Made by a program: the position numbers and the translations under genes. Below, piece by piece: positions 1 through 64,000 of a DNA stretch of 64,000 nt. The notes beneath the pieces were generated by a model that had not been told where the DNA came from, did no database searches, and saw only the letters and a list, made by a program, of their open reading frames with translations. The stretch is from Eledone cirrhosa (Eukaryota): the NCBI GenBank assembly GCA_964016885.1, contig OZ024746.1:16740001-16804000 (forward strand). The letters are read 5' to 3'. The stretch's first letter is position 1; each line of letters starts with the position of its first letter.

Positions 1-1121
1 AACTGTTTAGTCAACCAAGGAAAGGTGGCACTTATGAGTCTTTCATGGCCTTCAAGACTGGTGCAAATTGGTGGGGAGGTACTCTCAAACTGGGTACTTA
101 GTTTGAATACTTGCAACAGCGTGGACTTCACTGACACCCAAGGGTCAGCTAGTAGTGTTAAAGTGGTAACAGAATTAAGTCTACCCCACCACCCACCCAA
201 GACCAAGTAACTCCACAGCAGTATTTGAACTCGGAATGCAGATATCCAGAACAAATGCCACAAGCTATTTTGTCTGATGTTCTAGTAACTCGGCCAGTCT
301 TAAAAGAGACTTCTTTCCTGTATATTCCTATTCAATTAACTTACTAACATTTCAACCAAATCTTTCTCTAACTTTCATACTAACTTCTTTCAGATATAGC
401 AGTCTGCTACTGGATATATTCCTCTCCAAGCTACTAGCATTTCTTTCTGTCAAAACTGGTCTTGTACTGTCCCTGACCACCACAATGTATTCTCCAATTC
501 CACCCCTCCATCTCCTCTTCTATCTGCCCCTTCTCCATCCTTTCATACCGACTCTGAAATAATTTAGGGTCATTACCTTTTCCCTCTCACTACCTATGAT
601 CTTTACTTTTTTTGTGATATTTGGCATGAATTATCCATCATCATCATCATCATTTTATGTCTGGTATCCATGATGGCATGGGCTGGACAAGTCATCATGG
701 TCTGAATCGGTTCTTATTTGAAGTTATTATCTTCAGTGATGGGTCAAAAGACCACATGACATTCATATGTTCCAAATTTTGGCATGGGTTTTACAGCTGG
801 ATGCCCATAATACCAACCATTATGCAATGTGTCATTGTTTTAGCATCAAAGACAAATTAAGTGACATTAGATTCCATATCATCATCATCATCACCAATTG
901 GAAGGATCATTACAGACCAAGTCTGTACTTAATCAAAGCTACTGTCCTCCAAGGTGGATTGGGGACCTTGTCTTACTTACATGAATTCCAGTTTTGTCAT
1001 ACTTTCTAGGGTTGGATGCCCTTTGTAATGTCAACTACCTTACAAAGTGTACTAACTACATTTAATTATGGCACCAGCACAAGGAAGGTTTCTTCATTGG
1101 TGCAACTAGAAAGTCCTTTAA

Positions 1122-1238
1122 TTTTATTCACTTCATATTTATCATTTATTTCTTGGTGTCAAAATTCTCGTTGCATTGTTTGGTCACTGATGAAAATTTC
1201 CATACCAAGAAATAAATGATGAATGTAAAGTGATAAAA
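1122..1238 (+). repeat. Imperfect inverted repeat / hairpin, arms about 50 bp
   Basis: ttttattcacttcatatttatcatttatttcttggtg.. pairs with ..taccaagaaataaatgatgaatgtaaagtgataaaa; many arm differences are G-U compatible on the + strand. Confidence 0.6.
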
Positions 1239-2898
1239 TGACTTCCATGAGATAATTGCTTTAGTTTCAACAGTCTTGGATAAAGTAAAGTACAATTCCA
1301 AAATTAAATAAAAAGTCCTCTCAGTTTAATGTTTAGTTTTTTTTTCTCATACTTTTTACTTTTTCTAATTTTTTCCCCAAATGTTTAATCATGGGGTTTT
1401 CATCCTGAGTTTCTAGTAGAGAGAGAGAGAGAGAGCTAGCTTAATGGTGTGGAGTTCTCTATCTAGAAATTAATAAGATTAAACCTGCCAGGAAATGACA
1501 TTGCCAGACATTTGTTTATGTATTTCTTATTAAATTTGAGTAACATAAGTGAATTGAAATAGGAAACATAACTCTTATTCACCTAACCTCACCCCACCCT
1601 ACCCAAAATTTGGAATTACTACTTGCAAGTGACCAATGTTATAACAATTCTGCAAATCCATCACCCTGGTCTACTATTCTATCAACCCTGAAAGGATGAA
1701 ATGCTATTAACCTGAGTTGGATTTGAACTCATAACATCCTGTACCACATTAGCAAGACATCCCTGAAAAGTCTAAAACAATACTATGATTGCATCATATT
1801 AAAAGTGTTTAATTTATGGCAAATATTCACAGTAGTAAAGATACTATAAACATTTGAATTAATAAAAACCATTTTTAGATATTTCTGCTAAATCATTACA
1901 GGCTCTTAAAGTAAAGTACAATTCTCTAGTATATTATTCAGTATATTATTATCTTTCAGAAATACAGAGTAGCAGTCTTGATTGGATTCAATATGAAATG
2001 GTTAAATACCTATGTCATTAACCTTTCCATTACCATATGTCTAATGAAAGACTCTGCCTATGTCGTTAACCTTTCCATTATCATATTTCTAATGAAAGAC
2101 ACTAGATATAATTTTGAAAATAATCAAGAACTTTGATGGGTTTATTAAAAAACAAACAATTTTCTCATTAGTTATCAAAATAACTAATTTTCTTATTAAG
2201 CAGTTTTTATAGAAAAACTTAACATATGTTTTTAAATAAATGCAAAACACTTTAAAACAAACAGCTTTGTATCGGAGAACCAGTATTGATGGTTTGGGGC
2301 AGTTTCTATCACAGAACCAGTGGTGGTAGTTTGGGGCAGTTTGGAATCAAAACTCCTTTTAGGGAGGGAGTGTCAATAAATTAATTAGTTATTAATCAAG
2401 TACTAAATGTTATTGAATTGACTATACCCCTCTCCCAAAATATAAACTTGTGCTCCTCTCAAAATGTGGACAATAAGTCAATTGTATGTTAATTTCTAAT
2501 GATTTCCATGAATGACTCAGGAGTGAGTCACAACAATAACAACAACAGTAGACATTAACCCATGTAAGTGTGGAGATGATGATGATGATGACTGTTGTGC
2601 TATAATTCTAATGTAAATATCTTATTGGTTCACTGCTCATTATTTTGGCTATACAGAGGGTAGTGGACTGGAGGAGTCATTTGAACGGTGAACAAATGTG
2701 TTTAGCAGTATTTTTGCAGGCTCTTTATATTCTGAGTTCAAATCCCTTTGAGGTCAACTTTACCGTTCTTCCTTTCAAGGCCTATAAAATAAAATACCAG
2801 TTTAAGTACTGGATATAATCAGCTTTCCCTTCTCCTAAATTGCTGACCTTGTGCCTAAATTAGAAATTATTATTTTGGTTATACTACTATATATATTA

Positions 2899-3127
2899 TG
2901 GAGGCATATGGCCTAGTGGTAATGGAGTTGGATTTACGATCATAATTTCATGGGTTTGATTCCAGGACTGGGTTGTGAGTTGTGTTCTTGAGCAAAACAC
3001 TTCATTTCATGTTGCTCCAGTATACTCAGCTGAAAATGAGTACCAGCAATAGCTGGGGGTTTAACCCTGTGATGGATTGGTGTCCTATGTAGGGGGAGTT
3101 TTGAACTCTCAGTCGCTTCATGCCATA
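2899..3127 (+). mobile_element. tRNA-derived SINE (old copy)
   Basis: Head ggaggcatatggcctagtgg (A box) and ggtttgattcc (B box), followed by the gtgttcttgagcaaaacac body shared with copies at about 9230-9410 and 39071-39395. Confidence 0.6.
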
Positions 3128-3480
3128 ACTTATATACAAGTATATATGGTGTGTCCGTTTACTTTAGCATGTACTTTGCTAATATGGCTTACAAGCAGCT
3201 TTGAAATAATTTTCTTATATTTTGTCAAAGTTTTCTGTATTATCAAAAAACCTTGAGGTTGTTGACCTAAATTTGTTTCTTATGAAATTATTTATATTTT
3301 GTCTAATTTTGCATATTTTTCTGTATATATTCTTGTATAGGTCACACCTCATTTATATATATACAACATTTACAATGTACCATATATTTTAAATTAAGCT
3401 TTGTAAGTCCAGTAGATAACTTGCATGCTGGTCATATATTCATGGAAAAAAGTGCAACTTATACAGAAAGTATATATGGC

Positions 3481-3530
<50 letters not shown>

Positions 3531-4510
3531 TATATGTGCGCATGTAATCACTCATATGAACTTTGTATTTAATATATAAATGCTTATTGATGCTAACAAT
3601 GGCAATCCTTAAACATGTGGAATAGCTGTTGGCTAGAATATAATCTTGTTTCAATGTCCAAGGATGCTTGCAATAATTTACACTGATCAGCTCTTAAAAA
3701 GCCATTTCATTTTAATTTCCAATGCCCTGACTTTTTCTTATTTCTTTTCCAAAGTTAATACTAACCAACTGACAACAACAAGCCTTCTTTATCACTTCCA
3801 TGTCCACCTTCCAACCACAAGCCTTGTTGCTTATCTACTTTTGCTGTCCATAATTTACCCGAACTGGTCATATAAACTTTCATAACAACCAAAGTTTCTC
3901 TTTCCTGCTTCCACTAAAAATTCAGTAAAATTATATTTGTCCTCACTACTTTTGTAAATACTCTTAACTTAAGGGAAACTATTTTATAATATTTTCTTTA
4001 TTCCTAGGAATCCGTCTGTGTTAGTGGAAAGGTTTTGGGGAATTATTGAGAAGAAAGATATCTAGGAAAAACAAATAGAATACAAAAAAAAGTGATGTCG
4101 TCGCTGGCCACCATACAATAAGACTGGGTTTTATTTTTTATCATCGCCATTGTCATCGTTGTATCTGCCATGCTGTATTGACCAGATTTGTTTTTTATAT
4201 GCTATATACTACGTCTCAAGAATCAAAGCCTGCCTTATATCACCAGCATATCCTTTTTTTAAAATACAACTGGAATTATGAATTATCAGTGATCTCTAAC
4301 CTTTGTTTTTATTTCAACATAAATCTAACTTCCGCTAACATCAGTTTAAAAAATAAATTGAAAGATCAATTAACTCAATCCCATGAAATAATCAGAAAAA
4401 CAATTACATTCTTATATTTTATTAACTTACATGAATTTGAAAAACTTTTTTTTTTATCTCTGGACAAATTTGACATTTAAAAACAATTTAAATAGATTTT
4501 ATTATTTTTT

Positions 4511-7500
4511 ATGGTGGAGTCTTGTAAAAATGAAAGTAATCCTGCATATGATGCAATGAAACGCAGTGAAGCAGCTGATCTAGCAACCACTTCCAAAATT
4601 AATCAGAAGAATCCTCTTCCGTCTGGTTCCTCTGATAAATCATTTGAAGAAGAACTTATCAAGAGAGTTACAGAAATTAGATTAGTGAGAGAAAGTTTAT
4701 CAGCGACTAGTAGTAAAAGAAAAAACAAAAAAATTAAGAGTAGAAAAAATACTTTGAAGAAACGGTCTGTAAAAGAAGAAATAGAAAATCCAGAAGGAAT
4801 TGAAAAGAGTAACACACCAAAGAGAATTTCTGAGTATATAGACAGTTGTGAATTAAATGGCAGCAGTGATTCTGATAATGAAAGCTGTGATTATGTAAAC
4901 TCTGAGAAACAAAGTCAGGCATCTTTGAAACAAAAACATAGGAGACGGCGAAAAAGATCCAAGAAAAAAGTATTGACTGTAGAGGAAATATCATTAAATG
5001 ACCCAGCAATAGTTAAAACCTCAACAATTGACGAAAGCTTAATAACAGATTTGAACTATAATTTTAGTAAATTGTTTCTAGTTGATGAACAACCTGTAAA
5101 AGAGCCCTCAAATCTTGATCTTAAGCAAGTCTTTCCTTCTCAGTGTAAAGGGAAAAAACAGAAAAAGAAAATGTCCGGTGAATGGGATGATGGGCAAAAG
5201 GCATCTGATAAAAATGTTGTGGCTAAGACTAAAGGTATGTGTGTCTTTTGAGTTCTTGCTCAGTGAAAGACCATTTTCTGCTGATATCATGGCATCATTC
5301 ATCCTAATACTGGTTTTTTTCATTACCAAATTCTTCTTTATTTTGTTTACTTTTAAAAAAGCTTTGATTGAGGATTATGTATCTGAGTGTGTGTGTAGAG
5401 TGCATGTATATTCATGGATAGATAGGTAGGTAGGTAGATAAATCAATAAGTAGGTAGGTAGATGGACAGAGACAAATAGACAGACAGAGATAAAGTTTAA
5501 CTGACTTAGTTTAAATCTTTCTCAAGACTAGAGGCTCACCAGATCAGGGTTATGATAGACCAAGTCAATGCTTAGTCAGAACTACTGACTTTTCAGACAG
5601 GCCAGGAGCTCACATCTTGTTTACAGATATTCCAGCATTTTACAGAGTGTACTGGGTGCATTTTATCTTGGCACCAACACTAGGGAAGTTGTGCTTTTGA
5701 AACAACTGAAGAATCTTCTTGACAAGTTTTTTACAGCTTGATGCCCTACCTATCACCAACCTCTTTACAGAGTGTACTGGGTGCATTGTATTATGGCATT
5801 GTTATGTCTATGATGTAACTAAACATCATATTAAAAAGTGTAGATGTAGGGTTTCTAAAAAATCCTGTATGGTAGAGCATGACTGTTTTGGGGCCTGTGA
5901 GGTGGGAAGGCTCCTCTCATAATACAAGTGGCCTATGTGTTTTGGGTGGGGGTGAAAGCAGATATTCACGGCCCCATCCATGATTCTCCAGACCCCATTT
6001 TTCCCTTTTTCATCAGTTCAATTGGAACAAGTAAGTGATATTGTAAACAACAAGAAACTAATACAAAGATGCCCCAACATAGACAAAGGGATGAGAACAC
6101 TCTACCCTTTGGTTTAAATAAAGAGTTCAATTTAGATATTCTGAGAACATTACCAAATATGAAGAATGTGGATACAAGAGCTGAACTGTAGTTATAACAA
6201 ACAGTATGAGGTCACTAATCTGTATATAATAATTGTTTCTACTTTAGGCACAAGGCCAGCAAATTACCCAGTGCATTACTGGTACTTTATTTTATCGACC
6301 CCGTAAGGATGAAAGGCAAAGTCAACCTCGGCGGGATTTGAACTCAGACTGTAAAGGGACGTAACTATGCTAGAAAGCATGGCGTCCGACCCTCTACTGA
6401 TACTGCCAATCCTCCGCCCTCTGTATATAATAATAATGCCTTATCTTAGAGATTTAGATAAAATTTATTTTAACCCTTTAGTTACCATATGTCTAATAAA
6501 ATACACAGTATTTGAAATTTAAATCATGAATTATTTCATTATTATGATAGTATTTGTATCATAACTTAATAAGAGTTTCTCCTGTCAAGGTTTGTTCCCC
6601 TCTGTACCCTCTTTGGGGTCTCAGGATACACAACCTTTGTGCATCCATCCCACACCTCCCAGGACAGGTCACAGGCTCATCAGCAGTTTTTGCAGCTTGA
6701 AATGGAGACTGCAATATATTTTATGGTAACATGGCCGAGCGGTCTAAGACGCTGGTTTAAGGCACCAGTCTCTTTGGAGACGTGGGTTCGAATTCCACCA
6801 CTGACATGAAATAATAAGAGTTTCTTATAGAAAATTATTTTAGAAGATTTAAATTTAAATTGAAAATGGTATAGTTTTATAGAACTAGTGATGGTTTTTA
6901 GGCTGTAGATTAAACATTGACAGTTGGGAAAGGGTGCTCATTGTTGGAGTCAGGCTGATTGAGGATCTGTGGGGTTTCTCAATTAGACTTAGGTATTCAG
7001 CGCTTTGTACCAGCATGAATGAATGCTCTATTTAATACTATGAATATTTACTGTTTTGTTTTTGTCATTTCTATGTAAACTTCCACCTTCATGTTGTAAC
7101 TTGTCTTTGTAATGTTTCCTTCATCCAATGCCCTTGTGGCAAATAAAAGAATTATTATTATTATTACTATCATTAGGGCAGTGGATTGACAGTATCGGTA
7201 GAGCGTCAGACACCATGCTTTACGGTATAAAGTTATGGCCCTTTATGTTCTGAGTTCAAATCCCTCCGAGGTTAGCTTTGCCTTTCATCCTTACGGGGTT
7301 GATAAAATAAAGCACCAGTAGTGTACTGGGTCGATTTAATCGACTTTCCCCTCCCCTTCAAATTGTTGGTCTTGTGCCTAAAGTAGAAACAGTTATCATC
7401 ATCATCTTACTAAATGCACTATTTCCAACAAACACAGTTCACTATTTATTTATTTATATATTTATATTTGTCTAATTCTAGTGATTATCTTGGTATTTGA

Positions 7501-10500
7501 AGTTATTTCTGTTTTCCATGTAAATCTCAGCCAACTTTTGTCTTGATTTTCACAAAGCTTTTGTTTGTTCCACAGAAGTAAAAGGTTCATATTCGCAGCT
7601 CCTTGAAGAAGTTGAAAAGCCATTGCTCTACCAACCTGTTGACGAGATAGTATTACTATTATCGCCAATGGCGCAAAGGGGTGCTCACAACCAGATGGAT
7701 TACCAGCACAAGAACTGCAATAATCCAGTAAGTAAAACCTCCCTCTACTTTGAAATCTCTTGCCTTCTGTTTAATGGTGTCTTCTCTCTTTCACTTCTTT
7801 CATTATTCCAGTTTTTCTTATTGATTCAGTTCACCTTGTAAAATGATAGTGCTGGTGCCACAATAAAAAGCACCCAGCCCACACTGTAAAGTGGTAGTGC
7901 TGGTGCCACAATAAAAAGCATCCAGTGCACTCTGTAAATTGGTAATACTAGTGCCACAATAAAATGCACCTCCTAAGGATCAAGCCCACAGCCTTATGAT
8001 TGTGAGGCAACCACTAGGCTACATAGGTTCTCCTATCAAAACTAACAGGCTAACATGGCCAAATATGAACCATCATCATCATGTTTTTGGGGGGACTTTA
8101 TAAGACAGTGTTTTATAGCTGAGTGCCCTTCTTGACATCAAACCTTTTAGTTGCATCTTACTACAATCAAGGATATGGCATACCAAAGGTGAAATATGAA
8201 TCATTTTAATAAATAGAAGTTATTTATAGTTCAACATATTGGCATCCTGAACCTCCAAAACCACCTCCCAACTCATTTTAATCAGGATAGTGATGGCTTT
8301 CTGTAAGAACAAGCCCTCACAGTGGATGAAATCTTTTGGTGTATCTCACTCACCATCCTCCAAGGTAGTACATTCTTAATAGAAGTTATGGGCCAAGTGA
8401 ATAAATGTTTATAATGATGAATAAATATCCTGAAACACTTGGACCTGCCTCCCTCAGCCACTGAAATAGCTGTGACATGATCACAGCTTAAAACAATCAT
8501 AGTTAGATTGATGTATGTTTATTATACATAAACATATCGTATATATATGCCTTCATATACACCTCTATTAATTTCTGTTTTGTCAGCTGGGACCAAGAAA
8601 CATTTTCATGACATGCTATGATTTCCTTTTTTTTTTATTGTATTCACAAAATAAAAAAATTGTAAAAATTCTTAAAAAACAATTTATATTATTTTCTATT
8701 TCTATTTCAGCCATACAACAAACAAAACTATAGACCACTGTTTAAGCAGTCGTATCCTCCTTCACCAAATGGAATTTTGGGTAAATTACATTTTTATTAC
8801 TCTATATTTACTATTGTATTTTTATGGTAAAAGCTTTATCTCACATAATATTGAATCTATGAGATTTTGATATTATATATTTTGAGAACAATACCTTAAC
8901 ATAATTATGAGCAGCCGGTTATGGCCAGTTTGAACAGAAAGAGGTGAGAGAATTCTGACTGGACACGGCTGGTTTAAATGCTAAAGGGTTAAAATAGAAA
9001 TAAAATATAATCACAAAAGAGTTGTTCATTCTTAATACCTTTTTTTTGTTTGATAATACCCTGTCATAGAGGAGGGTCATAAACATCATTTTAAAATTGT
9101 TATAACTCTCATCTGCACAGGTTTTGCTGGCCTCTTGTGAGGCTTGCTTCACATAGGAGGAGATCTGAGTGTTTTGATGGTAGGGACCACAGTCCTATCA
9201 ACTCTCTTGAAGGTACACAACCTATTGGTTAGGATGTTGACCTCAGGGTTGCAAGGCTGGATGTTTCATTCCTGAATCAAGTGGTGCAGTGTGTCCTTGA
9301 GCTAGATTCTCTGTTTCATGTTGCTCCCGGCTAGTCAATTGAAAATATTGCTGGGGGTTAACAACTTTGCAAAGCCTGACATCCCATCTAGGGGCAAGTC
9401 TCGTACTCTCAGTTATATAACTCTTAATACCCTGTAAGGATTTAGCAGAAAATATTTTAAAATGGGTTTGTTAATTCAGATATTTATTGTATCTTTACTA
9501 GTGGACAAATCGTTTGTGAAAAATTTCAGTAAACTGAAGTATTTAATGTGATAAAGTCATAGTGCTGTCTTATACTTTTCAAAAATGTGTTGCTAATGCG
9601 GTTTGATGCAGAACATGATGTTAATATTTAACAACAGAGATTATGGGCTTACAATAGTGAGCCAAGAGGAAAAAGGAAATTCTATAATGGCTTACTCTGT
9701 GACTTTGTTTTTCCTGATATATCTACATGTTGAAATAATGGGGAATTTAGATTGATTTGATGCCAGAGGCACAGAAGCCAACGCAAGTTTTCAATCTTTC
9801 CTCCTATATAACAGCTCAATGGTAGCTATGCCATGTGGGTGGATAAATGACTTGGGAGCACATCGTAATGATTCGTTCATAGGAAATAGCATCTATATAG
9901 AACAAACAGGTGAATAACAATAAAAGAAATTTAGAATTCCAACAGTTTAACTAAGAACATGTTGAGATACTTACTCTTCCTTCACATATATTTAATATGT
10001 TTAAAGCTTAGAATTGTTCTTCTTTGTTAGGGAATCATGCTTCTCACAAATTTATGCACATCTCTCATTCATTTCTGTATTTAATCCTCACAGGTCATGC
10101 ACCCCACAACTTCACACCAATGTACAAAATGTCAAATCAAGCTCAACAACATCAACCACAACCACCTCCTCCTCTTCTGAACAACCAGATAAACAACGTC
10201 CCTTATGTATGTTAGGAGCTTCTAAAATATTTCTTTCTAATTAATTGTTATATATTAAATAACTTTTTGTGAACTCTATCCAAAATTAATTTTCATGAGT
10301 AAACATTATTGATATGTGTGTGTGTGTAAATGTTTTTGGTAGTGTACAGAATAATATATTAATAAACTATAATATATTTATTTTCTTACAGAAACCTCAA
10401 GACATCGAAGAGCAAGTTAAAAATAATCCCAACCTAATTATAGTAAGATATTTTTTTCAAATCTAATTGTCATATATATATATATATATCTAGGGAGTGT

Positions 10501-10526
10501 AACTTGGAGTTACTGCACAATTTCAC

Positions 10527-10568
<42 letters not shown>

Positions 10569-13097
10569 ATGAAATTATATTGATATATAAAATATCAACT
10601 CGTTGACCATACATAAACCCTCAATGTCAATTTGGTGCTAAAATACCAAAAATCACACAAACACATTAATCCTTTTTTTTTTCATTAACCCTTCTTTTTA
10701 TCCTTCTCAGGGTGAAATTCGAATCAACCCCAAGGATTACAAAGACTGCTACATACCACATCCTGTGAGTTTATTCCTCTGTCTTATGTCATTTTTTAGT
10801 TATTGTAAAATGTAAACATAAACTTCTACATAATCCTCAAGGGCTCATAAGCCCCATTGTTATAGTATTAAGCCTTTTAATACTAAACCAGCTGAAACCA
10901 ACCCTGATTTTATGATACCCAACTGTTTATTTTAAGATGTTTATATTTATATAAAAACTTTCTGCCATAATTTTATGTAAGAACCTTTGTTAATTTATGT
11001 TCCAAACACCAACTTAATAGTGAGAAAGTTATTTTATTAAATCTCTTTAAATTGTTATTTTCAAAATGATTTCTAGTAGAAATGTTCCAGGCATTTTCTT
11101 TTTTCAAGCTGGGATTACATGTTAATTTTTACATTTTTCAAAACATTGTTAAAAACAAGAGTTATGGGTTCATACATAGATACAAAGCTAAATGGGGACA
11201 TACAGGGAATATGTAAAGGATCATAAAACAAAGAATGATTGTGACTTTAAAAATTTTCCTAAAAATATGTTCTTCAAACACTGCCTGTTTGTTGCCTGAG
11301 AATGAAACAACTAATAATATTCTCTTTAAATAAATTTCTTTAGGATGGACACTCAGATATCTACATCTGTGGCACCAAGAATCGTAACTCAGCCCTAAAC
11401 GGAGACCGAGTTCTTGTTCTCTTGAATGACAAAACTAAATGGAAGGTAAGTCTTTTTAATTATCATCGATCTCATACTCCCATTTCTTTTCCTCTTCCCC
11501 ATTAATACCTTTTTTCACTCTGGTAAGTATACAGTAATTGCCCCAGTGTTGGTGTGACATTGTGTAAATTGGTAGTACTGGTGCCATGAGAAAATACACC
11601 CAGTACACCCTGTAAAGTGGTTGTACTGGTGCCATGATAAAATACACCCAGTACACCCTGTAAAGTGGTTGTACTGGTGCCATGATAAAATACACCCAGT
11701 ACACCCTGTAAAGTGGTAGTACTGGAGCCATGATAAAATACACCCAGTACACCCTGTAAAATGGTAGTACTGGTGCCATGATAAAATACACCCAGTACAC
11801 CCTGTAAAGTGGTAGTACTGGAGCCATGATAAAATACACCCAGTACACCCTGTAATATGGTTGTACTGGTTCCATGATAAAATACACCCAGTACACCCTG
11901 TAAAGTGGTAGTACTGGTTCCATGATAAAATACATCCAGTATACCCTGTAAAGTGTTTGTACTGGTTCCATGATAAAATACACCCAGTACACCCTGTAAA
12001 ATGGTTGTACTGGTTCCATGATAAAATACACCCAGTACACCCTGTAAAGTGGTAGTACTGGTTCCATGATAAAATACACCCAGTACATCCTGTAAAGTGG
12101 TAGTACTGGTTCCATGATAAAATACATCCAGTATACCCTGTAAAGTGTTTGTACTGGTTCCATGATAAAATACACCCAGTACACCCTGTAAAGTGGTAGT
12201 ACTGATGCTATGATAAAATATACCTCAACCTTAGTAGGGAACCCCTTACTGCTGCTGTCTTGCATGTTTCTGTCATATATTTGTTGAGCAATAATGAATT
12301 TTAAAATGTTACTTGTTTATTCCAAAGGTAAATAAAAAAGAACTGGATTCCAATTTTACATCAGAGTCTGATGATAATGAAGGTATAGAACAGCTTCTTG
12401 CTAATACCAGCCTAACAGAAAATGACCCAGCTGCCAAAGATGCAAAACCTGGAGAAGTTTCTAGTTGTTCCATGTCACCCCAACCCTTGTTTAACAAAGA
12501 TGGGCCACCAATTACTTGTCGTGAAACTCCAGATGAGACAGGAGCTATTGCTAATGTCGATGTTAATCTTAAAAGGTACCATTTTAAATCATAGATGTTT
12601 TCATCAATGGATGCCAATTCATTGCAGTTAACAGCCAGTTGATACTGGTACTCATTTTTTTTTCAACTGAGTTGATTGGAGCAGTGGTAGATGGTCTGAG
12701 AATTGGACCCATAAGCCTACAATTGTGAGCCCAACATCCTAACCACTATCCATATGCCTTCACAAACCAAAAAATATAGTTGTATGTATGAACCTATAAC
12801 TCCTGGTGGAGTTGTAGGGACACTAGTGACAAAGAACGTTTGTTGGGTATTCTAAACATGGTGAAGCCCAGCTCTTCTCTATGTCTGAACAGAGCTGATT
12901 TCTTTCACAGTTAGCAAGAGAGTGATAGAGAGGAAGTGAGAAATAGGGGAAGAATTGTCTGCAGTATTGGATTTTATCGACCTCAAAATGATAAAAGGCA
13001 AAGTTGACCTCTGTGAGATTTGAACTTAGAGACCGAGAGCTGGAAAAATGCTTCAAATTATTCTATCCAACATTCCAATGACTCTGCTAATTTGCAA

Positions 13098-13132
<35 letters not shown>

Positions 13133-13145
13133 GCACACGCACATG

Positions 13146-13231
<86 letters not shown>

Positions 13232-16200
13232 GAGGTTATATTTAATTAAAAAATTTTATAACTGATATAAAGCACTCAACAGAGAGTGGAGTAAATATAC
13301 AATATATTAATAAATGGAAACTATATTTGTAAAACCATATTTATTTTATTATACATATGATGAAAGCGCACCATAATTTGTCTTGGTTGCCCTTGAAATA
13401 TGTATAATAAAATAATAATTTTTTTAATAAATATAGTTTCCATTTATTAATATATTGTGTATATATATATATATATATACACACACATATACATATATAA
13501 ATACACACACATATACATATATCAATAAATAGGGTCATTAGTGCATCAGATTAAATGCTTCATGGTATTTGTTCCAGTGTTCTGACTTTCTGCTCCTCTC
13601 TGAGTTCAAATCCTACCACCCATCATTGCCTTTCATCCTTTCAGAGTTGATGAATTATCAGCCGAAGGTGGTTGACTGACAAAATTGTTAGAGCATTAGA
13701 CTTAATACCTTGTGGTATCTCTTTTGGTCATTTGCATTCTGAGTTCACTTAAAATGTCACTGACACTAAGCCGTATCAATTGTTACTTTCCTCTTGGACA
13801 GCATTGATGACATGGAGAGTGGAGACATACATTCATGGGGTGATTGCAGGTCTTTCACAAAAAGCTTTCCAGATGCAGATTCAAGATCTCATGAGATATA
13901 AGGAAGCCCCTGGCAAGTTTAAACTTAATATGTGTGTGTTTATTTGTGTGCACATAAAGTGGTTGGCATTGGAAGAACATCCAATTGTAAAAACCATACC
14001 AAATCTGGAACATATGGGAGCAAAACGTTGTCCTCAGCTAGTCTAGAAACAGAGTAGCTGTAATTATATACTGATTTGGTCTGTAATATATCATTTCACC
14101 TATGCCAGCATGAGTAATGATGATGATATAGATACCCCTCACACACACACATAAATGTATGTTTATGTATGTATTTGTATTTTAGGACTCCTCAAAAGAA
14201 AGATCTATCAGTGAAAAAATACACATCAGTTGGTGATCTAAACCAGGATGTCGACCTTCAGAAAGTATTGGAAGATCAAAATAAAGACATGTATATCCAG
14301 CGTACCGGGAAGGTAATAACATTTTGAAAGTAAAATAAAACACGTTAATAACTAACTTTTTTCTTTTTATCTATCTACTTGTATTTGTAGAGTTGGAAGG
14401 TCTGTCTGTCCTAACGTGATACCATGTGATTGTAGAGATATTGTGTTGAGTTGGAAGGTCTGTCTGTCCTAATGTGACGCCATGATTTTAGGGTTTCCTT
14501 GATACCATCAGTTCATTCATTTCTAGGTCAGCTTCTGGTCTTGTCGCCAGACATCCTTGTCTTATACACATGATGGGCTCCTATAAGCCCAACTCTTGGT
14601 CCTCATCCTCAGGGGTGGAAGCAGGCAAGGGATTGCTGAGTCTGGGCAATATAATGCATGGCTTATGTCACTTAGGTACTTCAAGTCATTTTCTTTGACA
14701 TTCTAACGAGTCTGCTAGTCCATTGCTCTAATTACTGTTATGACTATTTAGGTGTATATAAGACTAACTACAATATCATTGAGATATATATGAGGTCAGT
14801 TATGTCTAAGCTATTTTAGTGAAGACTAACTACAGTACAAATGAGATATATATGAAGTTAGTTATGTCTAAGCTATTTTAGTGAAGACTAACTACAGTAC
14901 CATTGAGATATATATGAGGTTATGTCTAAGCTATTTTAGTAAAGACTACCTACAGTACAATTGAGATATATATGAAGTTAGTTATGTCCAAGCTATTTTA
15001 GTAAAGACTAACAACAGTACCATTGAGATATAAACGAGGTCAGTTATGTCCAAGCTATTTTAATAAATATTTATTCTGTAGGTATTGTCAATTCTGGAAG
15101 AAAAACACCCCCGTAAATGTGTTGGTCACCTTGGTCCAACGAATAATAAAAAAGTTCGTTTTAACCCCATTGATTCCCGAATTCCAAGATTGTCCATTCC
15201 ACTTTCGGAATGTCCTAAAGGTAATTTTTGGATTTTTCTTTTGTTTCTTTTCTTTTATATATTTCATTTTTTTTCATTTTTATCTGTGGCTATCATGGGG
15301 CACCGTAAGTGTTCCCTGGATACTTGTATCCTTAATGTAACTAGCAAGGAGATTCACCATGACAAAATTTGTGCAAAGACTGGACCTTTGAATTACAGAT
15401 ACTGTTCATTCAATGGGCTTCCATTCAGTTTCTGTCTACACAATTTCACTCAAGGCTACAGTAAAAGAAACTTTTCACAAAGATCTTACAGTCCAAGTCT
15501 GTTCTTATTTGGAGTTACTGCCTGTCTAGATGGGTCAGAGGTTCACATCTCTCATACATTCCATTTCTGGCAAGGTTTCTGTGGCTGGATGCTCTTTCTA
15601 ACATCAACCACTTCACAGGGTGCATATGGTGTATTTTACCATGTCATGTCCTTGATAGGACTAAGGGCTTCTTTCAACCCTACATGTCCCTACTTGTTCA
15701 TCAATCACAGAGTGTTCATGGTGTATTTTATCATAGCACCAGCACAAGAGATGCTGTCGTGTCCTTAACAAAACTAACAACCCTTCTCTACCTTATGTTA
15801 TCTCTGATTATCAAGCAATTTACAGAAACAGTAAAATGCAGCAGATGTATAATTATAATGAAAGTTCACAATATTTTTCCCTCTGAGAAGTCACAAATGT
15901 ATATCATCGTATATCTTCTTGAAATTCCAGGAAGTACATAAATCCTGTGTTAATCAAACTTTGTCTTAAATTTCATAAATGATAAAAATAATTAATGCCA
16001 TTAATTAGAGCTAATTAGGAATTCTAATGATATATGTTTGTTATTTTGTTTTATTAAATCTTTATAATTTTTTTTTATATTTTAGAATATTTACAACGCC
16101 CAGAAGACTTTTCTAGAGTACTCTTTGTTGCCAAAATTCTCAACCAGAGTGCCTCAGGATCCCTGACACAGGGGTAAGTGTATTTCTTTATAAAACTAAC

Positions 16201-19200
16201 TCTTACATGTATGAAGTGTTGTTTGAGAAAGTAACTCTTACATGTATGAAGTATTGTTTGAGAAAGTAACTCTTACATATGTGAAGTATTGTTTGCATTT
16301 AAAAAAGGCGTTACAATACTCATTAGTTATTTTAGTTAAATGTATTTTGTTTCCAAGATAATTATGGTTCAGAAGTTTGATTTATAATCATGAAGTTTGT
16401 GTTTAATTCCACTGCATGGGATCTTGGACAAGTATCTTTTACCATATCCTTTAATTAACCCAAGCTTTGGTAGTCAGAAACTGTTTGAAAGTCTATCAGA
16501 TGGATTATACTTGTAATTAGCATACAAAGAAGCTGAGTGTTCCCTATATGGTGGTTTTAATGGTGCCATGAGAAAAGGCATCCAGCCTACACTTAAGGTG
16601 ATAGTACCATAGTCATGATAAAATGTTCCCAGTATACACTGTAAAGTGGTTGGCATTAGGAAGAGCATCCAGCCATAGAAACCATGCCAAAATTGAAACA
16701 AATGAGTTAGACATGGTCATCTAACCAGCCTTGCCTCAGCACTTGATAGACTGTCTAACCCGTGCAGGCATGGAAAAAATACATTAAACTGATGATGATG
16801 ATAAAATATATATATATATATATATCTAGGGTGGATAAAATTCCCGAGATCCATGGACGAGTTCTCTCCAGCGGTCTCTGTCCCTCATTATCGCTGCCAT
16901 GTCCTGCGTTTCCAAGAGTCTAGTGTCTGTCCTTAGGGCATCAACATATGTTAACCTCGGTGTTCCTCTTCCAGTGTGTCCATGCAGGGGCTCCCACAGG
17001 AGCACTGAGTACAACTCTGAGTTCTTCATCCTCAGTGTATACTGATTAATGTTCAGAGCCATCCTCAGCATTCTCATGTAGCACCCATCCACCATCTGAG
17101 TGAGTTTCTTGGTCAGTGTCCAAGTCTCAGACCCATACAGCAGCACAGGCTCCACTACAGCAACGAAGAGGCAGATCTTCAGGTCTTTACGAAGGTCCGA
17201 CTTCCACACCAATATATATATATATGTATTCTTTTTTCAGGAGTCTTTTACAACGTCTTGGAGAAGCAGGGGACATTGAAACTGAGACTCAAGGAATTCT
17301 CATAGAGAATGACATTGATGACAGTGAATTTCCTGACTCGGTAAGTATAAAACACAGTTTCAGATATTTTCCAGTTTTTCTCATTTCTCTCTGTAATTTC
17401 ATTTGCTCCTATAAATATAAAAGTAAATGGTATACAGTTTAGCTGTTAGAGTGTTGGGCTCGAAATTGTAAGGTCGTGGGTTTGATACCCAGGCTGGCTG
17501 GCATGTTGTGTGTATAAAAGCATTTAAATCCAACATTCACGATTCTGCCAAATTACCAATAAAAGATATGAAATTCTCCTTGGACAGAAAACTTGCTGAT
17601 CTTCTGGGAATGGCAGCAAATATTGTCATTTTGAGTTGTGTATATTGCAGGAGGGGATGAAAGAAAATGGCAAATGAGTGCCATACCATAACTCTTTTGT
17701 CAGAATAGGCATCTTTCTTTTACTGTTTAATCAGGAAAGGAAGGACAACATCTATGATCTTTTCATTTTCTCAGGTCCTCTGAGACTACTGGGAGGAAGG
17801 GAAGAAGTTGCTCTCAAACGACAGAAACACATGCACTATATATATATATATCTATTTATCTCATATGGTAAGTATGCTTCAATACCTTTTGTGGTGTTGA
17901 GTGATTTAGTATTACAGACAACATCCAGGCATAAAAACATATGTATAAAGACCATCTCCACCACCCAAGCTAACAAAGAAAAATTAATGTGAACAGAATC
18001 AATCAGATGCCTATATTGAACTATATAAATTATTTGTGTTTAGAGACTATGTGCATCTGGTTGGAATAGATACAGTATATCCCCGTCTGTCGTAAGGAAG
18101 GGTATTGAGCTGTAAAACATGGTATCAATGGAGAAAATAGCCTTAAAACACTTGTTTTTTGTTTATAGGTGCTGTCATCTCTACCAATAGACCTTGATAG
18201 ACCGTGGACTGTGTCTAAAGAGGAATACAGTAAAAGGAGAGATTTAACCAACCAGTGTATATTTACAATAGATCCTTCTTCAGCCCGTGATTTAGATGAT
18301 GCTGTATCTTGTGAGGTACTGGAGGATCAAGGTAGATGTTCTCTAATGGTTGTCTTATATAAATACATATATACACACTTATATACACTCTCTCTCTCTT
18401 TTTAAATATATATGTATACACACTTGTATACACTCTGTCACTTTTTAAATATATATGTATATATATATACACTTGTATACACTCTCTTTTTAAATATATA
18501 TATACACACCTGTATATACTCTCTCTATTTTTAAATATATATATATATTTAGAAAGTGAACAACACAAAATATAACTACTCCACACACACATATACATAC
18601 ATATATATATATATACACTTGTATACATTCTCACTTTTTATATACACACATGTATACACTCTCTCTATTTTATATATATATATATATACATACACACACA
18701 CTTGTATACACTCACTTCTGAAACAGTGTTTCTCTCATATTGCTCCAAATTATTATATCCATATTTTGAGGCTCCTGTAGCCATCCTAGCTCTTACCCCT
18801 CCCCCCACTCCAACTTACACAGTGTTGTTATCTGTTAGCATTATAGTATTATTTAACCATTATTAAAAACTGGATGTTAATCAATTAATAACTATTTTAT
18901 GCCTTTTAATTAATTCTGTCTTTAATTAACAGGACTCTACGAGGTTGGTGTCCATATTGCTGATGTTAGTTACTTCTTAAAAGAAGCGACCAACCTTGAT
19001 AAAATTGCTGCCTCCAGAGCCACAAGTGTTTATTTAACTCAAAAGGTAAATATTGTCATCATCATCATCATCATCACCACTATTTAACATCTGCTTTTCA
19101 TACCTGCAGGGGTTAAACATGCTGAGGCTAGACTGGTCAGGTGAACATGTCTTCCTTGTATCATATGTTTAGTTGTTGGCTTGGTTTCTCTGACCAGATG

Positions 19201-22200
19201 ACCAGATGTTCTTTCTAACACCAACTACTTTACAGCATGCATTAGAAGCATTTTACCATAGCATCATCACTACCACCTTACAGGGTGGAGAGGGTACTTT
19301 TTATAATGACACCATCACTACCACCTTACAGGGTGGAGAGGGTACTTTTTATAATGACACCATCACTATCACTTTACAGGGTGGATTGGGTGCTTTTTAT
19401 CGTGGTACCAATACTACCACCTTACAGGGTACATTTTATCAGGACACCAGCACTACAACACTAGGTTATTCAGTATGAGAGGAGTGCAGGCTATATGCTA
19501 GGAGGAAGGGGTCACACAAAGTGGGGAAGAACTGCCAGTTTATGAATTAGGGATAGAAATTGCATCATTTTACATCTGGTTTCCACACAGGATTGAGTAA
19601 ATCTAGTTACCCCAGTATAACTAATGTCTCTCTCTCTTTAAATCTAGGTTACCCCTATGTTACACCAATATAACTAATGTCTCTCTCTAAATCTAGTTAC
19701 CCCTATGTTACACCAATATAACTAATGTCTCTCTCTCTTTAAATCTAGGTTACCCCTATGTTACACCAATATAACTAATGTCTCTCTCTCTCTAAATCTA
19801 GTTACCCCTATGTTACACCAATATAACTAATGTCTCTCTCTTTCTAAATCTAGGTAATTCCTATGTTACCCCAAATCCTTTGTGAGAAACTTTGCAGTTT
19901 GAACCCCAATGAACCTCGTCTCACTTTCTCTGTGATTTGGCAAATCAACAACAAAGGTGAAGTAAGTAAACATGTTCCTATCTTTCTTTTCTTTTCCTTC
20001 AACATTCCACTCCACCTCTTCTGAGATATTCATACCTGTTTTTTCTCTTGATTTAGATTGTAAATGAATGGTTTGGACGTTCTATCATCAAATCTTGTGC
20101 CAAACTCAGTTATGATCATGCTCAGGTAACTTTTTTATATATTTTATTTATCTTTTACCATAATCATCATCCTCATTTTTATGTCTACTTTTCTTTAGTA
20201 GTTAGATGAGTATTTTTTCAAGCAATGTTGTTACAGAGAGTACAGGGTAGATTTTATCATGGCACCAGCACTAGAGAGGTTGTCATGTAATTAGCAAAAC
20301 TCAATTGCCAACCTCTTTACAGAGTGTACTGGGTGCATTTTATTGTGGCACCAACACTAGAGAGGCTGCCATGTTCTTAACAGGACCAAAGGATTGTCTT
20401 GATTTGTTCAAATACTAATTATACAAATATGTACATAATATACTAATGATAAAAGATGATAATGATAATATGTATTGAAAATTTCAACTGACTTCTCACA
20501 TATTGACAATCTATATGTTTTCCTTTCAAGGGCTTTATTGATGATCCCACTCGTGAATACACCAAAGAACAACTTCCAAATATTTCAAGGTTTTCTTTAA
20601 ACGATATAAAAAGCAGAGTTTTAAATCTTCACAAGGTATAAATATTGTGGTTTTTCTTTTCTTTTGCTTTAATTTCGATATTGTAACCCTACAGAAGATC
20701 TCAATTCTATTATATCATATTAAAATCTTGTCTTGAGCTTCAAGTCTCATCAGGTCAAAGCCTAACCTGCTTTGATGAGGTGTTATGTGGTTGAGCTTTC
20801 ATTCTTTTGAGTTCAATAAAGTACCAGTCCTGTTCTGGGACTGACTTTTCTTGTTTCTTTCTCTGGAAGAAATTGGTTGTGTTTTCACCTGGAGAAGGAT
20901 GGGCTCTGCCAGGTTTAAAATACCCAAGAAATTGTGTGGCAGGACAGCAAAAACTTCATAGTACTGTTTCAGCAAAACTTTTTTCTTTTTACTTCTTGTC
21001 TCCAGATAGCATGTCTTTTGAGGAATAAACGTTTTGAAGACGGTGCTTTAAGATTGGACCAGGTGAAACTACAATGGCTCCTAAATGACGAAACATATTT
21101 ACCTATGGGTTACTTTGTTTATGAAAGGAAAGACAGCAATCAGTAAGTTAATTAGATTTAAATAATTAGTTTTATTGCATTTTGTTTTTGTTTTTTATAT
21201 CCACATTTCCATTTTGGCATACATTGGATGGAACTGGTTACCATTCCTGGAGGCAATTCAGACTAAATTCTTAAGTATGCTATTTATTCTATTCATCTTC
21301 ATTGAACCACTAAGCTGTAGGACAGACACTCTCCCTTTTACATATGTATATATTCATTTATATATGTAGTATTATCATCATTATTTTTTGCCTGCTTTTC
21401 ATGTTTGCATAGGTTAAGTAGGATGGAGAACCTCATATCATTTTTATGTTCTCATTTTGCCAGAGTTTCTATTGCTGGATGCCCTTCGTAACATCAACTT
21501 TACAGAGTATTGGTGGACTATCATGACACCAGCACTAGAGAGTTTATGTCCCCAACACTACTACATGGTCTTGTTTGGTCACTACCATTTTATATGTGTA
21601 CATATATATACTTATATGTGTATACATGTTTATATATATATATATATATACACACATGGAGATAAATGTGTCCGGGATGATGCCGGTGTACTTAGTGTCA
21701 CGAATGACCAGAAAAAGGAGGCCTGGAAATGTCATTATGAGAGACTGATGAATGTGGAGAACGAATGGGAGAGAGAGAAATTACCCTTGGTAGATCCGAC
21801 AGAGGGACCAGCTATTGAGATTGACGAATATAGGGTCCAAGAGGCGATTAGGGAAATGAAAAATGGTAAGGCGGCCGGACCATCGGGAATAGTTGCTGAG
21901 ATGCTGAAGGCATCAGGGGACGTAGGCACTAAACTGGTTGCACGCATCATCAATCAGGCTATATATGGTGGTGTCATACCCAAAGACTGGTGCAGCAGTA
22001 TTCTCATAAATTGCTACAAAGGTAAAGGGGATGCTTTGGAGAGGAGCAATTATAGGGGTATAAAACTAATAGATCAGGTTATGAAAGTGGCAGAAAGGAT
22101 TTTAGCACAACTAATTAGAGAAAGGGTCAAACTAGATGAGATGCAGTTTGGTTTTGTGCCTGGGAAGAGTACAACAGATGCCCTCTTCTTGGTGAGACAA

Positions 22201-25200
22201 ATGCAAGAGAGGTTCTTAGAGAAGAATAAGCCACTATACTTAGCCTTTGTTGACCTAGAGAAGGCCTTTGATAGGGTACCCCGATCTGTCAGCTGGTGGT
22301 CCCTAAGGAAGCTAGGTGTTGAGGAATGGCTTGTGAGGACAGTGCAAACTTTGTACAGAGGTACTCTCAGTAAAGTCAGGGTAGGAATGGAGTTTAGTGA
22401 GGAATTCCAGATACAAGTAGGAGTACATCAGGGTTCGGTCCTCAGCCCGCTCTTGTTCATTATAGTCCTCCAAGCCATAACAGAGGAGTTTAAGACTGGC
22501 TGTCCATGGGAACTTCTCTATGCTGACGATCTGGCTCTTATAGCAGAATCAGTAGAGGAGCTAGAGAATAAATTCCGGCTATGGAAACAGCAGTTGGAAA
22601 CAAGAGGACTGAGAGTAAATCTAGCTAAGACAAAAGTGTTGATGAGTAGAAAAGAAGACAAAACCCTGATTCCGTCAGGGAAATGGCCATGTTCGATATG
22701 CAGAAAAGGAACTGGCATAAATTCTATAAAATGCACACAATGCAGGTCCTGGGTACACAAGAGATGTAGCGGGATAGCAGGCAAACTAACAGGTAGGGAG
22801 AAATATGTATGCAGTAGATGTACAGGGAAATTAGACAGTAGAAGTCGCACTGATAGACACATTTTTCAAATGCGAGAGGGCGCTATAGAAGTGGTGGATA
22901 GCTTCCGGTACCTAGGAGATCAGATTAGCATGGGAGGAGGGTGTTCCGAGGCCATAGTATCTAGAATAAGGACGGGTTGGAAGAAGTTTAGGGAGCTGCT
23001 TCCTCTGTTGACGAAGAAGGGTTTCTCCCTGCGTACGAAAGGCCGGTTGTATGATGCCTGTGTGAGAAGCACAATGCTGCATGGTAGTGAGACATGGACA
23101 GCAACCGCAGAGGATATGCGACGGCTGGAGAGAAATGAGGCAAGCATGCTCCGTTGGATGTGCGTGAACGACCCAGCATAAATGTGTTGAGAGAGAAACT
23201 GTGTCTGAGAGGGATAGAATGTAGTGTATGGGAGAGGAGACTGAGGTGGTATGGACATGTTATGCGCATGGAGGATGACCGATGGGTGAAGAAGTGCCAG
23301 GAAATGCCAGTTGAAGGAAGACGTGGTAGAGGTAGACCACGAAAAACATGGGCGGAGGTGGTGAGAACAGACCTCAGATCATTGAAGCTCACGGTGGAGA
23401 TGACGAGGGACCGTGGCGAGTGGAGAGATGCTGTGCTGAATAAGACTCGTCCCACCCTTGTAAGCAGGGAAAAGCGGACGTAAAATGATGATGATAATGA
23501 TATATGCTGGGCTTCAAATATAGTTTCCACCTACCAAATTCACTCCCAATGTATTGGCCAGCGAAAGTCTGTGGTAGAAAACATTACCCAAAGTGCCACA
23601 TGGAATACTTTATTTTATATTATGGCTACTCTTTTCCTTTGTAGATTAATTGAAGAATTCATGTTGCTAGCCAATATGGCCGTTGCTCACCGCATTCATA
23701 AAAGCTTCCCAGAGAAATGTCTTCTTCGGCGCCATCCCGAACCACAAACCAGAATGATTGATAGCTTGGTAAGATTATACTCACCCTTTGGATACCACTG
23801 AAACTGGCCCCTAGATCATTCTTGTATGATAGCTGATTTAAACTTTCTTTACATCATAACTTAATGTAAGACCTTTAAGTTGGGTTCCAAACACCAGTTT
23901 AATAATGATCATTTTCAAAATTAATTGAATATGATAATGAAAGGGATAAAATCAATATTTTCATTTTTGTCTTCCTTTTTTTTTAATATTCTTAGCAATA
24001 AAGTTGAACATGTGAAGCTTTGTAGTTAGGATGTTGAACAAAATCAATTTTATAGATGTGATCAACTTTTTTAATACCTACCCACCAATGATACAAAGCT
24101 GTCTATTTTAAAGTATTTTATTTAAACCTGATCTCAAAGTTATAAGAATCTGATGTTTGAAACAGCAGCTTCATAGTGGAAAATTAGTTATTTTATTAAA
24201 TCCATCCAAATCGTTGATTATTTAAAAAAAACAGAATTGAAAATATATGGACAATGTATTTTGTTAGAAATATGGTTATTAAAATAACCCTGGCTTTTGA
24301 AAAATTAGGTCCAGTACTTTTTCTGTGTTCTAACTAAGTGTTTTCTATTTCAGAATGATTTCTGTAAAACTACAAATATTGACATGGACATCTCCAGTGC
24401 TGGTGCCATTCATGTATGTACTCATTAATTTCTTGGATTTGTCTCATAAAAATAGGGTTATTGAGTGTTGATGGGGTCATTGAGTATAGATAGAGTTCTT
24501 AACCCTTTTGGCACTACTTTGGTTTTACGATACATTTTAAAATGTTCATACCTACCGTATATAACTCGAATATATGCTGACCCTATTTTATGTCTGTGAA
24601 ATGGGCAATAATCCAAACCTTGTTTATAAGCCAAGGCAGCTAATCAACAGATTAGATGGCAGTTTTGAAATCTCATAAGTGGAGAATATATTTATGAAGT
24701 TTTAATATTGTCTTAGGTTTACCTCTGATAGATTCCTTTGACTTTCAGAGCCAAATCATATCAATTTTCAAAAATAGTTTTGTCTCATTTTAAAAAAATA
24801 ATTTCTTTGCAGAAATCTCTATTGCAATACACAGATGATGATGATGATGAGTACTCCTTAGCAAGACTTCAGGTACTCATAGCTAAGTGTTCAAAACCAA
24901 TGAAAGTAAGTTTTACTCTTTTCATTATTCAGTAACAATAAAATAAAGACCAGTAATACACTGGGGTTCATATAATCAACTTTCCTCTCTCCACAAATTG
25001 CTGGTCTTGTGTCTAAATTAGAAATCATTAATTTACCATTAAAAAAAAAAATCAATTTCATTGCGTCTAACTAGAGAAAAACTGTCAAGTAGTATGGCTT
25101 CCAGACATACTAAACATATGATCTATACCAACAGTTCCTGGAATGGGGTCTCAAAATAGTACTTAGTGCATTAACTATAAAATTTGAGATACTTTGTTTA

Positions 25201-28200
25201 AATCATATATACCCACTATTGGGTATATGTTCTTCTCTAAGTATAAACTTTTCTCTTTTGGTTGTTATTCTTGCCATATAACAATTGTGGGGAGGGGTAT
25301 TTGTTGTGGTTGGGTTCTGTAGGAAAAATTAATACAAAGAAAAGGGATCTTTGATAGTGAAAATGTTGGGAACTATAGACTCAAGTTTTGGTTTCAATTC
25401 TTGAATAAAGCCATTTCTATTGGGGAAGACCGTCTAACCCATGCTAGCGTGGAAAGTGGACGTTAAACGAAGATGATGATGATGATCAAAAGTTATCAAC
25501 TCCACCACCACTAATTCCATGAAACTTACAGCGAGATAAATCAATAGTATTTAATTACTGAATGAAAATTAATGCCACTGTGCTGACTCCATACATAATC
25601 CATCATCTTCAAATGAACATGTAAGTCGTTAAGTATTGTACTGACATGTGTTCCCTTAATGAGGTTTAAGGATGGGTCTTTATATTACAGGTACAATTGT
25701 AGCTTTTCATGTCAGATGAATATTCCACAGACATGTGTACCTTTGATGAGACAACGGTCTACAGCAAGGATAGGTCTTTGTATTACAGGTACAATTGTGG
25801 CCTTTTCAACTGTTTCAACAACCCAGTTTCATTCACAGGACCTGGATCAATCTTAGCCTATAGTAAAAGACATCTGTCCAAGATGCCTTGGAATTATAAA
25901 TACATTCAGAGTTCAAATCCTGCCATGGTTAACATTATCTTCATCGTTGAAGTACTAATCAAGTACTGGGATTGATAAAATAAAGTACAAATTACTGACT
26001 CTTTGCCTAGATTAGAAATCATTATTATATGATTGGCAGTATCGGTAGAGGGTCGGACGCCATAGTTACGTCCCTTTACGATCTGAGCTCAAATCCCGCC
26101 GAGGTTGACTTTGCCTTTCATCCTTACGGGGTCGATAAAATAAAGTACAAGTAATGCACTGGGTAATTGCTGGCCTTGTGCCTAAAGTAGAAACAATTAT
26201 TATTATTTTTGGCAGTATCGGTAGAGGGTCAGACCCTTTATAATCCGAGTTCAACTTTGCCATTTATCCTTACGGGGGTTGATAAAATAAAGTACCAGTT
26301 ACCAGTCATGCACTGGGATCGATTTAATCGACTTTCCCCTCCCCAAAATTACTGGCCTTGTGCCTACACTAGAAACAATTATTATTATTAATGTCTGTTT
26401 TCCATTGTTACTTTGTAAGCTGGCTCAATACTTCTGTTCTGGGACAATAACTGACAAGAATGAATATCGACATTATGCTTTAAACGTTCCTCTCTACACT
26501 CACTTCACTTCACCCATTCGACGATATGCTGATGTCATTGTTCACAGATTGTTAGCTGCTGCCCTCAGTAAGATTTCACCTTTTCTAACATCTGAGGGAT
26601 ATGTGTGTGTGAATTGATGTTGTTTAACCCCAGGTTTGATCCTGGACTACATTACCGAATTAACAGCAATGCTAATAAAGCTTGGTTCATGATAGATGTG
26701 TATATGACAGGTTTGTATATAATAAACATACAATAGTTTTGCTATTATAATGTTAGACACATGTTTTGGGATTTTTATCCTTCATCAGTTATGTTTACTC
26801 ACTGCACATCTTGGGGAAAATGTGTTGGTTGGACCCAAGCTTTGTGAGTGAAATTGGGTAGAGAGAAACTATGTGGAAGCCCATCGGATGTACTGTTATA
26901 TATTGTTACATTGATTTGGTTTAGGAATTACGTTAATAAAATACACTGCCTGTAATTTTCAAATCAGTGAAAATAATCAAGAATTTGGAGGGATTTAGTA
27001 ATAAAACTAACTTTCTCATTGCCAGGTTGATGTTTGGAATATCCAGTTGATCAAACAGCTGAATGTTCATCATCAAAACAGGATATTTGTAATTATGTTT
27101 ACATACTTGTGATTAAACAGGTTACACACCACCTATCCAACAATCTGCAAGAGAGATGGAAAAACAGGCACAACACTGTAATGATAAGAAGACTGCTTCA
27201 AAACGTGCACAGGAGTTAAGCTGCGAAATTTTCCTTGCTGCCTTTATTCAGGTGAGTTCTTATAATATTTATAAAGTTAACTACTTACTTGCCAGAATTC
27301 TCTCACCTCTTTCTGTTCAAACCAGCTGATGTTATGGCATTGTTTTCAATATTATGTGAGATAATTATATAATAATAGAGTTATGTAAATACTAAAGGGT
27401 TAAACCACTCATCCAAGTTAAAACTTTCCATATATTTGTATGTTTTGTTGTTACAAATACAATCTTTTTTAATTAATAATTGAGTAAATCCCTCCAAATT
27501 CTTTATTAATTTAAATATTGTGTATTTCATTAGGAATTTGATAACAAAAAGGTTTATTTTGTATTTCCTTGGTTCCACCTCATGGTCAGTGGTGTCTTTT
27601 TGAAAAAAAAAAATTTGTTTATTCAAAAATGTTCTTTCATTTTAGGCCAGTGGTCCTTTATATGAGAAAGGAATGGTGATGGCTATCCTTAACCATGCCT
27701 TCGATGTATATATTCTCAGACTTGGTGTTGTTAAAAGAGTCTACTGCAACGTAAGTTGTTTCCTTTCATTTACTGTTAGAGCATCAAATTTTAAGTTTCA
27801 ATATTTGTTACACCTCTCTGCATTCTGAGTTCAAATCTCACCAAAGTTAAGTTTGTCTTTCATCCTTTTGAGGTCTATAAATAAAGTACCAGTCCATGTA
27901 CTAAGGTTGATTCTTCCTCTTTCTGAAAGAAATTGTCTTTGTTTAAACCTAGAGAAGAATGAACTCTGCCAAGTTTAAAATGTTCAAGACTTGCTTTGTC
28001 ATGACAGCACTGGGTGTATTTTAACATAACATCAACACTAACAGGTTGTCATGTTTTTGATGTGGCTGAAGAGTCCTCTCACCCCTATATTGGCATGGTT
28101 TTGATGGCTGGATACACATTCAAACAGCAAATGCAAGCTGATTAGTTACTTCAACATTCGTTATTAGAGTTCTTCCATATTTTTACCAATGGTGCAGATA

Positions 28201-28701
28201 TTTTGAATTGTTTTACAGAAATTAGATCTCCATACTCACACTGCATTCAAGAGGAAAAAACTCCCAATGTTGAGGCTTCACTGGAAAGAGAATGACCACA
28301 TGCAGGAAATTGGGATTTTTACTTTGGTTAAGTGTATTTTAAAGACAGATACAGAACCACTTAAATGGATGGTAAGTAACTTTACCTTCTAAACAGGTTG
28401 AACTCTTTCATTACTATATTTCTATTGAGATAAATAACCAATTATTTTTTAATTAGTTTGAAAATAAGTTAATTTAAGTATTATCTCTTGATTTTTAGCA
28501 AGAAATATATATCTAATTTTCTAAGGAGACAAACATCAAATGCACTCACACATATATATATCAGAATAAACTGTGGTCTTAGAGAAATTGTATGGCAGAA
28601 AAATGTATTTGACTTACATGATTGAAAAGTAAATGTAATTTAGTACTATAAAATTTTTTAATATATTATTTCAGGCTACGATAACTCATCCCCAACTGTG
28701 A
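4511..28701 (+). CDS. DIS3L2: DIS3-like exonuclease 2 (RNase II/RNB family 3'-5' exoribonuclease), 26 coding exons, about 1188 aa
   Basis: Phase-consistent GT-AG exons: 4511-5234, 7576-7727, 8711-8780, 10031(or 10094)-10206, 10392-10442, 10711-10764, 11344-11445, 12328-12575, 14186-14312, 15082-15220, 16086-16173, 17241-17340, 18169-18331, 18933-19045, 19854-19961, 20057-20125, 20531-20635, 21006-21142, 23645-23768, 24354-24413, 24813-24905, 26420-26567, 27121-27251, 27646-27750, 28219-28371, 28675-28701 (TGA). Motifs: CSD1 [24 protein letters not shown]; catalytic [14 protein letters not shown]; [59 protein letters not shown]; no PIN domain, as expected for DIS3L2. Exons 1-4 are linked on splice sites and phase only. 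Confidence 0.93.
6234..6420 (-). mobile_element. Young tRNA-derived SINE with 14-bp target-site duplication
   Basis: TSD ctgtatataataat at 6220-6233 and 6421-6434; B-box gagttcaaatccc; body ggttgactttgcctttcatccttacggggtcgataaaataaagtacc recurs many times in the window. Confidence 0.85.
6725..6806 (+). pseudogene. tRNA-Leu(AAG) pseudogene inside a TSD-flanked insert
   Basis: D arm tggccgagcggtctaag, anticodon arm CTGGT-TTAAGGC-ACCAG (AAG), long variable arm and T arm gtgggttcgaattccac are recognisable. The acceptor stem (GGTAACA / CACTGAC) has 4 mismatches, so it is unlikely to be functional. Confidence 0.8.
7175..7406 (+). mobile_element. tRNA-derived SINE (same family as 6234-6420, opposite orientation)
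   Basis: agggcagtggattgacagtatcggtagagcgtcaga..gagttcaaatccc..gcctttcatccttacggggttgataaaataaag..gtgcctaaagtagaaac, then an (ATC)n tail. Confidence 0.8.
11563..12223. repeat. 48-bp minisatellite, about 13.7 copies, derived from a SINE-internal segment
   Basis: Unit gtactggt(g/t)ccatgataaaatacacccagtacaccctgtaaagtggta; the same motif occurs singly in SINE bodies (e.g. 56885-56927, 16608-16650). Confidence 0.95.
13261..13460 (+). mobile_element. Penelope-like pLTR relic, fold-back palindrome around a broken hammerhead ribozyme
   Basis: 30-bp perfect inverted repeat 13299-13328 / 13429-13458. Centre: TGATGA (13358-13363), helix II aagcgcacca..tggttgccctt, GAAA (13395-13398), tatgta-TA, ataaaataa. 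Flanked by (TA)n; carries the agcactcaacag motif also seen at 36518. Confidence 0.65.
14760..15062. repeat. About 62-bp tandem repeat, about 5 copies, ending just before the DIS3L2 exon 10 acceptor
   Basis: Unit agactaactacagtacaattgagatatatatgaggtcagttatgtctaagctattttagtga, with starts at 14761, 14823, 14885, 14943 and 15005. Confidence 0.9.
16195..16295. repeat. About 35-bp tandem repeat, 3 copies
   Basis: taactcttacatgtatgaagt(g/a)ttgtttgagaaag repeated just after the exon 11 donor. Confidence 0.8.
16826..17212 (-). mobile_element. 3' fragment of an RTE-like non-LTR retrotransposon inserted in (TA)n
   Basis: ORF ..[60 protein letters not shown] is a typical RT C-terminal region with an internal deletion; TA repeats on both sides; ends 28 bp before exon 12. 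Confidence 0.8.
18355..18720. repeat. Compound TA/CA/CT minisatellite, about 40-bp unit
   Basis: Repeated tatatacacacttgtatacactctctctttttaaatata. Confidence 0.8.
19598..19874 (+). repeat. About 51-bp tandem repeat made of the DIS3L2 exon 15 splice acceptor plus exon start
   Basis: Unit aactaatgtctctctct..aaatctAG(g)ttacccctatgttacaccaatat; AGs end at 19606, 19647, 19696, 19748 and 19801, and the real acceptor ends at 19853 (followed by GTAATTCCTATGTTACCCCAA). Confidence 0.9.
21657..23500 (+). mobile_element. 5'-truncated RTE-clade LINE (reverse transcriptase with C4HC3 PHD-like insert), one frameshift
   Basis: ORF with [53 protein letters not shown] (22519-22530), FRYLG, LHGSETW. Frameshift near 23160 continues into [20 protein letters not shown]; (ATG)n tail at about 23485-23500; no endonuclease domain present. 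Lies in DIS3L2 intron 18. Confidence 0.93.
26031..26390 (+). mobile_element. Two tandem tRNA-derived SINE copies
   Basis: gattggcagtatcggtagagggtcggacg.. (26031-26206) followed by an internally deleted copy (26209-26390), each with an (ATT)n tail; same family as 6234-6420. Confidence 0.8.
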
Positions 28702-29112
28702 TATATTCAACAATGAAAGGTTTAAACCCCAGTTAAGGTGTCACACTCACTGGAGATAAAAAAAACATCAACTCCTATCACACTGTGGACTTTTATTTTA
28801 AAAAAAAAATTTTTAATAATTCAAAAACACTTTTTTTAATATTATAGTAAAAATATATATTTAAATTTGAATAACATTTTAATTTAAGAACAATTTGGAA
28901 TGAATTGACTTTTAGTTGAATGAAGGAATTTTTACTGTCCATCTCCCCAGGAATATGTTTTATGATTTGCTCTCCTCACCACTGTACCACAAAGATCTCA
29001 GTCCCCATTTTAAGATGTCAATGGTATTGTAGAATAACGAAGAATGTTGGTAGATTATCCTACAATTCCGCCTGTATGTACAGTTTCGCCCATAATGGGC
29101 TCAATGTAACCA

Positions 29113-29118
29113 AATAAA
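29113..29118 (+). promoter_or_regulatory. Candidate polyadenylation signal of DIS3L2
   Basis: First canonical AATAAA downstream of the TGA at 28701. Confidence 0.45.
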
Positions 29119-29309
29119 ATCTTTTCATTAAAAATTAATTTTTGTAATTTAAATTTCTTTTTAACCCTTTTGATATTAAACCACCTTTAATTCTTTCATA
29201 CAATTATAATGTGATGTGAAAGTAAATCAGCCATTATATTACCTTAGAAATATGATAACAAGAGGGTTTAATTCAAAATACCTTGAGTTCATTGTCTCTT
29301 TTACTTGTG

Positions 29310-30900
29310 TCAAAGTTCTTTACCAGCTTTTAACATTATAGCAAGTAATGCAGGATCTTCTGCCCAGTTAATGCCACTTCCTGTTACTAAGTTCTGCAGA
29401 ATATATTGGAAAACTCTGGTCTGGTTTTTCAGTTTCGTTAAAGCTTCCAGGAGGCTGAAATTTAGGAATCAGTTACAAATAGGTGTAGGCATAGCTATGT
29501 GATTAAGAAGTTAGCTTTACAATCTCACTGCATGGCATCTAGAGCAAGCAATAACTATAACCTCAGATCAATGCTTTGTGAGTGGATACATCTTTATATA
29601 ATCAATATATTCCACTAAAATGAATGGTATATATCGTTATTTAAAACCTGTTTTCCCTGCTAGCAAGGGCTGAACAGCTTGTCACAGACCAAGTTAGTGA
29701 CCTTTCAGACAGGCCACATCTTGCATTTAATCATGGCAATTTCCATGTATTTGATATAACTGATGAGTCATTTGTGTGGGAAGTTTCCTATGGCTGGATG
29801 CCCTAACACTAGAGAGATTGTCTTGGCATTAGGCTGTAGAAAAAAACCTACCTCATCCAACTCACAACAGCATGTAAAAACAATGTTAACATAAAGATAA
29901 TTTAATTTACCTGCTTTCTTCTGTTTGCATATTATAATTCTCCACAACATTCTTGAGATTTTGGTTTGTAGATTCCAAAGACAGCATCAGTTCACGGTTC
30001 TCACTCATAGTTCCTAAAGAGGGAGAATAGTTAGTGAACATTTTAAATCAAAATATATTTGTTTCATAATGGATATTTTTCATTTAACTTGCTTGATATT
30101 TTAAAAGTATTTCTTTCATTAAAAATAATTCTCCAGGATAAAATTATGATGTAGCTAATAAGGTTACAGTTAAACCTCAGTTTCAACTAATGAAAAAACA
30201 GACATTAAAACAGTCATGACCTGCAATACAAGGTACCCAGTATATTCTGTAAAGAGGTTGGTGTTAAGAAGGACATCCAGCTAGAGAAACCATGTCAACA
30301 ATAGGGCATATGAATAAGATATGGTCCTCTAACCCATCCAATCCATACCAGCATTGATTGGATGGACATATATGTACCAAGGTGAAAATAAACATTCTGA
30401 AACTAATAACAATACCCTAACATTAATTATAAATATACTTAAATCAAGGCAGAAAATTATTAGAATGTCAGAATGATTCTCAGTATTTGTTTCAGCTCAC
30501 AAACATTGTAAAAGATAGTTGACTTACTTAAGTTCTGAATTTTCGTTTCATCAACTTGAGATTGAAGGTCAGCCAACACCTGTAGTAAAAATCATTTAAA
30601 CATTATTCCAAAAACTTATTCAATGTTATAAGGCCATATCATGTTTAACTGTTTTCATACCATATCTTTACATAATATAAAAGAAAGATGTTTGTAGGTT
30701 GGTTCCTTTGCACATCACAGAAAAACAAAAAGTGACAATCGAAAGGAAGGTTTATTGATACTAATTTTACAACATCAAAGAAGAAAAACATCCAAGGTAT
30801 ACTTACCAACCTGACTGCTATTTCTAGCAAGTTGGGAGACAACCATAAGAGCTTCTCTCTGCGCATTTGTTATCAATGATGATCCTGATTCGAACGCTGG

Positions 30901-30937
<37 letters not shown>

Positions 30938-33900
30938 TTATACTGTAAACCAGACAATCCATCCAATACAGTCGTTTTCTCTTCTACCTGTCTTCTCTTA
31001 TCATTTGTTTACCCAAGCAAAGCTGGGTACCTCAGCTAGTATCTAATAAAAGACACTCACTAGGATTTCTAAATTTCAAGAATATTTTAAAATAAGATTT
31101 GTATCATAAAACTGGAAGGGGTTTGCTATCATGAGTTAACACAACAGTAAAAACATTGCTTAGTTTTAATGACTTAAGACATTTGAATGAATTTTTATTG
31201 TTTGGTCAGGAATAAGTTTAGTTGAGCTGTTTCATAGAGATAGTTTCATCACATTTGTGAGAATTTACAATGGTCTAAACTACTATAAATACTGGGTAGT
31301 TATAGTAATTTAGACAAGCAAGGATAGAAAACATTATTTAACTTTTAGCATCCTGTAATTTGAGAAATGCTGTGCTGAGAAGGACCTGTCCAACCTGTGC
31401 AAGCATGGAACAATGAACATAAAATGATGATGGCTATTTAGCAGAAAATATCTAAATATGAGCTTGTTAATTCAAATATTTATGGTATCATTACTGGTGG
31501 ACAGATTGTGAAATTTTGCTGTAATTTTTTATTTGATGCCATCATAGTGCTGTTCTGTACTTTTCACCAAAATATAAGCTGATATTATTATCAAGTGATG
31601 TTAGTCACAAGACCACAAATTTGAGGGAAGAGAGGAAAAAAGTCAATTATATTAACCCAGTACTTGATTGGTACTATATTTTATGGACCACTAGAAAGCT
31701 AACAGGCAAAGTTGACCTTCACAGGATTTGAACTCATAACATAAAAAACTAGAACAAATATCACAAAATATTTTGTCCAACCCTCTAAGCAATTCTATCA
31801 ATCCACCTTTTTAGATAAATCCAGAGCAGAAAACAAAAAATTTACCTTCTGTTTTTCAAGAATTTTTACTGATAATTCACGTTGAGTTTCAAGAAGTGAT
31901 TCTAATTCCTTGCTACAAAGATAAATAAATATTATAAACATTTCTTTGAAAAGGAATTCACGCATAAAAAAAAGAGGTAAGATAAAGGACATTTAACTCC
32001 TAACAGAGTTATAGGGATGCCATCTTGACAGTCTTACGCAGTTTTAAACCTATCAGAGTTCATTACTGTTCAATTTCTTCCAAAGAAAGAAAGAGGGAGA
32101 ATTGGCCCCAATATTGAGCTGATACTTTATTGACATTGAAAGGATAAAAGGCAAAGTTGACCTTGGTGGGATTTGAACACAGAGTGTAGTGTTCTGGAAG
32201 AAATACTGATGTATTCATTGTTTCCATTGGTCTTTCTATTACTGATATTATTTGCTGGTCCCATTCCTGGAAGGAGGAGGTAGGATTTGAACTCAGAATG
32301 TACAGATCTGAATCAGATACCATCCAACTTTACCCATCTATTGCCACTGGACTGGACTGCTATTTTATTTATCCACCTCAAAAGAATGAAAGTTGAACTC
32401 AGAGCCAAAACAAATACTGAAGCATTTAATTTGGCAGTCTAATGACCTTGACAATCCACTGCTTAAATGAAGCCTTGTGAGATATGTGGTTAAAATTATT
32501 TCAGAAAAGCATGTAGAAAAAGTGAATATAGCAAAAGGCTCTCTTCTCACCACCATCACATTCTAAAAAAGTGTCCTAACCCTGAAATATTATGAAATAT
32601 AAGATAAAAGTGTAAACTGTTGTTTTGTCTTTCTTTATTCCTGTTTCACACTTTTATTTCCAACTTGTGCAGTACTGACTAGCATAAAACAATTTTAACC
32701 AAATTTATATTTATTAACCCTTTTAATACCAAATCACCTGAAACCACCCCTGGTTTTATGATACAATTCTGTTTTAAGGTGTTTATATTCATCTAACAAT
32801 CTTGATTGTGTTCCAAGCACCAATTTAATGAGAAAGTTAGTTATATTACTAAATCCCTTCAAATTTTTTTATTATTTTCAAAAATATTTTAAAATCATAG
32901 GCAGGTGATGCTATTAAGTTAGACATGGCCTGGAGCAATACTGGCCGAAACCTATAAAAATAATTAAAGTGTCTTTCATAAGAAATATGGTAACAAACAA
33001 GTTAATAATGAGAAGGTTAGTTACTAAATCTCTCAAAATTATTTTAAAAACATATGCAGTATCTTCCATTAAAAATAGAGTAATGAAAGGGTTAATAATG
33101 AGGAGGTTAGTTATATTACTAAATCTCTCAAAATTAAAAATTATTTGAAAATCATAGGCAATGTATTTCATTAGAAATATGGCAATGACAGGGTTGTTCA
33201 CTCTCTATTACGTGTTTCCGCCTTCTATCATAATGTAAGAACCTTTGTTAAATTGTTTTAAACACCAGGTTAATAAGGAGAATGTTAGTTATATTACTAA
33301 ATCCTTCCAAATTCTTGATTAGTGTTTTTTTTATAAGGAATATGGTGATGAAGGGTTTATGTAAATATTCCAAACTTACCTAACATTAGGATCTCTTAAT
33401 TTATCTTTCTCAAAGAGATTATCAATCAATACATGACCAATTTGCAATCTGAAAAACAAAAGTTCAATCATCATAACCTCTTTTGACTGCTCTTAATCTG
33501 GGAAGGACTCCTTATTTCTTCAGGGCCTCTGAGATTGGTTATAGGAAGTAAGATATTGTCATAATAGGGACTTGACCTAAATACTTGCAACAGAATGGAC
33601 TCTACTTCAGGAACTCAACATATAAAGAGCCAAAATAAACATTCCATAAGACATTCCATCCGATACTAACTATTCTGCCAATCCACCACTCTAGACTGAT
33701 ACTACCATGAAAAATTAGGCAGGATTTGAACTCACAGTACAGAATACCGGAATAAATACCACAAGGCATGTCCTATGCTCTAACAACTCAATCAATTTGC
33801 TACCTGATTAGATGGTGGGGGAAAGTCTTGCCAGACTAACTCATCCAAGATAAAGGAAGTTGACTTAAATTGTATCCTAATGATATGATGTGTATGACGA

Positions 33901-36900
33901 GGAAAGGAGGACACATACTCAATGGTAATATAGATGTCTTAAGTTAATGTAGAGATCTGTAGCCGGAACAAGGAACCAGCCAATCTCTCATCATTTCTCT
34001 CTCCGATCAGGGATACCTGCTAAGAGGCTTCAATGGATGTGCAATGTTAATGTGCATGAAAATGAAGCATGGATGAGCTGAGAGAGAAACCGGGAATAAG
34101 AGGAATCAGATATAATGTTTGTATATCTAAGTGATGTGTATGAATGATGATTTTGGGGTGAAGAAGTGCCAAGAAATTCCAGTGGAAGGAAGTTGCAGTA
34201 GAGTAAAACCAACGAAGACTTGGACACAAGTGATGAGAACTGATCTCAAATTGCTGAAGCTCACAAAGGAGAAGATGAAGGAAAACAATTGGAAGGAAGC
34301 TGTATCGGAAAATACCAGTCCAACCTATGCAAACATTGAAAAACATGTATGATTATGATTATAAAAAAACCACACAACAAAAATATAAGCCAATAAGGGA
34401 ACCTTTTCATAGCTGCTTGATTTGCTCGTAATAGCAGTCAACTCTCTTTCAAATTACATCATACAATCTTAAAAGAGAACATAGTCCTAGATGTCTGAAA
34501 AATAAACAAAATGGTCTGCTTGATCTGGACTAATCCAGGAGTCAAGAACAAAGGAAAACAAAACAAAAAAAAACATGGTCTTGAAAAATGGTTCTATAAC
34601 ACAAAATTGTTTATCTTCAAACATTTCATCATAATTTTATGGAAAACCCTTTATTAAATTATGCTTTAGAGACCAGCTGAATAATTAAAGAGTTAGTTAT
34701 ATTACTAAATCCCTCTATATATGGTAACAAAAGGGCTAAAAGCTAAAAGCTTACCTTTCAATTGTCATTCTCCTTCGAGAATCTTTGCAGGCCTGTAAGA
34801 TGACTTCTTTTAACAGGTCACTGGTTCTGAGAAAAATAGAATTTCATTAATAATTTTTATTTTAATTGGTACTGACAAAGATAAATGTAAAGTGCTCTTA
34901 ACTCCTGGCGGAGTCATAGGGACACTGTCTTGGGTACTTTAGCTCTTTAGCATTTATATTACTCTATTTTTATTATTATATTTTCAGGGTAAAGGCTTTA
35001 TAATATCAAATCTGAGATTTTGAGAACAATACCTTAACATCAGTATGAGTGGCCAGTTACAGCCAGTTTGAACAAAAAGAGGTGAGAGAATTCTGGCCGG
35101 ATATGGTTGGTTTAAATGCTAAAGGGTTAAAGTTGGTGGAGCCCATCCCTTCTCCAGGTCTAATCACAGTTGATTTCTTCCAAAGAGTGAGAGAGAGGAT
35201 TTAAGAAAGAGATATAGAGAAAGAATTGACCTAGTACTGGATTGGTATTTTTTTATCAACCTCAAAATGATGAATGGCAAAGTTGACTTCAGTGGGATTT
35301 GAACTCAGAGTGCTGGAATAAATACTGTAAAACAATCTACCAGATATTTTAATGACTGCCAATTTGCTGCCTATCTTAAATGATGTACAACATTTTTCCT
35401 CTGCTAATTACTGATCTTCTTTAGCCCACACTGTAAAGTGGTAGTGCTTGTGCCACAATCAAATGTACCCAGCTCCCTATGTAAAGTGATAGTGTTGGTG
35501 CCATGGGAAAACGAACCTGGTACATGCTGTGAAATTGGTGGTGTTAGGAGAGGCATCCAACTGTAGAACCCATGCCAAACAGGAATGAGCAAGACAGTCA
35601 TCTGATCTGCCTGTCTAGCGTCAGAGTGTGACAACCTGTCTAACCTATGCTAGCATGAAAAACACATGTAAAATGGTGATGATGATGTTTAGCCTTAGCC
35701 CCTAAGGAAGAACTTATTAATGATATACTCCTATGGACACCGTGCCATATATATACCTGTGCTGGCCATCCAGCAAAACCCTCCACTGATCAGCTCTGTA
35801 CAGACATGGGATGTTGCTCTGCTGACCTATTAAATGCTATGTGGGATCAAGAAGGTTGATTTAACAGAGTCAAATAAATCTGAGTAAGTTTAAGTAGTGT
35901 AACTGTTGAGAAAATAAAAATGTTTAAATGATTCTTACAAACCACACTTACTGGGATTCACTTTCTGAGTCTAATTCTGATGTTTCTACAAAAAATAAGA
36001 CAGAATAACTTTTTATTCAACACATATATGTACACACATCATCATCATTGTACCTCTTTATATATATATATATATATATATAGGAACGAGTAGGACCCCG
36101 AAGGCTGAGCTCGAGCCGTTTCGACGGCTAATTCTGGACTAAAGAATTAGCCGTCGAAACGGCTTGAGCTCAGCCGTCGGGGTCCTACTCGTTCCTATTA
36201 CCCACTCTACTACCCTAAGTATTGAGTACTCTGGTGCGTTATGGTCCACCTGGTTCCTTACCACATTTCCTCCGTTATATATATATATATTAGAAAGTGA
36301 GGTTTTTTTTACAAAATGAAAAATAACCGGTGTCCTACACGAGTGAAAGTATAAAGAAAAAAAGATGAAATCGAAAATGCAACTGGAGTCTTATAATAAA
36401 TATATATATTTTTTTAAAAGACTCCAGTTGCATTTTCGATTTCATCTTTTTTTATATATATATGTATGAGGTGAGTTTTATTGTAGCACAATAATGCAAT
36501 GCAAATATCGGATAAGTAGCACTCAACAGTTTATAGGACTGGAGTATAAATAATATAAAATCAAAAGATAAAATTAAAAGATGGCCATAATATAAAATTA
36601 AAAGATGGTCATATGGTCCTTAAAGGACAAAAATATTAACTACACCTCTTGGAGAAAGGTTTGCAACGCCTCTCCTTACCTTAATTCTTCCCTATCCAGC
36701 ACATGTAATCTCTGCCTAGCGGAGAAATTTACCATTATCTCTAATTTCAATTCTATAATAAATAGACGTACGGATTTATTTTCGCTCTGCTTGCATAAAT
36801 CCCATAGAACTTTTCATAAAGTATACAGCTAATATCTTACTACCTAATTAGTTTAAAATATCTTTCTCAAACACTTTTATATTTTTTACAAATATACCCA

Positions 36901-38804
36901 TCTTTCTACCTTATTTCAGTATATTATACAATATTACTCACACTATGTCGTTAGCGGTCCTCTAATTTTTCTTCTTTTTTAATTTCTAATCTTTAATCTG
37001 CAACTTTTACTTCTTAATTCATCTTATAACTCACTATAGCATTTTCCTTATATTCTCGGCCATACAAATTTTTATTTTTAATATTACCATTAGAGAAATT
37101 TTGTAAACATATTTTTTTTGACGTTATATATTTTTTCTTTCTTCTCTCTTTCCATGCTCGTATTAACTCTATTATTTACTTTTTCCTATTACAATACATA
37201 GAAACAAACTCGGACCCTAATTAATTCCTCTAAGTTCATAATTCATTTAACCTTATCTTCATTCACCTTATTTTCTTAATATATTTTATTTTAATAATAC
37301 ATTTTAATAAATTCCTTTTCGCACATCTTATTAAACCCTTCAATATATAAACCCTAAATAAATAGTATATTTAATTCCTTTTTCTTTAATCATAAGCATC
37401 ACCATTCATAAACCTCATTAACTTTTAATTTCTTAAATTTTTTTTAAAATTATGTATTACAACGGTTTTTTAAAATTTTTCTGTGAGACAGTGTTTCTCA
37501 GTATTAAAGGTTATCTCTCTCTCACCCATTTCCCCCTCCTCTCTCATCCTTCCTTCTTATACTCCTCCTCCGTCATCTTTTCCTTATTATTATATTTTTT
37601 TCTTTTATCTATATTTTTTCCTCCTCTACCTTACCTTTTCTTTCCCCCTTCCTTTCCTTTTTTCCAATCTCATATATCCATCTAATTTTATTTTTCATAT
37701 GTTGATTTGCCACTTCACTATTCGCAAGTGTTTTTTAAGCTTCATATCATGTCTCCCTATTTTATCTGATGAGAACGCAAATATCATCCCATAATGATAT
37801 TTGTTTTTGAAATGCGCATAATAAAATACATGAAACTCTTTCAACCATCTTTTGATTTTATATTACATATATATATATATACACACACAGGCATGGCTGT
37901 GTGGTTAAGAGGTTTGCTTTGCAGCCCTGTGGTCTTGGGTTCTATCTCACAGCATGGCACCTTGGGAAAGCCTCAGGTTAATCAATGCTTGTGAGTGAAC
38001 TTGACAGATGGAAACTGTGTGGGTGTGAGTCACCACAAACCTTATGTTGATTTATGAGCCTGCAGGAAGAGTTGCTTAAATCCTCCATTGACAATACTTC
38101 CTGTAGCATAGCAGTTCAACCAGAACTCGTGGTATATACAATACTTAGTATAAGAGCATCCAGCCATAGAAAAAATATCCAAACATTTATTTTCCTACTT
38201 ATAGAAAAATGGAAATAAAAACAATGACAATGATGATAATGATGCTGCTGAAGATGATGATGATACATCTTTCTAGGATTGGCACAAGGCCAGCAATTCT
38301 GGGGAAGAGGAAAATCAATATCTACCCTAGTACTTAACTGGTACTTTATTTTATTGACCCTAGAAGAATTGAAAGACAAAGTTCACCATGGCAGGATTTG
38401 AACTTGGAATGTACAGGGCTCTAACTATATGCTGCAATGTATTTCATCTGATACACTAGATGATGATGATCATGTATCATCATTCATCAGCATCATCATT
38501 ATGTAATTTATCAAATTATTCTCCAAATACCAGATAAAGTTTGTTATAGAGCTAATTCTTTCCAAGTTCTTGATTATTTTCCAACTCTCTCTTGTAAATC
38601 ATAGGCATCTTTTATTCAAAAAATCCCAACAAAAGAGCTAAAAACTAGTAAATGTTCTATAATACCTGCTTTTTCCAACAGTTTTTCATCTTTCAATCGA
38701 TTATGTAATGAGGATTTGATAATTAGTAACTTCTCTACATCATCCTCATTAAACAGTTTCTTATCTTTCTCAGAAAAAATGGACTCATCAGTTGATTCCG
38801 ACAT
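29310..38804 (-). CDS. CENPH: Centromere protein H (CCAN CENP-H/I/K subunit), 8 coding exons, 226 aa
   Basis: Minus-strand phase-consistent exons: 38804-38666 (ATG, MSESTDES..), 35985-35952, 34826-34755, 33448-33380, 31912-31846, 30579-30528, 30013-29911, 29454-29310 (TGA). Coiled-coil protein ending VFQYILQNLVTGSGINWAEDPALLAIML, matching the conserved CENP-H C-terminal motif (QNLILGSxVNWAEDPAL). An acceptor just upstream of 38821 implies a further 5'UTR exon. Confidence 0.85.
34035..34360 (+). mobile_element. Degenerate RTE LINE 3' fragment
   Basis: Translates to VKKCQEIPVEG..KTWTQVMRTDLKLLKLT, homologous to 23154-23483. Confidence 0.7.
34943..35126. mobile_element. piggyBac-type MITE, family B (TIR CCCTTTAGCATTTA)
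   Basis: Left ctctttagcattta, right taaatgctaaaggg followed by TTAA; related copies at about 8790-8992 and 27290-27403. Confidence 0.6.
36080..36276 (+). mobile_element. Penelope-like pLTR relic: 56-bp-arm palindrome centred on hammerhead helix II, plus tail
   Basis: Arms 36080-36135 and 36143-36198 (2 differences), 7-nt loop. Right arm is helix II, GAAA (36156), cggct..agcc, GTC (36176-36178), ggggtcc. Tail attacccactctactaccctaagtattgagtactctggtgcg; embedded in (TA)n. Confidence 0.7.
36357..36453. repeat. 36-bp perfect inverted repeat within the (TA)n element cluster
   Basis: aaaaaaagatgaaatcgaaaatgcaactggagtctt (36357-36392) versus aagactccagttgcattttcgatttcatcttttttt (36418-36453). Confidence 0.85.
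36466..37866 (+). mobile_element. 5'-truncated Penelope-like retroelement (GIY-YIG endonuclease C-terminus, 3'UTR, hammerhead-bearing pLTR, inverted pLTR piece at 5' end)
   Basis: ORF 36605-36832 IWSLKDKNINYTSW..ASPY..CNLCLAEKFTII..INRRTDLFSLCLH resembles PLE GIY-YIG C-termini (IWxLK..CxLCLxEK..NKRxE..CRH). Hammerhead at 37758-37828. Segment aatataaaatcaaaagat at 36552-36569 is the reverse complement of the 3' end at 37847-37864. TA-repeat flanks. Confidence 0.8.
37758..37828 (+). ncRNA. Type I hammerhead ribozyme (PLE-type, minimal palindromic helix III)
   Basis: Helix I tattttat (37758-37765) / ataaaata (37821-37828); CTGATGA 37766-37772; helix II gaacgcaaatatcat-cccata-atgatatttgttttt; GAAA 37809-37812; helix III ATGCGCAT; AUA triplet, predicted cleavage after 37820. 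Confidence 0.8.
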
Positions 38805-39070
38805 TATTGGCAACAGCAGATCTGAAAACAACAAAACAGTTAAATACTTTTTAAAAATGAAGAGAACTGATACATCTACACTAAAGAAGAGAACACCAGT
38901 TTTATAAGATACAGAAAGAATAGAGGTAGCATTATTTATAATTCTGCCAAAAACTATATTAATCTCAATATTGTAATTTTGGAATTAAGTACACAGTATA
39001 GCTGCATATCAAAAGTGGTGAGTGACTTCAACATGTCTGAAACTTCTCTTGGCTTTATCATACACAGCTG

Positions 39071-39395
39071 TCATCATCATCATTTCATTTTACGTCTGCT
39101 TTTTCCCTGCTTGCAGGAACTGATTCTGGCTTGATTTCTACAGTTGGATGCCCTTCCTAACACCAACCTCATTTACAGTGAGTGCTGGGTGCTTTTTTGC
39201 CGTGGCACCTCCACGACCACTTTGCAGTGGAATATGGACCCCAGTCCCTATCATCTCATTTCTACAGCTGAGTAAACTGGAGCAATGTGAAATAAAGTGT
39301 CTTGCTCAAGGAAACAACACATCACCCGGTCTGAGAATTGAACTCACAACCTTTCGATTGCAAGGCCAATGCTCTGACCACTAAGCCATGTGCCT
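39071..39395 (-). mobile_element. Young tRNA-derived SINE with RTE-derived 3' end (copy 1)
   Basis: Head aggcacatggcttagtgg..gagttcaattct; near-identical to 40855-41195; (ATG)n tail. Confidence 0.85.
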
Positions 39396-40854
39396 GTCTA
39401 TTTTTAAATGTTTATATTTAAACAGTCTTCAGCTGTCTATTTCACCATTCATGCTATCTTGAGAAGGAAGAGAACTACCATCACTACATCACAGATAAGT
39501 TCACTTCGGGGACAGCGTTTGAGAGACTAAAACCAACATAGACGCTTTTTGAATAGTTCTTGTGGGGAATCAATCCAGTAGATGTGATGAATTTTAAAAT
39601 TTGACACAAAATCAAATGCACACAACATGGAAGATTTTGTGAAAACAAAATTGATAAAATATTTTCAATTTTCCTAAGTCCATCTCTCACATTGGCCACA
39701 TCTACCAGTCATATCATGGAGGTGCCATTGCAAATGAATGCTAATAGCAGAAACCCAGCTTTGAAATGCAAGTGGTTATATACTTTAAGTTAGAGCTTGT
39801 CAACACACCAGAATACTGGCCTTGTATCAGAAGCATCAACAATATTTATCTCATCAGGAGTGCCATGTTGCTTTCCTGACAAAGACATACAATTATTAAT
39901 AGTCAATCTAACTAGGTTTATATAAATATTATGGACTACTATTGAGTTCAGTTAATGTTGGTGAAATGGCAGAATTATTAGAGTTGCAGTAAATGATTTG
40001 TGGTATTTGTTTAGGTTTTCTGTGCTCTAATTGGAAATTTTGCCTTGCATCACCAGTAAAATGGAGACACGATGGGACTGGAGCCTCTATCAATAAAACA
40101 CTCCAAAAAACCTCCTTTAATGGGTATCTGGCCATATAAGCCATGTTCAAAATGGAAAATATGTAAGCAAGACATGGCCTCTGAGGACAGAATCTCCAAA
40201 TAAGTTATGACTTGGTCTGTAACAACCCATCAAAGCCATACAGCATGGAATGATGATGATGGACATAAAGAAAGCAATGAGAAACTACTCTAAGGGAAAC
40301 ATCCCTTGTTCAATGCAATCACTATAATTAAACAGACATCAAAATTATCCCAACAAGCATTATTTTATGTATTTTGGGGGAATTTACAAACTTAAAGTTG
40401 TATGGTGTTCACAAAGCTACACGACCACATTACAGTGTGGACTGAACATTTTTTGTTAAACTGTATTGATGGTAATAGTTTGAATATGTTTAGAATATCA
40501 CCAAAAAATCTAAGTTAAGTAAGATAAAAATGGCTTATTTGCTGAACATAAATTTTCTTACTATATTTCCTGTTAAAGACACATTCCGTTTATTGAGAAT
40601 TTCTAAACATATTTCCAGGTTTTCCTGTACAAAATAGATAAAACATTTTTTAACTTTCATGTTTGAAAATTATACTGAAAAAATAACAAATAAAAATTAT
40701 TTATTACTTGTATATAATACTATATATAAATTATATGCATATTTAAAATACTTGTATATATTAACCCTTTCAATACCAAACTGCCCTGAATTTATGATAC
40801 AAAATTGCTCATTTTTAAATGTTTATCCCTATATTAACCTTTCATTATAGCTGT

Positions 40855-41195
40855 ATCATCATCATCATTTCATTTTACGTCCACTTTTCCCTGCTTGCAA
40901 GGGTGGGACGGGAACTGATTCTGGCTTGATTTCTACAACTGGATGCCCTTCCTAACACCAACCTCATTTACAGTGAGTGCTGGGTGCTTTTTTGCCGTGG
41001 CACCTCCAGGACCACTTTGCAGTGGAATGATAGGGACCCAAGTCCCTATCATCTCATTTCTACAGCTGAGTAAACTGGAGCAATGTGAAATAAAGTGTCT
41101 TGCTCAAGGAAACAACACATCACCCGGTCTGAGAATTGAACTCACAACCTTTCGATTGCAAGGCCAATGCTCTAACCACTAAGCCATGTGTCTCC
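40855..41195 (-). mobile_element. Young tRNA-derived SINE with RTE-derived 3' end (copy 2)
   Basis: 3' end cgtcccacccttgcaagcagggaaaagtggacgtaaaatga matches the RTE LINE end at 23448-23488 with 2 mismatches. Confidence 0.85.
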
Positions 41196-41364
41196 ATATA
41201 TCTAAAAAAAATTTAAGTAATGTTCTAACCACTAAGCCATGTGCCTCCATGTATCTAAAAAAATTTTAAGTAATGTTCTAAATATAGCTTACTAATGACA
41301 AACTTATTTCATTAAATACCACCAAATGTTTGGTTATTTGAAAAATTAATTACAAAACAAAGGC

Positions 41365-41597
41365 AGTATCTTTCATTAGAAATATGGTAATGGAAGGGTT
41401 AAAGACATTGGTATTGTCTTTCATTAAAAATATGGTAATGAAAAGGTTAATGACATAGACAGTATCTTTCCTTAGAAATATGGTAATGAAAGGGTTAATG
41501 ACAAAAAGAGTGCCTTTCAATAGAAATATGGTAATGTAAGGGTTAATGGCATAGGTAGTGTCTTTACTTAAAAATATGATAATGAAAGTGTTAAGCA
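41365..41597. repeat. About 48-bp tandem array (about 5 copies) of a piggyBac-type MITE terminus
   Basis: Repeated gtatctttcattagaaatatggtaatgaaagggttaa; a 2-copy version in the opposite orientation lies at about 2010-2105. Confidence 0.75.
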
Positions 41598-42530
41598 ATA
41601 TAAGCAGTGTCATTTTCTATATGAATATAATTCAAATATTAACCCTTTCATTATCATATTTCCAGAGGCGTAACTAGGGAAAATTATGCCCCTGCCCAAA
41701 CATCTAACAGTTCTGGGGCTTCATCCTGCTTTCATTGCCAGACTTTCCACTGTTAGATTTTAGATATCCAAGATACACATTACTGAAAAAGATATTTGTT
41801 CACTGAGGTTTTATAATGGTGCTGAAGTAAGCATTTCCTATATTTACTATCTTTGGTGCAAAGAAGCTATAGACCTAGTGGAATAGGAGAGTCAAGATGA
41901 CAGGTAATTCCTCACAGCTACAAAAGACTAGTGGAGTTTAAATCTGTTGGAATCAAAACAGTGGTTGATAAAGTGTATTTGTTGAGACAGGTATCTCTTC
42001 AACCATTCCAATCCAACCCAGGGCCTTCTCACTCATGTTGGAGGAACCCTTCCCAGGTTGGCCTCCACTGCTTGCTGTTTGGTTTTGGTCAGGGGTGTAG
42101 CTGCTTGGCCAATTGTAGGTGTGGGGTTATTTAACCCATAGTTGTGGTGGATGGCTGTTAACCCTGGGGAGTCCATCTGCCCTTTTTAACAGCTCTTGTT
42201 TTTTTTTGTGCTGCTGGGGTTCCACTTACCCTCCATACTAGACCAGAGACTGGTGGAGGAGCTAGTTTAGTTGCCAGCTTTAAATAAATGTAGTTGATAG
42301 TAAGTATATAAGCATATATTTTAGCACAATAGTTTTAAAATATAAAACAGCAGCCGTTAGAATTGAAGTTTAAAAAACTGTATTTAGTTATGATTTACAA
42401 GATTAATGAGTGGGAGAAAAAGGATACATTTATAAAGACATAATTTTAGCGGTTAACTCGTATTTTAGTGTGCTAAAAACTAAATAGATTTAACCAAAGT
42501 ACAGACCTGCTAACATCTAAAAACTAAAAC

Positions 42531-42548
42531 GGGGGGGGGGGGGGGGGG
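42531..42548 (+). repeat. G18 homopolymer
   Basis: 18 consecutive G in an otherwise AT-rich region, next to a CpG-containing stretch. Confidence 0.9.
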
Positions 42549-43223
42549 TACCGTGGAGTAAAGTGCTCCAAAACGAGAGATTTTACATAATGAAAGCTAT
42601 AGCCAAGAGAAGACATTTCTCACCCACCCCAAAGTGGGTGGGAGATCTCGCCGTCGGACGGGGAGAGTTGACACGTCTGCAAGTATTTCTATAATTTATA
42701 TTTAAAATAGAGGTGCTAGTGCATTTCAAGGTGAGTCCTTTACAATAAATTTCGAAATAAGAAAACGAAAATATTTCGTCTGATTCTCCAGATTCATGGT
42801 TGAAATACATGTTAGCGTTAATTAGCATCGTCTCTACCAAAATCATATGTTTATACACACACACACTCGCACCAACCGGAGGTATATGGTCTTTAAAGCG
42901 ATGAAATACCAATGAAGGTTGGCAGATCACTGATGAAGGACTAAATTTATTCATATGTAACCCATTTGCAACCACGCAGCACGCCACGCTTTCATATTCA
43001 TATATATATAAATGAAAGGTATAGAAATTGTTGTAGCGAGAAGCTAACAGTATTCCATAACATATACATATATTGTTATACTTGGGGAGGGTCATATTGT
43101 TGTAATAATATTGCCAGAAATAATAACAGAACACACTCAATGTTTGGTTGTTTTCGCTTCTGTATCTTTTATATCTCCATAGTTAATTTATTTGGCAATC
43201 AATGTTTATCATATATATATAAA

Positions 43224-43403
43224 GAGTCAGGACCCCGTCGGCTGAGCTTCGGCCATTTCGACAGTTCGGATCTAGCTGTCGAAACGGCCGGAGCTCAGCT
43301 GTCGGGGTCCTGACCCGTTTCCTATTACCCACTCTACTACCCTAGATATTGAGTACTCTGGTGCGTTATCGTCCACCTGGTATCTTACCACATCCTCTTT
43401 GTT
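43224..43403 (+). mobile_element. Second copy of the hammerhead-centred palindromic PLE relic
   Basis: gtcaggacccc..gacagtt-cggatct-agctgtc-GAAA (43281)-cggc..gct-GTC (43301-43303)-ggggtcctgac, plus the same tail as 36199-36276; TA-rich flanks. Confidence 0.7.
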
Positions 43404-46088
43404 ATATATTTATATAAATGGGGACCAAAAGATTACAACCCTGTCTGAGCGGTTTCTCTCAGCGTCTGTTTGTATGAGCAACACATACGAAATAAATCCG
43501 GCGTATCAGACGAGTTATTTTCATATTCCTTATTTCAAAATCTGTTAGTGATACTCGCTTGGGACCATCCACGAAAATTAATCGTGGTCTACCTTATTAT
43601 GAAACATAAACTTAAGTGTTGGGTTGTTGGAGATGACATAAGTTAGGAAGCCTCCACATGACCAATCGACCTGCTAGAAATAAGAGTAAAAAAAAAAATC
43701 GCCCAAATCACAAACCTTACTTTCTTAAAAGAGGAAGGATAATTAAATGTAGTCCTAGGTAACCCTTATCCCGCAGTGTCCAAAAATAACCCTCATAACC
43801 CTTAAGAAAACGAGCTGGAACACCTGTCATCAATACATTGAAACATTACACGATAGAGCAATACAATGAGACACTAAAATAATTTAGACCGTAGAATAAT
43901 GAAATAAAAATGTTGAAAATCTTTCTAAGAGAAATATTGAGATCTACTTACAAAAAGTTGTGAAGCAGGTTTTGAAAGTTTCTTTAATGGCGGTTAATTT
44001 TGAACAGACGGAGTTAGTTTCTGAAATAGAGCCGCATTTAGTTTCAGTTTCATTAATAATTGATGGAACATTTTAGATGTGTGAGTATATAATAATATAA
44101 TGAAAATTATTGTGTACAGTGCTCAGATGCACCACAACAAACAAAGTATAATCGGATTTTGATACTATATAGATAATAAATACATATTCTGAGTTATAAA
44201 GTGTCCAAAACTTAATATGTGGAAGAAGGTTGACGAACTTTTCACAAAACTTTGAACGTTTAAAAAGTTTAGGTTCGTCTCTTTTAATTCATTTTACTTA
44301 ACAAACTTTCTGCCTTATTATTTCACTATTTTGTCACTATATAAACATATTAATATTCATTTTAAATATTTTTTTGTCACCATTATATATTTAATAAACT
44401 CCTAATGAAAACAACTTTCATGACACTTTCTTTGAGATGATTCTTTTATATTCGTTACGAATTGCGTTTATTTCTGTCGAGTTTTAAGATATAAATTTGT
44501 ATATTTAAGATAGACAAGCTGCTTAAAAATATTTAAACTCTTCGTTTGAGATCCAAATCTCAGCAAAGTAACTTTTTCTTCCGATTCTTGTACAATTTTA
44601 TTTTATTTATTTTTTAATTTGTCAACGAAGTATATGACACACAGAACATGTTAAACACCGCCCCCTAATTTACTTGATAGATTGGTGGGTTCAAATTTAA
44701 GTTGTAATGTATATAATGAAATATGGATTTATCTAGAATTAAACTCGGATGACTGCCCAGTAGTTTATGGAGTTCAAACAAGTTTTTTAACCCTAGGTCA
44801 GAGCACGTCGAGCAGGCTTCTGATCAGAGGTATTCTAGCAGTGTCTATTTTGTCTTTTAAATCATAGTTTATCTCAGACTAGATTATCGACTATGACTTA
44901 ATTTTTTTCTTTTTTAAACTGTAAAGTATGATTTACCTGGCGATGAATTGAGTCGTTAGCACGTCGGATAGAATGTTTTGTGGTATTTGTTTCGACTCAA
45001 ATCCCGCCGTGTTCAACTTTACCTTTCATCTATTCAAGGTTGATAAAAAAAAAAGTACCAGTCAAGTACTGGGGTCAATTTTTCCTCTATATCTCTTTCT
45101 CATTTCCTTTCTCTCACCCTCTATATTCTCACTCTGTTGTATTCAGACCTGGAGAGGTGATGGGCTCCACTAGGTTTTAAAATGCCCTATGTCAATACGG
45201 CGCCAGAGAGATAACTCACCAATCTTGAAGATTCTGAAAAAAATAAGGGGTTATAGGTACTACCCTTTCTTCTCTGACCGAACGGTAAAAAAAAAGAAGA
45301 AAAAATATAATTGAGATAATTCAGTTTAACATAGGGCTGGTTTAACACTACCCTCTCCAATCATTAGGTACTGTTAGCACAGTTCACTGTATTCGTATCA
45401 AAGCTTGTTTTCCTCCCCGTCTACATTCTTCTTAAAGACATTGACCTACTCGTTTAGTCTACACAATGTCATATCAGTTATACACTATGGTCGGGAGCTG
45501 TAGACGTCATGGACACTGTCCCTCTTTCCCTAACTTTTGTAATATAATTCAGTACTACACGAATAAACTAATTAAGAGAAAGGGAACGTATGTAAGCAAG
45601 GTGTGAGGCCCCTGTCCCATCTGAGAGATCAGTAGCTCCAATAGGTCAGTGATGACCCATCAAACCCTTGCTAGCAGGGAGAATGGACGTTAAATGGTGA
45701 TGATTAGTGGTAAGAAACTCTCAGGAAAGCTGGACAGCATAAGGTCTTCAGAGAAGAAACCCCCTCTTAAGCAAGTGTTTCGGCCCTTGACTTCTTACAC
45801 ATCCAGATCATGACTCCTGGGTGCCCTTCTACTGACATTTAGCCATTTGGATATCGAAGACGTGTGTATGTAAATTGCATGGAGATTTTGTTGACAGGTT
45901 CTAGCTGGTATTCCTCTCTGTTATCCCTGCTTTCATTTAGTCCAATACAAAGTTTTCCATAATGAATAACAATAGAAACATTGGCAGACGATGGTGAGAA
46001 TGTCCTTACTATTTTTAACTTTGTTTTCTATTCTTTATTCAGTCTTTCCTATCTGGGCTTGAATCAGAGATGTTGATATCTTATCAGG

Positions 46089-49000
46089 ATGCAATCAATG
46101 TATAAAGAACGAGAATTTTCTTCACCTGCTCGTATACCACGTATGTCTAGTAGTTCTTTAAGAAGGGAGACCAGTCTAAGCTCTCCAACATTAACTGTAA
46201 CTTCTTCAGAGCCAAGACGAAGATTCAAGAAAAAAGAACCAGAAGAATTATCTTCAGAAATAGATTTTTGTTTAATCAAACAGAAATTTTTGGAAGAATT
46301 AGAATCAAAGACACCAATTGGTTATTCAAAGAAGATTGTGAGCCCTACTTTGGCACAATTACGACTTACTCCAGGTGAAAAAAAAATCTCTTTTTTAAAA
46401 TACTTTTTACTGTTGTTTTCATTATAGATTTTCAAGACATGGAGAATATCTCAGCAATTTAACTATATATGTCCCTAAACGAGGTGATAGACTATGTCTA
46501 CTTCCCTACTACAGTGGACTCTGTTAAAGACACCCAAGGTCCAGGTGATGGTGTTAAACAAGGTGATACCTTAAGTCTACCACCCTACTACATCACAGTG
46601 GACTCAAGGTTCAGGTGGTGGTATAAAACAAGGTGATAGGTTAAATCTACCACCCTAATGTATCACAATGGACTCTGCTAAAGAGACTAAGTGTTATCAA
46701 ATAAACGTTTTGAACCAATTTTTATGCTAAATAGGTTTAGACAGATATTTTCCTTTGTTTATCTACATAAAGGAAAAGGAAAGCTTTTTTTAACTTTGTG
46801 ACTATCAAAATATTAACTCTTTAATTGCTAAAAACCTGCTGGTATGGTTTTTATGACACATCACTTTTATGTGGAAAATGTGCTGGTATTTCTCTTACCA
46901 CCCACTCTTTCTATGACAAAGACATTGGCATGTTTTTATTTAGTTTGTGTAGCACAAATAAAGACAAAGCAAATGTAGTTTGAGGGCAATTTAGCTGTTA
47001 TTTTTAGCAGGCAGAGTAACCATGTAGCAGCTCCTTCAATGTCTCATTTTAACCCAGCAAGAGTGGAGTAGTAAGCAGTACAACTAGACATATGATCAAA
47101 GACATTTTAACTCAGCAAGAGTGGAGTAGAAAGCAGTATAACTAAACTTATTATCAAAGACATTCTAATCATGACCATCTCAGATTACAATATTTGATAT
47201 GTCCTCTTTTTAAGACAGTATGTTGTAGTTTACAAAAGATTTGACTGTTATTTCTAGTGTGTCAAGAGACTATTTAGATGCCTTCTTATTGGTTCATTTT
47301 TAATGGATGAGCCCCAGACGAACCATGAGAAATGAATTAATTTTATCATATGATGACACTCTTATCTTATAGGTCGGCCTGTTGAAGAAAAACGTAAAAT
47401 ACTCATTGATAAACATGCTGCTGCCAGACAAAATTCCAATAAACTTGCTGTTGGTGGTGGTGTCTCCATTTGGCCAGATATGGTGAAGATGAGGCTGAAC
47501 AGGCAGGACATATTCCAACTAATGGGACTTTTTATTATGCTAGTTTTCATTGCTGCCTACTTTTTTTTCAAAATCCATGGTAAGAACCTTTTACTACTTA
47601 AATATAGTAAAAGGGGAAGGTAGCAGAGTAGAGTAGGGAACAAAATACTTTATAAATTCAGACTACATTATCCAATGTGACCTTCCTTTTTTTTAAGACA
47701 TTAGGGTATAGTTTGAAAGAAATTTAGCTGCTGTTTTTGGCAGGCAGAGTAACCATGTATATCTATTTAGTTATAGTCTGAGTTCAAATTCTGTCAGGTT
47801 TCTTTTGTTCTTCACTTCTGTTACCTAGATGACTTAATCAGCAGTAGAGGAGGTTACTCTTAGTAACCAGAATAAGAATTGGGTAAAAAAGTTCAAGGAG
47901 CTGTTGCTACTGCTGGCAACAAAGAAACTATTTCTCTGAGCAAAAGGGAGATTGTATGATATTTGTGTACATATTGTAATGTTGCATGGTAACATGACAT
48001 AGGCACTGAATGCAGAGAATGTCTAAAGGTTGATAAAAATGAAGGAATTATGTTCCACTTAAAATAATTTAACAAACACCAGAGCTAACTGTGATTACTG
48101 AAGACAATTGTGCTGGATTTTTAGGAATATGTGAAGAAATGTGAATAATGAATAAAAAGTTAAACTGATGTTATTGGCTTTTGTCTTTGTTGTATTACAT
48201 ATAGTATGTAGTATACAGATTATTATATAGTTTTAAATGTATGTATATTTATGGCAATGTAGGGTGCAACAATGTCTTTATATAAAACTTGTAATCCTTA
48301 CAAAACTTTAAAATATTTACACTCTTTTAGAATTCTGTGACAAGTAATCACTGATGTCAAAGTCTGTCTATCAGTTTTCATTAAAAAATTGTTCCATCTT
48401 ACAGTAATGACAACATTGAAATTGACTTGACAATTAAGACAGATGATGACAAATTTGAGGAGAAAACTGTATACATTTGTCTCTTCTGTCAGGTCACACA
48501 TTTACCAAATTACAGCTATTTTCTGTGAAACTGAACAATTTTTCCATCAGCCATCCGATCTTAATATCATCTGATAACCACAAATTCCATAGCAGTGTTG
48601 TCTGCTGGCATACAGACTTTCTTCATTTGTTGGTGAGTGTTTCTTTGCTTTAAATTACATGTGAAATGGCCTAGTGGATAAAGTATTGGATTATAAAAGT
48701 CATAGGTGATGATCTTAGGAGAAATCCACTGCACATGACTGCTGCTCATGTCTCCAATACTAGAGACGTTGTCTTGCCCCTACATAACAAAAGGAGTCCT
48801 TGCCACTCTACATCATTTCCATTCTTTCAAGACAAAAGAATCCAAGAGTATGATATGAAAAACATGTTTAAATGCTACTGATAGAGATGATGATGATGCT
48901 AACATTTTTTAAAGATATCATCATTGCCACCACAGTTCAACATTCTTGACAAAGTTTCTCCACAATTCACAATTGTTCCTGGCAACTGCTCCCCACTGAG

Positions 49001-50732
49001 GTTTGTATCATTTGAGAGTTGATCAATGACGGTTCAAGCAAGTCTTCCTCTACTGTGACCGCCATGAGTTGGTTCCCACAATAGTAGCTTTATGTATAAC
49101 TTCCTGCTTACTTCTCCAGCAATGTCCTACAACTCAAGCATCTTTAATACATGAAATGAATCTAATTTTCTTTTCTTTCATTAGGCCGAGATAACAGAAT
49201 CATTTGATATGTCTCAATTATCACAGAGATACCAAATATATATTTTGCCCTACATCTGTGGTATTTTCGTCCTTTTTTTCTACCTCTTTGAAAGTATTTA
49301 TGCCAAAAACAAATTGTCACCAAACAGAATCAGACGCTGGTAGGAATCTTTGACATCTATTTAAATATATGTGTGTGTGTATGTTTTCTATGATATAACT
49401 TTGATATCTATTTAAGTCTAGGTGTGTATGTAGAGGTATATATTTATATGTGTGTATGTATGTTTTATACTAAGACTGTTGACTACTCTGCAATGGTACA
49501 TATTTTATCCCTCTAAGGCACAAGCCCAAGCAAGGTGTTTTTGTGGAATACCAGCTGTACAATCTGTAAAGTTGAAGGCATTATGAAGTGCATCCAGCTA
49601 TAGAAACTGAACAAGACATAGTTCTCTGAACTGTCTAGTCTTAGACTGTGATGACCCATCCAAACCACATCATGGAAAACAAGTGTAAAATGATGATTAG
49701 TGTAAATATAATAAATTGTTTCTTAAGGAGATTTACACTTCCATAACTGATTTATTTCAGGGTTTCTTTACTGGCTGTAATTATCTGTTGGACTGTATTG
49801 ATGCTGTTTTTATTGAAATCTGCTCAGAATTTAGAGAACTTGATTGAATCAAATGTCCACAACTTGAATGACATCATGGTAATTATCATTAATTATTTCT
49901 TGTAGGTTGTAATCTTTAATCAAGTGTGATATGGTCCCTGACTTGTTTAGGAGGGAAGGTAATAACGACTGGCTCAAACCATGGCAACCTGTCCAACCCA
50001 TGCAAACATAGAAATAGGACACAAAATGCTGATGATAATCATCACCAATGCCTTCATTTTTTTGCTTTTCTATGTTTGTATGGGTTGGGGCAAGATATTT
50101 TGAGGCAAGTTTTCTATGGCTTCATACCTCTACTGATGCTATGGTAAAATGTGTCAAGTACGTGCTGTAAAATCATTGGTATTAGGAAGGGCATCCACCT
50201 GTAGAAACCATACTGAAACTGGAACATATCTAAACTGTACATGTTCTCCCAACCTGCCTAAGAGAACAGTAGCTCCAATTAAATACTGACTTGGTCTATA
50301 ATGATCCATCCAACCCATGCTAGCGTGGAAAAGTAGTTAAAAAATAATGATGATGATGATGATATATAATTTTGAAAGGTTAATTCTCTGATCAGTTTTG
50401 AACCAGTTAAATGGTGTCTCTCTGACATTTATTCATTTGTTTTTCTCTTTGTATTCACTTGTATAAAATATAAATTATTGATTACATTTTCTTTGTAGGG
50501 CCAGATTCTCTCCAGGCAACATGAAATGACTTATTTCCAGAATGTTCTGTTTTACTGGAGAACTCGATGCCTACCACCATCCAGTCGAGGGACCCTTAAA
50601 GTCCTTGACATTATGTCTGTTCGAGATATCATGTTCTATCTACAATATTACAGCCTTCCCTTGTTTACAGTACTAGTGTCACCAGTTATACGTCTCATCA
50701 TGACCCTTTACTCAATGTACAAAGTAACATGA
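46089..50732 (+). CDS. Uncharacterised multi-pass membrane protein (about 4 TM helices, basic Ser/Pro-rich N-terminus), 6 coding exons, 379 aa
   Basis: Phase-consistent GT-AG exons 46089-46374 (acceptor before 46043), 47373-47579, 48493-48632, 49185-49339, 49761-49878, 50499-50732 give one open frame. Hydrophobic segments IFQLMGLFIMLVFIAAYFFF, YILPYICGIFVLFFYLF, WVSLLAVIICWTVLMLFLL, YYSLPLFTVLVSPVIRLIMTLY. Family not recognised. Confidence 0.8.
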
Positions 50733-50765
50733 TGAAGGCGGGAGGGAGTTAACAAGCTATGATAT

Positions 50766-51225
50766 CATCATTGCTTTTACATCTGTTTTTACAAGCTTGC
50801 AAGGGTTAGCTGAGTACAGCATAGGTTAGAGGAGTCCTCTTCAGTACAGCATGGGTCTGAGGAGTCCTCTCCAGTACAGCACGGGTTAGACTAGTCCTCT
50901 CTAGGACAGTATTTCTCCACTTGTTGCTTTCCTCTATCATCTCTCTTATGAGGTGTAGTTTCTTGAGATCAGCTTTCACCACCCCTACCCACATCTTTCT
51001 TGGCCTTCCTCTTCCACTTGGAACTACTGGACCTTCTTCACCCAATAATCATCTATATCCATTACAAACCCAGACAAGCATAGTCTTCTCTCCTGCATGC
51101 AACATCTGAATTCCCTTATTCCCAGTTATACTCCCAGCTCATCTGTGCTTTACCGTCCACTCACATTAATACCAGACATCCAACAAAGGATGCTCTCTTT
51201 ATTTATCTCCAGCCTTTACACTGGC
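50766..51225 (-). mobile_element. Degenerate RTE LINE 3' fragment in the putative 3'UTR of the TM-protein gene
   Basis: Minus-strand GRGRPRKMWVGVVKADLKKLHL; internal triplication at about 50814-50910; AATAAA signals follow at 51252 and 51296. Confidence 0.7.
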
Positions 51226-51477
51226 TATTGACAGAGCTACCTATAACCTCCAATAAAACACTGTGCTTTCACAAGCACTTATTATAGAGTCTGCCAATAA
51301 AATGTTTACACACTTCACGAAAAGAAAAATTTGTATAAATATTTTAATACTAATTTACTACAGTATACAGTGTTATTGTAATTTAATCTTTCAAAAGGTG
51401 TTTATATATTTATATTTGTAGAAGTATTTAAACAAGTTAAATATTTATATATTTATTCTTTTCCTGAAGTGTGTGTG

Positions 51478-51517
<40 letters not shown>

Positions 51518-54500
51518 CTTCAAGTAAATGTTTTATTGAACAAACAAGGATAATACAAAAGAGTGTAGCAATAATACGATAGTAGGAATGATACGTGATT
51601 TAGAAAGAAACAATAAATTGAAGATTAACACCTGAATATTAAGTAAATTAATGATCAACATTTATCATCATCACCATCATAGCATTCACCATCATCATTA
51701 TTATTTTCAGTCATCTATTCATGTTGGCATGGGTTGAACAAGTTGTTACAATTCTAGTCAGTTGTTATTGTTACAACCCTCATAGATGGGTTGTAGGACC
51801 CTGTCTCATATGCTTTTGGTTTTTATGACTTTACAGAGTATATTGGGTTTATTTTATCATGGCACCAACATAAGAGTACTTGTTATGTCCTCAGCAGGAC
51901 TAAACTATCCTTTTGATCCTGCATTGTTTTTACTTATTCTCCAGCCACTTTACATAGTATACTTGATGTATTGAATTGTGAGACCAACACTAGAGGAGTT
52001 ATATCTTCAGCAGGACTAAAATGTCCTTTATATCCTATATTGTTTCCACTTATTCACTTACAATCATAAATATTTTTACTAAGAACATTAAAAAACAAAG
52101 AGATGCTATTGTTATGGTGTTATTGTAACTGATAAGAATCCAAATAATTACAAATTTCAGCTGTAAACATTCCATTTATAAGCTTTCCAAAAGTATTTTT
52201 CTTTCAAGTTTACATTCATTTTACTATGCTAGTATATTACAGCGCCTGCTTTTTATAGCTACATGTATTTCCTACATCTAATGTTTGGTTCCTAACCAGG
52301 GATTCACAAAGGTAGTATAGTGGGCCCACATTTGATGCAGTCAATTGATTCCTCCCTCCCCCATGTTATTAAAAAAACTGTGTGTGTTCAAGACAATTAT
52401 ATAAAAGTGCCAATGTATGTTGACAGTTTGGAGAAGATATAATGTCAGGTTCTCCAAAGAATGACAGGGTTAGAATATTATTTAGATAATACGATTTCGT
52501 GTGGAGCAGAACATTAAGCTTTCGAATTTTTTTTTTATTATAAAAACGTTTCTTGACTACTTCTGTTCAAAACTGCATAAGATGCTGGCTCACAGTACTG
52601 GGGCTAGGCAAAAAATTCTACTTTAAACAAAGTGGCTGGTTTAGGAAACATTGAGAAAATTTGAAATGAGTGCATCCCAATGCAAATGACCAAAATAATA
52701 GTTGATCATCATAAAGAGTCGTTGAGAAAATCATATAAGGTACATCTGAAAATGGAAAAAAAGGTTGACCAAGGCACCTCTGTCCACATTTCTAGTACTT
52801 TGTTAATAATTGTTTCTACTTTAGGCACAAGGCCAGCAATTAACCAGTGCATTACTAACATGCACATACTATTGGGGATTCATTCTTCTCTGTTTCAATT
52901 CTTATTCTCACTGTATAACAATCAGAAAAAGTAGGGTGGGGGGCAGAATATCCATAGGAAAATTAATTTTAAAAGAATTCGTTTGGAGTGAAAATTGTTG
53001 GGAACCACTGATCCAACCTGACAACTAGGAAGTAGAAGTGGAACTTGTCTGTCAGTCAGACAGACTGAAGTAAATAGAGTTATTTACCTTGTTCAGGTAC
53101 ACAACATTGGCTGAAAATAAATCAATTGTCCAGCATTTCACAGCTATTTTAATACTTTCATTTTATTCTGTAAACATATTTTCATAAGATCCCTCCAATC
53201 TGCTATAATTGCAGGTGTTTATTCTAAGGCTTTTTTTTGTTGTTGTTGTTTGTTTTTTGTTTTTTTATCTGAAAATAAAGCGTTTTTAACAATATATATT
53301 TGCTTGCTTATAATTATTTATACAGACCTGAAAAGATTTTCAGTAGATGCAGTACAGTACCACACATACTATATTTTGTTATATAAAAAAGGAAAAAGCA
53401 TGGTTATGTGGTTAAAGTGTTTTCTTCACAGTCATGTTGGTTCTGGGTTCTATCTCATTGCACATCACCTTAATCTATAGTAGTAACCTACTATTGATTT
53501 AGATTGAACAATGCCTTATGAGCAGAATTTCATAGAAACTGCAGCTCATAGTATATATATAATGTGTGTGTAACATTCGATCGACAAGATCCCAGACCTC
53601 ATTCGCTTAATGAGAAGGGTGAGGCTCATCAAATCGCAACGAGGAAACAATATTTCCATTAGTCTTTCCAATTGCTAATACTATCTACCAGTCGCAAATC
53701 CAGGCAGAAAGGGCACCGTGAAATAAAGTGTCTTGTTCAAGGACATAATGCATCAAACTCACGATTGCAAATCCAATTCTCTAACCACTCAGCCATGTGC
53801 CTTCACACACATATGTATATATATACATGAGAGAAGACTGTAACGATATGGACATGTGATGTATATGGAAGATGACAGCAGTATAAAGATGTAGAAAATC
53901 TCAGTGGATGGGACTTGTAGAAGTAGACATGGGAAGATATATGATAAAGTATTGAAGACTGAGCTTAAGAATCTGAACCTCACTGCAGAGAAGACAAAAT
54001 ACTACAATAATTGGTGGCATGTGGTGCTTAAATATAAGACCAAGGAATGCTAAATATATAAATCTTGATAGATCGAAATTTGATTCATCGTAGCGGCCGT
54101 TGGCCACATTTTCCCGTCTATAGAGGTATTTTACACTGTTAATTATAGCACCGACTGTGTTTATATTTATTTTTTTGCGTCTGAGTTTCCTACATTTTCT
54201 ATAAGCAGGTAAAATTTTGTATTAGAGGGAAATGTAAAACAGTTAGAGTAACAAACCAGTATCTCGTCAAAGAGACAGGCAGATTTTTTGAATGCCATAA
54301 CAACTAATAGAAACGTTGTTTTTTCCGGTGAAGATTATAAAAATCCCTAACAGCAACATTCCGACTTACTATAGCGTTTAATGTACAGTAATGAGTTTAA
54401 AAACAAGTATTAGAAAACAAATCGGTTTCTTCAATTTTTTTTTGCTTATTCAACTTAACTTTAAGTTTCTAAAAAGGCTACTAAAAGCAGTTAGGTGAGA

Positions 54501-55284
54501 TTAATTGACTGGCATTTTGTCCCGTGTGTTTAGAAGTATAACTTCCACTGGCAATCTTTGTAATATGGACTCCAACAAATAGACACCGCACCCTCTTCGA
54601 CGCACATCATTCATTACTGAACTTTTAAAATATTATCACAAAGGTATGTTTAAAAATATTTAAATTCTCTTGAAACTTCAAAAACAAACAATATTTTTTA
54701 ATAAGAATATCGTCTTTAGAGGTTGTTGCTGTTTAATGACAATATTATACACGAGAAGATGTTAAGGTACTTTCGCAGGGAAAACATTTGTCTTAAGGAT
54801 AAGTCAGCAGCCAAGTTAGTAACCCAACCATTGGAACCGTTATTATTGACAATTTACTCACTTCTGTTCTCATTACCGTTAAACTTGCTGCGACAAGCTT
54901 CAATATTTAAATGAATCTCATATTTACTAATTACTACGTCTTTCTTGTTATTTTTATCGTTTAGGTTTTTCCGAAAACGTCCGAAGTATTTTTTATCCCT
55001 AATTTTTTTAACGGATGAGGATTTGAATGAGCAAAATTTAGTTTTTTTTTCCCCCCTAATTGTTCTCTCAACGTTCAGTAAATACCATCTATTTGTCAAA
55101 AGGCATCGATCATTTTTGTTCTGGTGTATATATATATATATAGTAATGATAAATACAAACATCCCGCTTAAAGGTGGAAACAGAAATTGTTTGCTGAAAC
55201 TTTTAATCTGTGCTAATAATATTTGTTCTGCGGGTTAATATAATATATATCGAATCCTCTCTGGATTTTGGTCTTTGTATTTAC

Positions 55285-55287
<3 letters not shown>

Positions 55288-55357
<70 letters not shown>
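55288..55357. repeat. Compound (TA)n(GA)n microsatellite
   Basis: Directly visible; other long (TA)n tracts at 3480-3535, 10535-10561, 13102-13228 and 51482-51514. Confidence 0.9.
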
Positions 55358-55360
<3 letters not shown>

Positions 55361-55739
55361 ATTTTTAGAAACTTTGAGCGGATATGTGTTTATTAAAAAT
55401 TTAGAAGTGTCAATGAATTTTTATAACTATGAAAAATAGTCTGACAAATTGGGCAGTCCCCAAAATACGTTGAAGCTTATATATTGATGGTTCAACCTAT
55501 CAATAACATCGAATTTTGCAAACCATCTCCGGATCAAGTATTTTCTCTGTTTGTGTTTGCCGTAATTACTTTTATTGATTAAATAATTATACAATCGGAG
55601 CCTGACGATGTCGCCAAGGTCTGGTGTCATGACTGGATGATGTAACTGGGCCATTGAAATAGGTATACTGTTTTTTTGTTTTTTTTTTGCAACAATAAAG
55701 CTTTAAAGGGGTATTTCCAGTCCAGCCTTCTGGACGGGT

Positions 55740-56036
55740 TGAAGGAGAAGCTGGGTTTAAGAGGAACCTGAGGTGATGTGCAGGAGAGCAGACTGTGATG
55801 GTTTGGACATGTGATGCGCATGGACAATGATCTTTGGGTGAAGAAATGCCAGTGGAAGGAAGCCACAATAGAGGTAGACCAAAAATAACCTGGGCAGAGG
55901 TTGTGAGAGCTAACCTCAAATCGCTTAGACTCATAAAGGTGATGACAAAGGATCGCGTGTGGGGAGAGATATCGCACTGAGAAGGACCCATCCAACCCAT
56001 GCAAACGTGGAAAAGAGGGCGTAAAAACGACAATGA
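55740..56036 (+). mobile_element. Degenerate RTE LINE 3' fragment
   Basis: agactgtgatggtttggacatgtgatgcgcatgga..gtgaagaaatgccag..aacccatgcaaacgtggaaaagagggcgtaaaaacgac is homologous to 23238-23490. Confidence 0.7.
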
Positions 56037-56489
56037 TATATATATGCATGCAAAAGGCAAACAGCAGTGTACTATGAAGAAATGTATTAGTTTTACGCTT
56101 GATATCATAGGAAAAGAATCTTAATATTTTGGACATTAGTCCTTCATCAGAAAATAGAATGAGGAATTAAAGAAGAAATACAAAAATAGAGGAGAGTGGC
56201 AGAAATGAAAAAAATATATATTTGGGGAACAGGTCGCCATACACACATATATATAATGTGTGTTTGTGTGTATACGTATGTAGTTAATGGATGAGAGAAA
56301 AGAGTACTCAATACCAAAAGGAGAGTTTAAATATTCCTTTATTATGGCTAAGTAGGTACTTTATTTTCTTGACCCCTGAAAGGATGAAGGGCAAAGTTAA
56401 CTTAAGTAGGATTTGAACTCAGAATGTAGAGATGTAATCATTATGGTTAAAATAATTTATAGTTAACTATTGTAATATTTTCTGCTTAA

Positions 56490-56733
56490 CCCTTTCATTA
56501 CCATATTTTAATGAAAGACTCTACCTATGATTTTCAAATCATTAAAAAAATAATCAAGTATTTGAAAGGATTTAGTAATATGACTAACTTTCTAACTATT
56601 AAGTTGTTACTTGGAATATAACTTAACAAAGGATTTTACATAGAATTATGATGTAAGATTTTTAGATAACTGTAAACACTTTAAAATAAACAGCTTTGTG
56701 TCATAGAACCAAAGGCAGTTTGGTATAAAAAGG
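56490..56733. mobile_element. piggyBac-type MITE, family A
   Basis: TTAA-ccctttcattaccatat..aaaaagg-TTAA; body shared with 57920-58173 and 61073-61306. Confidence 0.7.
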
Positions 56734-57870
56734 TTAATAAAGTTTGGTGAGTTATTTATCAAGAAATATATATTTCCAATTTATTCATCTTTATGTTATG
56801 TATGTCGTATCATTTGTAACCTGAATGAGACATTCTACGACATTGTTGGTCATGTAAATATTATACTGTAATTAATATCAGAACTGGTGCCATGATAAAA
56901 TGCTCCCAGTACACTCTGTAAAGTGGTGTTAGGAAAGACAGCCAGCTGTAAAAACTATGCCAAATAAAGGGTTGAGAAAATTTTGAAGTTGTGTCAAGGA
57001 CATGACAACTTCCTTATTGCTGGTGTTATTATAAAATGTACCCAGTACACTCTGTAAATTAGTTGGGGTTAGGAAAGGCATCCAGTTGTAGAAACCATGT
57101 CAGAACCAGAATGCATATAAGCAAGATGTGCTCCCCAGCCTGTCAAAGCTTCTAACAGTTCATTGTTTTTTACTGCTCAGTCAGAGATGGAAGGGAAATG
57201 TCCATAACCCTTCTTAGAGCCTCCAAGATTGGTGGGAGGAAGAGAAAAAAGATATCTTCAAACCAGAAACCTGGTCTAGATGCTTAGAACAGAGTGAAGT
57301 TCATTGAAGGCTTCCAAGTGTCAAGTGTTGGTGTTAAACTGAGTGATGGATGAAGTCTACCATCCAAATAAACCACAGCAGCATTTGAACTCAGAAGGAA
57401 CAAATATCACAAGGCATCTCATCCAATACTCAAGCAATTCCACTTTATTTTGTTGAACCTCAAAAGGATAAGCAAAGTTGACCTTAATGAGATTTGAACT
57501 CAGAGTACAGAAATTGCTAACTCCCCATGGGGGATAAAAAAAACCAAACCCATTCTAGCGTGGAAAAACGATGATGACAAGCATTCTTCCATGCTTCTTG
57601 AAATTTTCAAACACTACACCTGATATTCTCCCTCCATACACATGTATGTGTGTGTCTGTGTGTATATCATGACTCTTAAACTGTTCACTTTCATGACTTT
57701 TGTACATTTTTCTATGTACTATATATGCACCTGAGCACTGTACACAATAATTTTCATTATTATTATTATAACACTGGAATTATATTTACAAACAAACAAA
57801 ATCTATTTGAAGTTACATCGTAATAGTTTCTGAAACTTATATACTTGTTTTCATTAGGTATTTCAGGAGA

Positions 57871-60800
57871 ATGGATTTTCACACAGCAGAAGAAGACTTA
57901 GCAGTATCACGGTATTTAACTCTTTCATTATTATATTTCTAATAAATAACACTGCCTAAGATTTTCAAATCAATTTGAAAATAATCGAGAATTTGGAGGG
58001 ATTTAGTAATATAACTAACTTTTTTATTATTAAACTGGTGTTAGGAACATAACTTAACACAAGTCCTTACATAATATTATGTTGGAAAGTTATTAGATAA
58101 ATATAAACCTTTTGAAATAGTTTTGTATTGTAGAAATGGGGCAGTTGTATGAGGAGGTTTGGTATGAAAAGGGTTGAATATTTTTCTTCTGGCAGAATAT
58201 TGATTTTTAATGCAATTGAAATGTTTTAAAGTTTTTATTTGTAAGTTTACATTTTTTCAAGCATTAACCTTTAACATCTTGTAATGATCTAGCAGGGCAG
58301 TGAATTGGCAAAGTCATTAGAACATCAGAAAGAATGCTTTATGGTATTCATTCCCACCGAGGTCAACTTCCTCTTTCATCCTTTCGAAGTCGATAAAGGA
58401 TGTACCAGTCCAGTACTGGGGTTGATTCTTCCTCTATATCTATTTCTCGCTTTCTATACTTCTTTGGAAGAAATCTGCTGTGTTCATACCTGGAGAGATA
58501 TGGGCTCTGCCAGTTTTAAAATGCCCAAGAAACACTGTATGCCATTTAGACACCCCTACAACTCCATCAGCATTTACGGGACAAAAAAAAATGATCTAGC
58601 AGAAAATATCTAAAAACTGGTTTGTTAATTCAAATGTTTCTAATATTTTTACTTAGTGGATGGATTGCTAATGTGGTTTCATGTGGCACAGGACATTAAG
58701 AATGTCTTGCTAATGTGGTTTCATGTGGACATTAAGAGTTAATGCATGGCTTCTCTCTTTTTATTTCTAGATCAAGTAGCAGTGACACAAAGTTTGATAC
58801 AATTGTTGGTGTCATTGAGGATATAGTAATGGGTAAGTAAATTACTTCTATATATTGTTTTATTCTTTTACCGGTTTTAGTAATTAGACTCTGCCATGCT
58901 GGGGCATTGTCTTGAATGGATTTAGTCAACCCCAGTATTTGTTTCAAGTATAGTACTTATTTTACCGATCTCATTTTATGAGTCTGCTAAGTTATGGGGC
59001 ATAAACAAATACAATTATCATCACAATTTAATGTCCATATTTTCATGCTAGCATGGGTTAGACTAGTCCCATTGTGAAACAAGTCAGAACAGATGACCGG
59101 GTCTTGCTCATACAGAACTGATTTCGGCTCGGTTTCTATGGCTGGATGCTCTTCCTAATGCCATCCACATTTCAGTATATACTGGGTGCTTTTCGTTGTG
59201 ACACCTACATGGTGAGGATTGGATGCTTTTTTGTTGTCACCAACATGGTCACTTTACAGTGTTGACTGGGCACTTTTTGTTGTGGCACCAAAATAATCAC
59301 TTTTACAGTGTGGACTGGGAGGCTGAAATGGGCAAGGTGCATGAAGATGAGAGAGGTAGATCTAGGGGTGGGGAACTTATCAGGTGAGGGGTGGTGGTAG
59401 GGACGTGGGTGAAAGGTGGGATGTTAAAACAAGGGAGGGGGAAGTGGTGCATACTGAATGTATGCTTCAGCCTGTGCATATGGGAAGGTGGGTCATTATA
59501 TATAAACACATATATATATGAGAATAAAGTAACATAGTTAATACAAAGCATTGTGAGATATATGATAAATGACTGATAAGTTTCAAAGGGCCAATACAAT
59601 GTAGTAGAAATAGAGGGAAGAACACAGCAACTGTTCATTTTTGTTTTGAACCGTTTTCATTTCACATCAGAAAAGAGGTAATAACCCTAAAATATCATGT
59701 TGAAATATACTGGGTAAAACATTGTTTTATTTGTCATCCTTTGCTCTTTATATATTTCTATCACATTGTACTGGCTTTCTGAATCTTATCAGTCATTTAT
59801 TACATGCACACACACACATATATATATATGTGTGGGTGTGCCAGGTTTGCATATAGTTTCCTTCTACTCGTAAGGAATTGGTTACCTGACCTTCATACTT
59901 TAATGTGCCTTTCTATTTAAGTAATCATTTGTCTCTATCTTTCACTTAGTTTCATGTATTTAATATTGTATTGAAATATTGTTAAAATATATCCTTTTTT
60001 TTTCAATTCTACTTTCAGAGGAAGAATTTCAAATGTTACAGCAAAATTTTTTAGAAAGATATTTTCACGAATTTATTGATACAGAAGAAAATAGATTTAT
60101 TTACACCGATATACATAGAGAATATGTAAGTTGTATAGTTGTTCTCTTGCTTTTCTCTCAGGAATACAAATTTAATCTGAAAATAAATGTAGTCATTGTT
60201 GAATGTCTGTATAGAATGAGATGTATAGTTCTAGTTATTTGTGGACCTGGTCTCTGGTTTCAGAATACTTACCGCCTTTCCTCTTACTAGTCTCAGAGGC
60301 CCCGAAAAGGGTCATGGGTGTTGCCCTTCTCTCTCTGACTAAAGTTTCTCCAATAAATAGAAATTCCAACTAAGATTTCACAATTCCCTGATATCTTTGC
60401 TTCTCTGTCAAACTATATCTTTTCATCTATTCCTACTATAAGGATCCCTGTCCTTAAGTCATTGGTTCTGTGTGTCCCTCACCACCCACACTCAAAACAT
60501 ATTTTGTCATAGCTTTCTCTTTTTAGAATATGTCAATTCTTTTCTCACTAAAAATTACGCACCTTTGAAAGTTAATTTACCCTGATTTACACTCAACAAT
60601 AATTAATCCATCATATTTTTAATTTTATTTTTCAGATAAATCTTGTGGAAAAATATCTGAATGAGCGCCTTGTCAGCCAAGTGCCACAGTTTTCCATGGC
60701 TGAGTTTATGCACCAAATGATGTAAGTTGACAGCTTGAGGGTCATATCTGGATTGTTGTATAATTAAAGGTCATAATTATATTGATGTTGTGTTGTAGTC

Positions 60801-62207
60801 GCATAGCTATTAAAATGTTTGAGCTAATGAAAAAAACCACTACTTGGTAACTCACCCTTTTAGAAATAACAGCCAAATCTTCCTTAAATCATGTTCTGTC
60901 TTCCCACAACTTCAATATGATAGAGATGGTTCTTTTAAGAATTATTTTTAAAGTATGTGTCCCAACAGTATCTGATTCTATTGAGCAGTACAATAACCTT
61001 CTCCAACTGGGGTGGATGTTATCAACTAAAGCAAATGTCCCCGCCAAATTTCTGCTTGTGAGCTTGTTTTAACCCTTTCATTATCATATTTCTAATGAAA
61101 GACAATGCTGAGGATTTTCAAATCACTTTGTAAATAATCGAGAATTTGGAGGGATTTAGTAACATAATAATCTTTATCAATATTAAGCAGATATTTGAAA
61201 CATAACTTAACAATAAGATGGGTTTTAAATAGATACAAACATTTGAAAATAAAGCTTTGTATCATAGAACCAAAGTGAGGTTTTAAATGATTTGATATGA
61301 AAAGGGTTAAAAACAATTCTTATTTCTACAAGTTGTTCATCTGATTTAATTTGTTTCTCTTTCAGAGCTCGGAAGAATGAACTAGAAGGAGAAATATTTG
61401 AACTTTTACTTACTTTCAGTGATTTTCTCACATTTAAAGAAATGGTTTTGGATTATAAAGCTGTGAGTGTCAATTTTATTATTTTCTAAAATATTTTCTT
61501 AGATTAAATTAAGAAATTCTGTTTAAGATCTTTAATAACCATGTGGTCATGAATTTAAACTTCAATATAGCCCATGTTGTTGTTGTTTAGCCCTAGGTGA
61601 ACCTTGATTGAGCAGTCTTGCTATGAATGTTTTAAGTTGTGATATTCTTACAGCCATCTCAGACATGTCTGGCACTCTTACACGACCACTGAGATGGCTG
61701 TGACATGTTCACAGCTTAAAACATTCATAGTGAAATTTGTGTATGTTTATTATACATAAACATATATATGACTTCATATCCACATATTACATAGCCTAAT
61801 GTATTCAACATCTTAGCAACTATTCCTGTCTTCATTTCCTTAATAAAATTACTATCCAAGACTTTCATGTCTCAGGATGAACTGAATTGAACTTTCTGAA
61901 GCAGTCTTTTAGAACTGGATGCCAACCCTTTTAGTTGCCTCTTAAACATGCAGGCTGTGCATACCTATTTTCAAAATGCAATATTCACAAGATTTTGGAT
62001 GGACCGTTGTCTCTCGTAGGTTTCCTGGGTGTTTTAATGTATCTTGAACATGTTGGAATTTTTTTTTTTTTTTTAAATGAAGTTTTTTTAATCTATCTAT
62101 GCCTTAAATTATATTTAATTTTTCTTCAGGCAAAAGAAGGACGAGCTGTGGATTTAAGTGGAGGTATAATGGTCACATCAATTTCAATGGATGGCTCAGC
62201 TTCCTAA
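57871..62207 (+). CDS. ARL2BP: ADP-ribosylation factor-like 2 binding protein (BART domain), 6 coding exons, 156 aa
   Basis: Exons 57871-57911, 58771-58832, 60019-60125, 60636-60721, 61366-61462, 62130-62207 (TAA). Translation DTKFDTIVGVIEDIVMEEEFQMLQQNFLERYFHEFIDTEENRFIYTDIHREYINLVEKYL..EIFELLLTFSDFLTFKEMVLDYKAAKEGRAVDLSGG follows ARL2BP colinearly. Confidence 0.93.
57920..58173. mobile_element. piggyBac-type MITE, family A, inserted at intron position +5..+8 after the first ARL2BP coding exon
   Basis: Donor gtatTTAA then ctctttcattattatatttc..tatgaaaaggg. Confidence 0.65.
61073..61306. mobile_element. piggyBac-type MITE, family A (cleanest copy)
   Basis: TTAA (61069-61072), CCCTTT..AAAGGG, TTAA (61307-61310); a TTAA TSD and CCC termini are piggyBac hallmarks; no ORF. 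Confidence 0.8.
61621..61730. repeat. About 42-bp-arm inverted repeat in a repeated element
   Basis: ctatgaatgttttaagttgtga..acagccatctcag / ctgagatggctgtgacatgttcacagcttaaaacattcatag; the right arm plus downstream sequence recurs at about 8459-8562. Confidence 0.7.
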
Positions 62208-62493
62208 CTAAAACTGACCTAAAACCATCACTCATTGGAAGGATGAGGCTAAACTTGTGCCAAGTATTGGAATATTTCTTGTGACAGTAATCTCCTCTCA
62301 AAGCAGTCCTACAAGAGTCACTCATAGCTGCTGAGATTGTATATAGACAGAATGATACAAGGAAAAAAGAAAAGACAATTGCTGCCAAACAATTTCACAT
62401 TTATATTCATTTTTTTAAAGGGGGTGGGGCAATACACAACGATACGATATCCTACGTTTATTGCATGGAAGACAACTTTATGAAAAAGTGCCT

Positions 62494-62499
62494 AATAAA
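62494..62499 (+). promoter_or_regulatory. Candidate polyadenylation signal of ARL2BP
   Basis: First AATAAA after the TAA at 62207. Confidence 0.5.
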
Positions 62500-62519
62500 T
62501 ATGTATGAAAATATCTATT

Positions 62520-63440
62520 TCCAAAACTTACATTTTCAGAAAGCTACATGGTGAGAGTTTAGCTTCAAAACACTAGGACATCATTAGTGAAAAGGAAAAT
62601 GTGTGTGATAGAGAGTGAGGTGCATCTAAAATAGAATTAACAGAAGCTGCTATATTGTTGAATTGGCCTTTAAAAATATGACGGCAAATAAAGCAGCAGG
62701 ACCCTAAGGAATAGCACTGTCAAAAATATCTGGTGATATTGGACAGTGCAAGCTACTTGTACAGTCAATCAGTTATCCCCTAATACTGATATGGCAGTAA
62801 CATCAACTGCTAGAAGGAGCAACTACAGAAGTATAAAACTGATAGACCAAGTTACAAAAGTATCAGAAAAGGTTATAAATACAGTTAATTAGGAAGATAA
62901 TTATTGGCTTTATGCTAAAATAGGGATTCACTGATGTCTTAGTGAATCAACTACTGGCAAAGTTCTTAGCTAAGAGCAAGGCACTTTACCTACAGAAAGC
63001 CTTTCACAGAGTACTTTACTTGTGTATATGAATGACCTGTGAAAGCTGTGCAATCTAAGGACAAAGATGTTGAGAGTTAGCAATGAAGGTAGGTGTCCAT
63101 CAGAATTCAATTCTTAGATATTCCTGTTTATTATAGTCCTTCAGACCCAAATAGGGGAGTTTAAGATTAACTGTAAGGGTCAAAACACTTGAGGGAGATT
63201 GCTTCTCTGAAGACTTTCTGCTGTCCAGCTTACCTGAGTTTCTTACCACTAACTATTTGGGAAGTCCTGTATAACAATAACCAACTTCTTATAATTGAAG
63301 AATTGGAGGAAAAATCAAGAAGCCTCAAAATGAATTTAACAAAGATAAAAGTTTTAGTTAGTGGGAACAGAACTCTTTCTGGAAAGTGATCAGTAAAAAT
63401 TCTATAGTGTGTTCTTAATGTAAACTAAAGGTGCACACAA
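62520..63440 (+). mobile_element. Highly decayed RTE LINE RT fragment
   Basis: Patches homologous to the 21657 element: agcaactacagaagtataaaactgatagacc (NYRxIKLID), aaagcctttcacagagtac, ggtgtccatcag, tttattatagtccttcag, gagtttaag; many stops and indels. Confidence 0.65.
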
Positions 63441-64000
63441 GATATTAGAAATTCATTTTATATATTCTAAAGAAATGAATTTTAGTAAAGAATTTAAACT
63501 ACTCATACATGTTAAACCTTTTGCCTTGATTCTATGATAGAAATTTTCCTTATATAATTGTTTCTACTTTTGGCACAAGACCAGCAATTATTCCAGTACA
63601 TTACTGGTACTTTATTTTATCGACCCCGTAAGGATGAAAGGCAAAGTTAACCTATAATGATCATCACTTATACTTATTCAAAAAACCTTCCAATCATACT
63701 TTTATGTAAGTACCTTTATGTTAGACATCAACTTAATTATAGTAAATCCTTCCAAATTCTTGATTATTTTCAAAATGATTTGAAAATCCTAAAGTCTTTT
63801 ATTAGAAATATGGTAACATAAGCATGTAAACCTTAATTTTTACATTGACCAAAATACAGTTCCACTATGACAAAAGTGCAGCCAATTGACCAGACCCTCC
63901 AGTTCTACACTGTAAAAAACCCATCCAAAATACAATTTCATTTGAACAAGGTCAGGCATGTCTTATAGACGACCAGTCAAACTGTTGCAAATGTGGAAAA

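Follow-up and report, generated by a model that had tools for sequence, protein, structure and literature searches.

The window, a 64,000-nt stretch of the Eledone cirrhosa genome, contained DIS3L2-like exons on the forward strand at 26291-28389 (RNB and Dis3l2_C_term domains in Pfam) and an exon of an ARL2BP/BART-like gene at 59964-60287 (+). Exon-like open reading frames were also recorded at 46077-46427 (+) and 38616-38984 (-). The repetitive sequences included an RT-like ORF of a non-LTR retrotransposon at 21418-23483 (a 587 aa stretch), which from its motifs we take to be of the RTE type, and a ~45-nt tandem minisatellite at 11456-12316 that was open in several frames and had related units near 15.6 and 19.3 kb. 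Between 36.0 and 37.9 kb, three families of Penelope-like elements (PLEs) were nested in one TA array. In a long inverted insertion of another PLE at 36464-37870, a C-terminal GIY-YIG fragment (ORF 36602-36829) was joined to the antisense tail, and a 3' UTR and a canonical minimal hammerhead with CTGATGA at 37766 were also present.

The feature under study was a palindrome located ~7.7 kb beyond the last DIS3L2-like coding exon. In the initial annotation such hairpins were called intronic, which was not supported, as the DIS3L2-like exons ended at about 28,389 and no Pfam match was obtained onward to 46,600 in a scan of forward-strand ORFs of at least 36 aa at the curated cut-off. The 56-bp palindrome itself was confirmed. 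Two 56-nt arms, 36080-36135 and 36143-36198, were complementary at 54 of 56 positions (two mismatches) and were separated by a 7-nt gap; the RNA fold had an energy of -124.1 kcal/mol (z -17.5), equalled by none of 200 shuffles. On the left, the palindrome was bordered by a (TA)n target repeat at 36059..36082 and, on the right, by another at 36276..36290; TA runs also bordered other copies of the family.

Coordinates in the parent element were counted from the G of GAAA (0), negative numbers being upstream. The tail-less inverted arm (36080..36143, - strand) corresponded in antisense to the parent from +42 to -21. The tailed arm (36143..36277, +) represented -13 to +121 with 132/135 identity to a parent-type copy, A36143 being common to both. 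The tail-less arm was thus longer by 8 nt. The 79-nt tail (36199..36277, +) spanned the gap between the outer ends +42 and +121. The 7-nt sequence GGACTAA (36136..36142, -) had been read as the loop of helix II; it matched parent -20 to -14 in reverse complement and formed the unpaired inner end of the left arm. The tail-less arm would represent a cDNA begun at the inner RT start site.

The right arm was correctly recognized earlier as the 3' part of a type I hammerhead, here of the U3-A8 kind (36143..36183, +). It comprised the helix II 3' strand (36145-36155), GAAA (36156-36159), helix III (36159-36163/36173-36177) and the helix I 3' strand (36179-36183), with the predicted cut after C36178 at the end of GUC. 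The pair gacggctaattct/agaattagccgtc, however, was not the ribozyme helix II, since its left strand belonged to the inverted copy; the 5' strand of the parent was GCTCGGCTATT, followed by a 33-nt loop. The window copy was unable to fold as a ribozyme because the 5' half of the hammerhead core was absent, with the inverted arm standing in its place. An Rfam scan of the window at E<=5 gave no hammerhead match, and the canonical minimal motif at 37766 was missed as well. The diverged copy noticed near 43224 was found at 43221..43404 (+) and was assigned to subfamily B. Its tail-less arm extended to -5, its tailed arm began at -18 (A43263, an initiator-like A), and the two shared a 2-nt AG overlap.

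Copies were counted genome-wide by sequence patterns. The GAAA-helix III-GUC-GGGGTCC pattern gave 17,050 exact matches, and exact fold-backs of subfamily A were found at 11,139 loci of the 3.0-Gb genome. The parent core read ACCCC-(C/T)TGAGAA-G-CTCGGCTATT, then the 33-nt loop and the 3' strand (1,161 matches), and that of subfamily B read CCCC-TTGATAA-G with AGCTAGAT/ATCTAGCT (116 matches). Overall, the parental core was (C/T)TGANAA, a known U3-A8 variant. Hammerhead parents linked to RT/GIY-YIG ORFs did exist as anticipated, but not with the expected core, since CTGATGA followed by gacggc had no match in the genome.

The order within the parent was ORF, 3' UTR, hammerhead motif, tail and the next ATG, the hammerhead motif being placed in the pLTR in the sense of the ORF. 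In ORF-bearing copies the tail ran on for 98 nt to the ATG; therefore, the outer ends +42 and +121 were internal to the RNA. These two ends were fixed, and the same ends were obtained from contigs of three runs of one sample. The inner ends varied between copies, as foreseen for arms of variable length. Broken long copies contained an LYRDDGL-type RT core and a VIYQ...YIG (GIY-YIG) motif. Their ESM Atlas neighbours at 0.95-0.98 carried HTH_animal, with GIY-YIG in 48% of the members of one set; five broken ORF fragments gave no Pfam match, and PDB returned nothing of note. RW[K/R] and DKT were each present in 23/30 ORF-start loci, and the other Hydra-type motifs were a CxCX5C linker (CNCPDGSIC) and CxxC/CxH around E and N (CNLC..EE..N..CKH). 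Insertion into (TA)n was seen for family copies, and pLTRs in partial tandem, an inverted 5'-truncated copy and a one-sided tail were all present in the family. The parent was assigned from its motifs and the (TA)n target as an EN+ PLE, probably of the Hydra clade. The window palindrome is a short 5'-truncated insertion of this (TA)n-targeting PLE.

The parent sequence fitted the type I core C3/U3-U-G-A-N-G8/A8-A, GAAA and NUH. Among 26 parent rows, chosen via core-containing patterns, U3-A8 was present in 20, position N7 varied (G/T/A), and five were unpaired at 3-8, mostly as C3-A8. In helices I-III, 89.6% of cells were paired over the 26 rows, compared with 26-48% in slid controls. Three helix II pairs had changed on both sides, the two main changes being single events that separate subfamilies A and B. 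Pair-count measures were no better than those of shuffled sequences, and the minimum-energy fold came near a hammerhead in one of five single copies. Because most single-copy folds missed it, the hammerhead reading of the parent was based on motif and covariation. A major subfamily (parent loci L031-L060) had C3 with A8 (CTGAGAA), which is expected to break the 3-8 pair, yet it was widespread. This wide spread would fit a hammerhead cleavage that is dispensable for insertion.

The arms were compared in 81 subfamily A insertions with two arms, one of them tailed, the search pattern admitting centres of up to 70 nt. In 36 of these the tail-less arm reached further and in 31 the tailed one did, with 14 being equal; when a difference of at least 3 nt was counted, the numbers were 18 and 17, respectively. 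Long copies showed the same freedom, the tail-less arm being longer in seven and the tailed arm in nine by tens to thousands of nucleotides, up to ~3 kb (scored by eye). Only a tailed antisense cDNA can serve as the template of a sense tail, so two cDNAs were needed for about half of the insertions. Both arms of one insertion shared rare variants (6/11 doubletons versus ~4% expected); therefore, both were derived from the same source element. The junctions carried insertions in 43 cases, were blunt in 14 and showed microhomology in 24. An inserted sequence starting GC(TTG) after -17 recurred at L082, L100, L107 and L081.

It was proposed in the initial annotation that the nascent cDNA folds back at helix II of the hammerhead and self-primes, the ribozyme fold setting the inversion point; a fold-back at the apical stem was considered together with it. 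Such an event should preserve the parental loop and 5' strand, and the tailed arm, made first, should never fall short of the other. The centres of this family did cluster within loop II of the parent, whose helix II is extended and shows covariation, and templated re-copies at the junctions of L212, L230 and L186 showed that transient local snap-back takes place. The parental loop, however, was kept in none of the 81 subfamily A centres and in none of the 50 subfamily B centres listed. A targeted search for arms past -25 gave 187 strand-hits, against the 11,139 fold-back loci, and the loop was kept in 1-2 of the first 100. The tail-less arm often reached furthest, as it did in the window copy, which cis snap-back cannot yield; we regard this origin as very improbable.

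A fixed palindromic non-autonomous unit, either a MITE or a palindromic master copy spreading as such, would agree with the very high copy number and with some recurrent junctions (GAAC-A/T-GTTC in subfamily B). The copies were not of fixed length, though, and they did have parents with RT and GIY-YIG: 72 distinct centres were present among the 81 insertions, the ends were asymmetric, and a continuum led up to ORF-bearing copies. Identical junctions occurred in both orientations to the tail (4:3 in subfamily A and 3:3 in B). The recurrence in both orientations and the mostly distinct centres thus argued against a MITE or a single master. This explanation was refuted for the bulk of copies and is scarcely credible in general, a remobilised minority being conceivable. 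The earlier view of a PLE by-product rather than a MITE was upheld.

The inner ends of the arms were bounded upstream by a wall. In the subfamily A set, whose pattern admits centres of <=70 nt, the furthest end per insertion was at -17 to -22 in 63/81 and beyond -24 in none; the wall of subfamily A was blurred, at -11 to -22. In a sample of 90 loci anchored at the outer end, about 11/90 tail-less arms passed the wall; 62 loci were compared, 21 without a paired tailed arm and seven with large gaps being left aside. In subfamily B, where the pattern leaves out centres under 8 nt, both arms ended at -16 to -18 in about 28 of the 50 loci listed (by eye), and seven of these 50 reached -27 to -31.

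The longest run common to the loop II consensus of subfamilies A and B was TTAGT (-20 to -16). The consensus of an initiator is YYA(+1)NWYY, and TTAGT agrees with it. The wall would correspond to a capped Pol II start at an initiator-like TTA(+1)GT at -18. A second putative start would be TCA(+1)TTT at -22 in subfamily A, while that of subfamily B would lie near -29; this second wall also matched the 3' edge of the apical loop in both subfamilies. A cap-like C after -18 was present in 15/35 ends of subfamily A (p=0.15 against 1/3), many of which were explicable by the partner arm, and a DPE at +28 was not matched in A or B by eye. The base following -21 was A in 26/28 ends, in poly(A) runs. 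Runs of poly(A)/poly(T) of 13-40 nt stood at the junctions of L008, L028, L141, L149, L152 and L175 after -21, which suggests either that bases were added reiteratively on a UUU end or that an antisense RNA was polyadenylated.

Of the ORF-bearing sense arms, 16 reached -11; every one of them continued past -85 and none stopped at the wall. Therefore, the wall was the end of a template and was not a stall. It also followed that the simplest start-site model is incomplete, as ORF-bearing arms never started at -18. A general stall of the RT at structure was rejected as a candidate, with ~226/245 of the arms reaching -11 stopping by -25 in short copies (~8 of the 226 were variants that continue) versus 0/16 in ORF-bearing ones. 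Ribozyme cleavage as the main source of the wall was rejected too: just 4/279 arms scored ended at +21 to +24, and two of these were point variants. Separately, arms of L269, L004 and L256 ended at or beside the predicted cut site (+22/+23). In L269 both arms ended at or near this site and the sense arm entered the ORF, which hints that a cleaved RNA had served as template.

Two unrelated PLE families served as controls. A fold-back copy of family C, which has a canonical CTGATGA minimal hammerhead, was located at 13231..13462, and a copy of family D, with a TTGAAAA-core hammerhead motif in its longer copies, lay adjacent to the palindrome at 36291..36456. The relic at 13.3 kb was indeed an unrelated family, but it did not show the same geometry, since its right arm started inside the CTGATGA core and held all of helix II; most centres of this family were situated about 80-90 nt upstream of that core. 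Genome-wide, 200 fold-back loci of family C and 1,690 of family D were found. The ends of family C lay at YCA(+1)CTAT, 80-93 nt upstream of the core; 6/10 loci had a DPE-like RGWYV at +27/+28, and 4/5 unambiguous ends showed a cap-like extra C after +1 (by eye). Family D ended at CCA(+1)GATG, 42 nt upstream of the core; 12 of 50 rows listed had the +1/+2 junction, and no cap-like C was seen in those 50 rows. A junction with one arm to +1 and the other to +2 was common to all three families.

Because the centres of families C and D were far from helix II, helix II does not set the centre, and the clustering at loop II held for the first family only. As judged from the sequence motifs, the geometry is tied to a putative initiator-like A rather than to helix II. 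The link with helix II is a coincidence of where the RNA 5' end of this family falls.

We proposed that two cDNAs, each running off the RNA at its fixed 5' end, are joined head to head to form the palindrome, which we hold to be fairly probable. Both cut strands of the (TA)n target would prime cDNA synthesis, and the cDNAs would start at the two internal start sites of the element, which define the tail. Each would run for 60 or 140 nt to the capped RNA 5' end in loop II. The two cDNA 3' ends would then be end-joined, with nibbling, additions of A or short templated re-copies. The 5' core of the hammerhead would be missing as the RNA never held it, and the palindromes would be dead-end by-products formed anew at each insertion. 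With a start inside loop II, the transcript of the element would be devoid of the 5' half of its catalytic core and so unable to cut itself at its 5' end. For the ORF-bearing cDNAs, a tandem or circular RNA must be assumed as template. In L1 twin priming, both target strands also prime reverse transcription and the inversion is joined by microhomology, as proposed here; L1 copies non-overlapping parts of one RNA, whereas here both cDNAs would copy the same stretch, resulting in a duplication.

Two cDNAs could also be formed on an RNA whose 5' end arises by processing, through an endonucleolytic cut in loop II, a 3' splice site at TTAG or a block at a branch point. TTAG (-20 to -17) can also be read as a 3' splice acceptor, subfamily B has CTAAT (-34 to -30) beside its second wall (-27 to -31), the second wall follows the apical loop in A and B, and no ORF-bearing arm begins at -18. 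Furthermore, the Penelope intron of D. virilis ends at its hammerhead (PMC4209133). On the other hand, the wall of family C (YCA-CTAT) has neither an AG nor such a loop, arms of the present family enter the would-be intron as far as -22, and the centres have no common exon-1 sequence. A processed end was consequently given a small though appreciable chance.

Alternatively, a run-off cDNA may form a hairpin at its own 3' end, followed by a nick and rejoining at the centre, or self-priming may involve an antisense RNA. Such events would yield symmetric small deletions and insertions, and the poly(A) runs at -21 agree with a polyadenylated antisense template; self-priming on an antisense template was proposed for rotifer PLEs in PMC3846280. 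Perfect palindromes with a 0-nt loop persisted at L072 and L069, however, long copies had tailed arms that were shorter than their partners by up to ~3 kb, and the sense-strand initiator motifs agreed with the wall in three families. We consider this origin improbable.

The run-off of two cDNAs at a fixed 5' end leads to a wider proposal, for which the chances are slightly below even. If PLE inverted insertions arise by double target priming with run-off at the capped start, palindrome centres would locate PLE promoters with single-base precision in whatever genome they occur. The loop II promoter of this family would split the ribozyme, so that the element's own mRNA is unable to cut its 5' end whereas downstream or read-through copies can, and most insertions would be palindromes of 60+135 nt. 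The three unrelated families of one genome, with thousands of independent junctions, provide a base-level test of the origin of PLE inversions. At this level either arm may be longer, and the centres lie at an initiator-like A wherever it falls relative to the ribozyme. The ribozyme-guided snap-back idea can be dropped. If the start-site reading is true, a promoter is nested inside a ribozyme and the double-strand priming of PAc in vitro is tied to genomic inversions. The more than 11,000 near-perfect palindromes of 55-65 bp could also give rise to much dsRNA and many cruciforms.

Insertions with an inverted pLTR and a tail have been published, as have hammerhead pairs on opposite strands, and self-priming at PLE inverted junctions was earlier proposed in PMC3846280. 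In the literature covered, which took in a minority of subscription papers, no report was found that ties PLE inverted junctions to helix II, to transcription start or to a loop II promoter. The origin of the tandem and inverted PLE structures was named an open question in PMC8557442. An internal Inr/DPE promoter is described in the pLTR of Penelope (PMC2377424).

The closest experimental system is PAc, a Poseidon element of Anolis, which in vitro cleaves and extends both target strands and has an AT-rich target (Frangieh et al. 2024, PMC11167929). Its two internal start sites, which define the tail, lie downstream of the hammerhead, and its insertion does not need hammerhead cleavage. The family described here resembles PAc in the tail, bounded by two putative internal start sites, and in the AT-rich target, and the extension of both strands would be common to the two. 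The ORF of PAc starts inside the hammerhead, whereas here it starts 98 nt after the tail; the cDNA ends and the origin of inverted junctions are outside the scope of that work, as far as its covered part goes.

The C-terminal EN+ PLEs of the Hydra clade (Craig et al. 2021, PMC8557442) share with the present family RW[K/R], DKT, CxCX5C and CxxC...CxH around a conserved E and N. They also share the C-terminal GIY-YIG, (TA)n insertion, the pLTR hammerhead and the inverted 5'-truncated copy with a one-sided tail. The tail is 79 nt here, compared with 30-40 bp described there for PLEs. The present family differs by its core, which is U3-A8 or C3-A8, by its long loop II and by more than 11,000 minimal palindromes.

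The PLE hammerheads of Cervera and De la Pena (2014, PMC4209133) are likewise type I in pLTRs with U3-A8 core covariation, and pairs on opposite strands 100-700 bp apart were reported, which resemble the family studied here. The hammerhead described here differs in a full 5-bp helix III, in a 33-nt loop II with a putative promoter inside and in the C3-A8 of the major subfamily, which should break the 3-8 pair. Finally, the head-to-head PLE palindromes of Arkhipova et al. (2013, PMC3846280) are similar in their inverted pLTR, junction palindrome, optional tail and initiator-like pLTR sequence. Self-priming on an antisense template is favoured there, whereas the present junction statistics speak for two cDNAs that were templated by sense RNA and reached its fixed 5' end.
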